This document shows, one piece after another, positions 1-64,000 of a stretch of DNA of 64,000 nt. Under the pieces are notes generated by a model that saw nothing but the letters and a program-made list of their open reading frames with translations, did not search any database and was not told the DNA's origin. The translations under genes and the position numbers were made by a program. The stretch covers positions 117,801 to 181,800 of the forward strand of contig JBKECN010000019.1 of NCBI GenBank assembly GCA_047974565.1. The letters run 5' to 3'. How positions within the stretch are numbered: position 1 is the stretch's first letter; each line of letters opens with the position of its first letter. This DNA is from Actinomycetales bacterium. GTDB lineage: Bacteria > Actinomycetota > Actinomycetes > Actinomycetales > CAWJMD01.

Positions 1-126
1 TCCAGCGGCTACCGGCGGTATCAACGCGCCTGGCGGAACAGCCCCGACGCCGGCGAGGGACCGGCAGCCTTCCTGGCCAAGCGTCGACCTGACTACACCT
101 GGCATCCGGCTGATCTGGATTCCTGA
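1..126 (+). CDS. 3' end of an enoyl-CoA hydratase/crotonase-family protein (truncated by the window edge)
   Basis: Frame 1 reads SSGYRRYQRAWRNSPDAGEGPAAFLAKRRPDYTWHPADLDS*. D-x-x-E-G-x-x-A-F-x-x-K-R-x-P is the typical crotonase C-terminal motif. Confidence 0.75.
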   Translation, partial: SSGYRRYQRAWRNSPDAGEGPAAFLAKRRPDYTWHPADLDS

Positions 127-418
127 CCGAGTCTGTCGGCTGATCGGCGCACTCGCGGCTGCACCCAGCACGGCAGGGCAGGGCGATAGCGCGGCGCGGC
201 GCGGGCGACCGGCACCACGGAGAGTTCGAGGTAAACCACATGCCGCGGCAAGGACCTTTCCGCGCGCAGTCCAGCCCCTGATCCTGGACCTATCCCGCGC
301 GCCACGGGCGGACCTGTGCCGGCGGATCCGGCCGTCCATGGAGCGGTGCGTCCCCATCCTGGCCGGCCAGCGCCCACGGGGTCGTCCGGCACGCGACGCC
401 TCTTGAGAGAATCACCCG

Positions 419-826
419 GTGAGCAGTGGAGAACCCCAGACCTTCTACGACGCCGTCGGCGGGCACGAGACCTTCGTCAAGCTGGTGGCCCGGTTCTACG
501 AAGGCGTCGCCGACGACCCCGAACTTCGCGCCATGTATCCCGAGGACGATCTCGGCCCCGCCGAGGTGCGGCTGCGGATGTTCCTGGAGCAGTACTGGGG
601 CGGGCCCACCACGTACAGCGAGCAACGCGGACATCCGCGGCTACGGATGCGGCACATCCCGTACGCCATCACACCCACCATGCGCGACCATTGGCTCGCC
701 CACATGCGGGTGGCCGTCGACGAGGTCGGTCTGCCCGAGCCGCTGGAGCGGATGCTGTGGACCTATCTGACCGGGGCCGCGCAGGCCATGGTGAACACCC
801 TCGAGGAGCCCGCACCGCAGGCCTGA
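419..826 (+). CDS. glbO: Group II truncated hemoglobin
   Basis: [17 protein letters not shown] and [14 protein letters not shown] motifs. Lies next to an alpha-glucosidase, as in other actinobacteria. Confidence 0.95.
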
Positions 827-974
827 CCTCACGCCGGCAGATCGTGCGCCTGCCCAGCCACACCGGGTACGCCAGGACAAGTGCCCGCAGTCCAGGGCCC
901 GGGCTCGGCCCTGTCGGCAGCCCGGTTCCGGCGAAGTTTGCCCGCGGCCGGGGGGTTGGCCGTAGCCTCTCCCG

Positions 975-2654
975 GTGACTTCCTCTGCACCTGGTGCCGC
1001 TGCCGCAGACAACGACTCCGCCTGGTGGCGTAGCGCCGTCATCTACCAGATCTACCCCCGCTCCTTCGCCGACTCCAACGGCGACGGGATGGGCGACCTG
1101 CCCGGTATCACCGACAAGCTCGAGTATCTCGCCGAGCTCGGCGTGGACGCGGTCTGGCTGTCGCCCTTCTACGCCTCACCGCAGGCCGACGCCGGCTACG
1201 ACGTGGCCGACTACCGGGACATCGACCCGACCTTCGGCACCCTCGCCGACGCCGACGCCCTCATCGAACGGGCTCACGGGCTCGGCCTGCGAGTCATCGT
1301 GGACCTGGTGCCCAACCACACCTCGGACGAGCACGAGTGGTTCCCCGCCGCCATCGCCGCCGGCCCGAACTCCCTCGAGCGCAACCGGTATCACTTCCGA
1401 GACGGCCGCGGAGCCGACGGTGACCAGCCCCCGAACAACTGGAAGTCGGTCTTCGGGGGGCCGGCCTGGGAGCGGATCACCGAGCCGGATGGTTCGCCAG
1501 GACAGTGGTACCTGCACCTGTTCGACGTCAAGCAGCCGGACCTGAACTGGGAGAACCCGCAGGTGCGTGAGGAGTTCCACGCGATCCTGCGGTTCTGGCT
1601 GGACCGCGGGGTGGACGGCTTCCGGGTGGACGTGGCCCACGGGCTGGTCAAGGCCGAGGGGCTGCCGGATTCCAAGACCGGGGACGACCCCGACCTGCTG
1701 CACGGCGACCATGACCCCTTCGAGCGCGAGCCCTTCTGGGACCAGGACGGGGTGCACGAGATCTACCGCGGCTGGAACGCGGTGCTGAGTGAGTACTCCG
1801 GCGACCGGATGATGGTTGCCGAGGCGTGGGTGCAACCGGCCGAGCGCCTGGCTCTGTACCTTCGTCACGACGAGTTCCACCAGGCGTTCAACTTCCCGTA
1901 TCTGGAGTCTCGCTGGTCGCCGACCGTGCAGCGTTCGGTGATCGCCTCCTCCCTGGCTGCCGACGCGGTGGTCGGTTCCCCCACCACCTGGGTGCTGAGC
2001 AACCACGACGTGGTGCGTCACCGCACCCGGTTGGCGTTGCCTGCCGATGCGGGTCGCCCCAACGGGATCGGCCCGGACGACCCGCAGCCCGACCAGGAGT
2101 TGGGCCTGCGCCGGGCGCGCGCGGCGACGTTGATGATGCTGGCCCTGCCGGGATCGGCTTACGTGTACCAGGGCGAGGAACTGGGTCTGCCCGAACACAC
2201 CACCCTGCCGGATGAGGCGCGGCAGGACCCGACCTTCTTCCGGCACCACGGCACCGTCAAGGGCCGCGACGGGTGCCGGGTCCCGATGCCCTGGCGATCC
2301 GGGGAGCCGGGCCTTGGTTTCGGTCCTTCCGACAAGACCTGGCTGCCGCAGCCGGCCTCGTACGCCCAGCTGGCCGCCGACGCCCAGGACGGGCAGGACG
2401 GATCGACCCTGGAGCTGTACCGGGCCGCTCTGCGGCTCAGGCGCGAATACCGGCTCGGCCTGGGCGATCTCCATTGGCGCGACGAGTTCGGCCCAGAGGT
2501 GGTCGCCTTCGACCGGGCACCGGTGAGTTCGCTGACGAACTTCGGCGCGACTGCGGTGGATCTGCCCGAGGGCGCCCGGGTCGTCCTGGCCTCGGGTGAC
2601 CTGGTGGACGGCAAGGTTGGGCAGGACCAGACGGTCTGGTTCACCCGGGACTGA
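975..2654 (+). CDS. aglA: GH13 alpha-glucosidase
   Basis: WWRSAVIYQIYPRSF, DLVPNH, DGFRVDVAHG (nucleophile), AEAW, SNHD and YQGEELG motifs. TAGCCT lies 6 nt before the GTG (leaderless). Confidence 0.93.
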   Translation: MTSSAPGAAAADNDSAWWRSAVIYQIYPRSFADSNGDGMGDLPGITDKLEYLAELGVDAVWLSPFYASPQADAGYDVADYRDIDPTFGTLADADALIERAHGLGLRVIVDLVPNHTSDEHEWFPAAIAAGPNSLERNRYHFRDGRGADGDQPPNNWKSVFGGPAWERITEPDGSPGQWYLHLFDVKQPDLNWENPQVREEFHAILRFWLDRGVDGFRVDVAHGLVKAEGLPDSKTGDDPDLLHGDHDPFEREPFWDQDGVHEIYRGWNAVLSEYSGDRMMVAEAWVQPAERLALYLRHDEFHQAFNFPYLESRWSPTVQRSVIASSLAADAVVGSPTTWVLSNHDVVRHRTRLALPADAGRPNGIGPDDPQPDQELGLRRARAATLMMLALPGSAYVYQGEELGLPEHTTLPDEARQDPTFFRHHGTVKGRDGCRVPMPWRSGEPGLGFGPSDKTWLPQPASYAQLAADAQDGQDGSTLELYRAALRLRREYRLGLGDLHWRDEFGPEVVAFDRAPVSSLTNFGATAVDLPEGARVVLASGDLVDGKVGQDQTVWFTRD

Positions 2655-2690
2655 TCTCAGGCCCCAGCTCGCTGACGGGCTGGGGTCGCC

Positions 2691-3440
2691 TCAGATCAGC
2701 GGCCGGCGGCTCAGGACGAATCCGCCTGGGCAACTGACGCGGGTCCACGCCCCGGCGGTGTGCACCGGCACCGGCTCCATCGGCCCAGGCCCGGTGGGCG
2801 AGCCGGGGCGCCCCGCCTGGCGGTCACCGGCACCGGGATCTGCTCCGACCGCCGGCGAGAGGAAGCCGAGCCGCTGGGCCGCCAGACCCACCGCCGCGGT
2901 CAGCGATGGCCGATCCGTGGCATCGGGGCCGGCGTCCGTCGGCTCGGGCACGGCCGCGTACGGCAGGTCGCGTCCCCACACCAAGGTCCGCAGCCGGGTC
3001 ACCGCAGCGGAGCCGGAGCCTTCGGGCGCCCCGGAGGCCACCTCGGCGACCCCGTTGCGGGCCACCTCGTGCAACGTCCGCTGGTCGAGCAGACCCACCG
3101 GCCGCCAGCCCGATCTGGGTGGGAGCACCCCAGCCCACGGGGCCGTGATGGTCTGCGGAGGCACCGGCAAGGTCAGCCCGTTCTGCGGGTGGGCCAGCCG
3201 GTCGCTCACCGCGGAGATCGGGACCACCGCGTCCAGGGTGCTCGGCTCGGCCAGGGCGAGGGTGCGCAAGCCGAGCACGGTTACCGTCCCGGCCCCGTGA
3301 AAGGCGCAGACGTACACGGCCGCAACCTTTCCCACACCGACGATCCGGCAGGCCCCGCCCGGGTCGAGCTGACCTGCCCGGTGCAGGAAGGTGGCCAGGT
3401 CTCGCGCGGACTCGGGGTCGGCAAGCGTCCAGCCGGTCAC
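2691..3440 (-). CDS. Conserved actinobacterial hypothetical protein (Rv2474c-like, downstream of the thioesterase)
   Basis: GTG at 3440 gives MTGWTLADPESARDLATFLHRAGQLD...VLGLRT...WAGVLPPRSGW...GAWTRVSCPGGFV. Position next to the thioesterase matches the usual synteny. Confidence 0.75.
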   Translation of the reverse strand: MTGWTLADPESARDLATFLHRAGQLDPGGACRIVGVGKVAAVYVCAFHGAGTVTVLGLRTLALAEPSTLDAVVPISAVSDRLAHPQNGLTLPVPPQTITAPWAGVLPPRSGWRPVGLLDQRTLHEVARNGVAEVASGAPEGSGSAAVTRLRTLVWGRDLPYAAVPEPTDAGPDATDRPSLTAAVGLAAQRLGFLSPAVGADPGAGDRQAGRPGSPTGPGPMEPVPVHTAGAWTRVSCPGGFVLSRRPLI

Positions 3441-3504
3441 TGGCTGACCTCGTGCCGGGCGCGCGCCGCACCCGACCGCACGCGCCGCGAGCCGCCCAGG
3501 CTGC

Positions 3505-3984
3505 TCACTGTGGTGCCTCGACCCGGGCCGCGCGCTGGCGACTGCGCAACGCCACGGGTTCGTCCCACCACTGCCGGAATTTCTCCCGGTCGCCGGGCCC
3601 AATCCGCTTGGGCCGCAACTTGTCCAGGTCGTAGGCGACCATGGTGGATTCGGCCCGGGCATACACCACGGGCGCGGCGCCCTCGTCGTCGGAGTCGTCG
3701 AGCACCTCGTAACACATCTCGAACGAGGCTCCCGCGACCGAACTGATCCACAGGTCGATCGCCACCGGCGCCGGCCGGTAGTGCAGCGGAACCAGGTAGT
3801 CGATCTCGTGCCGGGCGACGATCAGGCCGGTGGACAGCAGGTCTCCGCCGTCGTCGGCGTCGTGACCGTGGAAGGCGATGACCCGGGCGTCCTCCATCAG
3901 CCGCAGAAACTGGACATTGTTCACGTGCCCGTAGGCATCCATGTCCGACCACCGCAAGGGCGTCATGACGCGCCGTCGTGCCAC
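3505..3984 (-). CDS. Acyl-CoA thioesterase, 4HBT/YbgC hotdog family
   Basis: LRWSDMDAYGHVNN motif. Strong RBS (AAGGAGG) before the GTG. Confidence 0.92.
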   Translation of the reverse strand: MARRRVMTPLRWSDMDAYGHVNNVQFLRLMEDARVIAFHGHDADDGGDLLSTGLIVARHEIDYLVPLHYRPAPVAIDLWISSVAGASFEMCYEVLDDSDDEGAAPVVYARAESTMVAYDLDKLRPKRIGPGDREKFRQWWDEPVALRSRQRAARVEAPQ

Positions 3985-4310
3985 CGTTCCTCCTTCTCCT
4001 CGGGCGCACCGTCCGGCATTGCCGGGGCGCGCCGTGCTGCGTCGGCGTCACCGGCGGGCAGTACCGGGTTGTGCTCATCACCGTCTCGGCCGACCTGACT
4101 CCCACCGGCCCCGCCGGGTGAGGGATTCGGATGCGGCGCCCGGCGACCTCGGTTCGGCAATCTATCGCGTCCCGCCGGCGCCTCAGAGTGCACCGGCCGA
4201 CCCCCTCGCCCGTCACCGCCCGAGGTCCGAGCACCCCAGGAGCACGAGCACCCCAGGACCACCGGAGTCATGGTTGCGCCGACCGGAGCCGGTGCCTACG
4301 GTGGCTCGGC

Positions 4311-4673
4311 ATGAGTGACCGGGCCACGCCTAACCTGCCAGCGCGCGACTTGACCGTCACCGCGACCTTCTACGCGGCGCTGGGCTTCGTGGAGGAGTAC
4401 CGCGACTCCGGGTGGCTGATCATGACCCGTGGCGGTCTCACCCTGGAGTTCTTCCCGTTCGCCTCCCTCGACCCCGCCACCAGTTCGTTCGGGTGCTGCC
4501 TGCGCCTGGACGATGTCGATGAGTTCTATCAGGCCTGCCTGGCTGCCGGGATCCCGGAGAAGTCCACCGGGTGGCCTCGGTTGCATGCCGTGCAGACGGA
4601 CACCTCGGGGCTGCGGATCGGGTCGCTCATCGACCCGGACTGCACGCTGCTGCGGCTCGTGCAGAACGATTGA
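4311..4673 (+). CDS. ble: Bleomycin-binding protein (VOC fold, Tn5 Ble-like)
   Basis: ATPNLP-x-RD, GW-x-I, LEFF, S-x-F-x-CCLRLDD, G-x-PR-x-H and DPD-x-TLLRL-x-QN match the Tn5 Ble pattern from memory. Confidence 0.85.
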   Translation: MSDRATPNLPARDLTVTATFYAALGFVEEYRDSGWLIMTRGGLTLEFFPFASLDPATSSFGCCLRLDDVDEFYQACLAAGIPEKSTGWPRLHAVQTDTSGLRIGSLIDPDCTLLRLVQND

Positions 4674-4747
4674 CCTGCCGGTGTATCTGCGCCGGCGGCG
4701 CTGGGCGCGGGCAGGTGTGCCGACCCGGGCCGGGAAGGTAGCCGCCG

Positions 4748-5470
4748 TCACGTCCCCAGCCAGGCCGACACCCGTGCGCCCGGCCAGACCGACGCCAGGG
4801 CAACCCAGGTCGCGCCGGCGAGGGCGGCGGCGAAGGTCATCGTCCAGACCGTCGCCGGGACGCCGGTGAGGTGGGCCAGGCGTGCCGCGTCGCTGCCTGC
4901 GGTGCGGGCCCTGGCGGCAGCGGCCAGGTGGCGCCAGGCACCCACGAGCAGGGTCGCCCCCACCACCCCGACGGCGCCCGCCTGCACGGCGTCGTCCCGC
5001 CACCACCACAGGGCGCCCACCGCGACAAGCGCGCTGCCGGTGACCGCCAGCGTCAGCAGCGACCGAACCCGGATCAGCACGACGAGCAGTACCAGCAGGG
5101 CTCCGGTGATCAGCGGTGCAGCCCAGCCGCGGACCGCCATCACGACCATCAGGGCGCCGAGCAGTCCGGGAGCCGGGTAGCCGGCCCAGGTGGTGGCGAC
5201 CAGGGCCGGCCCGCGCGCGGGACCGGTGGTGACCGCGTGCCCGCTGGCGTCGGCGTTGAGGACGAACCCGTCGAAACGGCGGCCCAAGGCCACGCCGACC
5301 CCCGCATGGCCCAGCTCGTGCACGAGCGTGACAACCAGCCGGAGCCGACGCCAGAGCGGGCCGACTGCTGCCAACGCCAGTGCCGCCACCACCCACCACA
5401 ACCAGGCGTCGGCACCCACCATCTGGCCGGTGGGAGCCGAGCGCTCGACGACACCCTGGATCCACGTCAC
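4748..5470 (-). CDS. M50B-like membrane metallopeptidase
   Basis: HELGH zinc motif, SGHA and AGYPAP, C-terminal SDA, several transmembrane segments. Confidence 0.85.
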   Translation of the reverse strand: MTWIQGVVERSAPTGQMVGADAWLWWVVAALALAAVGPLWRRLRLVVTLVHELGHAGVGVALGRRFDGFVLNADASGHAVTTGPARGPALVATTWAGYPAPGLLGALMVVMAVRGWAAPLITGALLVLLVVLIRVRSLLTLAVTGSALVAVGALWWWRDDAVQAGAVGVVGATLLVGAWRHLAAAARARTAGSDAARLAHLTGVPATVWTMTFAAALAGATWVALASVWPGARVSAWLGT

Positions 5471-5538
5471 CTCCCCACGGTACGGACCTGACCTGGACGG
5501 TTCCTGGATGCCACCCCGGGTGCCGCCCGGTCGGCCGA

Positions 5539-8500
5539 TCAGCCGTCGGTCAACTGGCGCAGGGCACGTTCGATCCGCGGCACCGAGACCGGCCCCGAGG
5601 TGGGCATCCCGGGAGCCAGCAGCGAGACCCGCAACTCCTCCAGTTGCCAGCGCAGGTCGGCCAGTTCGACGCGGCGCGGGTCATCGGCCCGGGTTGCCTC
5701 CAGCAGGGTGCGCCACCGGTCTTGCACAGCCCGCACCTGGGCCAGCCCGGAGGCGTCGCGGCCCGGATCGGAGCCGGCCCGGTCCAGACGCCGCAGGGCC
5801 GCCTGCAGGTACCGCTGCAGGTCGGGCAGCCGGGCGATCCCCGCCGAGGTGACGAAGCCGGGACGGATCAGCCGGGTGAGGTGCTCACGTTCGTCGTGCG
5901 CGGCCGCCAGCGCCGACCGAGGGGCGTCCTTGATGGCCGCGTCGAGGGCGCGCGCGCTGGCCAGTACCCGGGCAACCAGGGGGAACACGGTGCGCAGCCG
6001 GGAGGCGAGACCGGCGTCCACCTGGGCCCGAAGTCGGGCGAAACCTGTTGCATCCCAGGCCGGACCACCGGATTCGGCGACGATCTCGTCGATCACCGCG
6101 CCCGCGACGTCGTGGACGAGGGCAGGCAGGGCGCCATGCGGGGCGGCGGTCAGGGCCAGGCGAGCCCCGGTGTCCCAGTCCTCGGTGAGCGAGCCCACCG
6201 TGGGCACCCGGACCAGACGCAATAGCAGGCGGCGGGTCCCGGCGCGCATGGCCTGCGCCTGCTCGGCCGGGCTGGCCAGCACCTGCACCTCGACCCGGCC
6301 ACCCGCGTCCACCAGGGCCGGGAAGCCGGTGACCTGTCCGGCCGGGCCGGGCACGGTGAGTTCGCGGGGCAGGCCGTCGAGGCTCCAGTCGGTCAGCTCG
6401 CCGGTGGGCAGGCCGGCGGCCGACCCGGCCTGCGCGAGAGCCTGGCCGAGCGACTGGCGCGAGGCCTGGCTCACCGAGGCGACATCCTTGCCGGCTGCCA
6501 CGGTCCGTCCCCGCTCCCCGGTGACGTTGACCCGGACTCGCAGGTGGGCAGGCACCTTCTCCCAGTCGAAGGCCTCGACCGGGATGGGGGTGCCGGCCAG
6601 CCGGCCGAGTTCGCGGGCCAGCGCCGGCAGCAAGGGTTCCCCTCCGGGGTGCACCCGCTCCAGGGCGCGGGTGGCGTTGTCCGGGGCCGGGGCCAGGTGC
6701 CGCCGGTACTGCTTGGGCAGCGACCGGATCAGCGCGGTGACCAACTCGTGCCGCAGACCGGGCACCTGCCATTCGAAGGAGGCCGAGTCCACCTGGTTGA
6801 GCACCGCGGCGGGCACCGTCACTGTCACCCCGTCCGCGCCGGACCCGGGATCGAAGCGGTACCCGACCGACAGATCCAGTCCCCCGACCCGCCAGGAGTC
6901 GGGGAAGTCGTCGCGGGAGACCTGTTCGGCGTCCTCGCGAACCAGGTCGTCCTCGGTGAAGGTGAGCAGGTCGGGCGAACGGTGCCGGGCCTTGCGCCAC
7001 CATCGGTCGAAGTGAGCCCCGGACACCACGGTGTCAGGGATCCTGGCGTCGTAGAAAGCGAAGATCGTCTCGTCGTCCACGACGATGTCCCGGCGCCGGC
7101 TGCGGTGCTCGAGGTCGGCGACCCGTTCCAGGGTGGCCTTGTTGTCCCGGACGAAGTGGTGCCGGGTGCGCCAGTCGCCCTCGACCAGGGCCTGCCTGAT
7201 GAACAGGTCCCGGGCGAGTTCGGGGTCGATCCGGCCCAGGCCGACGATCCGGTCCGCCACGATCGGCACCCCGTACAGGGTGACCTTCTCGTGGGCGATG
7301 GCACTGCCGCGCTTGGCCGACCAGGTGGGTTCGGAGTATGAGCGTTTGAGCAGGTGCTCCCCCACCTGCTCGACCCATTCGGTCTCGATCCCGGCGACGG
7401 TACGCGCCCACAGCCGACTGGTCTCCACCACCTCGGCGGCCATCAGCAACTCGGGGGGCTTCTTGGCCAGTGCCGAGCCCGGCCAGATGGCGAACCGGAT
7501 GCCCCGGGCGCCCTGGTACTCGGTGAGGGGTCGTCGGCCGCGGGAGGCTTGGCGCTCTCGGTCGTCCCGGTGACCGACATAGGACAGCAGACCGGCCAGC
7601 AGGCTGCGATGCACCGCGGCCAGGTCGGGGGTGCCCTGGTCGGTGGAGGTGCGGGACAACGTGATCTTGGCTTCCTTGGCCGCCCGCCGCAGTTGCGCGA
7701 CCAGATCCTGCCACTCGCGAATCCGTAGGAAGTGCAGATACTCTCGTCGACACATGCGGCGAAAGGCACTGGAGGACAAGTCTTTTTGTTGCTCACGCAA
7801 ATAGCGCCAGAGGTTCAGGTAGGCGGCGAAATCTGAGGTGTCGTCGGCGAAGCGGGCGTGCGCCAGGTCGGCGGCCTGCTGGTGGTCGGCGGGGCGTTCG
7901 CGCGGGTCCTGGATGGATAGGGCGGCGACGACGACGATGACCTCCTCTACACAGCCCGCCTGGTCGGCGGCGAGCACCATCCTGGCCAGTCGCGGGTCCA
8001 CCGGGATCCGCACCAGCCGGCGGCCGATCCGGGTCAGCCGCACCCCCGCGTCGTCGCGGCGGCCGGTGGATTCGATGGCGTGCAGTTCCTCCAGGAGGGC
8101 GACGCCGTCGCGGATCGCCCGCGGGTCGGGCTTGTCGATGAAGTCGAAGGCGGCGATGTCGCCGAGGCCGATATTGGCCATCTGCAGGATCACCGAGGCG
8201 AGGTTGGTGCGCAGGATCTCGGGGTCGGTGTACTCGGGCCGCGAGTCATAGTCGGTCTCCCCGTACAGCCGGATCGCCACCCCGTCGGCGGTCCGCCCAC
8301 ACCGCCCGGCCCGCTGGCGGGCAGAGGCCTGGGAGATCGGCTCGATCGGCAGTCGCTGCACCTTCGTGCGCGTCGAGTAGCGCGAGATCCTCGCCAGGCC
8401 GGTGTCGATGACGTACCGGATGCCCGGCACCGTCAGGGACGTCTCGGCCACGTTGGTGGCCAACACGATCCGCCGGCCCGCGTGCGGGGCGAACACCCGG

Positions 8501-9333
8501 TGCTGCTCGGCCGCCGACAGCCGGGCGAAGAGCGGTACGAGTTCGCTGTCGACAAGCCTGCCGCGGCGAATCGCGTCGGCGAGACCGTCGGTGGCGTCGC
8601 GGATCTCGCGTTCGCCGGAACAGAAGACCAGGATGTCGCCGAAGCCGATCCGCTGCAGTTCGGCGACGGCGTCCACGATCGCGCCGACCTGGTCGCGATC
8701 GGGATCGGCGTCGGGGTCATCCGGATCCACCACCGGGCGGTACCGGATCTCGACCGGGTAGGTGCGCCCGGAGACCTCGATCACAGGGGCCGGCCGGCCC
8801 TGCGCATCGGCGAAATGGGCTGCGAAACGCTCGGAGTCGATGGTCGCGGAGGTGATGATCAGCTTGAGATCGGGGCGCTTTCGCAGCAGCCCGTGCAGGT
8901 AGCCGAGCAGGAAGTCGATGTTCAGCGACCGCTCGTGCGCCTCGTCGACGATGATCGTGTCGTACTGGCGCAGCATCGGGTCGCGCTGGATCTGGGCCAG
9001 CAGGATGCCGTCGGTCATCACCCGCACCCGGGTCTGCCGACTGACCTGATCGGTGAAACGCACCGTGTAGCCGACGACGTCCCCTACCGCAGTGCCGAGT
9101 TCGTCCGCCACTCGCTCGGCCACTGCCCGGGCCGCAATCCGGCGAGGCTGGGTGTGCGCGATGGACTCTCGGCCCAGCCCGAGGCAGATCTTCGGTAGTT
9201 GGGTGGTCTTGCCGGACCCGGTCTCCCCCGCGACGATCACCACCTGGTGCTCCCGGATGGCCGCGGCGATATCGTCCCGCCGAGCGCTGACCGGCAACTC
9301 CGGGGGAAAGTCGATGGTCAGCGTCGCAGTCAT
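5539..9333 (-). CDS. hrpA: ATP-dependent RNA helicase HrpA
   Basis: GETGSGKTTQLPK, DEAH, SAT and QRAGRCGR motifs, with a long C-terminal region ending EELRVSL. Start at ATG 9333 (TACAAT upstream). Confidence 0.96.
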   Translation of the reverse strand: MTATLTIDFPPELPVSARRDDIAAAIREHQVVIVAGETGSGKTTQLPKICLGLGRESIAHTQPRRIAARAVAERVADELGTAVGDVVGYTVRFTDQVSRQTRVRVMTDGILLAQIQRDPMLRQYDTIIVDEAHERSLNIDFLLGYLHGLLRKRPDLKLIITSATIDSERFAAHFADAQGRPAPVIEVSGRTYPVEIRYRPVVDPDDPDADPDRDQVGAIVDAVAELQRIGFGDILVFCSGEREIRDATDGLADAIRRGRLVDSELVPLFARLSAAEQHRVFAPHAGRRIVLATNVAETSLTVPGIRYVIDTGLARISRYSTRTKVQRLPIEPISQASARQRAGRCGRTADGVAIRLYGETDYDSRPEYTDPEILRTNLASVILQMANIGLGDIAAFDFIDKPDPRAIRDGVALLEELHAIESTGRRDDAGVRLTRIGRRLVRIPVDPRLARMVLAADQAGCVEEVIVVVAALSIQDPRERPADHQQAADLAHARFADDTSDFAAYLNLWRYLREQQKDLSSSAFRRMCRREYLHFLRIREWQDLVAQLRRAAKEAKITLSRTSTDQGTPDLAAVHRSLLAGLLSYVGHRDDRERQASRGRRPLTEYQGARGIRFAIWPGSALAKKPPELLMAAEVVETSRLWARTVAGIETEWVEQVGEHLLKRSYSEPTWSAKRGSAIAHEKVTLYGVPIVADRIVGLGRIDPELARDLFIRQALVEGDWRTRHHFVRDNKATLERVADLEHRSRRRDIVVDDETIFAFYDARIPDTVVSGAHFDRWWRKARHRSPDLLTFTEDDLVREDAEQVSRDDFPDSWRVGGLDLSVGYRFDPGSGADGVTVTVPAAVLNQVDSASFEWQVPGLRHELVTALIRSLPKQYRRHLAPAPDNATRALERVHPGGEPLLPALARELGRLAGTPIPVEAFDWEKVPAHLRVRVNVTGERGRTVAAGKDVASVSQASRQSLGQALAQAGSAAGLPTGELTDWSLDGLPRELTVPGPAGQVTGFPALVDAGGRVEVQVLASPAEQAQAMRAGTRRLLLRLVRVPTVGSLTEDWDTGARLALTAAPHGALPALVHDVAGAVIDEIVAESGGPAWDATGFARLRAQVDAGLASRLRTVFPLVARVLASARALDAAIKDAPRSALAAAHDEREHLTRLIRPGFVTSAGIARLPDLQRYLQAALRRLDRAGSDPGRDASGLAQVRAVQDRWRTLLEATRADDPRRVELADLRWQLEELRVSLLAPGMPTSGPVSVPRIERALRQLTDG

Positions 9334-9581
9334 GGCCGCACGATTGTAACGATCGCCGGGTTGGACCCGACGCCCGAACGTTGGGCGGGGGCACCCTGGG
9401 GGGTGTGGGCCCGGCGGGGTCGCGGCGACGGGTGGGGCACCGTGGTGTCGCCCTTCGCGCGGCAGGCGAGGTCTGTCCGGCAAAAAGGCCGCGAAGCAGA
9501 AGTCAGTCCTGCGCGCATCGACCGAGAATGCTCAGTCTCGTAACATTTTTGTGATCTTACTGACCGATTTGACCTCGAAAG

Positions 9582-9596
9582 TTAACGCTGCGTGAA
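9582..9596. promoter_or_regulatory. BldD-type box upstream of the polysaccharide operon
   Basis: TTAACGCTGCGTGAA fits nTnACnCWGnGTnAn at all 9 defined positions, in an AT-rich intergenic region. Confidence 0.6.
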
Positions 9597-9655
9597 TTAG
9601 TCGCGAGTAGAATTACTGCTATCGGGTGACATATCCCAGACACTCCGTCGCTTAC

Positions 9656-9671
9656 TGTGACGAGAGTCTCA
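9656..9671. promoter_or_regulatory. Possible CRP/GlxR site
   Basis: TGTGA-CGAGAG-TCTCA has one mismatch to TGTGA-N6-TCACA. Confidence 0.35.
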
Positions 9672-9769
9672 AAAGGGTTACAAGTCGGACATTGCCTGGT
9701 TTGACTGGGTGCCGTTCATCGACTGCGACGTTGCAGGCACCACCACGCCCATCACGCAGGGGGATCACT

Positions 9770-10591
9770 TTGCGAACTGTTTCCTTCGTCCTGCCCGCCC
9801 TCAACGAAGAGGCCAACATCCCGACAGTCCTGTCGCTCATCCCGCACGAGGCTCTGGCCAGCCAGGGTTGGCGCAGCGAGGTTGTCGTCGTCGACAACGG
9901 ATCGACCGACGCGACAGCCACTCTCGCCAAGGCGTACGGCGCGTCCGTCGTCCACCAACCTGAGCGTGGCTACGGCCGGGCCTATCAGGCCGGTTTCGCG
10001 GCAGCGGCGGGCGATGTCATCGTCACCGGAGACACCGACTGCACGTACCCGCTCGACCATGCGCCGAACCTGGTCGAAGCCCTGGAGGAGTCGAACGTGG
10101 ACTTCCTCAGCACCAATCGGCTCCTGGCCGCCAACCGCGGTGCGATGTCGATGTCGCACCGACTGGCCAACCGGCTGTTGACGACCGTCAGCCGAGCCCT
10201 GATGCCCAGCCCGTTCTGCGACTCCCAGTCCGGCATGTGGGTGTTTCGGACTGCCATCCTCAACCATCTGCGACTCAACGAGCCGGGGATGGCGTTCTCT
10301 CAGGAGTTGAAGAACGAGGCGTTCCTGCGTGGCTTCCGCTGCGCCGAGGTGGAGATCGAGTACCGCACCCGTGGCGGCGATGTGAAACTTCAGGCCTGGT
10401 CGGACGGTGTGAAGAACCTGACCCAACTCGCCAGGCACAGGATTGGCCACGGAAGTGGACGACCGCGGACAATGCAGGAATGTCCGGCGCTGCCCGCTCG
10501 TCCTCTGGCCAGGCCGCACGTCGTCGACCTGCGGGACGTCGATCTGCGGGAAAGGGTCAACACCGCGCAGACGGCACATGCTCCGGAGTGA
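9770..10591 (+). CDS. GT2 glycosyltransferase (DPM1/polyprenol-phosphate sugar synthase-like)
   Basis: VLPALNEE, VVDNGSTD, GYGRA, GDTDCTY (DxD) and DSQSG motifs. TTG start after AGGGGG. Confidence 0.92.
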   Translation: MRTVSFVLPALNEEANIPTVLSLIPHEALASQGWRSEVVVVDNGSTDATATLAKAYGASVVHQPERGYGRAYQAGFAAAAGDVIVTGDTDCTYPLDHAPNLVEALEESNVDFLSTNRLLAANRGAMSMSHRLANRLLTTVSRALMPSPFCDSQSGMWVFRTAILNHLRLNEPGMAFSQELKNEAFLRGFRCAEVEIEYRTRGGDVKLQAWSDGVKNLTQLARHRIGHGSGRPRTMQECPALPARPLARPHVVDLRDVDLRERVNTAQTAHAPE

Positions 10592-11226
10592 GCAGTGCGC
10601 TCGCGACTCGAGTCGACTCAGCACAGGACTCAGCACAGGACTCAGCACAGGACGAATCCAGTTCATCGCGCCCGGAGCAGTCCCAGAACCCGGAGCAGTC
10701 CCAGAACCCGCAGTCCCAGAACCCCGAGCAGTCCCAGAACGCGGTCACCCACGAGCCGGCAACCGGCGAGCCGGCGGCGTCGCGACTGCGGCTCCGGCCG
10801 CGTCATGCCAAGGTCTGGGTGGCTGTGCTGACCGTGCTCGTCGCCGGCCTCGGGGTCGCAGTGTCGACGCAGCCCGGACGAGAGTGGGTGCGCCAGTCCA
10901 CGACTCGGATTCCGCAGAACGTGGTGGCGCTGTCCTTCGACGAGGGTGACGAGGCGGTCCAGGTCGCCCCGGACGGTACGGTGGTGACCTTCTCGGTGAC
11001 CTCGACACACGAGAGCCGATCACTGGGCTACCGGGCCGAACTCGTGGATCCGAGCGGGCACACCCAGGCCGTCACCGGCACCGTCGAGGTGCCGGCGGAC
11101 ACCACGGTGCGCGAGAGGGTGACCTTCCCCGCCACGCAGTGGACCTCAGTGACGGTGAGCGCCGACCCGGGACCGCAGCGAATCCGGCTGACGCACCCGG
11201 CCTCCTCCTCCCCCGATACCCCGTGA
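10588..11226 (+). CDS. Single-pass membrane protein with an extracytoplasmic beta-rich domain
   Basis: GTGA overlap with the GT2 stop. Repetitive N-terminus (DSAQ x3, PEQSQN x4), then one hydrophobic helix and a beta-strand-rich C-terminus. Confidence 0.7.
   Translation: MSSALATRVDSAQDSAQDSAQDESSSSRPEQSQNPEQSQNPQSQNPEQSQNAVTHEPATGEPAASRLRLRPRHAKVWVAVLTVLVAGLGVAVSTQPGREWVRQSTTRIPQNVVALSFDEGDEAVQVAPDGTVVTFSVTSTHESRSLGYRAELVDPSGHTQAVTGTVEVPADTTVRERVTFPATQWTSVTVSADPGPQRIRLTHPASSSPDTP
10615..10740 (+). repeat. Intragenic tandem repeats (12 bp x3; 15-18 bp x4)
   Basis: GACTCAGCACAG x3, then CCGGAGCAGTCCCAGAAC-like x4. Confidence 0.9.
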
Positions 11227-11291
11227 ACCGGAACACCCGAACTGCCGCACCCTGGCGCCAACCCGCCGACCTCAACCCGAAGGGAGGGCTC

Positions 11292-12161
11292 ATGCCCGAG
11301 GCGAAGACACTCACCGTCACGACCAGTTGGGATGACGGCCATCCACTCGATCTGCGAGTCGCCGACCTGCTGGACAAGTACGCCGTGAAAGGCACGTTCT
11401 ACGTCGCTCCGCGCAATATCGAGTTCCCGGCCTCGGGCCGAATCGATCCGGTCCAGCTCGCCGACCTCGCTGGCCGGCACGAGATCGGTGCGCACACGAT
11501 GACACACCGTCGGCTCCCCCAACTGGACGACGCGACCGCCCACCGCGAGATCGCGGACAGTAAGTCCTACCTGGAGGACCAGCTGTCCACAGCGGTGCCG
11601 TCCTTCTGCTATCCGGGCGGGCAGTACCACCGCCGGCATCTGAAGATGGTGCTGGCGGCCGGGTTCCGGACCGCGCGCACGGTGCGCCGACACCACGTCG
11701 GGGACGTCGCCAACCGCTTGCAGATCCCCACCACGATGCACTGCTACCGGCACCTGTCGGACGCGCCGTGGTTGATGGGGTGGACCAGGGGACGCCTGCT
11801 GCGCGGAGCCAGGTACTACCTCGCCTGGGACGAACTGGCGATCGCGCTCTTCGAACGCAGCCTCGCCGCCGGTGGGGTCTACCACCTGTGGGGTCACAGC
11901 TGGGAACTGGACCGCTTCGGTGACTGGCACCGCCTCGAGCGAGTCCTGGCGCACCTCGCCCGCCGCACCGCCGAGGTGAACGCCGGGCCGGAATCCGAGG
12001 GCCGGATCCGGCACCGGACCAACGACGAGGCCTATCCCGAGGCCGGATGGTCAGGCCCTAGTCCGCAGGCCGGATGGTCAGGCCACAGTCCGCAGGCCGG
12101 ATGGTCAGGCAACAGTCCGCAGGCCGGATGGTCAGGCAACAGTCCGGAGGCCGGATGGTGA
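11292..12161 (+). CDS. Polysaccharide deacetylase (CE4/NodB)
   Basis: SWDDG, EIGAHTMTH, FCYPGG and HLWGHSWE motifs. RBS GGGAGG. Confidence 0.92.
   Translation: MPEAKTLTVTTSWDDGHPLDLRVADLLDKYAVKGTFYVAPRNIEFPASGRIDPVQLADLAGRHEIGAHTMTHRRLPQLDDATAHREIADSKSYLEDQLSTAVPSFCYPGGQYHRRHLKMVLAAGFRTARTVRRHHVGDVANRLQIPTTMHCYRHLSDAPWLMGWTRGRLLRGARYYLAWDELAIALFERSLAAGGVYHLWGHSWELDRFGDWHRLERVLAHLARRTAEVNAGPESEGRIRHRTNDEAYPEAGWSGPSPQAGWSGHSPQAGWSGNSPQAGWSGNSPEAGW
12037..12161 (+). repeat. 27-bp tandem repeat at the 3' end of the deacetylase
   Basis: CCGCAGGCCGGATGGTCAGGC-NNN-AGT, about 4.5 copies, encoding PQAGWSG-x-S. Confidence 0.9.
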
Positions 12162-14632
12162 CGCCGCGTTCGGGGCACCGACTGGACCTTCCCGTCCTGG
12201 ATCCGGGGCCGTCCGACCGGGCCGACCTCGACGAGACAAGCGGGCAGGCACGTCCGGCACCGGCCGGGCGTCGACGCGTCTGGCCGATCCTGGTGTTGTC
12301 GGCGGTGGCGATCCTGGGCTGGCACAGCGTGGGCGAGGCACCCCTGTGGTTGACCATCCCCGCCGGCCTGACCGTCCTGTTCGCGGCCCCCACCGTCCTG
12401 CTTCGGCGTCGGCTGACGTTCTACGCCCCCACCGGGCTTGAGCCGTGGTTGTTGGCACTCGCCGGGACGGTGTTCGGCCTGATGGTCATCCCCATGGCCT
12501 GGAACCTCGCCTTCCTCGCCCTCGGTGCGCGCACGCCGCTGAGCAGCGGCTGGCTGTTGGTGCTCGTGGCCGGCTGCCTAGTGGCCCTGTGGCGGTGGCC
12601 GGGCGGGCGCGAAGGATCGAGTCGTGCCGGGCTCCCGCCGCCGGTGCGCTACCTGAGCGTGACCGAGCAGGTGCTGCTGGCCGGGGCTGTGCTCCACCCC
12701 GTCCTGGCGGTGATCGGTGCGATTCGACTCAACAACGATCTGGGCAACGGGGTCGCGATCGCCGCCCTGTTCGTCGGTGGTCTGGTGTTGGCGCTGCTGC
12801 TGGCCCGGCTGCCTCGCGTCAGCGAGCCGGTGCTGCTTGTCGTGGTCTATGCCGTGGGTTTGGGGCTCCTGCTTGCCACCGCCTTGCGGGGCTGGGAGGT
12901 CACCGGCCACGACATCCAGCGTGAGTTCACGATGTTCCAACTCACCGTGGCGCAACAGCATTGGGTGCCCGGGGTACCGGAGAACGCCTACAACGCCTGC
13001 CTGTCGATCACGGTGCTGCCGACGGTCGTCCATCAACTCACCGGTATCCCCGAGCTCTACGTCTTCCGGGCCGTCTTCCAGCCGCTCTTCGCACTGTGTC
13101 CGGTGATCGTGTATCTGATCGGCCGGCAGGTCGCCACCCGGTTCATCTCGGTGATCGCGGCGATCCTGTTCATGATCTTCCCGACCTACCTGACGGACAT
13201 GCCGTATCTCAATCGTCAGGAGATCGCTTTCCTGTTCCTCGGGCTGGCGGTGCTGGTCGTCGTCGGCGGTGGGCGAGACAGCCGTCACCCGGCCCGCACG
13301 GCCCGGCACGTGTCTGCGCACCGGGCCCGGATGATCTGGGCCGCGGCCATGGGGGCGGCGGTGATCCCATCGCACTACTCCACGACGTACGTCTTCCTGG
13401 TCGGCCTGGGGGTGGCCCTGGTGGCTCACGCGATCCTGGCCTGGAGTCGGCGCCGCAGGATCGCCGCGCCGGTCGCCAACCTCGACGACGTGGCCGGTGG
13501 ACGGCCGGTGCTGCTCAACGCGCTGGTGTTGGCGCTGCTCGCCGCGGCCACCATCGGATGGACGAACTTCACCCACTCCGGCGGGCAGCTGGAGGAGACG
13601 ATCGGGGCGTCGGTGCAGTCCTTCCGCGGGGACGGCGGAACCGCGAGTTCGGATGTGTCCTACAGCATCTTCTCCCGGGACGAGGGGCTCAGCCCGCAGG
13701 AGCGACTCGACGCCTACCGGGCCCAGACGATCGAGGAAAGCAGCGACCGTCGGGACGGGGAGTTGTACCCGCTGACGGTCCTGGCGGACTATCCCACCAC
13801 CATCGAAGCCGTCTCGGATCAACCGCTCACGGCGCTCGGTCAGGGCCTGCAGAGACTCGGCGTGCCGGTGCACGGCGCAATCAGCGCCTCCCGCGCTGCC
13901 TCCTCCCTGGGCATGCAACTCAGCGTGCTGCTCGGACTCATCTTCATCGTCCTCGGGCGGTTTCGCGGCCCGCGGCTATCCCTGGAATACCTGGCCCTGG
14001 TGGTCGGTGGACTCGGCATCATCGCGACCCAGATCGCCGTGCCGTCCTTCACCGTCGACTACGGGGTGCTGCGGGCCTTCCAGCAGTCACTCTTCGTCTT
14101 CGCACCGATCATGGGAATCGGCATCTGGTGTCTGATCAGCACCGTCGCCTCGAGGTGGGCAGCCCTGCTCACCGGCACGATCGTCCTGTCGATGTACGCG
14201 ACGCTGACCGGGCTGCTACCCGCCCTGCTGGGCGGCTATCCCGCGCAATTGCAGTTGGCGAACTCGGGTCAGTACTACGACAACTACTACGTGCACGACG
14301 GCGAGGTCGCGGGCATGGACTGGTTGCGCCAGCATGCGGTCGCCGCCCCGGGGTCTTCCACCGGCAGGGCCGAGATCCAGTCGGAGGTGGCCACGGACCG
14401 GTACGCTCGCGGCCGATCGGAGGCCTTGACCGGGCTCCCCTCGGCCGACGACGTATTCCCGACGCTGCTGCGTCCCACCGCCTACGTCTTCCTCGGCTAT
14501 CCCGCCGTTCACCAGGGCCGGGTCAGTGTCTTCTACTCCGGAGATCTGCTCGCCTACCACTACCCCGTCGCGCTGCTCAACGACACCAAAGACCTTGTCT
14601 ACTCCAACGGCTCCGCGGAGGTCTACCGATGA
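12158..14632 (+). CDS. DUF2206-like polytopic membrane protein (candidate GT-C/polymerase)
   Basis: Many transmembrane helices. GHDIQREF, AYNACLSITVLP, RQEIAFLF and SHYST motifs, C-terminal DLVYSNG. GTGA overlap with the upstream gene. Confidence 0.75.
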   Translation: MTPRSGHRLDLPVLDPGPSDRADLDETSGQARPAPAGRRRVWPILVLSAVAILGWHSVGEAPLWLTIPAGLTVLFAAPTVLLRRRLTFYAPTGLEPWLLALAGTVFGLMVIPMAWNLAFLALGARTPLSSGWLLVLVAGCLVALWRWPGGREGSSRAGLPPPVRYLSVTEQVLLAGAVLHPVLAVIGAIRLNNDLGNGVAIAALFVGGLVLALLLARLPRVSEPVLLVVVYAVGLGLLLATALRGWEVTGHDIQREFTMFQLTVAQQHWVPGVPENAYNACLSITVLPTVVHQLTGIPELYVFRAVFQPLFALCPVIVYLIGRQVATRFISVIAAILFMIFPTYLTDMPYLNRQEIAFLFLGLAVLVVVGGGRDSRHPARTARHVSAHRARMIWAAAMGAAVIPSHYSTTYVFLVGLGVALVAHAILAWSRRRRIAAPVANLDDVAGGRPVLLNALVLALLAAATIGWTNFTHSGGQLEETIGASVQSFRGDGGTASSDVSYSIFSRDEGLSPQERLDAYRAQTIEESSDRRDGELYPLTVLADYPTTIEAVSDQPLTALGQGLQRLGVPVHGAISASRAASSLGMQLSVLLGLIFIVLGRFRGPRLSLEYLALVVGGLGIIATQIAVPSFTVDYGVLRAFQQSLFVFAPIMGIGIWCLISTVASRWAALLTGTIVLSMYATLTGLLPALLGGYPAQLQLANSGQYYDNYYVHDGEVAGMDWLRQHAVAAPGSSTGRAEIQSEVATDRYARGRSEALTGLPSADDVFPTLLRPTAYVFLGYPAVHQGRVSVFYSGDLLAYHYPVALLNDTKDLVYSNGSAEVYR

Positions 14633-16020
14633 CTGGACGCCACCTCGCGGGCACCAACCCCGCCCCGGACGAACACCTGCTCAGCTCACCGCCGACCGAA
14701 TCGCGCGCCGCCGAATCGCGCGGGGGGAACCGGACCCGTCCTGCCGATCTGCTGGTGCGCAACTCGGCCCTGCTGATCGCCACCACGTGCGCCACTGCCG
14801 TCCTCGGATTCACCTTCTGGGTGGTGGCCGCTCGATTCTTCAGCGCCGCCGACGTCGGTGTGGCAAGCACCCTGTGGTCGGGACTGTCGTTGCTGGCCTA
14901 TGTCAGCCTGGCCGGGCTCAACTCGACCCTCATCCGGCACCTGGGGACCGGGGAGTTGATGCGCACCCAGATCTCGCAGTCGCTGCTGGGCGTGGGTGTG
15001 GTCAGCCTCATCCTGGGTGCGGCATACGTCACCCTGGCACCCGTGCTGGCACCCAAGCTCGACGTACTGCGCGAGCCGCTGGCCGCCGGCATCTTCGTCG
15101 CCGCCGCGGTGCTGGCGGCGGTGAACCTGCTGACAGACTCCATCTTCGTGGGCCTGCGGTCCGCGGGCTACAACCTGGCCATCGACGGGCTTCTGCAATC
15201 CGGGGTCAAACTGCTCAGCCTGCTCCTGCTGATCGGCACCGGCGCGGTGGGCATCTTCGGCGCCTCGACCCTGGCTCTGCTGATAGCCACGGTGGCCTCC
15301 CTGGCAGCGCTGGTCGTTCGTTTCGGGTACCGGTGGCGTCTGGGAAGACACCTGGCCTTCAATCGTCAGCAGGCCTTCTTCTCGTTCGGCAGTTACGTGT
15401 CCTCGTGCCTGCACACCGCGCCACTGCTGCTGGTGCCGCTGATCGTGCTGCACTTCCACGGTGCCGAGCAGAGCGCCTACTACTTCACCGCCTTTCAGCT
15501 GGCCCTGATGCTCTACACCTTCGCCAACGCGGTGGGTGAGTCCAACTTCTCCGAGTCCAGAGCGCATCCGAAGCGGGCGGCCGAACTGAGGCGGCGGGCC
15601 GCTCGACTCAACGCGTTGATCGTGGTGCCGGGCACGCTCGGGCTCCTGGCGGTAGGCCCCTTCATCCTGCAGGCCTTCGGCTCCACCTACGCCACCGAAG
15701 GTCGTTCCCTGCTGATGGTCCTCGCGTTGGCAGCCATCCCGCAGTCCTTCTACGCCTGGGCCGGCTTCCTCAATCGGATCGCTGGTCATGTGCGGGCGAT
15801 GATCGCCGCCGACGTCACGTACTTCGTCGTCGTGGTGGGACTGGCCTACTACTGGTCGAACGAGTCTCTCGCCCATGTCGGCTGGGCCTGGTTCCTCGGA
15901 AACGCCGCCGCAGGAGGGGTGGCCTTCGCCGGGTGGTACCGGCACCAGCGCAGATCCACCGCCCACCCCGAGACAGCGCACCTGGAACCCCGTTCCGGGA
16001 CAGAGGTTGATGCCCGATGA
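14629..16020 (+). CDS. Wzx/RfbX-like polysaccharide flippase
   Basis: LVRNSALL...LGFTFWVVAARFF...DVG...LAGLNSTLIR with about 12 transmembrane segments. ATGA overlap. Confidence 0.85.
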   Translation: MTGRHLAGTNPAPDEHLLSSPPTESRAAESRGGNRTRPADLLVRNSALLIATTCATAVLGFTFWVVAARFFSAADVGVASTLWSGLSLLAYVSLAGLNSTLIRHLGTGELMRTQISQSLLGVGVVSLILGAAYVTLAPVLAPKLDVLREPLAAGIFVAAAVLAAVNLLTDSIFVGLRSAGYNLAIDGLLQSGVKLLSLLLLIGTGAVGIFGASTLALLIATVASLAALVVRFGYRWRLGRHLAFNRQQAFFSFGSYVSSCLHTAPLLLVPLIVLHFHGAEQSAYYFTAFQLALMLYTFANAVGESNFSESRAHPKRAAELRRRAARLNALIVVPGTLGLLAVGPFILQAFGSTYATEGRSLLMVLALAAIPQSFYAWAGFLNRIAGHVRAMIAADVTYFVVVVGLAYYWSNESLAHVGWAWFLGNAAAGGVAFAGWYRHQRRSTAHPETAHLEPRSGTEVDAR

Positions 16021-18505
16021 ACACCACGATCACGACCCAGGACGCGGTCCGAGCCGCCCGGTGGGCACGATGCCAAGCCGGTGCCGGCAAGGCGGTGAGC
16101 GAGTGAATCCGCGCACGGTCCTGCTGTGCTCGAGCTACTACCGCCCCGATTCCGGAGGCGTGGAGACCTACGTCGAGGCCCTGGCCCGCTCGCTCAGCGG
16201 TGAGCACGGCATCCGGGTGATCGTGGTCTGCTCGACCGCCGATCCGGCCATGGTGGGACGATCCGTCGAGGACGGCGTCGAGGTGCACCGGCTGCCGATC
16301 TCGTTCCGGATCCTGCACACCCCGGTCGGATTACGGTGGTGGCGACAGGTACGCGAGATCATCGACAGCACCAGGCCGGACGTCATCAACGTACACGCCC
16401 CGGTGGTCGGCCTCACCGATGTGGTGGGCTGGGCGGCCGGCGACATTCCGGTGGTCCTGACGTACCACACCGGCCACATGACCAAGCCCAACCCTGCCTG
16501 GTCCGCCCTGATCCAGCCGTACGAACGGATTGCGCTGCCCCAACTGGTCGGCAGGGCGGCCGAGGTGATCGTCTCCTCGGGCTGGGTGGCCGACCAGATG
16601 CTCGCGCCACTGGGACATCGCAGCACCGTGATCAGCCCGGGCCATGATCCCGCGATCTTCTCTCCCCTGGACGGCGACGCCGCGCCGCAGAGCGCTCGGA
16701 CGCAGCACGTTCCGGCCGAGCGGGACCAGGCTCATCGGTTCCTTTCGGTGGGCGCTATCGACAGCACCAGCCGTTACAAGGCGCTGGACAACCTGCTGAC
16801 CGCCTTCGCGGACCTGCGTCGCACCGAACCGAATATCCACCTTGATGTCGTCGGCACCGGAAACCTGCTGGGCTTCTATCGCGACGAGGTGCGCCGCCTG
16901 GGCATCACCGACTCGGTGACCTTCTGGGGGGCTTTGCACGGGGAGGCCCTCGTCGAGCGGTACCGCGCGGCCACGCTGGTGCACCCGAGCCGCTTCGACA
17001 GCTTCCCCACCGTCCTGGTGGAGGCCCTGGCATGTGGCCGGCCGGTGATCAGCACGACGGTCGGTGGCATCGGCGAACTCATCACCGACGGCGTCCACGG
17101 CCGGCTCGTCCCCCCGGACGACATCCCGGCGCTGACCGCTGCGATGGCGGAGGTGGTGCGACACCCGGAGCGGGCCGCTGCCTGGGCCCGCGCAGGCCGC
17201 CAACGGGTCAGCACCGAACGCACCTGGGCCGCGGTGACCAGGCAGACGCTCACGGTCTTCCGGCGTGCCGTCTCGGGACATTCCCCGGCCACCGTGGCTG
17301 TGGTGGCAGCGCACTACGCGCCCCGGATCGGGGGTGTCGAACGCTACGCCGGTCACGTGGTTTCGGCCCTGCGCGACGACCCGGCGCTTCGTCCGGTGGT
17401 GATCACCTCACGAGACCCGGGCCAGCGCCGGGTCGAGGTTGTCAACGGGGTGGAGGTCCGCCGCCTGCGTCCGCTGCTACGGATCTCCAACACACCTGTG
17501 AGTCCGATCTGGCCCGCCCAGCTCCGGTTCCTGCTCGCAGCCACCGGCGCCCGGGTGGTGACCGCCCATTCACCGGTGACGTTCATGCCCGACGTCGCGC
17601 TTGCGGTCCGGGGACGGCGACCCGGGATGCTGACCTTCCACTCCGGATCGATGCTCAAAGGGCCGGACGGACCCGGATCGGTAGCCGACCTGGTCAAGCG
17701 GCCTCTGGACGGCCTCATCGCCGCCTACGAGAAGCACCTACTACCAGCCCTGTTCACCAGGTGCGACGTGGTCGCGCGCTCGTCGCAGACCGCCCTGGGC
17801 CCCGTCGACTCCCCCGTGCTCAGCCCGGGAGTCGACCTGGCTCGCTTCGAACCCGCGGGGGTCGACCACCAGAGCGGACCTCCGCACGGCCCACCGGGGA
17901 CGGCTGAGTTGTTGTTCGTCGGTCGGGTCGAGCGGTCCTCCCGGTGGAAGGGGCTGCAGGTGTTGATCGCTGCCCTTCCGGCCATCCTCGCCGAGATCCC
18001 GCAGGCCCGCGTGCGGGTGGTGGGCTCCGGCGATGCGATCAGCGGGATGCAAGCCCAGGCAGCGGGCCTCGGGGTCGAGCACGCGATCGAGTTCAGCGGA
18101 GGGCTGGCCCCCGATGAGGTGCCCGCGGCCTACCGTCGAGCCAGCGCCCTGGTGCTGCCCTCGCTCACCTCGGCCGAGTCCTTCGGCATGGTGGTTGCCG
18201 AGGCGATGGCATCCGGCTGCCCGGTGGTGGCCAGCCGCGTCGGCGGCATTCCTCACCTGGTGACCGATGAGGTCACCGGCCTGCTCGTCACCCCCGGAGA
18301 TGTCGATGAACTGGCACAGGCCTGCGTCCGGATGCTGGCCGATGGCGGGCTCCGTTCCCGGCTGGCCGCGGCGGCGACTCGCCACGCTCGGGAGTCGTTC
18401 GCGTGGGATTCGACCGTGACCGCGTACCGGCAGATCTGTCGTCGCCTCATCGAGGCGCCCGCCGGGGCAGGCGTCTCATCCATCGTGGCAGGTGCACCCG
18501 AATGA
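16010..18505 (+). CDS. Tandem double GT4 (GT-B) glycosyltransferase
   Basis: Two full units: PDSGGVE...FDSFPTVLVEALACG and PRIGGVE...AESFGMVVAEAMASG. The start may instead be GTG 16103. Confidence 0.9.
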   Translation: MPDEHHDHDPGRGPSRPVGTMPSRCRQGGERVNPRTVLLCSSYYRPDSGGVETYVEALARSLSGEHGIRVIVVCSTADPAMVGRSVEDGVEVHRLPISFRILHTPVGLRWWRQVREIIDSTRPDVINVHAPVVGLTDVVGWAAGDIPVVLTYHTGHMTKPNPAWSALIQPYERIALPQLVGRAAEVIVSSGWVADQMLAPLGHRSTVISPGHDPAIFSPLDGDAAPQSARTQHVPAERDQAHRFLSVGAIDSTSRYKALDNLLTAFADLRRTEPNIHLDVVGTGNLLGFYRDEVRRLGITDSVTFWGALHGEALVERYRAATLVHPSRFDSFPTVLVEALACGRPVISTTVGGIGELITDGVHGRLVPPDDIPALTAAMAEVVRHPERAAAWARAGRQRVSTERTWAAVTRQTLTVFRRAVSGHSPATVAVVAAHYAPRIGGVERYAGHVVSALRDDPALRPVVITSRDPGQRRVEVVNGVEVRRLRPLLRISNTPVSPIWPAQLRFLLAATGARVVTAHSPVTFMPDVALAVRGRRPGMLTFHSGSMLKGPDGPGSVADLVKRPLDGLIAAYEKHLLPALFTRCDVVARSSQTALGPVDSPVLSPGVDLARFEPAGVDHQSGPPHGPPGTAELLFVGRVERSSRWKGLQVLIAALPAILAEIPQARVRVVGSGDAISGMQAQAAGLGVEHAIEFSGGLAPDEVPAAYRRASALVLPSLTSAESFGMVVAEAMASGCPVVASRVGGIPHLVTDEVTGLLVTPGDVDELAQACVRMLADGGLRSRLAAAATRHARESFAWDSTVTAYRQICRRLIEAPAGAGVSSIVAGAPE

Positions 18506-20850
18506 GGATCCTCATCGTGAGCCACTATGTGGCACCGCATCTGGGCGGGATCGAGATGGTCGTCGCACAGCAGGCGGCCAGCCTGGTGGCACGTGGACAT
18601 CAGGTCTGTGTGGTCAGTACCCGGGTCCCCCGGGACGCCCCAGCCCACGAGACGACCGACGCCGGCTACCGGATCGTCCGGCTCCCCGCCACGAACGTCG
18701 TCGAGGATCGCACCGGGGTCAGCTTCCCGATCCCCTCCCCGGCGTCCGCCCGCACCGTGGCCCGGTTGGTCGGCGAGCATGACGTCGTGCACGTGCACGA
18801 CGTCTTCTATCTCACCTCGCAGTGGGCGGTGGCGGCCTGCCTGCGATACCGCAAGCCCTACTACGTCACTCAGCATGTGGCGCTGGTGGCACACCCCCAT
18901 CCCGCGGTGATGGCGGCACAGCGGGCGGTCTACGCCCTGGGCGGCTCAGCCATCCTTCGCCGGGCGCGGCGCGTGGTCTGCTACAACCGCACCGTCGCTG
19001 CCTTCCTGCGGTCCGTCGGCGTGGACGAGACTCGGATTCTCCTCACCGACAACGGTATTGATCTGTCGAGGTTCCACCCCGCCGACGCCGAGCGGCAGCT
19101 CGAGTTGCGGGAACGTCACGGCTTGGACCCGGACCGGCCGGTGGTGCTCTATGTCGGGCGGATGGTACCCAAGAAGGGCTACGACCTGGTCGCGGCGATC
19201 GCCGACGAGCGGTGGCAGACGGTCATGGTCGGCGATCCCGGGGTGAGCCGAGCCGACACCTCCGACCTGCGCTGGGTGGGAGCCGCCACGCCCCAGCAGG
19301 TTCATCAGTGGTATGCCCTGGCCGACGTGGCCTGCCTACCCGCGGACGGCGAGGTGTTCACCCTGGTCATGCAGGAGGCGATGGCCTGCGGCGTGCCTGT
19401 CGTCGCCGCCGACAATCCCGGGTACCAGGACGATCCGGACCGCGCGGCCGTCCGACTCGTCGAACGCTCCCAGGCTCAGCTGCACGAGGCCGTGCTGAGC
19501 CTGGTGAGCGACGATCCGGAACGAAAGGCGTTGGCCCGGAATGCGCGTGAGGCCGCGGTGCGCCGGTTCAGCTGGGAGGCGAACTACGACAACGAGTACC
19601 GCATCTACGACGAGCTTCAGATCGACGACCAGGGTGGTCCCGAGGTGGATGGCAGTCCTGAGGTGGATGACAGTCCCGAGGTGAATGGCAGTCCGGAGGT
19701 GAAGGGCAGCCCGCTGGTGGCCCAGGTGGTCGCCTTCTACCCGCCGCAACTCGGCGGCATGGAACGGGTGGCCCAGGCCTTGGCCGAGGCCACCAGCGAG
19801 CACGCCGAGGTGGTCGTCCTGACCACCAATCACGGCGCGGGCGGACTGCCGCGGGTGGAACGCCGCGGAGCGCTGACGGTGCGGCGCAGCCGAACCCGCG
19901 TCGTGGCGCACACCCCCCTCTCACCCGGGCTGTTCTGGCGGCTGTTGCGCCTGCCGCGGGGAACGATCGTGCACGTGCACGTGGCGCAGGCGGTCCTGCC
20001 AGAGTCGGTGATGCTCACCAGCCTGCTGCGGCGCACTCCGTACGTGGTGCATTTCCACATGCATATCGACCCGTCCGGGCCGGCCGGATTCTTGTTGGCC
20101 CCTTATCAGCGCCTGGTGATGGGGCCGGTGCTGCGCCGCGCCGCCCGGCTGGTCGCCCTCAATCATGAGCAGGCCGAGTTCCTCCTCACCCGGTACGGCG
20201 TGGATCGGGACCGCGTCCTGGTGATGGCGAACGGCGTCTCTTCGGGAGTGCCACGCCCGCAGACTCCGGCGAGACGCCGGCCGGCCACGCCCTTGGAACT
20301 GCTCTTCGTCGGTCGGCTGGACGCGCAGAAGAACGTCAACAGACTGCTGGACGCCATGGCATTGGTCCGTGAGCCGGTCCGGTTGACCATCGTCGGCGAG
20401 GGTGAGCAGGGTGAGCAATTACGCGCCCGAGCTAGCGACGAGGGTTTGCGGTCAGTGCATTTCACCGGGGCACTGCACGGCCAGGACCTGTGGGGCGCCT
20501 ACGCCCGGGCTGACGCGATGGTGCTGACCTCGGACCGGGAGGGTATGCCGCTGGTGCTCCTGGAGGCGATGGCAGCGGGTCTGCCGATCGTCGCGACGGA
20601 TGTCGACGGCATCCGGTCCACGGTCGGCGACGCCGGGCTGGTGGTGGCTCGCGAGCCGGCGCGGATCGCGGCAGCGATCGATCTGCTCGCCCGCGACAGC
20701 GACGTCTTCGACGATCTGGCAGCCAGGAGTTTCGCCCGCGGTCAAGAGTTCACCTGGCCGGACAAGGTCACCCGGTTACTGGAGATCTACAAGGGGCTGC
20801 GCAGCGGGCACGTCGATTGCGCCGCAACCGATCTGGGGTCTGCCCGCTAG
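18502..20850 (+). CDS. Tandem double GT4 (GT-B) glycosyltransferase
   Basis: PHLGGIE...EVFTLVMQEAMACG and PQLGGME...REGMPLVLLEAMAAG, joined by a PEVxGS-type repeat linker. ATGA overlap. Confidence 0.92.
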   Translation: MRILIVSHYVAPHLGGIEMVVAQQAASLVARGHQVCVVSTRVPRDAPAHETTDAGYRIVRLPATNVVEDRTGVSFPIPSPASARTVARLVGEHDVVHVHDVFYLTSQWAVAACLRYRKPYYVTQHVALVAHPHPAVMAAQRAVYALGGSAILRRARRVVCYNRTVAAFLRSVGVDETRILLTDNGIDLSRFHPADAERQLELRERHGLDPDRPVVLYVGRMVPKKGYDLVAAIADERWQTVMVGDPGVSRADTSDLRWVGAATPQQVHQWYALADVACLPADGEVFTLVMQEAMACGVPVVAADNPGYQDDPDRAAVRLVERSQAQLHEAVLSLVSDDPERKALARNAREAAVRRFSWEANYDNEYRIYDELQIDDQGGPEVDGSPEVDDSPEVNGSPEVKGSPLVAQVVAFYPPQLGGMERVAQALAEATSEHAEVVVLTTNHGAGGLPRVERRGALTVRRSRTRVVAHTPLSPGLFWRLLRLPRGTIVHVHVAQAVLPESVMLTSLLRRTPYVVHFHMHIDPSGPAGFLLAPYQRLVMGPVLRRAARLVALNHEQAEFLLTRYGVDRDRVLVMANGVSSGVPRPQTPARRRPATPLELLFVGRLDAQKNVNRLLDAMALVREPVRLTIVGEGEQGEQLRARASDEGLRSVHFTGALHGQDLWGAYARADAMVLTSDREGMPLVLLEAMAAGLPIVATDVDGIRSTVGDAGLVVAREPARIAAAIDLLARDSDVFDDLAARSFARGQEFTWPDKVTRLLEIYKGLRSGHVDCAATDLGSAR
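19639..19710 (+). repeat. 18-bp tandem repeat encoding the inter-GT4 linker
   Basis: CCCGAGGTGGATGGCAGT-like x4. Confidence 0.9.
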
Positions 20851-20923
20851 CACCTACCCGCTTTTGAGGTGGGCCCGCTCCCGGTGTGAGCCGGGTCCCG
20901 GTGTGCGCCCGTCGCTGAGTGGA

Positions 20924-22717
20924 CTATGGGATCACCAGCAGCGAGGGAGCCGTGGCGTCCCGCCAGGATCCGTCAGCGTCCTGGTAGGCCAGCCAGTACC
21001 GGTAGGTGCCGGGGTCGAGCTGCTGGTAGCCCACGGAGAAGGTGGCCGGCGCCGCCAGGGTCGTGTCCCGAGTCAGCAGCACATCCCGGTTGCGATCCTG
21101 CGCGTCTCGCATGGCCACAATGAGGTGCTGGGCGACAACCGGTTTCGCAGCCGCCACGGTGGCCGTCGCCGAGGTCGCAGTCACCTCGAGCGCTCCCACC
21201 TCGAGCGCGGGAACACGTACCCGAACCCCGGCACTGCCCACGTTGCCGGCGGCGTCCTTGCCCAGCACAGTGATCGCGTTGACCTGGTCGGCGGTCAGCG
21301 CGCCATAGGGAACCGTGATCGCATAGGGCGCCTCGGTGTCCACCGCGATGGTGGTCCCGTTGACAAGAACCCTCATGTTCGCAACGGCCCGGTCGTCGCT
21401 GACCGTGGCAGTCACCCGGATGCCGCCCGGAGCTGGTAGCGCCTCGGGCTCCGGGCTGGTGATCGTCACGGCCGGCGGGGTGGTGTCGGTGCGGCGATTG
21501 AGCGCTGGCGCGTTGACCATTCGCTGAAGCATCGGATACCCCGGCTTGGCACTGCCGTCCTGATGCAGCAGACCGAAGTAGCCCTCGCGCGTGGGGTCGT
21601 CACTGTCGCGCAGCGTGTACCAGAACAGCGGTCCGGTGTTCGCGATGGCGTCCCAGGCGGCCTGGGTCTGGGGCATCAAGGTCGCGGCCGTGTCTTCACT
21701 GAGCGAGTTCTCGCCTCCGGTAGGCGCACCCACCTCGGTGCCCCACAGTTGCTTTGCGCCGTCTCCGTGAGCGTCCATCACCGCGCGAATCCGCTTGGCC
21801 TGGGCCATCTCCCCACTATCTGCGCTGAGCAGGCCGGTGTACGGGTGCGCCGCGATCCCGTCGACAACCCCGCTGGCGCCGGACGCGTAGAACTGCTCGT
21901 ACCACTGGACCGAGTCGATGTCGAAGGACGCCGTGGGCCCGTACCAGGCGGCGCCGCCGGTGCCGCCGCTGAGCACCTTCGCCCGCGGATTACCCGCCTT
22001 GATGGCAGGCGCCGTGGCCAGCACGAGCCGGGCGTAGTCGCCGGGGTTGGGTCCCTGCTCCCAGAAGCTGAGGAGGTTGGGCTCGTTCCAGATCTCCCAG
22101 ACGTCGATCCGTCCCGCATACCGGGCGGCCGCAGCCTGAGCGAAGGAGGCGAACGCGGCTTGCTCCGCCGCGGAGGTCGGTCCGTACCGCCAGGTCGAGC
22201 CGGCCGGCCTGGCCCACGGCGCCATCGTGGTGAGGATTCCCTCGACCTTCAGACCTCGCCCGGTGGCCGCATCTACCACCCGGTCGAGCCTGGCCCAGTC
22301 CGTCGAACCCGGTGCCGACTCCAGTTCACTCCAGGCCACGTCCATTCGCAGCCAGGTCACCCCGGCCCGTTTCACTGCATTGAGGTCCGTGTCGAGTTGG
22401 GCCTCGCTGAGCCACAGCAGTCGGTTGCCGGGGATGGAGATGCCGGTGTCGGCGGCATCCGCGGCCGCCGATCGCGGAATCGGGCCAGCCAATCGGAATC
22501 GGGCCTGGGCGGGCGAGGCCAGGCCGGTGACCAGAACCAGTCCCAGGAGGGCGACCAGCACCCGACGCAGCCGGGCGAACCCGCGCGCCTGAGCGGTGGG
22601 CGCAGAGGTGGACGATCGCCCGGATTGATTACGTGCAGAACGAGATCGCGCAGAGTCAGATCGCGCAGAGTCAGATCGTGCGGTGTGAGATCGTGCGGAG
22701 CGTTGGGGAGTGGACAT
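20924..22717 (-). CDS. Secreted clan GH-A glycoside hydrolase (GH5/GH39-like) with C-terminal Ig-like domain(s)
   Basis: Signal peptide ending SPAQA. WEIWNEPN (acid/base), AAHPY, LWGTEVG (nucleophile) and FGLL motifs. DTTPPAVTITSP...DAAGNVG Big-type domain. Confidence 0.85.
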   Translation of the reverse strand: MSTPQRSARSHTARSDSARSDSARSRSARNQSGRSSTSAPTAQARGFARLRRVLVALLGLVLVTGLASPAQARFRLAGPIPRSAAADAADTGISIPGNRLLWLSEAQLDTDLNAVKRAGVTWLRMDVAWSELESAPGSTDWARLDRVVDAATGRGLKVEGILTTMAPWARPAGSTWRYGPTSAAEQAAFASFAQAAAARYAGRIDVWEIWNEPNLLSFWEQGPNPGDYARLVLATAPAIKAGNPRAKVLSGGTGGAAWYGPTASFDIDSVQWYEQFYASGASGVVDGIAAHPYTGLLSADSGEMAQAKRIRAVMDAHGDGAKQLWGTEVGAPTGGENSLSEDTAATLMPQTQAAWDAIANTGPLFWYTLRDSDDPTREGYFGLLHQDGSAKPGYPMLQRMVNAPALNRRTDTTPPAVTITSPEPEALPAPGGIRVTATVSDDRAVANMRVLVNGTTIAVDTEAPYAITVPYGALTADQVNAITVLGKDAAGNVGSAGVRVRVPALEVGALEVTATSATATVAAAKPVVAQHLIVAMRDAQDRNRDVLLTRDTTLAAPATFSVGYQQLDPGTYRYWLAYQDADGSWRDATAPSLLVIP

Positions 22718-22811
22718 GACGGGTCGTCTCCTGGATGGGGGATACCAGGCAGATCGACCGGCGCCACGTTCGGATGGATAAGCACAACGAATGACAATGA
22801 GTCACATTCAG

Positions 22812-22826
22812 ATGACACAGTGTGAT
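22812..22826. promoter_or_regulatory. BldD-type box upstream of the glycoside hydrolase
   Basis: ATGACACAGTGTGAT fits nTnACnCWGnGTnAn exactly. Flanked by GTCACATTC at 22801 and 22841; the latter copy forms a weaker GTCAC-N5-GTTAC site. Confidence 0.6.
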
Positions 22827-23138
22827 ATTCGGTCGTTTCAGTCACATTCGGTTACGGATGGGGCCGGGCGAGTCGCCACCACCCGCGTCTGCGGTACACC
22901 ACCTCTCCCGCCCGGCCACCGGATGCCAACCACGTCACGGTCCGCCGCTGCAGGCCGATCTCGATCTCGCTGTCGTCTCGACCGGCCCCCACCAGCCGGC
23001 CCACTGCCCAGTACGGTGAGTGAGGCGTCCGGTTCACCCCGCCCGGCAGGACCGCCAGTTCAGTCGAGCCTCACGCCGCCTTCCCGCAGCACGTCCCAGT
23101 CCAGAGCAGCGACCAGATGATCCAGAGCAGGAGACCAG

Positions 23139-23678
23139 ATGACCGCCCAGTTCGGCACCCGACCCGCGTCCAGCCCGCTGCCCGGCACGCCGGCTCCCTT
23201 CTTCCTCGCCAAGGGCGAGGGCGAGCGGGCGCACATCTTCGATTCGCTGGTCACCGTGCTGCTCAGTGCCGACGAGACCGAAGGCCAGTTCGGCGTCTTC
23301 ACCCTGGAAGCCCCTGCGGGGCAAGCGATCCCGACCCACTCCCACGACGCGGACAACGAGATCTTCTTCGTCCTGGACGGGGCGGTGCGGGTGTTCATCC
23401 AGGCCACGGACGGCCAGGTGCACTCCCGGCTGCTGCGGCCCGGAGACTTCGGGTACTGCCCGGCCAAACACCTGCACACCTTCCGGGTGGAGGAGCACGC
23501 CCGGATGCTCGGGGTGAACACCGGTGGCTTCGAACGCTTCTTCGCCGCCGCCGGCACGCCCACCGACTCCCGCGAACTGCCGGAGCCGCCCTACATCCCG
23601 ACCCCGGAGCACCTTCAGGCCGCGGCCGAGCATTTCGGCAACCGCTTCGCCTTCGGCGTCCGGCTCGACGAGAGCTGA
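23139..23678 (+). CDS. Quercetin 2,3-dioxygenase-like monocupin
   Basis: PTHSHDADNEIFFVLDG and P-x-x-x-x-HTF give the 3His-1Glu cupin site. GFERFF motif. RBS GGAG. Confidence 0.8.
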   Translation: MTAQFGTRPASSPLPGTPAPFFLAKGEGERAHIFDSLVTVLLSADETEGQFGVFTLEAPAGQAIPTHSHDADNEIFFVLDGAVRVFIQATDGQVHSRLLRPGDFGYCPAKHLHTFRVEEHARMLGVNTGGFERFFAAAGTPTDSRELPEPPYIPTPEHLQAAAEHFGNRFAFGVRLDES

Positions 23679-23682
23679 GTCC

Positions 23683-24489
23683 GTGCCGACCACGCACACC
23701 TTCGCCGGCCACGACGGCCTGGACCTGCAGCTGGACGTCTACTCCCCCACGGCAGTCGGCCCGCACCCGGGCGTGATCCTCATGCACGGGGGTGGCTGGC
23801 GAGTGGGCAACCGGGGCGAGTTCGGGTCCCTGGCCACCAGCCGTCCGCGCTTCTTCGCCGACCTGGCCGACGCCGGGCTGGTGGCGATCAGCGTCGATTA
23901 CCGGCTCAGCACCCAGGCCACCTGGCCGGCCCAACTCGAGGACGTGCGCCTGGCCGCTCGGTGGGTGGCCGAGCACGCCGGCGCCCTCGGCGTGGACCCG
24001 TCCAGGATCGGGCTGTGGGGTGAGTCCGCGGGTGGTCACCTCGCCTCCATGCTCGCCCTGGCCGGGCAGTTCCCCGGGGAGCCACGGCTGGACGTACGCG
24101 CCGTCGTCGCCTGGTACGCCCCGGCGAACCTGGCCACGATGGGCGCCCAACGCCGCCCCGACGCCCTGGCCAATGCGGACGACGAGGACTCCCGCGAGGC
24201 GCAGTTGCTCGGGCGTGCTGTGCAGGACGACCTCGCGCTCACCTCGGCCGCCAGCCCGGTGCGTCACGTCGGCCCGGAGGCTCCCGCGTTCCTGCTAGTG
24301 CACGGCGACCACGACCGCCTCGTCCCCGTCGGCCAGAGCACCGAACTGGCGGCGGAGCTGACCGGTGCCGGCAACCCGGATGTCACCGTCGAGGTGGTGC
24401 CCGGCGCCGACCACCTGTGGCGTGGCGTGGCAGATCCGGGGGCGATCGTCGATCGGTCCAGGGACTGGTTGCTGGCCAGGCTGAGCTGA
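23683..24489 (+). CDS. Alpha/beta hydrolase (HSL/BD-FAE-type esterase)
   Basis: HGGGW oxyanion motif, GESAGG nucleophile, HGDHDRLV and GADH. Confidence 0.92.
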   Translation: MPTTHTFAGHDGLDLQLDVYSPTAVGPHPGVILMHGGGWRVGNRGEFGSLATSRPRFFADLADAGLVAISVDYRLSTQATWPAQLEDVRLAARWVAEHAGALGVDPSRIGLWGESAGGHLASMLALAGQFPGEPRLDVRAVVAWYAPANLATMGAQRRPDALANADDEDSREAQLLGRAVQDDLALTSAASPVRHVGPEAPAFLLVHGDHDRLVPVGQSTELAAELTGAGNPDVTVEVVPGADHLWRGVADPGAIVDRSRDWLLARLS

Positions 24490-24502
24490 GGATGCGGCTG
24501 CG

Positions 24503-25105
24503 GTGAGAGAGTCGGATTCAGCTGAGCCGGAACCGATGAGCCAGACCGAGCCGCCCCGCGGCCCGGCCGCCGGGGTGACCATGGCGGTCGCCCGGCAGGT
24601 GCATCCTGGCCGCGAGGACGACTTCGCCGAGTGGGCGCGGCGGATGACCGAGGCGGCGGTCGAGGAGACCGAGGGTTTCCTCGGGTGGGGGCTGCTCCGG
24701 CCCGCCGGTCAGGATCGAATCTGGACCATCATCGTGCGATTCACCGACGAGCAGGAACTGGCCCGCTGGGATGCCTCGCCTCGGCGCGCCGCATTACTGG
24801 CCGAGGGCTCAGAGTTCATGTCCGAGGTGGCCACCGGCCGGGTGGACGGCCTGGACGCCTGGTTCGACCCGCCCCCTGAGTTGCCGGCGCCACCTCCGCG
24901 GTGGAAGACCTTCCTCATGACGGCCGTCGTCATTGTCGTGCTACAGACGGCGGTGAGCCTGCTGCTGCGTCCGCTCACCGGGGCGTGGGCTATGTTCCCC
25001 CGCACCGCACTGACCATCGTCGTCGTGGTGGCGCTGATGACCTGGCTGGTGATGCCCGGCCTCTCCCGGGCGTTGCGCGGTTGGTTGTATCGCCGACGGA
25101 CGTAG
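24503..25105 (+). CDS. Antibiotic biosynthesis monooxygenase (ABM)-domain membrane protein
   Basis: V-x-PGREDDF-x-x-W...GFLG...W-x-x-S-x-x-R, then GLDAWF, PPRWK and two transmembrane helices. The start may be ATG 24536. Confidence 0.85.
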   Translation: MRESDSAEPEPMSQTEPPRGPAAGVTMAVARQVHPGREDDFAEWARRMTEAAVEETEGFLGWGLLRPAGQDRIWTIIVRFTDEQELARWDASPRRAALLAEGSEFMSEVATGRVDGLDAWFDPPPELPAPPPRWKTFLMTAVVIVVLQTAVSLLLRPLTGAWAMFPRTALTIVVVVALMTWLVMPGLSRALRGWLYRRRT

Positions 25106-25355
25106 CCGATGTGTGGTCGCTCCGCGACCTACGGCAAGGAGACCAGCGCTACGGACCCCGCCAGACGACGGGATGCGCCCACGCCGCCGGACGACCCTGG
25201 TGCGTCTGGCTGGCAGACATGTGGGACGCCGTGACGAGCGGGGCAGTGACCAGACGGCCACACTGGCCCGCAGACCCGGCGGGGGCGCCGCACGAGACGA
25301 CCTGGGCACTCGGGAGACGGGTTTGCGCAGGTGTACCCGCCGGATGACTTCCCGG

Positions 25356-25943
25356 TCAGCCGGGGTCGCAGTTCGCCGGGACGTAGTCGCCGGCGTGTTC
25401 GAACTCGTCGCAGGTCACCAACCGGTCGTTGTTCGCGCCGGCGAACCCGGCGAGCACGGTGACCGCGAGAATGATCACCACGGAGAGGATCTTGTCCTTG
25501 CGGTTCAGCCGGAAGAAGTCCAGGGCGAGGATGCGAGCGAGCGTGAACAGGATCAGCGGCAGCATCAGCACGAGCAGGATGACCGACACGATGTCCACCG
25601 CCAGCGCGTAGCCACGCAACCAGATCGCTGCCACGACGTAGCCGATGGGCGCCAGCAGGGCCAGCCGGATCCGCCAGTTGGTGACCAGGGTGCGGGGATG
25701 GGTGAGGCTGACCACGAGCACCACCAGCGCTGCGACGGCGATCGCGAAGAAGCGACGGTAGCCGATGACGATCCCGAAGGCGCCGAAGTCCCAGCCGACG
25801 CTCCAGCCGAACAGGCTGCCGCTCAAGGTGACAACCAAGAGCGCCCGGGCCGACGACTCGCGACGCACTCGCGCGGGCGCGGCGTGCCCGCCAGGTTCGG
25901 CCGGCGCCTCGGCCGGTTCGCCTGGGGTGGCTGCAGAGGTCAT
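25356..25943 (-). CDS. Hypothetical membrane protein coupled to fbiC
   Basis: ATGA overlap with the fbiC stop. About 5 transmembrane helices. C-terminal C-x13-C motif ([15 protein letters not shown]). Confidence 0.75.
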
Positions 25944-28750
25944 CGGCGACCGGGCGCGGCGGCGTCGGTGAGGTCGAGATAGCTGCGCACCGCCCGGGAT
26001 GCGTTGACCCGTTCGGCAGGGACCTGCCCGTACAGGGTTGTGCGCTGACGCCACGGACGCTCGGCGGCCTCGGCGACGGCCTCCAGTTGGTGCGGGGTCA
26101 TCCAGGAACCGTTCTCCGAGCCGGCCATCCGGGAGATCGTCTCCTCCATCAGGGTGCCGCCCAAGTCGTTGCAGCCGCCGCGCAGCATCGCCACCGCGCC
26201 GGGCACTCCCAGCTTGACCCAACTCACCTGGATATTGTCGATGAGACCATGGAGCAGGATGCGGGCGAGGGCGTGCACGGCCCGGTTCTCGTCCTGGGTA
26301 GGGCCCGGCCTGGCCAGGCCGGCCAGGTAGATCGGCGAGGACGAGTGCACGAAGGGCAGTGGCACGAACTCGGTGAATCCTCCTGTCTCCCGTTGAATGT
26401 CGGCGAGGGTTCGCAGATGGGCGACCCAGTGCCGGGGCTCGTCGACGTGGCCGTACATCATCGTCGAGGTGGACGGCAGCCCGATCGAGTGGGCGGTGCT
26501 GACCACCTCACGCCAGGCCGAGGCGGGCAACTTGCCCTTGGTGAGCACCCAGCGCACCTCGTCGTCGAGGATCTCCGCGGCCGTCCCGGGGATCGAGTCG
26601 ACCCCGGCGGCCTTCAACTCGGTGAGGAACTCTCTGACCGAAAGCCCGGTGCGGGCAACGCCATTCATCACCTCCATCGGCGAGAAGGCATGCAGGTGCA
26701 GGCCGGGGGCTCCGGATTTCACCGCCCTGGCCAGGTCGAAGTAGCCGGTGCCGGGCAGGTCCGGATGGATGCCGCCCTGCATGCACACCTCGGTGGCCCC
26801 GGCCTGCCAGGCCTGCTTGGCCCGCATCGAGACTTCCTCCAGGGAGAGAGTGAAAGCATCTGCGTCCGTGCGCCGTTGGGCGAAGGCGCAGAATCGGCAG
26901 CCGACGTAGCAGACGTTGGTGAAGTTGATATTGCGGGTGACGACGTAGCTCACCAGGTCTCCCACCGCGTCCGCGCGGAGCCGGTCGGCGAGCTGGCAGA
27001 CCGCATCCAAGGCGGTTCCCTGGGCGGTCATCAACGTCAGCGCCTGTTGCTCATTCAGCCCGGCCGGGTTCGACTCTGCCGCTCGCAGAGCAGCTTTGAC
27101 CTCCTCGGGAATGGATTCAGGGGACCGGTCGATCGCCGGTGAAGCGGTGGTCTCGGGCGGCTGGGCCGCGGTGCTCTCAGGCTGGGCTGCGGTGCTCTCG
27201 GGCTGCTGGCCCGCGGTGGCGCCCCCACGCCCCACCTGCGCGGCGAGTTCGGCCCAGTCGCCGTAGACGGCGTCGATGTCCGAGCGGGTGGCGGTGCGCC
27301 GGCCTTCGGCGTCGATCCCGGTCTGCAGGTCGACGCGTCCCGAACTCTGCCAGACCGGTTCCGGCTCCTGCCAGGCGATGCCCTGGGCGCGGGCGCCGGA
27401 CCGCAGCAGGCCGTCCTGATCGGCTAGGGCGCGTACGTGCGGCTGCACCCGGGGATCGATCCACGGCTCCTCGGCCAGCACGTAACGGGGGTGTGCGGTG
27501 AGACGGGCGCGCAACTCGAACCCACTGGCGGCGGTCGCCTCGCCCAGCACTGCCAGGTCCGGCCAGGCGCGCTCGGGGTTGACGTGGTCCGGGGTCAGCG
27601 GCGACACCCCACCCCAGTCGTCCACCCCCGCGGCGAGCAGGGCCGGCAGTTCGGCCAGGTCGGTGAGGTTCGGTGGCGCCTGGATGACCATTTTGGGGCC
27701 GAGCACGAGGCGGGCAAGCGCGATGACCGCCCGGTAATAGTCGTGCCCGGCGTCGGGGGTGGCGCGCATCGCCGTGCCGGGCTTGGCGCGGAAGTTCTGC
27801 ACGATGACCTCTTGGACGTGCCCGAACTGGGCGTGCGCGGCGCGGATCGCGAACAGCGTCTCGGCCACGTCGTCGGGCGTCTCACCGATCCCGACGAGCA
27901 GGCCGGTGGTGAACGGGATGGCCAGGCGACCGGCGTCGGTGAGGGTGCGCAGCCGGACGGCCGGGTCCTTGTCGGGCGAACCGTAATGCGGCTGGCCGGG
28001 GACCTCGAACAGCCGCCGGGAGGTGGATTCGAGCATCATGCCCATCGACGGCGCCACCGGCTTGAGCCGGTTGAGCTCGGCCCACGACATGACCCCCGGG
28101 TTGAGGTGAGGCAGCAGGCCGGTCTCCTCGAGGATCAGCACCGCGGTGGCCCGCACGTACTCCAGGGTGGAGGCGTAGCCACGCGATTCCAGCCATTGCG
28201 CGGCCTCGGGCCAGCGGTCCTCGGGACGGTCTCCCAGGGTCAGCAGCGCCTCGGCGCAGCCGAGCTCGGCGCCACGACGGGCGATGGCCAGCACCTCGTC
28301 CGGGGAGAGGAAGAGGTCCTCGCCGGCGCGGCGCAACTGGCCGGGGGTGGCGACGAAGGTGCAGTAGTGGCAGCGGTCGCGGCACAGCCGGGTGAGCGGG
28401 ATGAAGACCTTCGGGGAGTAGGTGACCACCGGGTCGCCGTGGCGGGCGCTGACGCCGGCGTCTCGCACCCGGGCGGCCGCCTGGGTGAGCCGGTCGAGAT
28501 CGTCGCCGCGGGCGAAGGTCAGGGTGGCCACCTCGGCCGCGTCCAGGGTGCCGGCGTTCTCGGCCCGGCGCAGGGCCCGGCGGATCGCGGTGGCGGTCGG
28601 CCGCCACCTGGTGGAGGCGCTCGCTTCTGCGGTGGCGGGTTCGCCGGATCCCCCGTCCGGCGAGGGTCCCGTGCTCGGCGTCGCGACCTCGCGGGAGGCC
28701 GGCTCGCGGCGTGCGGACTCGCGGTGTGTGAACTCGGTGGACTCATGCAC
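25940..28750 (-). CDS. fbiC: Bifunctional FO synthase (CofG-CofH fusion) for F420 biosynthesis
   Basis: Two radical SAM motifs, CRDRCHYC and [24 protein letters not shown] and [17 protein letters not shown] motifs. Confidence 0.96.
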
Positions 28751-28840
28751 CGTGCCATCGTGGCACCGCACCGGCATTCATGCCGATTCGCCCCGCCCGA
28801 AGGGCCGGGCGACCCGGGTGCCGACCGGCGCATCCCGTCG

Positions 28841-29048
28841 GGGTTCGAGCGGGCTCGGGTGGGGAGATCGGCCGAGCCGGCATGGGCCCGGCCGTCCAAG
28901 TGAGCCGCCGGGTTCGAATCGAGTGGGGCAGGCAGATCGGCTGAGCCTGCATGGGCCCGGCCGTCCAGGTGAGCCGCCCTCCCGGGTTCGAATCGAGTGG
29001 GGCAGCGAGATCGGCCGAGCCGGACCCGGCCGACCAGGCGAGTCGCCC
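28841..29048. repeat. Intergenic tandem repeat, about 70 bp x3
   Basis: GGGTTCGA...AGATCGGCCGAGCCGGCATGGGCCCGGCCGTCCA-x-GTGAGCCGCC repeated with small indels. Confidence 0.85.
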
Positions 29049-29154
29049 TCGGACGAGGGGTATCAGCCGACCCGGGCCGCATCGGTGCCGGGCGCCCGCT
29101 CGGGATACCCGGACCGACCATCGGCTGTCGGTGGGCAATGGCATCCTGTCGGGC

Positions 29155-31047
29155 ATGGACGTCGAACTGCGCGAGATCCGTGACTTCCTCGCCGCCACTG
29201 AGCCGTTCGACGCCCTGCCCGAGCCGGCCGTCAACGGCCTGCCCCGGCACCTGGGGGTTCGCTACTTCCGCCGCGGCAGCACCCTGCTGGCCCTGGGCGA
29301 GCAGGCCGCAGAGCTGTTCATCCTGCGCTCGGGCGCGGTCGACGTTCGCGATGAGAACGGTGAACTGCGGGATCGGCGTGAGCCCGGCGCCACCCTGGGC
29401 AGCACCAGCGCGATGACCGGTGAGCCACTCACCGTGACCTGTACCGCCATCGAGGATTCGTTGGTCTACGTGCTGCGCGCCGAACTCTTCGCCGAGCTGT
29501 TGGAGGCGCACCACGAGTTCGCCGAGTACTTCCGCACCCAGCGGGCGGCCCGGCTGCGGGCAGCCCTGATGCAGGCCCAGCTGGCCGACTCGCGCGAGCC
29601 GATCCTGCGGGCCCGGGTCCGCGATCTGTTCCGGCACCCTCCGCTGCTGGTCACCTCGAGCACGTCAGTGCGCGACTGCGCCCGGGCGATGCGCGAACAC
29701 GACCTGTCCGCGGTGCTCGTGACGGGCGACTCGGGTGAGGGCGAGGTGGCTGCGCCTGCCGGTGGGGTGGTGGGCATCGTCACCGACAAGGATCTGCGCA
29801 ATCGCGTGCTCGCCGCGGACGTCGACCCGGCCTCGCCGATCGCAACGGTGATGACGCCGTCGCCGAGCACCACCTCGGCCCGGTCCCTGGCCTTCGACGT
29901 GCTGATGAGCATGGTCGAACGCAACATCCACCACATGCCGGTGCTGGACGCGGGCACCGTGGTGGGGGTGATCAGTGGCAGCGACCTGCTGCGTCTGCAG
30001 AACGCCAATCCGCTGTTCCTCGTCGGCGATCTGGCCCGTCAGGATGATGTGGCCGGGGTGGCCTCGGTCAGTGCCCGGCTGCCCGCGGTGGTCGAGCAGC
30101 TCGTCGCCCAGGACGCCTCCGCGGACGACATCGCCCGGATCGTCACGGCGATCGGCGACGCGGTGGAGCGGCGGCTGCTGCAACTGGCGGAGTCGGCGCT
30201 GGGGCCACCTCCGATGCCTTACGCGTGGGCGGCTCTGGGGTCACAGGCCCGGTTCGAGCAGGGCCTGCACTCGGATCAGGACAATGCCCTGATCTTGGCG
30301 CAGGAGCCGGACGAGGACGCGTCCCGCTACTTCCATTCCCTGGCCCGCCAGGTCAGCGACGGCCTGGCCGAGTGCGGCTATCCGTACTGCAACGGTGAGG
30401 TGATGGCGACCAATCCGAAGTGGCGGCAGAGCCTGAACGCCTGGCGTCGCACCTTCACCACGTGGGTGCAGCGGCCCGAGCCGATGGCGGTCATGCATTC
30501 GACGATCTTCTTCGACATGCGGGCCCTGCACGGTGAGACCTCCCTGGTGGACACCCTGCGCCGGGACGTGCTCGCCACGACGCCGCAGGCGACCGCCTTC
30601 CTGGTCCACTTGGCCAAGCACGCGGTGCAGCGGCGTCCCCCGTTGGGGGTGTTCCGCGGTTTCGTCCTGGAGCACGAAGGCGAGCATTCGGACACGCTCG
30701 ATCTCAAGCACGATGGGGTGGCGATCGTCGTGGAGTTGGCCCGGGTGTACGCGCTGAGCCTGGGGCTGTCCCCGGTGAACACCCTGGCCCGGCTGGCCGC
30801 CACCGCGAAGGCCGGCAAGCTCAGCCAGTCCCAGGTCGGCGACCTCAGCGACGCCTTCGAGTTCATCGGCTATGTGCGGCTGCGCCATCAAGGTCGCCAG
30901 GTACATGCCAGGCAGGCTCCGGACAACCACGTCTCGCCGGACGAACTGTCATCGGCGGAGCGACGCCACCTGCGCGACGCCTTTGCGGTGGTGCGCCGGG
31001 CGCAGTCGACTCTGGCCGGTTCGTTCCCGATGCAGTACGTGTCGTGA
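29155..31047 (+). CDS. cNMP-binding / CBS pair / DUF294 nucleotidyltransferase-like protein
   Basis: N-terminal cNMP domain (LFILRSGAV), CBS pair (GIVTDKDLR, IHHMPV), Pol-beta-type GSQARFEQ-x3-SDQDN, CNGEVMATNPKW, FFDMR and DLKHDG. Confidence 0.92.
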   Translation: MDVELREIRDFLAATEPFDALPEPAVNGLPRHLGVRYFRRGSTLLALGEQAAELFILRSGAVDVRDENGELRDRREPGATLGSTSAMTGEPLTVTCTAIEDSLVYVLRAELFAELLEAHHEFAEYFRTQRAARLRAALMQAQLADSREPILRARVRDLFRHPPLLVTSSTSVRDCARAMREHDLSAVLVTGDSGEGEVAAPAGGVVGIVTDKDLRNRVLAADVDPASPIATVMTPSPSTTSARSLAFDVLMSMVERNIHHMPVLDAGTVVGVISGSDLLRLQNANPLFLVGDLARQDDVAGVASVSARLPAVVEQLVAQDASADDIARIVTAIGDAVERRLLQLAESALGPPPMPYAWAALGSQARFEQGLHSDQDNALILAQEPDEDASRYFHSLARQVSDGLAECGYPYCNGEVMATNPKWRQSLNAWRRTFTTWVQRPEPMAVMHSTIFFDMRALHGETSLVDTLRRDVLATTPQATAFLVHLAKHAVQRRPPLGVFRGFVLEHEGEHSDTLDLKHDGVAIVVELARVYALSLGLSPVNTLARLAATAKAGKLSQSQVGDLSDAFEFIGYVRLRHQGRQVHARQAPDNHVSPDELSSAERRHLRDAFAVVRRAQSTLAGSFPMQYVS

Positions 31048-31201
31048 TGGGCCGTGTCGTGATGGGCCGGTCGCGGGTCGTCGTGGACGGCTTCCGGATG
31101 GGCCGGGGGTCTCGGGTGACCCGGGCGTCTCTGGTGACCCGGGAGTCTCGGGCGGCCTGGAGGCGGGGCAGGCCGGGTTCGTGTCCGCGGGTGCGGGTGC
31201 G

Positions 31202-31897
31202 ATGAACCCGCTCGGTTTCGGACTCGGCTCGGTGGAGCGCCGACGTCGGCGCCTGCACCGGCGGGCCAGCCAAGGGCCGCTGCGGGAGTACCTCAATGTG
31301 CCCTTCCCCGCCCCGAGCACGCCCGCCGACCGGTTGGATCTGCTCGCGGTCGACCTGGAGACCACCGGACTGGACCCGGCCGTGGACCGGATCCTCAGCG
31401 TCGGGTATGTCCCGATCCGGGACGGGACGGTGCGGCTCAGCGGCGCCCGTCAGCACGTGGTGAGCCAGCGCCTGCCGGTCGGGCAGTCCGCCACCATCCA
31501 TCAGCTCACTGACGACGACGTGGCCGACGGCAGCTCGTTGGAGTTCGTCCTGACCGATCTGCTCGAGGCACTGCGCGGCCGGGTGCTGCTGGCCCATCAC
31601 GCCGAGATGGAGCGGGGCTTCCTCGCCCCGGCGATCAGGTCGGTGTTCGGATCGGCACCGGCGTTCTCGATCGTCGACACCCTGTTGCTGCAGGCCCGGG
31701 TGATGCGCGTGGAGTTGGAGGAGGCGCCGCGGGGCACGCTGCGGCTGGGAGCGGCCCGTGAGCATTTCGGGCTGCCGCGGTACCGCTCACACGAGGCGCT
31801 GACCGATGCGCTCGCCTGCGCCGAACTGTTCCTGGCCCAACAGGCCGAACTCGCCGGCCGGGGCACGGTGAGTCTGCGCACCTTGCAACGAGGTTGA
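31202..31897 (+). CDS. DEDDh 3'-5' exonuclease (DnaQ-like)
   Basis: VDLETTGL, AHHAEME, VDT and HEALTDA motifs. Confidence 0.9.
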   Translation: MNPLGFGLGSVERRRRRLHRRASQGPLREYLNVPFPAPSTPADRLDLLAVDLETTGLDPAVDRILSVGYVPIRDGTVRLSGARQHVVSQRLPVGQSATIHQLTDDDVADGSSLEFVLTDLLEALRGRVLLAHHAEMERGFLAPAIRSVFGSAPAFSIVDTLLLQARVMRVELEEAPRGTLRLGAAREHFGLPRYRSHEALTDALACAELFLAQQAELAGRGTVSLRTLQRG

Positions 31898-31923
31898 GGG
31901 TCGGCTAACGCTAGGGTCGGCTC

Positions 31924-32811
31924 GTGGCGAACGACGACATCCGAGGCAATGCCCTGGCCGAACTATTGCAGCTCATGGATCTCAAGCGGCTCGGGCGTGA
32001 CGAGGCCGGGCGAGATCTCTTCGAAGGTGCCCGCCAACTGACCTGGCCCTCGGCCCGGGTGTTCGGTGGGCAGGTGCTGGGCCAGGCGATGATGGCCGCC
32101 AGCCTCACCGTCGAGCAGGATCGGCCGGTGCACTCCATGCACGGGTACTTCCTTCGCCCGGGTGACTCGCAGGTGCCGATCTCGTTCGAGGTGGAGCGGC
32201 TGCGGGACGGGCGCTCGTTCAGCGCCCGCCGGGTGCTGGCCATCCAGCACGGGCGTCCGATCGCCGGGATGTCCTGCTCTTTCCAGTTGCCGGCGGACGG
32301 CTACGACCATGCCCAGCCGATGCCGCAGGTGCCTGAGCCGGAGTCCCTGCCGTCCACCGCGGACCTGATCGGCCACGTGGAACATCCACTGGCTCAGCAT
32401 TATTCGCATGAGCGGCCGTTCGACGTACGGCACGTCACCGAGCCGATCTATCTGTCCGCGGCGCCGGAACCCACCTCCTGGATGGCGGTGTGGATGAAGG
32501 CGGTCGGCCCGATGCCGGACCGGCCACTGCTGCACCGGGCGGTGCTCGCGTACGCCAGCGACTACACCATGCTCGAACCGATCCTGCGCCGGCATGGCCT
32601 GTCCTGGACCAGCGGTCAGGTGATGGCGAGCCTGGACCACTCCATGTGGTGGCACCGCACAGCCCGGGTGGACGAATGGCTGCTCTACGTCCTGGACAGT
32701 CCCTCGGCCCAAGGTGGGCGCGGGCTGGGCTTCGGCCGCATCTACACCCAGGACGGTCGCCTCGTCGCCACCGTCGCCCAAGAGGGGATGATCCGACCGC
32801 CACGGGATTGA
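31924..32811 (+). CDS. tesB: Acyl-CoA thioesterase II
   Basis: VFGGQV, HSMHGYFLRPG, RDGRSF, LAYASD, ASLDHSMW and AQEGM motifs. Confidence 0.95.
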   Translation: MANDDIRGNALAELLQLMDLKRLGRDEAGRDLFEGARQLTWPSARVFGGQVLGQAMMAASLTVEQDRPVHSMHGYFLRPGDSQVPISFEVERLRDGRSFSARRVLAIQHGRPIAGMSCSFQLPADGYDHAQPMPQVPEPESLPSTADLIGHVEHPLAQHYSHERPFDVRHVTEPIYLSAAPEPTSWMAVWMKAVGPMPDRPLLHRAVLAYASDYTMLEPILRRHGLSWTSGQVMASLDHSMWWHRTARVDEWLLYVLDSPSAQGGRGLGFGRIYTQDGRLVATVAQEGMIRPPRD

Positions 32812-32812
32812 T

Positions 32813-35800
32813 TCACTGCGATTCGTCCGGTGCCGCTCCCGGTTCAGCTCGGGCTCGCCACCAGTTGAGCAGTTCGATGAGACGGCAGGGCTCGGCAACC
32901 CGCTCCCCCGCGGCCGCCACGACCTCCGACTCCGGTAAGCCCTGGGTGAGTTCGTCCAGCCGGTCAAGCGCTCCCGCCAGCCCTTCCCCATCGCTCACGG
33001 CGCTCGAGGCGGCAATTGCCGCAGCCCACCACCCGATGGCGTTCACCGGCCCGGACCCACGTTCCTGGGCGAGTTCTGCGAGGACTCGCGCTGCGGTGGC
33101 CGCGTTCCGCATCGCGCCGACCCGGACAAACAGACCGTACGCGTCGGTGATGCGCTGTTCGGCGGTGTCGTAGTCGCCCCGAGCCTGCGCCAGGATCCCC
33201 AACTGGTGGTACCAGGAGGCTCGGCGATCATGCTCGTCAGGGAGGCGATTGAGCTGATCGGAGATGAGGGCCGCCTCTGCATCCCAGTGCCCTCGCTCGT
33301 GCATGGCCGAGGCGGCGTGTTCGGTGTCGCTGTTCGCCTCGTCCAGGTATCGTGCCGCCTCGTGGTGGTGGCGGGCCTCCAAGACATCGGCAATATCTGC
33401 GTCCCTGTCCTGGGGCCATACAGCCACCCGCCACAAGAAGTAATCTGCGGCTCTCACGTGAATGTCCTCGGAGTTCCCTGCACCCTCAGAGCCCGCAACC
33501 ACGGCCGCCGCGAGCCGGTCGAGTTCGCTTGCCGTCCACCGATGGACAAACCATCGATCGCCATCCTCGACGGAAGTCCTGGCCAACAGACTCGACATCA
33601 CCAGTTCCTCCAGAGCTGCCGACGGATCGGTCATCACCGAACGCGGGGGGCGGGGCAGCGCCCGATACTCCGCAATTGCCGCCAACAACTCCTCCCGACT
33701 CGTTGCATCCAGGGCGTCAAGGTCGAGGTCTCCACCCTCGTTCGGTTGTGCCCCGGAGCCGATGAGAACAGCCTCGATCCGTTTCGCCGCTGCGCCACGG
33801 TCTGGGACAAACGCTGCAGCCTCGTCCGGCTCGCCGACGGCAAACAGAACGGCGTTGTCATCAACAGGCCTGCGGAAGACCGCCAAGCCCGCCAGCAGGC
33901 GCCTCGCCTCGCCGGAGAGGTCGCTCAGGAGTTCTGGCAGCAGCACGTCGTCCGCCGCCAGCGTGACCGCGTCCGCCATGGCAGCGTCCAGGTCGCGCTC
34001 GCGATCCAGCCACCGCGCTGCTTGGTCGCTGCCGGACAGTGTCTCGGTGAGCCGCTTCTCCAGCCGTGTACGGATGTGTGGCAACCGTCCTCGGCCCCCG
34101 GCCAGTAGTGCGTCTACGGTCTCCAGCGTTCGTGGGTGGCCGCCGACCCCCGCCCACACCTGCCGGAGTTCGTCATCTGTCAGCGCGTCCAGCCGTGGCA
34201 ATGCCCACGCGAGTTTCATCGTCTCGGCGAACGTCAGCGGGCCCACCCGGTGGGCGAGCAGCAACTTCTGCGCGCCTTCGGGCAACTCCACCGGATGACG
34301 GCTGGTGATGAGCAGCCGCGCCCTGCCGGGGCTGGAAAGCCAGGACGCCAAGAAGGCCGCGAGTTCGGTGTCCCGCACCGAGTAGCCGGTATCGCCCCTG
34401 ACGAGGTTGTCCTCGAAGTTGTCCAGCACCACGACGAGATCGAAGTGGCGGAAGACGTGTTGTTGCAGCAGCGGTAGCCGGCTCTGCCATGGTTGGCGCC
34501 CGTCTTCGAGGAACTGCAGCAAGGGGGCTATCTGGTCCACTTTCCCGGCGGCTGCGTAGCGGCTCCGCAGCGCACTCGTGATCGCGAGGAGGACGCCATC
34601 CGGGTGGGTTTCCCGCTCGACCGTCACCTCCAGCATCTCGGGGAGCAACTCCCGGACCCGCCGAACGACCTCCGTCGCCAGGGTCGTCTTGCCGATCCCG
34701 CCAATGCCGGTCAGCATCGCCCCCGCATCCTGATCGCCGAGCATCACCCGGGCAAGCCGGTGCTGATCCGGTCGGCGGCCGACGAACTGTCCCGGGTCGA
34801 GAGCCAAGAGGTTGCCGACGCGTTCCGCGCCGGGGTTACGAAGGCGAAGATCGGGCAGACTGGGGAGCGAGGTGTCGAAGAGGCTGGCCGCTGGGTTGCT
34901 GGCCTGCACCGTCACCACGGCCCACTCATCCAGCGCTGCGATCGCCTCGTCGCGCGGGCTAGCCACGGACGCGAAACTCTCCTGGACGGCCCGACGAGCA
35001 CTGCCGACCGCCTCGACGGGACTCGGGATCACCGCTCGCGCCAGATCTGCGTACACCTGGGCGAACACCCGGGTGGCATACCGGTCGGTCACCGAGGTCT
35101 CGGTGCCCACGACCACCGGCACCCCCGCCGCGACCAGCCCGTCGGCGAACGCGGCTACGGGGCTGTCGGCCCCTTCACCAGGCACATTCGTGTAGCAGGC
35201 GGCCAGTGACACCATCGGGGGCATCTTGCCCGGCGGAACAGCGCCATCCACGAACTCGCGGGCAGTGACGAATACCGCCTTGCCGTCGTCACCCTCGAGG
35301 ACCAGACGTCCAGGCGAACCGTGCCCGGAAATGTGCAGAACGTGTACGTCCCCGGAATCGAGGTAGCTGCGGATAGCCGCCAGCGTCGCGAACGGCACCA
35401 CCCTGATTCGGGCATCGCCGCCGCGCGCGCCCTTCACGGCCGTGATGACGTTGCGCAGTTCGGTTTCGTAGTCCAGCAGCGCCCCGTTCCCGTCAATGGG
35501 GGACGCGATGGCCACGACGATGGTCAACGGCCCGGAGACGCTGCGGCCGGTCGCCCCGTCAGGGGCGGCGCGGTAGACGGTTGCCAGCGGATGCAGCGCA
35601 ACCGGAGTGGGGGTGCCGGGCACCACCAATGCCTCCCACGGCAGCCTGCGCAACGCCTCCTCCCGGACGTCGAAGCCGAGCCGGACCGGCATCGTCACCC
35701 GGGTCGCCTCGGCGAAAACCGTCGCCAGAGCAGCGCCCACCTCCCCGGCCAGGAACGCCGTGCTCAAGTGAGCGCTCAGTTCACGCATCCGGGTTCCGGC

Positions 35801-36670
35801 CGCGACGGAGCGCCCGACCGCGGAATCGTCGTGTCTGGCCTCCGCGTGGCTAGCCCGAACACGGTGCACGTCCCCCAGCAGGGACGCCATCCGGTGGGTG
35901 AACCCGTCATGAGGTGTCGTGGCGTCCAGGCCCAACTGCGGGCAGCGCAGCGACAGCGAATGGGCGTCCACCCTGATGATGACGTCGGCGGGTTCGGCCA
36001 GCTCCACTCGGCCGCGGACATCCAGCCCACCGCCGCACGACTCCCCCGCGGTCTCGACGACATCTTCGACGCGGACCAACCAGACGCTGTCCCGGGCCCA
36101 GCCATCCGCGGAGTTGTACCGGCCGGACACCATCCCGATGATCTGGCCGTCCGAGAGCCTGACCACCGGCCCGCCGGACAGGCCCTTGAGTACCCCGCTG
36201 GCGACGAGCACGCCGAGCCGGGTGGAGTCTTCGAACATCGTCAAGCCCATCCAGCGACCGGTCGTCGACCAGACCCGGCGAGCTCGTTCCTCGGTGGGAT
36301 CATCCAGGTAACCAGCCCCGACAGCCTGGGCTGGTTCGTCCGGGCGAACGAGGTCGGTGGCCGCGAGAACCGGCGTGGCACAGGCCCACCCGCCCGAGAG
36401 GATCGCCACGTCGAGCACGGCGTCAACGGCAAGCACGCGGGCCTGGCTGACAGCGGCAACACCTGCGCGGAGCGGTTCAATCGGCACGACGCTGCCCGGG
36501 TCGGGCGTGGCGGCGTCGTCCTGCCAGACGACCGGAAGGCTGCCCGTGACGTCCTGAACGACGTGATACGCCGTGACCACCACGCCGGGGGCCGCCACCC
36601 AGCAGGTGCCCACCGGTTCTGCAGCGGCCGTCAGGACACGACCCAGATATGCCTCGGGTAAACCCGTCAT
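32813..36670 (-). CDS. Trypsin-like peptidase + CHAT (caspase-like) + STAND/NB-ARC-like NTPase + TPR protein
   Basis: Trypsin triad TAYHVV / DVAIL / GLSGGP. CHAT dyad LHISGHG / SLAACY. Walker A GIGGIGKTT, Walker B VVVLDNFE, LLITSR and GGHP. C-terminal TPR (YHQLGILAQARGDY). Confidence 0.88.
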   Translation of the reverse strand: MTGLPEAYLGRVLTAAAEPVGTCWVAAPGVVVTAYHVVQDVTGSLPVVWQDDAATPDPGSVVPIEPLRAGVAAVSQARVLAVDAVLDVAILSGGWACATPVLAATDLVRPDEPAQAVGAGYLDDPTEERARRVWSTTGRWMGLTMFEDSTRLGVLVASGVLKGLSGGPVVRLSDGQIIGMVSGRYNSADGWARDSVWLVRVEDVVETAGESCGGGLDVRGRVELAEPADVIIRVDAHSLSLRCPQLGLDATTPHDGFTHRMASLLGDVHRVRASHAEARHDDSAVGRSVAAGTRMRELSAHLSTAFLAGEVGAALATVFAEATRVTMPVRLGFDVREEALRRLPWEALVVPGTPTPVALHPLATVYRAAPDGATGRSVSGPLTIVVAIASPIDGNGALLDYETELRNVITAVKGARGGDARIRVVPFATLAAIRSYLDSGDVHVLHISGHGSPGRLVLEGDDGKAVFVTAREFVDGAVPPGKMPPMVSLAACYTNVPGEGADSPVAAFADGLVAAGVPVVVGTETSVTDRYATRVFAQVYADLARAVIPSPVEAVGSARRAVQESFASVASPRDEAIAALDEWAVVTVQASNPAASLFDTSLPSLPDLRLRNPGAERVGNLLALDPGQFVGRRPDQHRLARVMLGDQDAGAMLTGIGGIGKTTLATEVVRRVRELLPEMLEVTVERETHPDGVLLAITSALRSRYAAAGKVDQIAPLLQFLEDGRQPWQSRLPLLQQHVFRHFDLVVVLDNFEDNLVRGDTGYSVRDTELAAFLASWLSSPGRARLLITSRHPVELPEGAQKLLLAHRVGPLTFAETMKLAWALPRLDALTDDELRQVWAGVGGHPRTLETVDALLAGGRGRLPHIRTRLEKRLTETLSGSDQAARWLDRERDLDAAMADAVTLAADDVLLPELLSDLSGEARRLLAGLAVFRRPVDDNAVLFAVGEPDEAAAFVPDRGAAAKRIEAVLIGSGAQPNEGGDLDLDALDATSREELLAAIAEYRALPRPPRSVMTDPSAALEELVMSSLLARTSVEDGDRWFVHRWTASELDRLAAAVVAGSEGAGNSEDIHVRAADYFLWRVAVWPQDRDADIADVLEARHHHEAARYLDEANSDTEHAASAMHERGHWDAEAALISDQLNRLPDEHDRRASWYHQLGILAQARGDYDTAEQRITDAYGLFVRVGAMRNAATAARVLAELAQERGSGPVNAIGWWAAAIAASSAVSDGEGLAGALDRLDELTQGLPESEVVAAAGERVAEPCRLIELLNWWRARAEPGAAPDESQ

Positions 36671-36755
36671 CGGTACTCCCCCCACGCGCCCCTGCGGCGC
36701 TGCTATGGACTACGAACGGCTCGTGCTGCCCAACCCGGCGACCTGGCCGTCATCG

Positions 36756-37082
36756 TCAGGTCGCCTCCCGCCGATACGTCATCGTCACGGCCAACGTCGC
36801 TTCAGCGGAGCCTTGAGCCACCAGCACCGTCCCTGACGTGGCGACCGTCAACCCGAACTGCACCGTCATCTCCTCCGGCCGGGCCGAGCGGCGAGCCAGT
36901 TCATCGAGCGAGTGCGCGACTTTGACGCCGATCTCCACGACGGCGTCCCGGGCGTTGTCGAAGGCCTCCATCACCTTCGCGGCGGGACCGGACGTCGGCT
37001 CGGAGCCCGGCGCGACGGCTGCCTCGACGAGTACCTGGGTGTCACCGAGTTCGACCGTGACGAGGCGGGTGGGGAGGCTCAC
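36756..37082 (-). CDS. Trypco1 / CU044_2847-family trypsin-co-occurring protein
   Basis: About 108 aa, with P-EE-MTVQFGL-x4-G-x3-VA-x-G-x-x-EATL-x-VTMTY, directly upstream of a trypsin-domain gene. Alternative starts at 37094 and 37109. Confidence 0.82.
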   Translation of the reverse strand: MSLPTRLVTVELGDTQVLVEAAVAPGSEPTSGPAAKVMEAFDNARDAVVEIGVKVAHSLDELARRSARPEEMTVQFGLTVATSGTVLVAQGSAEATLAVTMTYRREAT

Positions 37083-37139
37083 CCGACCAATCATGACAGA
37101 CCAGCACATACCAATGCGATGTTCATGTGTCGACTAAAT

Positions 37140-37168
37140 ACCCCATGGAGTTAAATGCGCCATGGGGT
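37140..37168. promoter_or_regulatory. Perfect 9-bp inverted repeat between divergent genes
   Basis: ACCCCATGG-AGTTAAATGCG-CCATGGGGT. Confidence 0.45.
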
Positions 37169-37202
37169 CGCTGAGCCCGTGCTCCCTACCTATGGTGGAC
37201 AA

Positions 37203-38015
37203 ATGAGACGGACCTTCTCGCAGATCCGCGACCTCCACCCGACTCGTCGGCACGTCCTCTTCAGCGCCGGTTCGGTGCTCGGCATCGCGATTCTCGGCAC
37301 CACGGCCTGCAGCCCTTCCGAATCTGGTCCTGCGGCAACGTCCTCCGGTGACGGCTCGACTCCGGACTCGTCAGGTAGTGGCCCGAGCGGCGGCGAGACC
37401 GGGCTGGTCTGGCAACAGGCCTCCATGGGGTTCGTGTCGGCCTACGTCCTGGTCCGTGCCCATGAAGCGGCGATCGTCGACACCGGAGCCGACGGGTCGG
37501 ACGCGCAGACCGCCATCGCGTCGGCATTGTCGTCCGTCGGGAGCGATTGGGACGCCGTCCAGCACATCGTGCTCACCCATCGACACGGCGATCACGTCGG
37601 GGGGCTCCCGACGGTGGCCACGGACGCACCCTCCGCGGCCCTCTATGCCGGCGCGGACGACATCGCCGAGATCACCGCGCCCGACGGCCGGCAGCTGACA
37701 CCCCTCGCTGACGGCACCGAGATCTTCGGTCTGCAGATCATCGGCACGCCCGGACACACCCCCGGGCACGTCTCGGTCTTCGACCCGACCACGGGCGTGC
37801 TCGTGGCCGGCGACGCGCTGCGCACCACCGATGGGCTGCAAGGATCCGACCCGCAGTACACCGCCGATCAGGGCGCGGCGGCGGAGTCGGTGCGCAAACT
37901 CGCCCAACTCAACGTGACGGCAATCCTGCCCGGCCATGGCCCGCCACTGACCACCGACGCCGCAGGCGCCTTGAGCACCCTCGCCGACTCGATCCAGATC
38001 CCCGCCAGCACCTGA
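37203..38015 (+). CDS. MBL-fold metallo-hydrolase, probable Tat-exported lipoprotein
   Basis: TRRHVL twin-arginine motif, TTAC lipobox, THRHGDH, PGHTPGH, AGD and PGHG. Confidence 0.88.
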   Translation: MRRTFSQIRDLHPTRRHVLFSAGSVLGIAILGTTACSPSESGPAATSSGDGSTPDSSGSGPSGGETGLVWQQASMGFVSAYVLVRAHEAAIVDTGADGSDAQTAIASALSSVGSDWDAVQHIVLTHRHGDHVGGLPTVATDAPSAALYAGADDIAEITAPDGRQLTPLADGTEIFGLQIIGTPGHTPGHVSVFDPTTGVLVAGDALRTTDGLQGSDPQYTADQGAAAESVRKLAQLNVTAILPGHGPPLTTDAAGALSTLADSIQIPAST

Positions 38016-38044
38016 TCGCGCACCCGAGTTGCCAGTACACGACC

Positions 38045-38929
38045 TCAGAACAGCGGGATGTCGATCGCATTCACCGAGAAGGTACCGCTCGAGGACGAAC
38101 CACCCTTCTTGCCGCCCCTACCGGTGCCTGGCGAACTCACGGTGTAGCGGTAGGTCCCAGTCGCGGTGGCGGTGAGGTCGAAGAAATCCCCCGGTTCGTA
38201 GGTGAATGTGGCGCCCGGTGCCAGATAGGGGCTGACGCGCTGCCCAGCAACGATGTTCCCGCTCGGGCCGGTGATGACGATGTCGGCGCTCACCGTGGTC
38301 CAGCGACGGCTGGTGTTCGTGACGACGATGCTGCCGGTGCTCACGTGACCAGTACGCGTGGCGTCGCCGGGAGCGAAGATGATGTGCCGCAGGTGGGAGC
38401 CGGACGCTCTGCAGCCGGACTGACTGCACAGGTAATCGGTGATCTCCTTGGCGGCGTATCCTCGGCCGACGGCCGCAGCGACCGTGCCGTTCACCGGCAC
38501 TGCGTAGATGGCGGCGGCTTCGGCCAACGTCGAATCCGGAGTGACGCCGTCGATAGTCGAATAGCCGGACTGGTTCTCAAACTCGAGCACCTCGACCACG
38601 TCGTCGTAGAAGTAGACGACTGTGTACCCACCGCTGCCCGCGTTTGGGATCGCACAGGTCGAGACGTCGGCGCACTGGTCCGCGCCCAACGTCCGCACGA
38701 CATCGGTCTGGGCCATCCCGATCGACAGCCGCTGTGGCAACCCGACTCCCGGGGTCAGGGTGGCATCGGCTGCCGCGTTTGCAGTCGGTGCCGCCGCCAG
38801 TCCGAATACCACAAGGCCCGCCCCCACGGCTCCCGTCCTGAGGAATCCCGTTCTGAGGACTCGTGACGGACGTGCAGATCCGATGTGAGTATTCGCGTGG
38901 GGGCGAGCTGGCAGAGCGGTGCGGCGCAT
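38045..38929 (-). CDS. Secreted hypothetical protein
   Basis: RBS GAGGA, signal peptide ending ANA-AA, two Cys pairs, beta-rich C-terminus. No family recognised. Confidence 0.7.
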   Translation of the reverse strand: MRRTALPARPHANTHIGSARPSRVLRTGFLRTGAVGAGLVVFGLAAAPTANAAADATLTPGVGLPQRLSIGMAQTDVVRTLGADQCADVSTCAIPNAGSGGYTVVYFYDDVVEVLEFENQSGYSTIDGVTPDSTLAEAAAIYAVPVNGTVAAAVGRGYAAKEITDYLCSQSGCRASGSHLRHIIFAPGDATRTGHVSTGSIVVTNTSRRWTTVSADIVITGPSGNIVAGQRVSPYLAPGATFTYEPGDFFDLTATATGTYRYTVSSPGTGRGGKKGGSSSSGTFSVNAIDIPLF

Positions 38930-39342
38930 AGGAGTTGGTTCCTCTCGATGAATGCCTGTGCAGAGCTATCTCTACGCCGGTCCAGCCGCTGAAACACGCT
39001 CTCGAGGTGATCGGTAAGAGGTCGGTAAGGATCGGTGTCGCTGACTTTCTTGGCCTGGCCTTCCTGGAGCACAGACGGCGCGTACCACCACCGGGTGCCC
39101 AGCTGGAAGCAACTGCGCTCGCTGCCGGTGACGCCCGGGCCAGCCCGGCAGGCTCGAGCGTCGCCGTCGACACGTCCACCACCGTCTGTGAGCAGGAGAA
39201 CCGGCCACGTGAGTGGTCGCGCTTCGGGCCGGACATCCAGGCCTCCTCGCCGAGTGGCCACGTCGGGGGACGTCGCGTGGATGCCCACCCAGTCTTGAGC
39301 AGCCGCGCCGGTGCAGCGTCGGTCGGCGGCCCAGCCGCCAGC

Positions 39343-40749
39343 TCATTCCCCGCTGGCGCCCACCTGCCCGCCAACACTCGACGGCTGGGCTGCCGGGGCG
39401 GGTTCACGGCCGGCAGGCTGGCCTGGGCTCATTCCCCTCGCCTCGACGGACACCAGAGTTCGACGATGGGCGGTACTCGCCACGGCGAGCGCGGCCAACA
39501 CAGTGACAACGACGAACGGATGGTCGACAAGCACATTCGCCAGCGGTTCGAGGGGATTCGCCGCAAGCACCCCGACGCGCTCGGCGAACCACGCAGCGGC
39601 CAGCACCAGACCCGTGGCCGCGAGGCCGGTGCGCAGCGCGCCATAGTGGCGGGTCCGGCTGATCGCGATGAGCGATGGCATCACCAGCGCCACCACGAGA
39701 AGTTGGGTCACTTCGACTCCGAGGTTGAAGCCGAGCAGGGTGGCCAGCAGGTGGTCCCGGCCAAGACCCAGATCTGCGAGCAGCGTCGCGAAGGCCAACC
39801 CGTGCAACAGGCCGAATCCACCGGCGATCAGTACCTCGCCTCGATGCACCAGTGGCCGGATCGCGTGGATGGCCGAGACCAGCACGGACAGCGCGATGCC
39901 GGCCTCGACGATCCGAGTGGGCACGTCGACCAACCCGAACGCTCCCAGCGCAAGAGTGAGGGAGTGCCCGACAGCGAAGGCGGTCACGACGTGGACGACG
40001 CGTAGGGTCGCGCGCCGCACCTCCTGACGGCCCGTCCAGCGTCGACCCACCTGGATCAAGGGCGCTGGGAGCAGCAGCATCACGAGAAAGAGCAGATGGT
40101 CACTCCCGGCACCGATGTGATGGATGCCGAGCCCGATGGCCGGGCCGAAACCCTGGGCGCCTGGGTCATTGCCGGCTTCGGCCACCGGTGATTCGGCCGG
40201 TCGAACGGGCACCGAGTCGGTCTGCCACGAGAGCATGGCCAACTCCGTGTAGTCCCCGGTGGCTGCGTACCGCCCGAAGACGAAGATGCGATGCGAGGCA
40301 AGCTTGTCCACGATGGCGTCGTCGTGGAACACGAACGAGCCAACCTGGCCCGAGCTCGGGACAAGCTGTGCCTGCAGGACGAGGTTATCGACGCCGTCCA
40401 CGTTCTCGACGGTGCCGCCGACGACCTGGGTGTGCCAGGTCGAGCCGGGTTCGGCGGGAGTTGCGCCGTCATCGGTCGCGCTCACGTGTCGGGCCACATA
40501 GTCCCGCAGCATGCTCAGCGTGGGTTCGGTCAGAACCGTCTGCGCGGTGAAGTCCTGGCCGAACGCGGTACTCAGCTCGTCCAGTGGGAGCGACACGTCG
40601 GCGTCCACCGCATCGATGCCGACGTCGAGTCGCACCGTGCTGACACTCATCGGGTGCGCCGCCGCCGGGGCGGAAAGACCCACGGCGAGGGCCAACCCGG
40701 CCAGCGCGACGGCCAGCCGGGTCAGCACCTTCGGTATTGAGGTTTTCAC
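39343..40749 (-). CDS. HupE/UreJ-family membrane protein with an N-terminal extracytoplasmic domain
   Basis: Signal peptide ending AAAH-P. HHIGAGSDHLLFL, TAFAVGHSLTL, FGLLHGLAFA and GFNLGVE motifs. Confidence 0.9.
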   Translation of the reverse strand: MKTSIPKVLTRLAVALAGLALAVGLSAPAAAHPMSVSTVRLDVGIDAVDADVSLPLDELSTAFGQDFTAQTVLTEPTLSMLRDYVARHVSATDDGATPAEPGSTWHTQVVGGTVENVDGVDNLVLQAQLVPSSGQVGSFVFHDDAIVDKLASHRIFVFGRYAATGDYTELAMLSWQTDSVPVRPAESPVAEAGNDPGAQGFGPAIGLGIHHIGAGSDHLLFLVMLLLPAPLIQVGRRWTGRQEVRRATLRVVHVVTAFAVGHSLTLALGAFGLVDVPTRIVEAGIALSVLVSAIHAIRPLVHRGEVLIAGGFGLLHGLAFATLLADLGLGRDHLLATLLGFNLGVEVTQLLVVALVMPSLIAISRTRHYGALRTGLAATGLVLAAAWFAERVGVLAANPLEPLANVLVDHPFVVVTVLAALAVASTAHRRTLVSVEARGMSPGQPAGREPAPAAQPSSVGGQVGASGE

Positions 40750-40758
40750 GTCAACACC

Positions 40759-40803
40759 CGATTCACGACCACATTCGATTCACGACGATGCTCGATTCAC
40801 GAC
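40759..40803. repeat. Three direct repeats with 17-bp period just upstream of the HupE/UreJ start
   Basis: CGATTCACGAC at 40759, 40776 and 40793. Confidence 0.8.
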
Positions 40804-40885
40804 GGTTCTCGGTTCGCAATGACGCCCGCTTCCCAACGAGCTGGGTTCGCGGGAACCGCGCCACCGGGGAATCCCGCCTGATCGA

Positions 40886-42043
40886 TCAACTGCTCGGGTT
40901 CGTGCTGCCGTAGTCGTCATTCTTGTCGCGGTACACACCGTGGTAGTGCAGGTCCGGGGTACTGCGACTGCGGGTGTTGACCAGCTCGATCCAGACGCGC
41001 GGGCCATCGATCCGCAGATACGTGCTCTCGCCATCAACGGTGTCGGAGTTCGCGTAGGCCACATAGGTCTCGTCGAGTTGGGACTCGTAGGTACTCATGA
41101 ACGAGGCCGCGAGATCGGAGTTGGCATCGCCGACCCAAGCCTGGATCGCTGCCTGCACCAGCTGCTGCTGATCAGCTGACAGAGAACTCACCTGGATCCC
41201 GGCAGTCTCGGGGAACTCGCCGCTGTCCACCCCCGGTCCCATGAGGATGTCATCGACCGTGGTCGTCAACTGTGCTGTGGCGAGTTGTTCGTCGGTCAGC
41301 GAGTCGAAGACGGCGAAAGCGGTGGTTGCCTTCTCCTTCAAGGGCTCAATGGTCTCATCACCCGAGGTGAAGGTCTTCGGTTCGGTCCCGCTGAAGGCGG
41401 GGGTGATGCTCGCAGTAGTGCCCAGATAGGTGTAGTTGCGGGCCAGGTGATGCCCGCCGAACTGCACCATGAACGGGTCGGTCTCAGACGGCTCACCGAA
41501 GAGGGCGATGTTGTAGTCGACATCGGCGCCGAACGCGTCATTGCCGTCTGCGCTGTTCTGGTTGAGCCAGTCGTCGGCCGCACGAATCGCCTCGACCTGC
41601 TCGTAGCCCTGCTCCGATGACATCGTCTCGACCAGCGCCAGCGCGGCAGCCCGGGACGTGTCATCGAGATCTGTCAACGAGACGCCCATTCGCGGCACCG
41701 TCTGCGTCGGGAAGTTCGACCACGTCTGCCGGGACTCATTATCGGAGAAGTCATAGGTCACGCTCTCCTTGGTGCTCTCGTCGAGCGTATCCAGGAAGGC
41801 ATTCGCGGCCGCCACGACCTCGGCAGTATTCGCGTCCGCACCGTTCTCGCCGTCCGTGTTGAGGTCTTGCGCGGTGAAGGTCTGCATACCTCCCCCCTGG
41901 CCGGGGCCGCCCGAGTCAGAACTACTCGAACTGCTGGTTGAGCTGGAACTGGAGTCCGTGGTGTCGGTAGCGCAAGCGGCCATCGATGTGATGAGCGCTG
42001 CACCGATCAGAGGCGTTGCGATTGAGCGGGAGATGCGTCTCAT
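40886..42043 (-). CDS. DUF3500-family lipoprotein
   Basis: MAAC lipobox, Ser-rich linker, WSNFP, QFGGHHLA, YLRIDGP-x-VWIE and HYHGVYRD motifs. Confidence 0.87.
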   Translation of the reverse strand: MRRISRSIATPLIGAALITSMAACATDTTDSSSSSTSSSSSSDSGGPGQGGGMQTFTAQDLNTDGENGADANTAEVVAAANAFLDTLDESTKESVTYDFSDNESRQTWSNFPTQTVPRMGVSLTDLDDTSRAAALALVETMSSEQGYEQVEAIRAADDWLNQNSADGNDAFGADVDYNIALFGEPSETDPFMVQFGGHHLARNYTYLGTTASITPAFSGTEPKTFTSGDETIEPLKEKATTAFAVFDSLTDEQLATAQLTTTVDDILMGPGVDSGEFPETAGIQVSSLSADQQQLVQAAIQAWVGDANSDLAASFMSTYESQLDETYVAYANSDTVDGESTYLRIDGPRVWIELVNTRSRSTPDLHYHGVYRDKNDDYGSTNPSS

Positions 42044-42113
42044 GAAGCGTTCTGTTCCTTCACGTTCTGGGTCTGTCGACCTATCGGGCGGGCTGATGCT
42101 TCGAGCGCGCCGC

Positions 42114-42146
42114 AGGCTAACGAGCCTTCCTGTGAAGAATCTGTGT
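42114..42146 (-). promoter_or_regulatory. OmpR/PhoP-type direct repeat plus -10 element for the DUF3500 operon
   Basis: Minus strand reads ACACAG-ATTCT-TCACAG (11-bp period), then 10 nt, then TAGCCT. Confidence 0.5.
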
Positions 42147-42249
42147 ATTCCGGACAGGATGAGCTTTCCGGAGGAACCCGCGGGAAAGCGGGGAGCAGGC
42201 TGGGAAGCAGGGAGCGGCGTCGGCTCCGCTAGACCTCCGGGTGCGCATT

Positions 42250-42480
42250 GCGAGTCTCATTGGCCTACGCCGGGCCACCGCCCAGCGCGTCGGCACACTC
42301 GCTCGCCAGCGCCGGGCAACCCGGTGCACCGTGCGACTCTCACTGGCCATGCGCCGGGGCACCCGACGCACCATGCGACTCCCACTCGCCAGCGCCGGGG
42401 CACCCGACGCACCATGCGACACTCACTGGCCAGCGCCGGGGCACCCGACGCACCATGCGACACTCACCCGCCAGCACTGG
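42250..42480. repeat. Intergenic tandem repeat, about 41 bp x5
   Basis: GCGACACTCACTGGCCAGCGCCGGGGCACCCGACGCACCAT-like units, degenerating leftwards, with no unique spacers. Confidence 0.88.
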
Positions 42481-42509
42481 GCCTCGCGGTCACCCGGCCA
42501 CTCACTGCC

Positions 42510-43460
42510 CTACGTCGCGACTCCAGGCCCGCGCTGCGCCTCGATGGCCGTGGCGAGTTCGACCAGTCTGCGGCCTGCCGTACCGAGGTCACGCTCCCGC
42601 GCCCAGACCGCGCGCAGCGGACGCTCGACCAGCAGGCCGTCCACCATCACCGCCCGCAGTTCACCCGCCGCGACAGCAGCCTGCACCGCGTGCTCGCTGA
42701 GCACCGCCGGCCCCACCCCGGAGGCGACCGCGACCCGCACTGCGGCGTTGCTGGCCAGCTCCATCCGGGGCGGGGCCAAGCCCAGGCCCCTGGTGGCCTG
42801 CTCGAAGGTCACCCGGGTGCCTGACCCTCGCTCGCGCACCACCAGCCGAGTGGCAGCCAACTCATCCAACCCCACCGGGCGCGTCCGCCGGGCCCACTCG
42901 TGCCCCGGAGCGACCACGACCACGAGCCGGTCGGTGGCCACCACGACACTGTCCACCTCGACCGCGATGCTGCTGGGCAGATCCGGGCTCTCGATGAAGC
43001 CGAGCGCGCCACGGGACACCAGCCGCCCCACCTCGCTGGAGTTGCCAACCGTCAAGGTGGTCCCCACCTCGGGTTGTTCCAGGCTCAGCGCGGCGAGCCA
43101 ACGCGGAAGCAGGTCCTCGGCGATCGTCTGGCTGGCGGCCACCTGAAGCTGACCAGGCGAGTCGTCCGCGAGCGCCTGCACCCCGGCGAGCAGGCGCCGG
43201 TTGGCCTCCAGGACGATCCGGGCCCAGTCGACCACCAGCCCGCCGTGCTCGGTGAGGGTGCTGCCGCGAGTGTCCCGGTGCACCAGCTGCAGCCGCAGAT
43301 CGCGCTCCAGTCGGCGCAGCGATCGGGTGGCGTTGGGCTGGGCCATGCCCAACGCGCGAGCCGCCGCGCCTACCCCGCCGTGTTCGGCGAGTGCGACGAG
43401 AACTGCGAGATCACCAACGTGCGGCAATCGGTTGAGTGGGAGCGACGTCGAGCAAGTCAT
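42510..43460 (-). CDS. LysR-family regulator (CysL/YeiE-like)
   Basis: HTH GVGAAARALGMAQPNAT...LERDL, AASQTIAE, VTVGNS-like segment and RERGSGTR. Divergent from a YeiH gene. Confidence 0.93.
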   Translation of the reverse strand: MTCSTSLPLNRLPHVGDLAVLVALAEHGGVGAAARALGMAQPNATRSLRRLERDLRLQLVHRDTRGSTLTEHGGLVVDWARIVLEANRRLLAGVQALADDSPGQLQVAASQTIAEDLLPRWLAALSLEQPEVGTTLTVGNSSEVGRLVSRGALGFIESPDLPSSIAVEVDSVVVATDRLVVVVAPGHEWARRTRPVGLDELAATRLVVRERGSGTRVTFEQATRGLGLAPPRMELASNAAVRVAVASGVGPAVLSEHAVQAAVAAGELRAVMVDGLLVERPLRAVWARERDLGTAGRRLVELATAIEAQRGPGVAT

Positions 43461-43474
43461 ACACCAATGATATG
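43458..43474. promoter_or_regulatory. LysR T-N11-A box
   Basis: CATA-CACCAATGA-TATG dyad between the divergent LysR and YeiH genes. Confidence 0.55.
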
Positions 43475-43531
43475 TCTTCGATGCCATATTGATGTCTTCT
43501 CAGATATGAGTCGAACGACGACAGTGGAGTC

Positions 43532-44632
43532 ATGGCAAGCATCGTCACTCCCCAGCCCACGTCCTCGCCCAGTCCGCGTGACCCGGGGGCTCCGGCGATC
43601 ACCCGCGGGGCCGTGCAGTGGCGCGGACTGGTCACCCGAGGCGCGTCCGTCGTTCCCGGCGTCGGCGTCGCCTTGGCCGCAGCCGCGGTGGCCACTGCCT
43701 TCACCCTGGCGGTACCGGCCGTCAGCCCGCTGCTGGGGGCGATGCTGCTCGGAGTGCTCGTCGGCAACCTCACCGGCATCGGGGTGCGGATGCCGCAGCG
43801 ACTGGCCCCGGGCATGGCGGTGGCGGCTCGCACGCTACTGCGCCTGGGTATCGTGCTGCTCGGTCTGCGGCTGGTCCTCCCCGACGTGCTGGCGCTGGGC
43901 TGGCCCGTGCTGCTCGGAGTAATCGGCGTGGTGGGCGGCGGGATCGCATTCACCCTGCTGGTGAGCCGGGCGCTGCGGATCGAGCCGGCCCTGGGCTTGC
44001 GGATCGCCTGCGGCTTCTCGATCTGTGGTGCCGCCGCCGTCGCTGCGGTAGACGCAGCCCAGTCTCGTCGCGAGCCGCGCCACACTGCCACCGCTGTGAC
44101 GCTCGTGGTGATCTTCGGATCGATCATGATCGTCGCGATGCCCGCCCTGGCCGTGGCCCTACACCTGGACCAGCGCACGGCTGGGGCTTGGACCGGGGCC
44201 AGCGTGCACGAGGTGGCCCAAGTGGTCGCCGCCGGCGCCATCATCGGCGGACCTGCGCTCAAGGTCGCGGTCGTGGTCAAGCTGGCCCGGGTGCTCATGC
44301 TCGCCCCGGTGCTGGCGGTACTCGGCTGGCTGGAGCGGTCCGCCGCGTCCGATCAGGCGGCTTCGGGAGCGCGGCGCCCGCCGCTGGTACCGGGATTCGT
44401 GCTGGGCTTCCTGGCCATGGTGGCGCTGGCCAGCTTCGGCGTGGTGCCGACATCCGTGCTGGCTGCGGCTGGCATCGCGCAGTCACTGCTGCTGGGCGCG
44501 GCGATGTTCGCACTCGGCGTCACCGTGCACTGGACGGTGCTGCGGAACGTGGGGGGCCGCCCGGTGCTGCTGGCGGCGGTGTCAACGATCATCGTCCTGC
44601 TGCTCGGTCTGGGAACAGCCGTCCTCGCCTGA
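43532..44632 (+). CDS. YeiH-family putative sulfate exporter
   Basis: LLRLGIVLLG, GFSICGAAAV, SVHEVAQVVA, VKLARV and AMFALG motifs. Confidence 0.93.
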   Translation: MASIVTPQPTSSPSPRDPGAPAITRGAVQWRGLVTRGASVVPGVGVALAAAAVATAFTLAVPAVSPLLGAMLLGVLVGNLTGIGVRMPQRLAPGMAVAARTLLRLGIVLLGLRLVLPDVLALGWPVLLGVIGVVGGGIAFTLLVSRALRIEPALGLRIACGFSICGAAAVAAVDAAQSRREPRHTATAVTLVVIFGSIMIVAMPALAVALHLDQRTAGAWTGASVHEVAQVVAAGAIIGGPALKVAVVVKLARVLMLAPVLAVLGWLERSAASDQAASGARRPPLVPGFVLGFLAMVALASFGVVPTSVLAAAGIAQSLLLGAAMFALGVTVHWTVLRNVGGRPVLLAAVSTIIVLLLGLGTAVLA

Positions 44633-44846
44633 GTGTCAGGCGCCGAGGGCGCATCAGTCACTGCCGCAGGGTCAACGCGGGCAGGTCCTCGGGTGAACGA
44701 CCAGTCCCTTCGGAGAAGCCTCGGGATCATCCACGCACGTCGTGCCTGGAACTCCGAACCGCGCACTTTGGGTCAAGATGGGTCCTAAGCGAGTCATAGA
44801 CAGCAAGTCTCATTTCGATGGGGCAAAGACCCTTGTAGACCATCGA

Positions 44847-44869
44847 TTGTCAGTGCCCGTTGGTACGTT
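44847..44869 (+). promoter_or_regulatory. RecA-NDp / PafBC-type DNA-damage promoter
   Basis: TTGTCAGTG-N8-TACGTT matches tTGTCRgtg-N8-TAnnnT. The ATG follows 6 nt later (leaderless). Confidence 0.7.
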
Positions 44870-44875
44870 CGTTCT

Positions 44876-47320
44876 ATGGAAGACCACGGTGGTTGCAGCC
44901 CGGCGCCAGCCGACGCCGGCACCGGCCTGCCATCGGCCGGCCAGGCCGAAGCTGACCCGACACCACCCAGCAGTCCCGGCGCCGGCCTGCCATCGGCTGG
45001 CCAGGCCGAAGTTGACCCGACACCACCCAGCAGTCCCGGCGCCGGCCTGCCATCGGCCTGCCTGGCCACCACCGACGCGACGGCGCCCAGCGAGGCTGAC
45101 GCTGCTCTCCAACACCCTTCGGGCGCGTCTGCCACTCGAGCGCCCGGCCTCGATGACGGTTGGTGGGCGGTGCCGGGCTGCGAGCCGCCCGAAGCGGCGC
45201 GAGACATCCCGCTGGCCGAGTCAGGCCATCCAGTGGCCGAGCAGCTGATCTGCCTCGATCGGACAGTTGGCCACCTCGCCGATTCCACCTCAGAGATGGG
45301 CGGCTTGACGGCGGGGCATGTCCGCGAGGCGCTGGTCACGCTCGACCGGCAGGCGCGACGGATCGAGAGCATCCGGTTGGCCTTCGTGCGCGCCAGCCTC
45401 GATCACGAACCGGACGGTCAAGCCCATGGCCGGGCTACCCGAGCCGTCCTGGCCGACCGGTGCTCCCGCGACCGCGGAGCGGCACGCGCTGACGTCCGGG
45501 CCGCCGAGCTGATCCATCCTGAACACGGAATCCTGAGGGGGTTCGGCGCCGCCCTAGCCGCGGGCGAGGTGTCCGCCGCGCATCTGGACGTCGCCCGCAA
45601 GGTGGTCGCCAAACTGCCCGCCGCCATCCTGGACGCCCATCGTGAACAGATCGATGCCGTGCTGACCGAGCATGCTCGACGCTGGTCACCCCGGCTCTGC
45701 GCGGGCCTGGCCGAGCACCTGCTGGAGGTGGTCGATCCCGATCGCGCCGATCGCCGGTACCGGGACGCATGCGCCCGGCGAGGGCTGAGCGTGGCCACCG
45801 ATGCCTTCGGGATGACCGTGCTGCGAGGCCAGCTCGACCCTGATGCTGGGTTGGAGTTCACCGCCGTGCTCGACCATCTCCTTGCCCTTGACCGCGCCCG
45901 ACCCGACCTCGTGACGACCGATACCGCCACCCCTGACACTGTCACCCCTGACACTTCCGTTACTGACACTGGCACCGCGCAGGCACCCGGTGGAGTCACC
46001 AGCCCCCCGACGCCAGGGCACGACGCCGCTGACCCGGGCGCCCCCGATCACACCGCACCCGACGCCGGCTCCACCGATGACGACGCTGTCGCCGCCAGCC
46101 TCCTCGACACCAGGACCCCGGCCCAACGTCGGGCCGACGCGCTGGTGCGGATGGCTCAGTTGGCGGCCGAGCAGCTCGCCCTCGTGTTCGACGAGAAGGG
46201 CCTCCCCCGCACTGACGGCCCCGGAGGAGCCATCAACCAGCGCCCAGCCCGCAGCGTCCCGCACGTGAGTATCACCCTCACCCAGGGTCACGTCGACGCC
46301 ACATCGAAGCAGCCGATGGGCAGACACGATGTGGACAGCCGGCCCTCAAACACGCAGGGCGCCAGCGTCTTCGCCACGCCAGGTGAGACGGACAACACCG
46401 GCCAACCCACTCCGAGGTTCGCCGACGCCCGATGCGACTGCGCCCATCAGTCCCCCGGTGACGTGGAGCCCATCGACCTGGACCCAATCGACCTGGACTC
46501 CACCAGCCCTGACATGCTCAACGGGCACACCATCGACCGGCACACGATCGACGGGCACACCACCGACCGGCACGCCACCGACGGCCACGCCACCGACCGG
46601 GACCCGGTCGGCAGGCACGCAATCAACAGGCACGCCACCGACGAAGGCGCGAGCCCCGAGCCCGCGATCAGCGGGCGCCAGCTCGACCAGCACACGTTCG
46701 ATAAGCAAGCCACGACTGAAGTTCGCCGCCGGACCCACAGCCCGGACTGCTCGGCTCGGCGTGCGGGCGGACCAGTGGCCTGGGCCGTTCTCAGACCAGA
46801 ATCCCAACCCTGGGCCGTGCTCGGGCCAGAATCCCAACCTCTCCCGGCCGCCCTGCTCGGGCGAGCGCTCTGCGACGCCGTTCTGGACTATGTCACCCGA
46901 TCCGGCACCGGGCGGGTCCTCTCGATGCACACCACCGGCCGGCTCGCGACCCCGGCCCAAGCCACCGCGGTCGCCGCGCGAGACGGAGGATGCGTCTTCC
47001 CCGGCTGCGCCGCGCCACCGTCCATGTGTCAGGTCCACCACGTGCGGTTCTGGTCTGACGGCGGACCCACCCACATCGACAACCTCGCATTATTGTGTTG
47101 GCGACATCATCAGGTGATTCATCATGCCCAGGGGGACAGCCGGCGAGATGGCTGGCGCCTGATCATGCGGGACGGTCTTGCGTACGCGATCCCGCCGGCC
47201 CACATCGACCCCGATCAGCGTCCGATTCGCAACACGCTCCGGCAAGCGATCGACGAAACACGGGCGATGGCGATCCAACTCACCATGGACGTCGCGCAAC
47301 GGGAACACCCACCACCATGA
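44876..47320 (+). CDS. DUF222 + HNH endonuclease (REP13E12-like)
   Basis: ALAAGEVS-x-x-H, DTRTPAQRRADAL and RDGGCVFPGC...CQVHHV...GGPT-x-IDNL-x-LLCWRHH. Repetitive low-complexity inserts. Confidence 0.92.
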   Translation: MEDHGGCSPAPADAGTGLPSAGQAEADPTPPSSPGAGLPSAGQAEVDPTPPSSPGAGLPSACLATTDATAPSEADAALQHPSGASATRAPGLDDGWWAVPGCEPPEAARDIPLAESGHPVAEQLICLDRTVGHLADSTSEMGGLTAGHVREALVTLDRQARRIESIRLAFVRASLDHEPDGQAHGRATRAVLADRCSRDRGAARADVRAAELIHPEHGILRGFGAALAAGEVSAAHLDVARKVVAKLPAAILDAHREQIDAVLTEHARRWSPRLCAGLAEHLLEVVDPDRADRRYRDACARRGLSVATDAFGMTVLRGQLDPDAGLEFTAVLDHLLALDRARPDLVTTDTATPDTVTPDTSVTDTGTAQAPGGVTSPPTPGHDAADPGAPDHTAPDAGSTDDDAVAASLLDTRTPAQRRADALVRMAQLAAEQLALVFDEKGLPRTDGPGGAINQRPARSVPHVSITLTQGHVDATSKQPMGRHDVDSRPSNTQGASVFATPGETDNTGQPTPRFADARCDCAHQSPGDVEPIDLDPIDLDSTSPDMLNGHTIDRHTIDGHTTDRHATDGHATDRDPVGRHAINRHATDEGASPEPAISGRQLDQHTFDKQATTEVRRRTHSPDCSARRAGGPVAWAVLRPESQPWAVLGPESQPLPAALLGRALCDAVLDYVTRSGTGRVLSMHTTGRLATPAQATAVAARDGGCVFPGCAAPPSMCQVHHVRFWSDGGPTHIDNLALLCWRHHQVIHHAQGDSRRDGWRLIMRDGLAYAIPPAHIDPDQRPIRNTLRQAIDETRAMAIQLTMDVAQREHPPP

Positions 47321-47361
47321 GTGGTCGACAGCGCCAGGCCGCCGGCGCAACCTCAAGGCGG

Positions 47362-48120
47362 TCAGCCGAGCCGGTGACGAATCGCCTTCGCCGCCGCCTC
47401 GGGGTCATCGGCCTGCGTGACGGCGCGCACCACCACGACCCGGCGGGCACCTGCGTCGACGACATCGGCGAGCCGGTCCAGGTCGATTCCACCGATCGCG
47501 AACCAGGGCTTGTCGGTTCCGGTCGCTGCTGCCGCCCGGACCAGGTCCAGCCCCACCGCCGCCCGTCCCGGCTTGGTCGGGGTCGCCCACACCGGGCCGA
47601 CGCAGAAGTAGTCCACCTGCGGGTCCGCGTCGGCCGCCGCGAGTTGCTCGGTCGAGTGCGTGGACCGCCCGATCACCGCGTGCGGCGCGACGAGACCCCC
47701 TTGCTCGGGTGTCAGGTCCTGTTGGCCAAGGTGCAGAACCGGGGCACCCGCGACCCTGGCCAGATCCGCCCGGTCATTGACGGCGATCAGCGCCCCGGCC
47801 CGCTCAGCCTCGGTGGCCACCACCTCCAGGGCGGTCAGCTCCTCCTCGGCCTGCAGTCCCTTCTCCCGGATCTGCAGAATGTCCACTCCCCCGGCGAACG
47901 CGGCCGCCGCGAACTCGGCCAAGTCCCCCCGATCTCGCCGGATGTCGGTGCACACGTACAACAGGCTTCGGGCCAGCCGCTCACGGGCCTGGCGCTCACG
48001 GGCCAGCCGCTCACGGGCCTGGCGCTCACGGGCCTGGCGCTCACCGGTCTGGCGCTCACGGGCCTGGCGCTCACGGATCTGGGCGCGTCGGTGGACGGGG
48101 TCGTCGCGGGAATCCTGCAC
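47362..48120 (-). CDS. thiE: Thiamine-phosphate synthase
   Basis: LQIREK, VNDR-x-[24 protein letters not shown] and FAIGGI motifs. N-terminal RER(Q/L)A repeats. Confidence 0.95.
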
Positions 48121-48138
48121 GCCGATACGCTAGTGGGC

Positions 48139-48226
48139 AACCGCGGGAGCTCCACCACCGGAGCTGAGAGGGTGTTCCGTCACCGACCGCTCGAACCTGA
48201 TTCGGATCATGCCGACGAAGGGAGGC
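48139..48226 (+). ncRNA. TPP riboswitch
   Basis: GGGAGC...GCTGAGAG...GACCGC-x-x-GAACCTGAT-x-CGGATCATGCCG-x-CGAAGGGAG directly upstream of thiO. Its 3' end contains the RBS. Confidence 0.95.
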
Positions 48227-48230
48227 GCAC

Positions 48231-49528
48231 ATGCAGGTCGTCGTCATCGGCGCCGGCATCGTGGGCCTGTGCATCGCCGAAGCCCTGGTACGCAGCGGCG
48301 CCGACACCGTCCTGGTCGATCCCGATTCTGCCGGCGGCGCGACCCGGGCGGCGGCCGGGATGCTCTCACCGGTCGGTGAGACCTACCACCAGGAGTCGGA
48401 CCTGGGCTCGCTGCTGCTAGCCGGTGCTCGCACCTACCCGGGGTTCATCGCCAGGCTCGCCGGCGGCCGGGACGCCGAGGCCGTCGGCTTGCGGACCACC
48501 GGCACGCTCATCTGCGGTACCGACAACGCCGACCGGACGGCGCTGAGTGATCTGCACGAGGTCTGCCTGGCCCACGGACTCAGATCGCAGCGGCTCACCA
48601 CCCGCCAGGCCCGGCGCCTCGAGCCCCTTCTGGGCCCGGCGTTGTCCTGCGCCTTCCTGGCTCCGGATGACCATCAAGTCGACCCGAGACTGCTGGCCGA
48701 GGCACTGTTGGCCTGGCTCGGCGAGCGCTGCCGGTTCGAATGCTGCCCCGCCACCGCGGTGCTGCACCGCGACTCCGACGACTCGTCCAGCCCCGCCACC
48801 GGCGTCCTGCTCGGCGACGGCCGGCAGATCGGCGCGGACGCCGTGGTGGTGGCCAATGCACTCGGCGCGCAGACGATCGCCGGGCTGCCTACCGACGTGA
48901 CGACGTTGTTGCGACCGGTATTCGGGGACGTGCTGCGGCTGCGACCACCGGCCGCCCTGGCCGGCCTCGTCCAGCACACCATCCGCGCCCGGGTCGCCGG
49001 TACGCCGGTGTACGTGGTGCCCCGCCCCGATGGCGGCCTCGTCCTGGGCGCCACCAGCCGCGAGGACGGCGAACCGTTGCCCAGCGCCGGCGGCATGCAC
49101 CAACTCCTGCGGGACGCGATCCGGCTCGTGCCCGCGGTCGCCGAGTTCGCTGTCACCGAACTCATCGCCCGGCCCCGTCCCGGCACCCCCGACAACGCAC
49201 CACTGCTCGGCCTGGCCACCGACTCTCGCGCCCGGGTGACTCCCGGGCTGGTGCTGGCTACCGGATTCTTCCGGCACGGAGTGCTGCTCGCTCCGCTCGC
49301 CGGGCACCTGGTGTGCTCCCTCCTGGGGCTGCCCACCCCGGAACCCCCGCACCCCGGCTCCCCCGAACCCCGACACCCGGGCACGCCGGACCGGCCACCC
49401 CCCAGTGACCGCATCGCCGACCTCCTGGCCATCGTCGACCCGGCTCGCTTCACCCGCGCCGTCGCCCCACACGCCCCTACCGACTCCCCGATCTCTGCCG
49501 ACACCAGGCAGGCACCCGTGAGGACCCG

Positions 49529-49532
<4 letters not shown>
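48231..49532 (+). CDS. thiO: Glycine oxidase
   Basis: GAGIVG, AAAGML, DHQVDPR, RPGTPDN and TGFFRHGVLLAP motifs. Confidence 0.93.
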
Positions 49533-51709
<2,177 letters not shown>

Positions 51710-51808
51710 ACGGCCGCTGCCGGGATTCGGCCGGTCAAGGACGCCGAATCGGGTGTGCGCTTGCTAGCGTGATCGATTCATCCGAGGCCTGACCGAGGAG
51801 CGAATCTC

Positions 51809-53050
51809 ATGGACGTGAGCCCGCTGACCTGGACACTGACCCTGGTCGCCATCGGGGGGCTGCTGGCCTTCGATTTCATCTTCCACGTCCGCAAGGCACA
51901 CGTGCCGACTCTGCGCGAGGCCGCGACCTGGTCGGCCATCTACGTCGGGATCGCCATCCTTTTCGGTGTGGGCCTGTGGGCGGTGGCCGGAGGCGAATAC
52001 GGCAAGGAGTACTTCGGCGGGTACATCACCGAGAAGGCGCTGTCCGTCGACAATCTCTTCGTCTTCCTCATCATCATGGCCAGTTTCAAGGTGCCGCGCG
52101 CCGACCAGCAGAAAGTGTTGCTGTTCGGCATCGTGTTCGCGCTCATAGCCCGATCGGTCTTCATCCTCGCCGGCGCCGCCCTGATCAGCCGCTTCTCGGC
52201 GGTGTTCTACATCTTCGGCATCATCTTGCTGGTCACCGCCGGTAATCTGCTCAAGCCCGATGACCATGGCGACGAGTCGGATAACTTCATGGTCCGGATC
52301 AGTCGAAAACTGTTCCGCACCACCGATTACTACGACGGCGACAAGATGTTCACGATGGTGGACGGCCGGCGTCGCCTGACCCCGATGATCACGGTGATGG
52401 TCGCCATCGGCGGCACCGACATCCTCTTCGCGCTCGACTCGATCCCGGCGATCTTCGGCCTCACCCAGGAGACGTACATCGTCTTCACCGCCACCGCCTT
52501 CTCCCTCATGGGGTTACGCCAGCTGTACTTCCTACTGGACGGCCTGCTCGACCGGCTCATCTATCTGTCCTACGGGCTGGCGGCGATCCTGGCCTTCATC
52601 GGGATCAAACTCATTCTGCACGCCCTGCACGAGAACAACCTTCCGTTCATCAACGGCGGCGAACACGTCGACGTGTATGAGGTGACCATCGAACTCTCGC
52701 TCAGCGTCATCGTCGGGGTGCTGGCGGTCACCGTGATCGCGTCCCTGGTCAGCCCGAAGGGCAAGGCCCAGACCACGATCAACAACGCGCGGCGGCACGT
52801 GCGCGAGTATCTGGCGCTGGACTTCTACGACGACGCTGCCCTGCGGGAACGGCATTACCTGGCACTGCTCGACGAGGAAGCCGCCCTGCGTCAAGTGCAT
52901 CCCAAGTACAAGCACCTGATCCGCAACGAGGAGAAGCTGCTTCGCGACCTGGCCGAAGCACACCGGGTGCACGACCGGTACATGACCGAGAACCCGCAGC
53001 CTACGGGCGGCCTGCAGGAACGCCGCCTGGGGCTCGGCGGCAGCGACTGA
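51809..53050 (+). CDS. TerC-family membrane protein
   Basis: YITEKALSVDNLFVF, DILFALDSIPA and GLRQLYF motifs, plus a soluble C-terminal extension. Confidence 0.93.
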   Translation: MDVSPLTWTLTLVAIGGLLAFDFIFHVRKAHVPTLREAATWSAIYVGIAILFGVGLWAVAGGEYGKEYFGGYITEKALSVDNLFVFLIIMASFKVPRADQQKVLLFGIVFALIARSVFILAGAALISRFSAVFYIFGIILLVTAGNLLKPDDHGDESDNFMVRISRKLFRTTDYYDGDKMFTMVDGRRRLTPMITVMVAIGGTDILFALDSIPAIFGLTQETYIVFTATAFSLMGLRQLYFLLDGLLDRLIYLSYGLAAILAFIGIKLILHALHENNLPFINGGEHVDVYEVTIELSLSVIVGVLAVTVIASLVSPKGKAQTTINNARRHVREYLALDFYDDAALRERHYLALLDEEAALRQVHPKYKHLIRNEEKLLRDLAEAHRVHDRYMTENPQPTGGLQERRLGLGGSD

Positions 53051-53080
53051 CCGCCACCACCTGCCGCACTACCTTGCGCC

Positions 53081-53112
53081 GATCGCCGGGAGGCCTTGAC
53101 CTCCCGGCGATC
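53081..53112. terminator. Hairpin between the convergent TerC and ettA genes
   Basis: GATCGCCGGGAGG-CCTTGA-CCTCCCGGCGATC, a perfect 13-bp stem. Confidence 0.75.
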
Positions 53113-53150
53113 TCACGTCCCATCAAAGGGTGTCAGGCAAGCAACGCTGA

Positions 53151-54833
<1,683 letters not shown>

Positions 54834-55059
54834 TGGGCAAGACTATGGGGTGGGCCCGCCGAGCCTCGAATCCGTTGACTGCCGCCTGGGCTGGGCAGTG
54901 GCGCGGCACCGTCTGGGCGCCTGGTCAGGAGTTCGGGCTGGCGCGGGGTGATGAGGCGGGTCCGACTTGGGTCGAGCCCCCGCCAGCCAGCCACGCGCCA
55001 GCCAAGGCGCGCCAACCGGCCAAGCCGCACCAGGTGTGGTAGGCCTGCGGAGCAGATCG

Positions 55060-55400
55060 CACACCACCCAGCCACAGGCCGGTAAGGCGGACGCCGACTC
55101 AGCCGGGCGCCGATCAGCCGGGCGCCGACTCAGCCGCACACAACCAGGCCGGACGCGGATCACCGGAGCACCAGCCGGACGCCGATCCCCCGGCACACCA
55201 CCCAGCCACGCGCCGGTAAGCCGGACGCCGACTCAGCCGGGGGCCGATCAGCCGGGCGCAGACTCAGCCGCACACCCAGGCCGGACGCGGATCACCGGAG
55301 CCACCCGGCCGGACACCCATCACCCGGAGCCACCCAGCCGGACGCCGATCCCCACACACCACCCAGCCGGACGCCACCCAGCCGGACGCCGATTGAGCCG
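55060..55400. repeat. Nested intergenic repeat (about 135-bp unit x2, built from CAGCCGG(A/G)CGCCGA sub-units)
   Basis: CACCACCCAGCCAC...GCCGGTAAG-x-CGGACGCCGACTCAGCCG...CCAGGCCGGACGCGGATCACCGGAGC occurs twice. Confidence 0.85.
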
Positions 55401-55493
55401 GACAGTGCTCAGAAACGCACGCCGGCCACCGCCGGTTCAGCCGAGCACGTCGCAGGCACCGGACTTGACCGAGCCCGCAGCGATCTCTGGTGC

Positions 55494-55532
55494 TCATCCA
55501 CAGGCCGCGCAGACCCCCGGCAGTTGTCCACA
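55494..55532 (+). promoter_or_regulatory. Two DnaA boxes upstream of the ssb paralog
   Basis: TCATCCACA (55494-55502) and TTGTCCACA (55524-55532, the actinobacterial consensus). Confidence 0.65.
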
Positions 55533-55630
55533 ACCCACCCTCGTCGGTTCCCGAGCCCGCCGGGCCTGGTCAGGATCGACGTACTCGCCTGCACCGCGGG
55601 CATTCACCGAGCACGTCAAAGGAGCCGGAC

Positions 55631-56227
55631 ATGAACGACACCATGACCACCATCGTCGGAAATCTCACCGCAGACCCCGTCCTGGCCGCGGTCGGCGAGG
55701 GCGGTCGGTCGGTCGCCCGGTTGCGGGTGGCCTGTACGGAGTCGGTCTTCCAGCCGCAGAGCCGTACCTGGGTGGACGGTCGCACCTCGTATTTCAATGT
55801 CTCGGCCTGGGGGCCGTTGGGCGAGAACGCGGCTTGTTCGTTCCGCAAGGGTCAGCGGGTGATCGTGCACGGCCGCCTCTACATCGACCAGTATCAGAAC
55901 AAGGACGGGGAGGTGCGGATGAGCGTGCAGATCGATGCCCGGGCCATCGGCCACGACCTCACTTGGGGTACCTCTCACTTCACGCGGTTCATCCGCAGCC
56001 AGGCCGGGGACGGCGGGTCCACTGGGCACGCCGACACTGTTGAGCAGTCAAGCCGGGACGGCGCCAACGAGGGGCAGGCCGCCGAGGGGTCCGGCCCGGC
56101 GACCGTCGATGCGCCAGGCTCCAGGACCGCGGGTGGTCGCGAGGACCTGCCGGACGTGGGTGACTACGTGGAGATCGATGGCATCTTCGTCGACGAGCAA
56201 GGGGTGGTGCTCCCGCAGAGCGCCTGA
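55631..56227 (+). CDS. ssb: Single-stranded DNA-binding protein, second paralog (SsbB-like)
   Basis: TIVGNL-x-x-DP, WVDG-x-TSYF-x-V-x-AW, KGQRVIV-x-GRL and IGHDL motifs. Lacks the acidic PF tail. RBS AAGGAG. Confidence 0.9.
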   Translation: MNDTMTTIVGNLTADPVLAAVGEGGRSVARLRVACTESVFQPQSRTWVDGRTSYFNVSAWGPLGENAACSFRKGQRVIVHGRLYIDQYQNKDGEVRMSVQIDARAIGHDLTWGTSHFTRFIRSQAGDGGSTGHADTVEQSSRDGANEGQAAEGSGPATVDAPGSRTAGGREDLPDVGDYVEIDGIFVDEQGVVLPQSA

Positions 56228-56688
56228 AATGAGGCGGACAGCCTCGTGTCGGCGGGGCACGGCCCGCGACCCGGTCCCGCGGAGGCGCCCCGCTGGGCTT
56301 CGAGGGCCGAGGGCACCGAGTCCAGTTGGGGTGCACCCAGCACGTGCACCCAGACCTGCAGTGCGGCATCGCGAGTCAAGTCGCCCCGCGGCACCGCGAG
56401 AACTCGCGGCGCGGTCCGCAGCGTCGTCTTCGGTGCCGAACCCGACGGGGCGCGAGAACGACCCTGCCTGGCGGCCGGTGTGGTGCTGCCGACGCAAGGG
56501 CTCGCGGTGAGTCTGACGTTGCTCGTGCTGGCTCGCCTCCGGCACCGCGAGAACTCGCCCCACACGCAAGCAAGGAAGCTCGCCCAGCGGAGCCGCGAGG
56601 GAACTCGCCCCGGCGCGGATCGCGCGGGGATCCGAAACGGCCCGCAACCGCTCGCAGGCCACAGCACAGGCGCAGCGCGAGATCGGCG

Positions 56689-58380
56689 CTAGCTACGTCC
56701 GGTCCGGGCCACCTGGAGGGCATTGCGGGTGTCCCGGTGCTCGGCGAGCACCACGGCCACCGGGTCGAGGACGAGGGTGGTGCCCACCGCGGCCACCTCG
56801 GCTCGCAATGCCTTGGCGGCCTTGCGTCGACGCCGGCGGGCACCGACGCCGGCCAGGGCCGAGGCCAGCACCGACAGCAGCAGCCCGAGCACGATGCCGC
56901 CGATCAGCATCGCCGACGGCAACGGCACGCCGAGCCGTTCGGGTTGGACCAACCAGATCATCGGGGTGCCCGGCTCTGGCCAGCCGAGGTAGTCGATGAG
57001 CGCGAGACCACCGAGCCACACGGCCCCGGCCACTGCACTGACCGCCAGCAGTACCTGGAGCACGCCCACCAGCCACCACCACACGGGGTTCCGGAAGGTG
57101 AGCGGGGTTCGGGTCACGGCACGGTCCAGCGCGTCGGCGAGGTCCGGGCCGGGCGGAACAGCGGCGTCGCGGACCGCGTCCTGCCAGCGCATCGGCAGGC
57201 CGGTGGCGCATTGGCTGGCGATCTGCCGAGTGGTCAGGGCCACCTGGGCTTGCTGGCCCGCCCCCGGTGTCGGCAGTGAGGATCGTGCCACCGAGCCGGT
57301 TTCCACCTCGGCACGGCCCGATGACGCGCCCCGGCCGAGCCGGAGCCGGTCCAGCGGGCTGCGCCGCAGCCTGCCCAGCCACCGGGTGAACGGCCACCCG
57401 GTGCGGGCCCGGGCCGCGCGGCGGTAGTCGGCGCCGACGGCGTCCAAGACCATCGGCACACCCGCGGCACCGACGAGGGCGTCGACGAGGCCGGAGGCCC
57501 CGGGGACCTTCTCGGGAGCGGTCTCGGTGTCGGCGACGCTGCCGGCCAGCCGGGCAGCGGCATCGTCCAGGTCGAGCAGCACCCTCCGACGTACCGCCTC
57601 GTGGGCGTCGACCGCAGCCACGATCCGCTCGCGCAGTTCGTCCAAGCCGCGGCCGGTCTGCGCCGAGCACGCCAGCACCGGCACCCCGGGCAGACCGTCC
57701 TCAGCGAGCAGTCGGCTCAGATCACGTACGCACGGCCCCACATCCTCAGGGTCGAGCCGGTCCACCTGATTGAGCACCACCGTCATCACCGAGGCATAGG
57801 GGGCCATCGGCTGCAGGTAGCCCGAATGCAGTGCGTCGTCGGCGTACTTCTGCGGGTCCACCACCCACACGAGCAGGTCGACGAGTTTGACCAGGCGATC
57901 CACCTCGAGCCGGTGTGCCATCGCGGTCGAGTCGTGGTCGGGCAGGTCGAGCAGCACCAGCCCTTCGAGCGTGGCGATCCCGTCGGAGCCAACGTCGAGC
58001 CGGTGCCGGCGGGGCACACTCAACCAGTCCAGGAGTTGGTCACCGCCTCCACCCACCACCAGCCCGGTGGCCTTGGACGTGGTCGGACGGCGCGCCCCGA
58101 CCCGGGACACTTGCGTCCCGCACATGGCATTGAACAGCGAGGACTTGCCGCTGCCGGTGGCGCCGGCGAAGGCCACGACCGTGTGATCCAGTCCCAGGGC
58201 CAGCCGCTGCCCGGTGCGTCTGACCACCCCGGCCGCCCACTCGGCCGCTTCCGGATCCAGCCGGTCACCACCCAGGTCGAGCACCCGCTGCAGCGCGTCC
58301 AGGCGCACCGGCACGTCAGCACTGGCCGCTGCCTTACGCCCGGGTCGGATTGCCTGGGTCAGCCCACCGCGCGCGCTCAT
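56689..58380 (-). CDS. Dynamin-like/YfjP-family GTPase with C-terminal TM helices (Streptomyces DynB-like)
   Basis: GATGSGKSS, DLPDHDS, DPQKYAD, NQVD and GWP-x-x-RW motifs, with two transmembrane helices. Confidence 0.88.
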   Translation of the reverse strand: MSARGGLTQAIRPGRKAAASADVPVRLDALQRVLDLGGDRLDPEAAEWAAGVVRRTGQRLALGLDHTVVAFAGATGSGKSSLFNAMCGTQVSRVGARRPTTSKATGLVVGGGGDQLLDWLSVPRRHRLDVGSDGIATLEGLVLLDLPDHDSTAMAHRLEVDRLVKLVDLLVWVVDPQKYADDALHSGYLQPMAPYASVMTVVLNQVDRLDPEDVGPCVRDLSRLLAEDGLPGVPVLACSAQTGRGLDELRERIVAAVDAHEAVRRRVLLDLDDAAARLAGSVADTETAPEKVPGASGLVDALVGAAGVPMVLDAVGADYRRAARARTGWPFTRWLGRLRRSPLDRLRLGRGASSGRAEVETGSVARSSLPTPGAGQQAQVALTTRQIASQCATGLPMRWQDAVRDAAVPPGPDLADALDRAVTRTPLTFRNPVWWWLVGVLQVLLAVSAVAGAVWLGGLALIDYLGWPEPGTPMIWLVQPERLGVPLPSAMLIGGIVLGLLLSVLASALAGVGARRRRRKAAKALRAEVAAVGTTLVLDPVAVVLAEHRDTRNALQVARTGRS

Positions 58381-60686
58381 CGGGTGGCCTGCACCTTCTC
58401 GCCCGCAGCGCGTAGACCGGGCCCGGCATCTGGGTCGACACCTGCCTCGACGAGTAGGTCGATGAGCCTGTCCTGCTCGCCCTGCAGGAGTCCCTCGACC
58501 CGGGCCATCAGGTCACGGCGGGCCTCGGCGGCGAGTTGGCGCACCGCCTGATCGCCGAAGATCGCCTCCAGCAGCCGCTGGCCGACGACGGCGGTGCCGG
58601 CGCCCACGCCGACCTCGGCACCGGTCGGGATGGCCGCGGTGCTGGCGAAGACGAGGATCATCAAGGTGATGCCGATGGCGTTGACGCCCAGCGACATGTA
58701 CCGGGCCTGACTTCGTTTGGATCCGGCCTGCTGGCGCACCAGATCGAGCACGTGACCCTGCCAGTCCCGCACCATCCGCTCCATGCGCTGGTCGAAATCC
58801 GGTGACAGGCGGGACATCTCGGTGGGGTTCGGGCCGATAAGCGCGGCCCCGGCCGGGTGCGTGCGCCACCGCAGCACCGCCTGCTCGCTGGCCTGGGCTG
58901 CCTCCGCGTGCACGAGGGCAGCCACCCCGGTCTGCAGCGCCTGACCCAGCGGTTCGGCCGGCGCCGGCTTACCCGTGATGGCCGAGACCAGCCGATCCCG
59001 GACCCGACCGACCGCGGACTCCAGCCCGCGCAGCACCTCGCCGGTGCCGACGAACTCCTGCCACCGGGCCAACACCTCTCCGCGCAGCAAGGTGCCATCG
59101 GTCAACCCGGCTTCAAGCCGGGTGGCCGCGACGCCGTAGCACTGGGCGACCTCCTCGCGCAGCGACTGGTCGGCGGCAGCCTGCTCATCGGCGGCGCCGG
59201 CCAGGGCCGGCACCCGCACGCCAAGCGAGTCCAGGGCGCCCCCCAGCGTGCGTCGCACCACTTCCTGCCGGGCTGCGCTGGAGGAGGCGAGGTCCATGAA
59301 CCACAGTCGCAGTTTGGCCATCACCCCCGAGGGCAGCAGCCCATCCTGCAGTGCCACCTCGGGGATCGTGAACAGCGGGGCGTCGCTGAGGCTGTTCGCG
59401 GCAAGCATGCCGGCCAGATCGGTGCGGACCTCGTCCATCGCCTCGGGAGGTACCCGATCCAGGACGACAGCCACCGACGTGCCCCGCTCCGCGGCCGTGC
59501 GCAACAGATCCCAGGGGACGGCGTCGGCGTAGCGGGCAGCCGTGGTGACGAACAGCCACAGGTCGCCGGCGGCAAGCAGTTGCGCGGCGAGTTCGCGGTT
59601 GGCGTCGACGACCGAGTCGATGTCCGGAGCGTCCAGCAGGGCGAATCCCTCGGGCAGCGCGTCGCAGGCCATCAGCCGGACCGCACCGATGCGGTGCTGG
59701 GTGGCCTCCGGGCTGGGTTCGGGGTCGTCGCCGGTGATCCGGGCCAGCGAGGGCAGGATCCGGTTGGTGGTGAACCAGCGGGCGTCCTCGGGATGGTGGA
59801 CCAGAACCGGGGAACGGGTGGTGGGCCGCAGCACGCCGGCCCGGGTCACCTCGCGGCGCAGCACGGAGTTCACCAAAGTCGATTTCCCTGCGCCGGTGGA
59901 GCCGCCCACGACGGCGAGCAGCGGAGCATCAAGTTGCCGCAGCCGCGGGATGAGGTAGTCATCGAGCTGGTCGAGCAACTGGCCACGATCGGCGCGGCTG
60001 CCCTGAACGCCGGGCAGCGTGAGCGGCAGGCGTACCTCGTCGACGCGGGTGCGCAGCGTCTCCAAGGCGTGGACCAAGGGCGCCTGCTCGCCGAGATCGC
60101 CCGAGTTCCCGCCCGACGGGTCGCGCCGGTCCACCTGGCCGGGCTTGGCTGCTGGGTGCCCGGCGACTGGAGGGTGATCATCGCCGTGGTCACCAACCTT
60201 CCCGCGGTCACCAACCTTGCCGGGGTCGCCAACTTTCCCGGGGTCGCCAACGTTCCCGGGGTCGCCAACGTCCCAGTGGCGGCCATCCTCAGAGTGGTCG
60301 CCAACGTCGGAGTGGTCGCCAACGTCCCGGTGGGCGCCACCGGTGTGGACGCCACGGGCGTGGGCGTCGTGGGAAGGGTCGGCGGCCGGGGAACCGACCT
60401 GCGACTGCCCGCCCGGGGACTTGGCGGTGCCTGAGCGGTCCACCTCAGACGAGCCGTGCTCGACGTGGCCTGTTCCAGGTTCGGCAGCGACCTCGCCGGG
60501 CCCGGTGGCGTCGTGATGCTGGGAGCCGAACGCCCGGGCCGCCGCAGCGGCCTTGAGCAGTTCGACGGGGGCCTCGCTGCGATCCGAGGGGCCTGATGCC
60601 CGGGATGCCTCCCGGCCCGCCTCGGAGGGCGAGACCGGCCGGGCCGGCTTGACCGGCTCGGGGACGGCGTTGTCGGTGTCAGTCAC
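58377..60686 (-). CDS. Dynamin-like GTPase (Streptomyces DynA-like)
   Basis: GGSTGAGKSTLVNS, RPTTR, DAPDIDS, TTAARYAD and RGEVLARWQ motifs. About 200-aa low-complexity N-terminus. Confidence 0.88.
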   Translation of the reverse strand: MTDTDNAVPEPVKPARPVSPSEAGREASRASGPSDRSEAPVELLKAAAAARAFGSQHHDATGPGEVAAEPGTGHVEHGSSEVDRSGTAKSPGGQSQVGSPAADPSHDAHARGVHTGGAHRDVGDHSDVGDHSEDGRHWDVGDPGNVGDPGKVGDPGKVGDRGKVGDHGDDHPPVAGHPAAKPGQVDRRDPSGGNSGDLGEQAPLVHALETLRTRVDEVRLPLTLPGVQGSRADRGQLLDQLDDYLIPRLRQLDAPLLAVVGGSTGAGKSTLVNSVLRREVTRAGVLRPTTRSPVLVHHPEDARWFTTNRILPSLARITGDDPEPSPEATQHRIGAVRLMACDALPEGFALLDAPDIDSVVDANRELAAQLLAAGDLWLFVTTAARYADAVPWDLLRTAAERGTSVAVVLDRVPPEAMDEVRTDLAGMLAANSLSDAPLFTIPEVALQDGLLPSGVMAKLRLWFMDLASSSAARQEVVRRTLGGALDSLGVRVPALAGAADEQAAADQSLREEVAQCYGVAATRLEAGLTDGTLLRGEVLARWQEFVGTGEVLRGLESAVGRVRDRLVSAITGKPAPAEPLGQALQTGVAALVHAEAAQASEQAVLRWRTHPAGAALIGPNPTEMSRLSPDFDQRMERMVRDWQGHVLDLVRQQAGSKRSQARYMSLGVNAIGITLMILVFASTAAIPTGAEVGVGAGTAVVGQRLLEAIFGDQAVRQLAAEARRDLMARVEGLLQGEQDRLIDLLVEAGVDPDAGPGLRAAGEKVQATR
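60185..60325. repeat. 18-bp tandem repeat in the dynamin N-terminal extension
   Basis: Encodes (D/N/K)VGD(H/P/R)(S/G) about 7 times. Confidence 0.85.
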
Positions 60687-60889
60687 CAGACCATCTTCGC
60701 CGCTACCCGGCGCGGTGTCGTCACGACGCGCATCCTCACCTGCCCCGGCTACCGTCCGCTACCGCGTGTCCCCAGGGGACACCGCGTGTCCCGGGCGTTG
60801 ACTGGTCCGCCGGGTGGCCCCCACTCGGTGGGCCTCGATCCGACAATTGTGCTGCGTCGGTCACTCGATCAGCCGCGCCCTCACCCGGC

Positions 60890-61280
60890 GCAGTGTCGCC
60901 ACGACGCGCGTCCTACCTGCCTGCCCGCCACCAGGACCCCCGGAGACCGCGTGTGCCCGAGCCCGGCCCGCCCGCCGACGCGGCCAGACCCGGGCCCTCG
61001 CCCCCGACCAGGCGTGGCACGCCGGTCACCAGACCAGGCGTGCCATCACTCGGTGCAGTGTCGCCACGACACATCCTCGCCCGCTCCTGCCACCGCGACC
61101 CCCGGATCCCGCGTGTGCCGGGCCGGGCTCAGACCCCGCCTTGTCGCGTAGTTGCTGTCGTCCGGAGATCGCGTGTGTCCGGACCACGCAGGGGCCTGCC
61201 CACTCGCCCCAGACCCGGGCCGCACCCGGCCCGCCGACTCGCCCAGACCCGGGCCCTCGCCCCCGACCAGACATCGCACG
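60890..61280. repeat. Degenerate intergenic direct repeats
   Basis: CAGTGTCGCCACGAC x2, CCGGA-x-x-x-CGCGTGTG x3 and CCAGACCCGGGCCCTCGCCCCCGACCAG x2. Confidence 0.7.
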
Positions 61281-61392
61281 CGCCGCCGATCACGCGCCGC
61301 GCCGACCGGGGCCGGGTTGACGTGCGAGGTTCCCCTGCTCCGGCAGCGCACGCAGACACCACGCGACCGATCGGGCGCGGACGACGACCTGG

Positions 61393-62136
61393 TCAGCCCG
61401 CGTGCGCCTCGCCGCCACTGAGCACGACCCGCACCCGGTCGGACCGGAACAGGTCGTGGGAGTACTCGACGGGGATGCCCGCGGCGTCCCGGCTGACCCG
61501 TTGCACGGACAGCAGCGGGGCTCCGACTCCTACGCCCAGATGAACGGCCTCCATCGGGGTGGCGTGCGCGATGTCCAACTGCTCGACGATGCGATCCGGC
61601 TGGACGCCGAAGCCCAACCTGAGCGCCTCCAGGAGGGAACCCATCGGCGGGGCGACCGCCAGTTCTCGGAAGCGCCCCGGTAGTAGCGCACGTTCGAGAG
61701 ACAGCGGGCCCTCGTCGGCGAGGCGGACCCGGACGATCTCCACCAGGTCCGACCCCTTGGGCAGTTCCAGGGAGTCATACTCGGCGCGAGTCGCTCGGCG
61801 CAGTTCGGCGGAGATGACTTCGGTCTCTGCACACAGGGTCTCGGTCGCGGCCGTCGCGTTGCCGGTCTCCACTCGGGCGGGCTGGCGCTCCACCTTGCGA
61901 CGACGTACGAAGGTGCCCCCGGCGCGGCCGGTGACCCGGCGAACCATGCCGGCGTCCGCCAGGCCTGCCAGCACCTGACGCACCACCGCCCTCGACACCC
62001 CCAGGCTCTCTGCCAACTGGCGCTCACTACCCACCTTGGCACCCGTCGGCAGCCGACCGGTGGAGATCTCCTCAACCAGATAGCGGCGAACCTGCTCCGC
62101 GCCCGGCGACGCCGTCCCGAACACCCCATCCATCAC
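61393..62136 (-). CDS. GntR/HutC-family regulator with a UTRA domain
   Basis: SERQLAESLGVSRAVVRQ...GGTFV HTH, and UTRA RVRLADEGP...VEYS-x-DLFR-x-DR. Confidence 0.9.
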   Translation of the reverse strand: MMDGVFGTASPGAEQVRRYLVEEISTGRLPTGAKVGSERQLAESLGVSRAVVRQVLAGLADAGMVRRVTGRAGGTFVRRRKVERQPARVETGNATAATETLCAETEVISAELRRATRAEYDSLELPKGSDLVEIVRVRLADEGPLSLERALLPGRFRELAVAPPMGSLLEALRLGFGVQPDRIVEQLDIAHATPMEAVHLGVGVGAPLLSVQRVSRDAAGIPVEYSHDLFRSDRVRVVLSGGEAHAG

Positions 62137-63119
62137 CCAGAAACCTCCCGAGACCAGCCAGCACCGGCCAGATAGTCCTCGGCAAGGTCACACGTGGTGC
62201 GTGTGTACTCCTCCCCGAGGCTCTGGGCGAGTGCGGTGAAACGATGCGAACCAATCCATGCCACGAGCATCAACCGGCGCAGCATGATGAACGTGGCCAC
62301 CATGGCCAGGTCCTGCTCCTCCAGTGCCCGGTACCTGCGATACCCCGCCAACCAGGCATGGCACCACGAGGCCAAGCGCGGATCGGCCTCGACGAAGGAC
62401 ACCACCGCCGCCAGGTCATACAGGAACCAGGAGTATCCGGCGTCGTCGAAGTCGATGAGGGCCACGTCCGGACCGTCCACCAGCAGGTTTGCCAGTCGCA
62501 TGTCCGCATGCACCAGCCCGTACTGCTGCGCACCGGTGCCGTACTCGGTCAACCTCTCCCGCACAGTTCGAACGACCGAGGTGAACAAGCCAGCCACGGC
62601 CGCGTCAACTCCGACGCCGTCCCGGGGCCGGCCCCACCTGGCGCCCTCCCCTAGGCATGCCTCCTGGTTCCAGCTAAATCGACAAAAATTGGAAGGCGGC
62701 CGCCAGGAAAGAGCGTGCTCGTGCATCCGGGCCGCCATCTCACCGAGGGTCGGCGCGAAGTCGAGCAACTGATCATCGGCCGGTTCCACCCCGGGAATGC
62801 GACGGAACATGACGGCATGACGTTCGCGACCGTCCCGGTCGCTCAACAGACACACCTGTCGTCCCTGCACAGTGGCCATCGTAGTCGGCGCGACTAGATC
62901 AAGGTCGGCCCGAAGCGCGGCAATCCAGGCGAGTTCGGACTCGATCGACCGCGCATCGTGATACCCGGGCCGGTGCACCCGCAACACCACCGGTTCCGGC
63001 TCGTGATGCACGAAATAGGTCGCATTCTCGGAGAGATTGACGAGCTCGATGGGCGCGCGCGCATTGATCCCCCAGGCGGGCAGCGCCTGACGGGCCAACG
63101 CCTCATAGGCCGAGGACAC
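62133..63119 (-). CDS. APH/homoserine kinase type II-family phosphotransferase
   Basis: SENATY, VLRVHRPGYH, GLVHADMRLANLL and IDFDD motifs. GTGA overlap with the GntR gene. Confidence 0.9.
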   Translation of the reverse strand: MSSAYEALARQALPAWGINARAPIELVNLSENATYFVHHEPEPVVLRVHRPGYHDARSIESELAWIAALRADLDLVAPTTMATVQGRQVCLLSDRDGRERHAVMFRRIPGVEPADDQLLDFAPTLGEMAARMHEHALSWRPPSNFCRFSWNQEACLGEGARWGRPRDGVGVDAAVAGLFTSVVRTVRERLTEYGTGAQQYGLVHADMRLANLLVDGPDVALIDFDDAGYSWFLYDLAAVVSFVEADPRLASWCHAWLAGYRRYRALEEQDLAMVATFIMLRRLMLVAWIGSHRFTALAQSLGEEYTRTTCDLAEDYLAGAGWSREVSG

Positions 63120-63661
63120 GGCGAGCTCCTGCTGAATGGTGACGGCGGTCGGACGGTGCCGTTCTAGTCCGGCTCACCCGTCCCGGTCAATTGACGGCGC
63201 ATCCACACGGCGCCACACGGCGAGCCGCAGGCGGCGCGCCGACAAACCGGGCGCCCGGCCGCACCCCCGAGCTTGGCGATCTCCCAGGCACGCGGTGGAC
63301 ATCCGGGATCGACAGGATCGTTCGGCGCACCCACCCGACGAAACGCAGCGATGCCCTGTCCACCCGGGGGTTGGCTGACGAATCTGGATTCGAGTCAGCA
63401 ATCGCAGGGATTACCCATCAAGCCGCGGCGCCCGGGTGCGCTCCCGCAGGACTCCAAAAAGAAATAGCCTCATTACAGGATAAACGGAGTAATCGATCTA
63501 ACCGGAGTGGTCGGACCCGGACGCCATTGCCTCTCGCGATTCGCCCCGATGTTGTGCGGCTCTTCCGCGGCGGCCGACCCTCGTCGCCACCACGCACAGG
63601 TGTGCACCCGTGTAACGGTTCACAGGTCGGGGTCCTTGACGGCATCCAGCCAGCCCCCAGC

Positions 63662-64000
63662 AGCCCCTCCTCGCGCGCGAGGCCCTGGCTGAGGGTTTGA
63701 AGGGGCCTTCGCCGTCCTCGTAGCCCCTCCTCGCGCGCGAGGCCCTGGCCTTCAACGTCATCGTGAGGGTGTCCCCGCTGTCAGCCCCTCCTCGCGCGCG
63801 AGGCCCTGGCGATTCGCCACTTGCGGAGGAGCGTGGGCGCGCCAGCCCCTCCTCGCGCGCGAGGCCCTGGCAGCATCTTCAGTCGCCGCCGGACCAGGTG
63901 CTGGAGCCCCTCCTCGCGCGCGAGGCCCTGGCCCCACTCGGCAACCCATCCCACTATTGGTAACCAGCCCCTACCTCGCGCACCTCGCGCGCGAGGACCT
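63662..64000 (-). CRISPR. CRISPR-like array: 28-bp repeat, 5 intact copies plus 1 disrupted copy, 5 unique spacers; runs off the window
   Basis: AGCCCCTCCTCGCGCGCGAGGCCCTGGC at 63662, 63722, 63783, 63844 and 63905, with a variant at 63966. Spacers are 32, 33, 33, 33 and 33 nt and all differ. The internal palindrome is CCTCGCGCGCGAGG. Strand is inferred. Confidence 0.9.

Follow-up and report, generated by a model that had tools for sequence, protein, structure and literature searches.

The locus is a two-protease variant of the recently characterised antiviral cell-suicide modules that combine a Pepco protein with a trypsin-STAND sensor. On balance, it probably acts as a two-gene NLR-like abortive-infection (cell-suicide) module in which one sensor carries two death arms. 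The dual-protease protein is a member of an actinobacterial family. The following features are found in the window, which is the whole 64,000-nt stretch of DNA analysed:

36756–37094, minus strand: Trypco1/Pepco-type small gene, 112 aa from ATG 37094 (Pfam, NCBIfam)
36671–36755, minus strand: spacer of 85 nt between Trypco1 and the large gene (sequence read)
32813–36670, minus strand: trypsin-CHAT-NB-ARC-TPR protein (P0003), 1285 aa
36041–36670, minus strand: trypsin-like (HtrA/Trypsin_2 type) serine protease, aa 1–210 (Pfam, Foldseek)
34901–35989, minus strand: CHAT (caspase-like, clan CD) module, aa ~228–590 (Pfam, PDB profile, Foldseek)
33881–34789, minus strand: NB-ARC-type STAND NTPase, aa ~628–930 (sub-cut-off Pfam, AF2, Foldseek)
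32816–33880, minus strand: helical/winged-helix region, short TPR-like sensor and C-terminal cap, aa ~931–1285 (Pfam, AF2)

Architecture of the locus

The observation reported in an earlier note on this DNA is real. The open reading frame, its domains and the Trypco1 gene directly upstream were all recovered, and each quoted motif is present within ~15 nt of its reported position. The large frame (32813–36685, minus strand) encodes 1290 aa if read from a GTG. Translation more likely begins at ATG 36670, which follows GGGGGGAG; the product then has 1285 aa, the same as P0003, the representative of its database cluster. In P0001 numbering, the motifs of the protease parts start at residues 38 (TAYHVV), 92 (DVAIL), 168 (GLSGGP), 451 (HISGHG) and 494 (LAACY), and those of the NTPase at 660 (GIGGIGKTT) and 754 (LDNFE).

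The four domains named earlier (trypsin, CHAT, STAND and TPR) are correct according to Pfam and to AF2 models compared by Foldseek. Both protease folds score above their Pfam cut-offs, Trypsin_2 at residues 26–185 with 33.5 bits (cut-off 27.6) and CHAT at residues 331–570 with 58.8 bits (cut-off 24), and both active sites are intact, as the earlier note had stated. The trypsin triad consists of H36, D87 and S165 (P0003 numbering), and the CHAT dyad of H450 (SGHG) and C492 (LAACY). The model of aa 1–630 (pLDDT 87.3, pTM 0.75) is matched by SAVED-CHAT 8tl0, Craspase Csx29, separase and HtrA/MucD/DegQ-type serine proteases. Its trypsin domain matches MucD, HtrA1, DegQ and Rv3671c at E-values of 1e-11 to 1e-9, and its CHAT module, which takes in an N-terminal sheet/helical subdomain, matches 8tl0 at 5.6e-13 (4e-12 in the search against PDB profiles), Csx29 across ~395 columns and the separase 5fby.

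The Pfam matches of the NTPase at residues 633–761 remain below their cut-offs (AAA_22, 24.4 against 27; AAA_16, 19.2 against 32.6; NB-ARC, 16 against 23.5), and so does TPR_12 (20.6 bits against 30.1). These calls are backed by the AF2 model of aa 600–1285 (pLDDT 87.2), because it most resembles the STAND-TPR protein 6mfv, Apaf-1, CED-4 and plant CNL resistosomes. The NTPase model finds 6mfv at 7e-11 and Apaf-1 at 6e-8, as well as Sr35/ZAR1/NRC, CED-4 and MalT. Together with the NB-ARC-type motifs, namely Walker A GIGGIGKTT (K661), Walker B VVVLDNFED (D750) and GGHPRTLE, the proximity to Apaf-1, CED-4 and plant NLRs bears out the earlier term "NLR-like". PADLOC, proposed as a check, recognises the trypsin domain only (PDC-M35A, 2e-8; RT-Protease_XI) and matches no Avs model.

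The Trypco1 frame stays open to ATG 37109 (36756–37109, minus strand), from which it would encode 117 aa. It matches Trypco1 PF19493 with 58.2 bits (cut-off 24.6) and NCBIfam CU044_2847_fam with 45.9 (cut-off 23). In the ESM Atlas, its clusters are Trypco1 and PF24393 (Pepco) is a structural neighbour at TM 0.61, which is a lead only. Lying on the same strand, Trypco1 and the large gene are probably one operon; a consensus scan found neither a sigma-70-like promoter nor a terminator-like site between them.

Distribution and conservation of the family

A search of 185,579 species genomes found 276 relatives, 80 of which were examined. In these 80 loci the CHAT-NB-ARC-TPR core is constant, while the head is trypsin, TIR or absent. 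Residue conservation indicates that the trypsin, CHAT and NTPase active sites are under purifying selection. Among 120 family proteins, the triad residues are kept in 100/101 (H, non-gap), 102/108 (D) and 103/103 (S), the CHAT dyad in 120/120 (C) and 119/119 (H, non-gap), and the Walker A Lys, the Walker B Asp and a Glu of the NTPase in 120/120 each. Among 51 trypsin-headed loci, 49 keep the triad His, all 51 the Asp and 49 the Ser.

The distribution is patchy, like that of accessory genes. A search of 40 related genomes, two of the same genus included, found no full-length relative; its only hits were a CHAT-NTPase match of partial length in one genome (E 3e-41) and a trivial match in another. 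In one genome of the same genus, a stretch of ~9.7 kb that includes the locus is missing between the same flanking genes.

Trypco1 tracks the intact trypsin triad across the family. It lies immediately upstream on the same strand in 43 of 52 trypsin-headed loci and in none of the 28 others. For the scoring of co-occurrence, the window was added and seven loci were left out (three with interrupted genes, four without upstream sequence). Of the resulting 74 loci, 48 have an intact triad, and 43 of these have Trypco1 next to the large gene; none of the other 26 does. Triad and Trypco1 thus occur together in 43, neither in 26, the triad only in five and Trypco1 without an intact triad in none. Corrected for kinship, nine independent pairs remain, of which five are concordant, none opposed and four without difference (p = 0.06, not significant). 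The CHAT dyad, for its part, is intact in 29 of the 31 loci that lack Trypco1.

Relation to known systems

According to a 2025 preprint by Evans et al. (bioRxiv 10.1101/2025.11.14.688446), Trypco1 and Trypco2 are grouped as "Pepco". One Pepco is described there as a pre-assembled β-barrel pore toxin that becomes active when the trypsin domain of the neighbouring STAND sensor, SsAvs4, removes a C-terminal tail of ~2 kDa. The cut in SsPepco follows the conserved Ile97, beyond which the tail has ~20 residues. Truncated Pepco kills E. coli, and toxicity depends on Pepco and on the catalytic Ser. Like the window locus, this Streptomyces subrutilus system has an actinobacterial host, a small Trypco/Pepco gene (~112–117 aa) immediately upstream on the same strand, and a trypsin-STAND-helical repeat sensor with an intact catalytic Ser. 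By this analogy, Trypco1 is predicted to be a latent pore-forming effector, and in all likelihood it is the substrate and effector that seemed to be missing from the window system; the earlier remark that no obvious substrate gene is adjacent is therefore outdated.

The two systems differ in several respects. The window protein has a complete, catalytically intact CHAT between trypsin and NTPase, and its NTPase is NB-ARC/Apaf-1-like and matches no Avs model of PADLOC. In an alignment of 38 homologues (A3), the last strand of the Trypco1 subfamily ends in a Tyr that hardly varies (the sampled Streptomyces Trypco1s have Trp instead), and no Ile is conserved; the window Trypco1 extends five residues (RREAT) beyond this Tyr107, as compared with ~20 beyond the Ile in SsPepco. 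The main text of Evans et al. does not assign SsPepco to Trypco1, Trypco2 or PF24393, so the transfer of the mechanism rests on the authors' grouping.

Kaur, Burroughs, Iyer and Aravind (2020, PMC7159879) defined Trypco1 and are the source of the rule by which Trypco genes go together with trypsin-like peptidases. In the positions analysed there, trypsin and caspase are mutually exclusive, whereas the window has both in one polypeptide. Unlike the vWA-MoxR VMAP ternary systems of that paper, the locus has no vWA, MoxR or VMAP genes nearby. Caspase-like proteases fused to bacterial Apaf-1-like/AP-ATPase STAND proteins have been described as well (bioRxiv 10.64898/2026.01.04.697583; Kaur et al., 2020). 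As here, a caspase-superfamily protease directly precedes an NB-ARC-type NTPase and a repeat sensor, and this "apoptosome with built-in caspase" is the exact architecture of the headless relatives. The bacterial Apaf-1 orthologues of the former source have β-propeller sensors instead of TPRs, and the window protein differs from such fusions in its second protease head and its Pepco partner.

Proposed mode of action and alternatives

In the preferred two-arm reading, the C-terminal TPR region would bind a trigger, by analogy a phage protein, whereupon the NB-ARC NTPase would drive oligomerisation and thereby join and activate the N-terminal protease domains. In one arm, the trypsin-like domain would trim the short C-terminal tail off Trypco1, allowing the latent oligomeric β-barrel to become a membrane pore, as in the SsPepco/trypsin-Avs4 system. 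In the other arm, CHAT, a part of the constant core of the family, is presumably catalytically active, judging from its conservation and from the CHAT-only relatives; it would act on proteins of the cell or of a phage that are encoded outside the locus, or else on its own polypeptide. A precedent for a CHAT without a neighbouring substrate is the caspase-like terminal effector of type IV Thoeris, reported to degrade many proteins indiscriminately (Rousset et al., bioRxiv 10.1101/2024.10.24.620036). The TIR-CHAT-NB-ARC-TPR relatives pair the same two domain types but in fused form, whereas in Thoeris IV separate proteins communicate via N7-cADPR, with no STAND NTPase. Counted against the two-arm reading are the kinship-corrected p-value and the possible decay of a CHAT-dead lineage, together with the 5-residue tail, the PADLOC result, the housekeeping neighbours and the short TPR array.

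The earlier note had taken two proteases in series as a sign of a proteolytic cascade. Oligomerisation of the NB-ARC domain would then turn CHAT into an initiator that cleaves, activates or releases the trypsin domain in cis, after which Trypco1 is processed. This is unlikely, although the closest solved CHAT fold, 8tl0 from the type III-B CRISPR/CBASS hybrid SAVED-CHAT/PCaspase system, is reported to be an initiator that oligomerisation switches on and that then activates a second protease by specific cleavage (Steens et al., bioRxiv 10.1101/2023.06.23.546230), which also makes it a precedent for switching on a CHAT-type effector. In that system, for which a cascade has been demonstrated, the sensor is SAVED, which binds cA3, and the second protease is separate and caspase-like; at the window it is of the serine type and part of the same polypeptide. 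A cascade would also agree with the domain order, which places CHAT beside the oligomerising hub, and with the joint conservation of both active sites in 46 of 51 trypsin-headed loci. However, the headless relatives, which lack trypsin and Trypco1 and have multiplied within genomes, keep Cys492 and His450 in 15/15 loci, so that CHAT must have other targets, and 8/8 loci with a non-protease TIR head on the same core keep them too. Moreover, L070 and L076 have a dead triad (H to R/Q, S to I/R) and no Trypco1 within 1.5 kb upstream, yet an intact CHAT; conversely, L052 has a dead dyad (H450P, C492G) with an intact triad and Trypco1. The state of L052 may, however, reflect no more than decay of its lineage, for only a remnant of Trypco1 is left in the sister locus L069. 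The trypsin–CHAT junction (211–230) comprises ~15–20 variable residues (pLDDT 74–82) in a compact two-domain model, and neither a conserved candidate cleavage motif nor a long disordered linker was found there in the alignment or the model. These comparative data make an obligatory CHAT-to-trypsin series appear less likely than parallel arms. Because relatives have a TIR head or none, we read the trypsin–Trypco1 arm as an exchangeable module.

It is improbable that CHAT has no external substrate and instead regulates the sensor or takes part in its auto-processing or oligomerisation, perhaps as a safety catch or self-destruct timer, with Trypco1 as sole death effector of the trypsin-headed forms. 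Such a role would fit the 80 loci, which show no other recurring neighbour family and no conserved CHAT substrate gene, and the place of CHAT and its N-terminal subdomain in the constant chassis, but it would leave the headless forms without an effector despite 15/15 conservation of dyad, Walker A and Walker B, and the invariant His and Cys argue for catalysis over a purely structural role. Still less probably, the locus is not antiviral at all: filamentous actinobacteria might use it for programmed cell death in development or kin conflict, or this copy might be a remnant with a reduced sensor and little function. Its immediate neighbours are indeed housekeeping or metabolic genes and not a defence island, no plasmid or phage matches were found in the search, and Kaur et al. 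place such systems among the conflict systems of multicellular bacteria. Some relatives have copies that are interrupted or in decay (L034, L045, L056, L069), and the window protein has ~1 recognisable TPR_12 repeat (~11 helices modelled at aa ~1067–1275), as against 4–9 units in P0004 and P0117, relatives being mostly 1300–1700 aa long; so short an array might alter or impair sensing by this copy. Against this, both window ORFs are uninterrupted with all catalytic residues intact, other lineages, too, have short forms of 1195–1290 aa (P0061, P0068, P0082, P0085, P0091), the C-terminal model is confident (pLDDT mostly >85), and the sole tested Pepco-trypsin-STAND system is reported to respond to phage portal proteins (Evans et al.).

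The earlier statement that this architecture has no experimental characterisation is true of the trypsin-CHAT tandem, as far as the literature searched goes, but not of its Pepco/trypsin-STAND part, given the work of Evans et al.

Architecture of the two-gene module

The module comprises two genes on the same strand, separated by a gap of 85 nt.

Open frame 36685 to 32813, (-) strand: trypsin-CHAT-NB-ARC-TPR gene; start at ATG 36670 probable, giving 1285 aa, identical to the database cluster representative P0003
ORF 36756-37109, (-) strand: Trypco1 gene; start probably at ATG 37094, giving 112 aa, as judged from the alignment with homologues

The probable start codon of the large gene is directly preceded by GGGGGGAG. 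A scan of the module for promoter and terminator consensus sequences found nothing useful. The upstream ORF matches Trypco1 (PF19493, 58.2 bits) and CU044_2847_fam, and in the ESM Atlas its product falls in Trypco1 clusters. In the 1285-aa protein, two Pfam families exceed their cut-offs, Trypsin_2 (residues 26-185, 33.5 bits) and CHAT (residues 331-570, 58.8 bits against 24). The matches to AAA_22, AAA_16, NB-ARC (16 bits against 23.5) and TPR_12 all stay below theirs. In P0003 numbering, the trypsin triad H36, D87 and S165 is complete, with the protease fused to the NB-ARC-TPR part, and the CHAT dyad is formed by H450 and C492. The NTPase carries the motifs GIGGIGKTT, VVVLDNFED and GGHPRTLE, which we take to be of the NB-ARC type.

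AlphaFold2 models built on the family alignment reached a pLDDT of 87.3 and a pTM of 0.75 for aa 1-630, and 87.2 and 0.76 for aa 600-1285. When these models were compared with the PDB by Foldseek, the protease domain showed the fold of HtrA/MucD/DegQ-type serine proteases, and the CHAT module was closest to SAVED-CHAT (8tl0), Craspase Csx29 and separase. With its above-threshold Pfam match, its dyad and a caspase-hemoglobinase fold, the latter belongs to the caspase-like clan CD. The NTPase model was closest to the STAND-TPR protein 6mfv, Apaf-1, CED-4, MalT and plant CNL resistosomes, with E values from 7e-11 to 1e-5 for 6mfv, Apaf-1, CED-4, ZAR1, Sr35 and NRC. Searched by sequence, the NTPase region on its own gives no match in the PDB. 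With Walker A, Walker B, a GxP-type motif and a modelled NBD-helical-winged-helix fold, it is predicted to be a member of the NB-ARC/AP-ATPase clade.

The earlier note had read the large protein as trypsin, CHAT, NTPase and TPR parts with Trypco1 upstream, and Pfam, the AlphaFold2 models and Foldseek bear this reading out. All motifs that it quoted for both proteases and the NTPase are present where it placed them, both protease folds are supported by domain searches and by Foldseek, and "NLR-like" is a fair label given the nearest structures of the NTPase. At E values up to 0.1, PADLOC gave only two matches, PDC-M35A and RT-Protease_XI, both on the trypsin domain; no Avs/AVAST profile was matched. 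Likewise, no Avs structure is found among the Foldseek matches listed for the NTPase model. The vWA and MoxR ATPase genes and the VMAP-C domain that define a VMAP ternary system are absent from the neighbours in the window.

Genomic surroundings

The module is surrounded by housekeeping genes, namely those for an FbiC-like radical SAM protein, a DUF294 nucleotidyltransferase, an RNase T-like exonuclease, acyl-CoA thioesterase II, a probable MBL-fold lipoprotein, HupE/UreJ and a DUF3500 protein, and there is no GC dip at the locus.

25940-28777, (-) strand: 945-aa protein with two radical-SAM stretches and CofH_C
28951-31897, (+) strand: cNMP-binding, CBS and DUF294 nucleotidyltransferase gene and RNase T/DEDD exonuclease gene, whose ORFs overlap by ~175 nt
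37155-38015, (+) strand: MBL-fold hydrolase gene, divergent from Trypco1

The 945-aa protein looks like a fused FbiC-type enzyme of F420 biosynthesis. Its match to Phage_T7_Gp5_9 (23.8 bits, cut-off 24.5), of which no stretch passes alone, is almost certainly due to chance. The DUF294 and RNase T/DEDD genes may form a functional pair.

A search of 40 related genomes, including both of the same genus, found no full-length relative of the large protein; in one genome part of the CHAT-NTPase region was matched (E 3e-41), and another gave a trivial match. In a complete same-genus genome (locus L011, G002:C1), the acyl-CoA thioesterase gene adjoins a homologue of the LysR-type regulator encoded at 42510-43487 of the window. 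By gene order, the intervening ~9.7 kb (32813-42510) are thus a variable insert, which holds six genes: the two of the module and those for the MBL protein, a 294-aa ORF without a family, HupE/UreJ and the DUF3500 protein. The DUF294 and RNase T genes, which in the window lie upstream of the thioesterase gene, were not found at the L011 locus. A tblastn search of plasmid and phage collections with the 1285-aa protein gave no match. Among public sequencing runs, no RNA run was listed as containing the sequence, and the DNA runs listed contain at most 0.28 of the sampled words.

Since MBL zymogens activated by proteases are known, the MBL protein was considered as a candidate substrate of CHAT. 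This candidate was rejected on account of its export-type N-terminus, its likeness to glyoxalase II and lactonases, and the fact that no MBL gene recurs beside members of the family. Read by eye, the N-terminus is twin-arginine/lipobox-like (…TRRHVLF…LGTTAC) and leads into a Ser/Gly/Pro-rich linker. We regard the protein as a probable exported lipoprotein of glyoxalase-II/lactonase type rather than an MBL effector activated by proteolysis.

The same genome (G000) harbours a second module of this kind, here named after Pepco, the umbrella term of Evans et al. for Trypco1 and Trypco2.

Contig C29:42077-42343 and downstream (locus L010:5296-8422), (-) strand: second Pepco module, with a 119-aa Trypco1 ORF (65 bits)

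This Trypco1 ORF overlaps the start of the gene for a 938-aa trypsin-STAND(AAA_16/nSTAND1)-WD40 protein, which has no CHAT domain. The two Trypco1 proteins of the genome are 21% identical, and BLASTP finds no similarity between the two trypsin domains (E 0.53). As far as sequence comparison can tell, the two modules are unrelated.

Distribution of the family and exchange of its N-terminal heads

A whole-protein search gave 154 matches among 8000 candidates scored, the best with 53% identity and most with 40-45%. Most of them have Trypsin_2, CHAT and many TPR families, and they come from Nocardia, Micromonospora, Actinomyces, Amycolatopsis, Streptomyces, Pseudonocardia and other genera. A survey of 185,579 species, each represented by a single genome, yielded 276 stretches coding for a relative; the locus counts below are based on the best 80 of these. 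In an alignment of 120 proteins, the catalytic residues of the trypsin domain are nearly invariant (His 100/101 of the non-gap residues, Asp 102/108, Ser 103/103), as are those of CHAT (His 119/119, Cys 120/120) and the Walker A Lys and Walker B Asp of the NTPase (each 120/120). At one locus, L091, Tyr replaces the first His of the H..GH motif.

A trypsin domain forms the head, the N-terminal part preceding the CHAT-NB-ARC-TPR core, at 52 of the 80 loci. The other 28 either start within the N-terminal CHAT subdomain, at about query residue 208-302, or run off a contig end. Eight of them have a TIR head (in family protein P0117, TIR_2 scores 90.5 bits), about 15 are headless, one has a divergent trypsin-like head, and the remainder are truncated at a contig end or interrupted. 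Decay is apparent at some loci and may reflect assembly errors: the open frame stops after 113 aa (L034), 227 aa (L045) or 941 aa (L073), and L069 combines a C492A substitution with only an N-terminal Trypco1 remnant upstream. One Dactylosporangium genome, represented by two records, contains at least six headless paralogues (L055, L056, L057, L060, L067, L085), of which L056 is interrupted.

A FastTree phylogeny of the core (aa 330-1000, 78 rows, interrupted L034, L045 and L056 dropped), with local support values only and a midpoint root, splits into a TIR clade (eight TIR-headed and two headless rows) and a second clade with the other 68 rows. The window protein falls together with sequences from Nostocoides/Dermatophilaceae and Actinomyces (support 98). 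In the larger clade, the headless Dactylosporangium/Actinoplanes group of the Micromonosporaceae lies inside the trypsin-headed part (support 96), which suggests that the trypsin head has been lost in this group. The opposite course, the addition of a trypsin head onto an ancestral headless core, finds no support in this midpoint-rooted tree. TIR-CHAT-NB-ARC-TPR proteins also occur outside the Actinomycetota, in Thermoanaerobaculia/Acidobacteriota MAGs (L077, L082, L090). They cluster with the actinobacterial TIR-headed forms, which suggests transfer between phyla.

Association of Trypco1 with the serine protease

Among the best 80 of the 276 loci, a Trypco1 gene lies immediately upstream on the same strand at 43 of the 52 trypsin-headed loci, versus none of the 28 others. 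The exceptions differ in kind. No upstream sequence is available for L037, the Trypco1 gene of L022 is divergently oriented, L069 has a degraded remnant in its place, and L070 and L076, which lack an adjacent Trypco1 gene, have dead trypsin triads. At L028, L033, L051 and L071 the triad is intact, and the 1.5 kb upstream contain no Trypco1 gene; at L033 and L051 such a gene lies ~7 kb downstream. Ten candidate ORFs for alternative small partners upstream of L028, L033, L051, L070, L071 and L076 match no Pfam family, and no other neighbour family recurs across the 80 loci.

When 74 loci including that of the window were scored, with the divergent trypsin head of L080 counted as not intact, 43 had both Trypco1 and an intact triad and 26 had neither; an intact triad without Trypco1 was found at five and the reverse at none. 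Phylogenetically independent pairs gave five differences in the same direction, none in the opposite one and four without a difference (p = 0.06), so that after pairing the association is suggestive and not significant.

The CHAT dyad follows another pattern. It is complete at 29 of the 31 loci without Trypco1, and Cys492 and His450 are kept at 15/15 headless and 8/8 TIR-headed loci. Three trypsin-headed loci (L051, L052, L069) have a dead dyad and keep the triad, L052 together with its Trypco1 gene. On this comparative evidence, the natural variants link Trypco1 with the serine protease and show CHAT to be maintained independently of the trypsin-Trypco1 arm.

Trypco1 as a candidate substrate and effector

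Kaur et al. 2020 (PMC7159879) gave Trypco1 and Trypco2 their names, for genes found in conflict systems beside trypsin-like peptidases. A characterised pair from Streptomyces subrutilus consists of SsPepco, a protein of 117 aa, and trypsin-Avs4, encoded just downstream (Evans et al. 2025, bioRxiv 10.1101/2025.11.14.688446). SsPepco is reported to assemble into SDS-resistant 9-10-mer beta-barrels, from which the trypsin domain strips a C-terminal tail of ~2 kDa by cutting after Ile97. SsPepco truncated exactly at this cut kills E. coli. Toxicity of the system requires Pepco and the catalytic Ser, and phage portal proteins are the trigger (all bioRxiv 10.1101/2025.11.14.688446). Because of these findings, the Trypco1 protein of the window is very likely the "missing" substrate and a pore-forming effector, contrary to the view in the earlier note that no obvious substrate gene is adjacent. 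The likeness extends to the arrangement of the genes, with Trypco1 adjoining the protease gene on the same strand, and to a protease with an intact triad fused to the sensor, whereas the NTPase of the window is no Avs by PADLOC profiles.

The residue before the tail also differs. SsPepco is cut after Ile97, whereas the subfamily of the window has no conserved Ile before the tail. Its last strand closes with Y107, a Tyr that hardly varies (present in at least 90% of 38 sequences) and that corresponds to Trp in 34 aligned Streptomyces Trypco1s, a sample drawn from a search with a Trypco1 match in 124 of 151 genomes (the tally includes G172, a genome flagged as unpublished). The tails of Trypco1 relatives comprise 4 to ~60 residues and are acidic and rich in Pro and Gly; that of the window protein consists of RREAT only. 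This points either to another P1 residue in the subfamily of the window or to a separate Pepco subfamily for SsPepco. As a lead only, the structural neighbour of the window Trypco1 in the ESM Atlas is PF24393, "Pepco" (TM 0.61/0.64). A complex prediction with four Trypco1 copies scored 0.20 against a mark of 0.42, the fold of the partner itself being uncertain, and speaks neither for oligomerisation nor against it. The module would carry the Pepco mechanism over to a subfamily whose tails are very short and whose presumed cleavage site has an aromatic residue in place of Ile, and thus offers a test of how general the rule "cut the tail, open the pore" is.

Proposed mechanism

By its fold and the STAND paradigm, the TPR region would bind the trigger and the NB-ARC domain would oligomerise, thereby switching on the N-terminal domains. 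The trypsin domain would then trim the tail of the Pepco barrel and open the pore, as seen for SsPepco. CHAT, in view of its conservation and the headless relatives, would be an active second effector, acting on targets outside the locus. Precedents for this role are the caspase-like protease of type IV Thoeris, which degrades proteins indiscriminately (bioRxiv 10.1101/2024.10.24.620036), and SAVED-CHAT, which is activated by oligomerisation (bioRxiv 10.1101/2023.06.23.546230).

SAVED-CHAT is itself described as the initiator of a second protease (bioRxiv 10.1101/2023.06.23.546230), and a cascade from CHAT to trypsin, in line with the two proteases in series envisaged in the earlier note, is possible. 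It leaves unexplained the headless and TIR-headed forms as well as L052, where Trypco1 and an intact triad persist beside a dead CHAT dyad. Furthermore, the trypsin-CHAT junction is short, modelled with moderate confidence and devoid of a conserved motif. The comparative evidence thus argues against an obligatory protease series of the SAVED-CHAT/PCaspase type. A more elaborate form, an intramolecular relay on an apoptosome-like hub, seems unlikely. Here, NB-ARC oligomerisation would activate CHAT by induced proximity, and CHAT would license the serine protease by cutting its own sensor or a neighbouring protomer; only then would the Pepco pore be released, and CHAT would in addition degrade the proteome. 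Such a relay would place a lethal pore under two-key control and would be the first mixed serine/cysteine protease cascade inside a single bacterial NLR.

Significance of the tandem architecture

We place the module in the Pepco-protease-STAND class, as a variant with two proteases built on a chassis of caspase/Apaf-1-like type. As a category it is not new; its tandem architecture is not described in the texts that could be searched. The main texts of the Trypco/Pepco papers, Evans et al. included, do not mention a tandem trypsin-caspase protein, and a full-text search found no paper combining NB-ARC, CHAT, Trypsin_2 and TPR; supplements may list such a protein. As judged from the relatives collected here, the architecture is widespread in actinobacteria, and its natural variants make its logic testable.

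Bacterial NLR-like sensors usually have one effector each. The family of the window combines two mechanistically different proteases and a separately encoded pore toxin on one sensor, and headless, TIR-headed, trypsin-dead and CHAT-dead variants are at hand in nature. The coordination of several death effectors on one oligomerising hub would therefore be directly testable in a two-gene system.

Follow-up and report, generated by a model that had tools for sequence, protein, structure and literature searches.

The window analyzed here, a 64,000-nt stretch of a 5.3-Mb Actinomycetales genome assembly (G000:C63:117801-181800), carries in its last 340 bases five exact copies of a 28-nt repeat (plus-strand sequence AGCCCCTCCTCGCGCGCGAGGCCCTGGC), with start-to-start spacings of 60, 61, 61, and 61 nt and unrelated spacers between them (Table 1). 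On the left the repeats are bordered by about 540 nt of non-coding sequence, beyond which minus-strand genes encode an APH-family kinase, a GntR/UTRA regulator, and two dynamin-like GTPases; on the right, about 225 nt of non-coding sequence precedes a diol-dehydratase operon. An earlier note on this DNA, made from the letters of the window, had described five identical 28-nt repeats at 60/61-nt spacing with unique spacers, and the exact-match search bore out that description. The same note had advised reading on beyond position 64000, and there the array was found to continue with four decayed repeats, through which the 60/61-nt period is kept past the window end. The whole locus is about 525 bp long and consists of nine repeats (five perfect and four decayed) and eight spacers with lengths of 32 nt, 33 nt (six spacers), and 32 nt, each of them unique in the genome. 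Spacers 6–8 all lie beyond the window end, between decayed repeats. Repeat decay is one-sided, being confined to repeats 6–9 at the right end; repeat 6, which is cut by the window end, contains an insertion of 10 nt, part of which is a 9-nt tandem duplication.

The perfect copies are restricted to this array. A search of the 5.3-Mb assembly at up to three mismatches recovered these five copies only, with zero matches in the reversed-pattern control of that search, and relaxing the threshold to six substitutions added just two sites, one of them a decayed copy within this array and the other an unrelated site on a different contig. The 14-nt palindrome within the repeat, CCTCGCGCGCGAGG, occurs six times in the genome and all six occurrences are within the array. 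We confirmed by these analyses that the locus is a genuine CRISPR array.

Table 1. Features of the CRISPR array and its candidate leader. Position 1 is the first base of the window; positions above 64000 are extended window coordinates taken from the contig sequence beyond the window end.
Feature	Position	Strand	Basis or remark
Candidate leader, non-coding left flank adjoining repeat 1	63462..63661	+	inferred
Repeat 1, perfect, 28 nt	63662..63689	.	exact-match search
Spacer 1, 32 nt	63690..63721	.	no match in the genome itself, phages, plasmids
Repeat 2, perfect	63722..63749	.	exact-match search
Spacer 2, 33 nt	63750..63782	.	
Repeat 3, perfect	63783..63810	.	exact-match search; folding
Spacer 3, 33 nt	63811..63843	.	
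Repeat 4, perfect	63844..63871	.	exact-match search
Spacer 4, 33 nt	63872..63904	.	
Repeat 5, perfect	63905..63932	.	exact-match search
Spacer 5, 33 nt	63933..63965	.	
Repeat 6, decayed	63966..64000 in the window (whole unit 63966-64003)	.	26/28 positions kept
Repeat 7, decayed, beyond the window	64037-64064		23/28 kept
Repeat 8, decayed, beyond the window	64098-64125		24/28 kept
Repeat 9, decayed, beyond the window	64158-64185		22/28 kept

The repeat is laid out as 7 nt, a 14-nt hairpin, and another 7 nt. When read on the minus strand it has the arms GCCAGGG and AGGGGCT and a CCTCG/CGAGG stem. RNA folding of both strands gave a 5-bp stem and a CGCG loop plus a 3-bp outer helix, and the repeat folds no better than shuffles of equally GC-rich sequence. 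The 7+14+7 layout is symmetric; it therefore holds on both strands and cannot be used to choose between them. Two minus-strand details had been pointed out before, a preference for G directly after the repeat and an A at the start of the 32-nt spacer. The counts themselves stand (G in 4 of 6 copies, A at the start of that spacer), but the G preference is not significant: against a genomic G frequency of about 34% the binomial estimate is about 0.1, and with the decayed copies included G follows the repeat in 4 of 9 copies.

Gene annotation around the array covered the nearest 7 kb on the left and the entire 11.3 kb to the contig end on the right. The claim that the left flank (kinase, GntR) holds no cas gene was upheld by this annotation. 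The corollary that any effector must lie to the right was overturned, since the right side encodes the large/medium and small subunits of diol dehydratase, a reactivase, and an MFS sugar transporter and, further right, two ORFs with no family assignment and a PrsW protease before the contig ends 11.3 kb from the array. When the nine Cas ORFs of the type I-E locus on contig C101 (see below) were used as tblastn queries against positions 63100-64450, no trace of a cas pseudogene was detected (best E 0.23). In a genome of the same genus (G009) the order dynamin-like, dynamin-like, kinase, and then the two family-less ORFs is retained, and 5.5 kb of transporter genes replace the array and the dehydratase operon. 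The dehydratase query used gave no match in four relatives. The synteny with G009, in which the flanks are kept and the middle is replaced, places the array at the border of a variable island.

Seven cas families (Cas1, two families of Cas2, Cas3-HD, Cas5, Cas6e, and Cas7e) were searched for genome-wide. All matches in the assembly (107 contigs, 97.8% complete) are confined to two other contigs, C101 and C89, with zero matches to the seven families on the array contig C63, which reaches 180 kb leftward and 11 kb rightward from the array. Contig C101 carries a complete I-E operon in the order cas3, cse1, cse2, cas7, cas5, cas6e, cas1, and cas2, followed by an array; its cas3 reads as two overlapping ORFs. 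The repeat of the C101 array is CCGCGCCCTGCCCGCGCAGGGATGAGCCC in the sense of the cas genes (29 nt), and contig C62 ends in the same array type. Contig C89 carries a type III locus with an RT-Cas1 fusion, Cas2, Cas6, RAMP proteins, and a Cas10-like protein. Two contigs, C89 and C19, contain arrays of 37-nt repeats, and C100 has a third repeat of that length. Beyond C101 and C89 the searches gave no second set of Cas1, Cas2, Cas6e, or Cas7e matches anywhere in the assembly. The earlier note had reasoned that a standard I-E operon next door, together with a repeat already catalogued as ordinary I-E, would remove the novelty: a standard operon does exist, but it is located on C101 and is associated with a different repeat, which fits neither that scenario nor the case for novelty made in the note. 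The alternative offered in the note, that of an orphan array, found support, with no cas gene on C63 and cas-free annotated flanks.

To place the repeat among type I-E repeats, a reference set was assembled from arrays located directly downstream of an I-E cas2 gene; among 401 genomes of the phylum searched, 17 had a match and 16 of these supplied an array (the set includes this genome, and the 17th locus is too short to show an array). All 16 cas2-adjacent arrays have a 61–62-nt period and repeats of the form GTGCTC-CCCGCG-N4-CGCGGGG-(A/G)TGNNCC(G/C). The geometry of the orphan array fits type I-E (28-nt repeat, 32/33-nt spacers, and 61-nt period), and so does the position of its hairpin, with 8 nt (7 plus a variable 29th) after the stem. 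Compared with type I-E arrays generally (the E. coli K-12 CRISPR-I/II type and the 16 of the phylum, including its own C101/C62 arrays), the orphan array thus has in common a 28(+1)-nt repeat, 32–33-nt spacers, and a GC-rich hairpin with a 4-nt loop that ends 7+1 nt before the spacer. It differs in having a repeat sequence outside the family range on both strands and a 5-bp CCTCG/CGAGG stem in place of the usual CCCCGC/GCGGGG, and in lacking the conserved leader junction and an adjacent cas operon. The repeat departs from the I-E consensus (GTGCTC-like 5' arm, CCCCGC-N4-GCGGGG stem, (A/G)TGNNCC(G/C) handle). A position weight matrix (PWM) made from the 16 I-E repeats scored it at -6.45 bits on the minus strand and -13.15 bits on the plus strand, against +10.7 to +37.6 bits for the true I-E repeats in leave-one-out scoring and -17.6 to -37.3 bits for their reverse complements. 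On either strand the orphan repeat scores above the shuffle mean (-31.7 bits) and below all 16 true members; 38 of 5000 shuffles attain its minus-strand score and 184 its plus-strand score. Identity to the resident C101 repeat is 15/29 positions on the minus strand and 13/29 on the plus strand, with CCTCG/CGAGG versus CCCTGC/GCAGGG in the stem and AGGGGCT versus ATGAGCC in the 3' handle. The description of type I-E geometry combined with an atypical repeat was therefore correct. It is the geometry that points to an I-E origin of the array, the sequence profile having failed on both strands.

The leader junction gave a similar picture. All 16 cas2-adjacent arrays have a leader, and most of them share the junction ...caggtcag.aagt abutting the first repeat. 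With a junction profile built from the 15 arrays outside this genome, the best genome-wide match is the C101 leader itself, at the weak score of 5.9 bits, and nothing was found beside the orphan array on either flank or strand. A local search of both strands with the same profile reached 1.1 bits at best, at a site that does not adjoin the array.

We then looked for the repeat in other genomes, metagenomes, and viruses. The exact repeat was found at zero loci in 185,579 species genomes, and at up to three mismatches it was found in none of 10 other genomes of the family. Zero loci in the genome collection have both repeat arms around any hairpin in two units, the metagenome contig collection yielded no near-identical repeat, and the first 3000 nt of the extracted sequence that contains the array (L015) had no match in Rfam, including its CRISPR repeat families, at E ≤1. 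The hairpin core is another matter. Present twice at 58–64-nt spacing, it turned up at 4 loci in genomes, 2 of which are array-like, at 17 loci in metagenomes, and on 2 viral contigs. The proposal that the repeat should be searched for in such collections thus had two outcomes, in that the full repeat was not found but its hairpin core recurs. Likewise, the hairpin, which had been described as unusual, does have a 5-bp CCTCG stem different from the I-E stem, but it is less exotic than supposed because the palindrome recurs in other arrays with a period of about 61 nt. We concluded that the hairpin is not rare and that the full repeat is uncatalogued within the collections searched.

No repeat arms are common to the orphan array and any other hairpin-core locus. 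When the nine Cas ORFs of C101 served as tblastn queries, the 21 loci from genomes and metagenomes, a set apart from the two viral contigs, gave 0 hits at E ≤1e-3. The mini-arrays on phages and mobile elements (L016-L032, L059, L060) resemble the orphan array in the hairpin core, 28-nt repeats, and a period of about 61 nt, and several of them comprise 2–8 repeats with decayed copies at one end, as the orphan array does. They differ from it in that the arms are distinct in every one and the flanks are not homologous. One viral mini-array pair lies directly downstream of a 454-aa TnpB/Cas12f-like ORF, and some mini-arrays adjoin what we read as integrase-like genes, whereas the orphan array is located among chromosomal metabolic genes in a genome without a TnpB-like match. 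Assignment to a type V (Cas12f/TnpB-associated) mini-array was considered and rejected: there is no adjacent TnpB/Cas12-like gene, and in the whole genome nothing passes the cut-off for the TnpB/Cas12f family PF07282 (best E 0.3).

The spacers were compared with the genome itself and with phage and plasmid collections. Among the matches listed for the genome itself the array is the sole long one, the others being 12–18 nt long. No match to the C101 cas operon is among the matches listed, the best chance match being 18 nt with one mismatch. The phage collection returned one 38-nt match (84%, E 0.6), and the plasmid collection returned nine weak matches (E 0.04–0.5), none of them exact at spacer length. 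Contigs from wastewater and sludge sequencing runs (4 runs from three studies) match both flanks and the decayed half of the locus at 90–99% (about 97%) identity; their cover omits the perfect-repeat part (L015 479-707). On the left these related-strain contigs cover window positions 63462/63472 to 63661/63678, that is, about 190–200 nt left of repeat 1, and one of them diverges further left of the candidate leader. Since related strains carry the decayed half, the decay predates those strains and is old and stable.

The CRISPR integrase copies the leader-proximal repeat at each spacer addition, and decay of the repeats at the trailer end serves as an orientation cue (CRISPRDirection). Because decay is confined to the right and the five identical copies are expected at the leader end, the leader would be on the left and the plus strand would be transcribed. 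A left-hand leader is also favored by the AT-richer left flank (GC content 0.625–0.63, compared with 0.714 in the right flank and 0.687 in the genome) and by the 190–200 nt next to repeat 1 that related strains have in common. In favor of the minus strand are the somewhat better PWM score and the A directly after the stem, a position occupied by A or G in all 16 I-E repeats compared; a minus-strand reading would place the decayed repeats at the leader end. On balance we lean modestly toward transcription of the plus strand, and the leader probably lies on the left within a non-coding flank of 200–500 nt. The minus strand chosen in the earlier note has the slightly better I-E score on its side, but the decay gradient points to the plus strand, and if the plus strand is right the predicted handle AGGGGCUG would be wrong. 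A promoter and terminator scan gave 0 sites, the candidate leader included, and comparison of the flanks with other leaders gave chance-level matches only. The string 'gtaa...caggtcgggg', 28–48 nt left of repeat 1, was tried as a leader motif and received no support from profile searches.

Our best explanation, to which we give slightly better than even credence, is that the array is a stranded relic of a lost or foreign type I-E-like system, without cas genes of its own. An I-E-type Cas1-Cas2 integrase would be expected to produce a 28-nt repeat with 32/33-nt spacers. On this reading the left end of the array, with its five identical repeats, would be the younger one, and the right end, where four repeats are mutated to an increasing degree, would be the old trailer; the leader would then lie in the left flank, and any transcription would run on the plus strand. 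A cognate cas operon may have been lost, or may never have arrived. The array lies at the border of the variable island beside the diol-dehydratase operon and is presumably decaying slowly. Because the repeat and the leader junction of the resident I-E system differ from those of the orphan array, the latter most likely acquires no new spacers and is not processed efficiently into mature crRNA. The perfect identity of five repeats could reflect recent activity or selection, which runs counter to a dead relic. A review describes orphan arrays that persist after the loss of cas genes (PMC8616872). The orphan type I-F arrays of E. coli (CRISPR3/4) treated there are likewise small cas-less arrays in genomes that keep another complete type I system, the strains concerned having lost the I-F cas genes and retained I-E. 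According to that review, the E. coli arrays differ from the present one in their type, in having spacers against the lost cas genes, and in being expressed and active when Cas proteins are supplied (PMC8616872). Among the matches listed for the array described here, no spacer targets the cas genes of its own genome.

Several rival explanations bear on the relic interpretation. The array might work in trans as a second, remote array whose transcripts are processed and used by the resident I-E Cas6e and Cascade encoded on C101. The orphan and resident arrays agree in geometry (repeats of 28/29 nt, spacers of 32/33 nt, and a hairpin that stops 7+1 nt short of the spacer), the genome encodes a complete I-E operon, and five repeats are perfectly conserved; there is precedent as well in the E. 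coli I-F orphan arrays, which function with Cas proteins in trans (PMC8616872), and in CRISPR2 of E. faecalis, reportedly an orphan array working with Cas in trans (PMC5491264). However, the two repeats agree at just 15/29 positions and differ in stem and 3' handle, four of the nine orphan repeats are decayed, and the resident cas3 is split into two overlapping ORFs. In addition, the I-E leader junction of the phylum is absent at the orphan array, so that spacer acquisition could not follow the same rules. We regard use in trans by the resident system as unlikely. Somewhat less probable again is a live I-E-like variant with its own Cas6 and Cas1-Cas2 specificity, the cognate cas genes of which are out of view in an unassembled part of the genome, on an unbinned plasmid, or in other strains. 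A repeat and leader that fit none of the 16 I-E loci compared, the lack of a near-identical repeat in the 185,579 species genomes or the metagenome contigs, the fragmented assembly (107 contigs, 97.8% complete), and the divergence of a related strain's contig just left of the candidate leader would all agree with such a variant. Arrays normally adjoin their cas operon, however, and here that adjacency fails, with 180 kb on the left and 11 kb on the right free of the seven cas families and no second set of Cas1, Cas2, Cas6e, or Cas7e in the assembly. An active locus is also made less likely by the long decayed tail of the array and by its small size.

Type III systems in other organisms borrow crRNAs from type I arrays, and the type III locus on C89 (RT-Cas1, Cas6, RAMP proteins, Cas10) does include a Cas6, so transcripts of the orphan array might feed that system. 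We consider this very improbable, as arrays with 37-nt repeats on C89 and C19 already belong to that system and nothing ties the C89 Cas6 to a 28-nt repeat with a different hairpin. Equally little credence is given to an 'anti-cas' function of the kind described for E. coli CRISPR4, in which retained spacers would be directed against the cas genes of the lost system and keep it from re-entering; the E. coli precedent is given in the review (PMC8616872, citing Almendros et al. 2016), but among the matches listed no spacer matches the own genome, including the C101 cas operon. The least probable reading, to which we assign almost no weight, is that the locus is not CRISPR at all but a palindromic intergenic (REP-like) repeat or a decayed coding tandem repeat. 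What gives this reading some substance is that the first 21 nt of the repeat coincide with LAREEGLL, a conserved motif in genes of PLP-dependent enzymes in many actinobacterial genomes. When the array was compared by BLAST with 400 genomes of the class, short GC-rich matches appeared in 224 of 401 genomes, a tally that takes in seven unpublished genomes on which no conclusion depends (G641, G443, G432, G450, G415, G423, and G682), and the best of these matches correspond to the coding motif of PLP-enzyme genes, with periodic repeats at 0 of 9 loci inspected. The similarity to the motif does not continue convincingly past the repeat, however: it covers about 12 nt on the left, and on the right the similarity score was attained by 31 of 500 shuffles for one gene and by 480 of 500 for the other. 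Each spacer is unique, and spacer length is fixed. The palindrome is found nowhere else in the genome, so it is not a genome-wide palindromic element, and a 61-nt period is not a multiple of 3, so no reading frame is held and the locus is not a coding repeat.

If the array is a relic, it has little significance in itself, orphan arrays after cas loss being known and frequent. It does correct the first reading of this DNA, in that no hidden effector adjoins the array and the genome carries ordinary I-E and type III RT-Cas1 systems elsewhere. The array is also a modest data point, since it has exact I-E geometry, a sequence and a leader outside the I-E range of the phylum, and no counterpart in large collections. 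There is a slim chance that it is the sole sampled trace of an I-E-like lineage with a non-canonical repeat and leader, or else that the resident Cascade uses it in trans. In the former case the Cas6 and Cas1-Cas2 of that lineage would recognize a 5-bp CCTCG stem, the arms GCCAGGG/AGGGGCT, and a leader without the junction motif, and the lineage would be absent from the 185,579 species genomes; in the latter case a natural Cas6e would tolerate a repeat that differs at about half of its positions. Should the cognate proteins be found, or should the resident Cas6e prove to process this repeat, the array would bear on the extent to which the specificities of Cas6e and Cas1-Cas2 can drift and on the coexistence of arrays of two I-E lineages in one cell.

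The interval between the APH kinase gene and two conserved unnamed ORFs, in which the window's CRISPR array lies, is a variable island when the genome carrying the window (G000) is compared with the same-genus genome G009 (coordinates in the table below). In G000 the array shares the island with a B12-type diol-dehydratase operon and an MFS transporter; in G009 the place is taken by a MatC/CitMHS carrier and a MacB-type ABC exporter. The array's repeat, over its first 21 nt and 5 nt of left flank, matches a conserved coding stretch, LAREEGLL, which belongs to the PLP-dependent enzyme genes of many high-GC actinobacterial genomes. BLAST searches with the array were swamped by short matches arising from this likeness, which we judged to be a coincidence.

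Features located in this analysis (C, contigs of G000; L, loci from genome, metagenome or viral collections)
Feature	Location	Description
Variable island, G000	window 63119-64000 and 8 kb of contig beyond it (L015)	
Variable island, G009	L075:9185-14744	
Coding-motif likeness	window 63657-63689	compared with L066, L067
Type I-E operon and array, G000	C101:1-9604 (L033); C62:11006-11933 (L034)	
Type III-like locus, G000	C89:229-12238 (L061)	
37-nt-repeat arrays, G000	C89:33597-34300; C19:259-1440	10 copies; 16 copies
Third repeat class, G000	C100:2207-2560 (L064)	37-nt repeat, five copies
Tandem repeat, G000	C12:122255-122600	five copies, ~61-62 nt
Viral contigs with hairpin-core array	L059:11650-13535; L060	IMG/VR, 56 and 75 kb
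Mini-arrays, metagenome contigs	L029:2400-4113; L031:5900-6980	3 repeats, hairpin core as in the window's array

Elsewhere in G000, the type I-E operon on C101 is complete and its array is built of 29-nt repeats. One and the same repeat is interrupted by both contig edges, at the end of C62 and at the start of C101, and assembly has therefore probably cut a single array into these two, of 16 + 11 repeats. The cas3 gene on C101 reads as two overlapping ORFs, with HD and DEAD domains in the first and helicase-C and Cas3_C domains in the second, which could reflect a frameshift, a sequencing error or a true split. The type III-like locus encodes a 626-aa reverse transcriptase-Cas1 fusion, Cas2, Cas6, RAMP proteins and a Cas10-like protein, and the left ends of the C89 and C19 arrays are alike in sequence. 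The C100 array has spacers of ~35 nt on a 2.8-kb contig, within which no cas gene was seen beside the repeats. The C12 tandem repeat, picked by a crude CRISPR finder, was rejected as a CRISPR: its entire unit repeats, without unique spacers.

The hairpin core of the window's array is shared by an array of seven 28-nt repeats on a phage-like contig, recorded for viral contigs L059 and L060, whose DNA is also present among the metagenome loci, as L021 and L018. A 454-aa TnpB/Cas12f-like ORF with Cas12f1-like TNB and RuvC domains lies ~90 nt upstream of this array, whose gene-proximal repeats are perfect and gene-distal repeats decayed. The metagenome mini-arrays appear, from a reading of the translated sequence, to be flanked by a small helix-turn-helix (excisionase-like) ORF and an integrase-like ORF; this position between the two ORFs would suggest that the mini-arrays ride on integrating elements.
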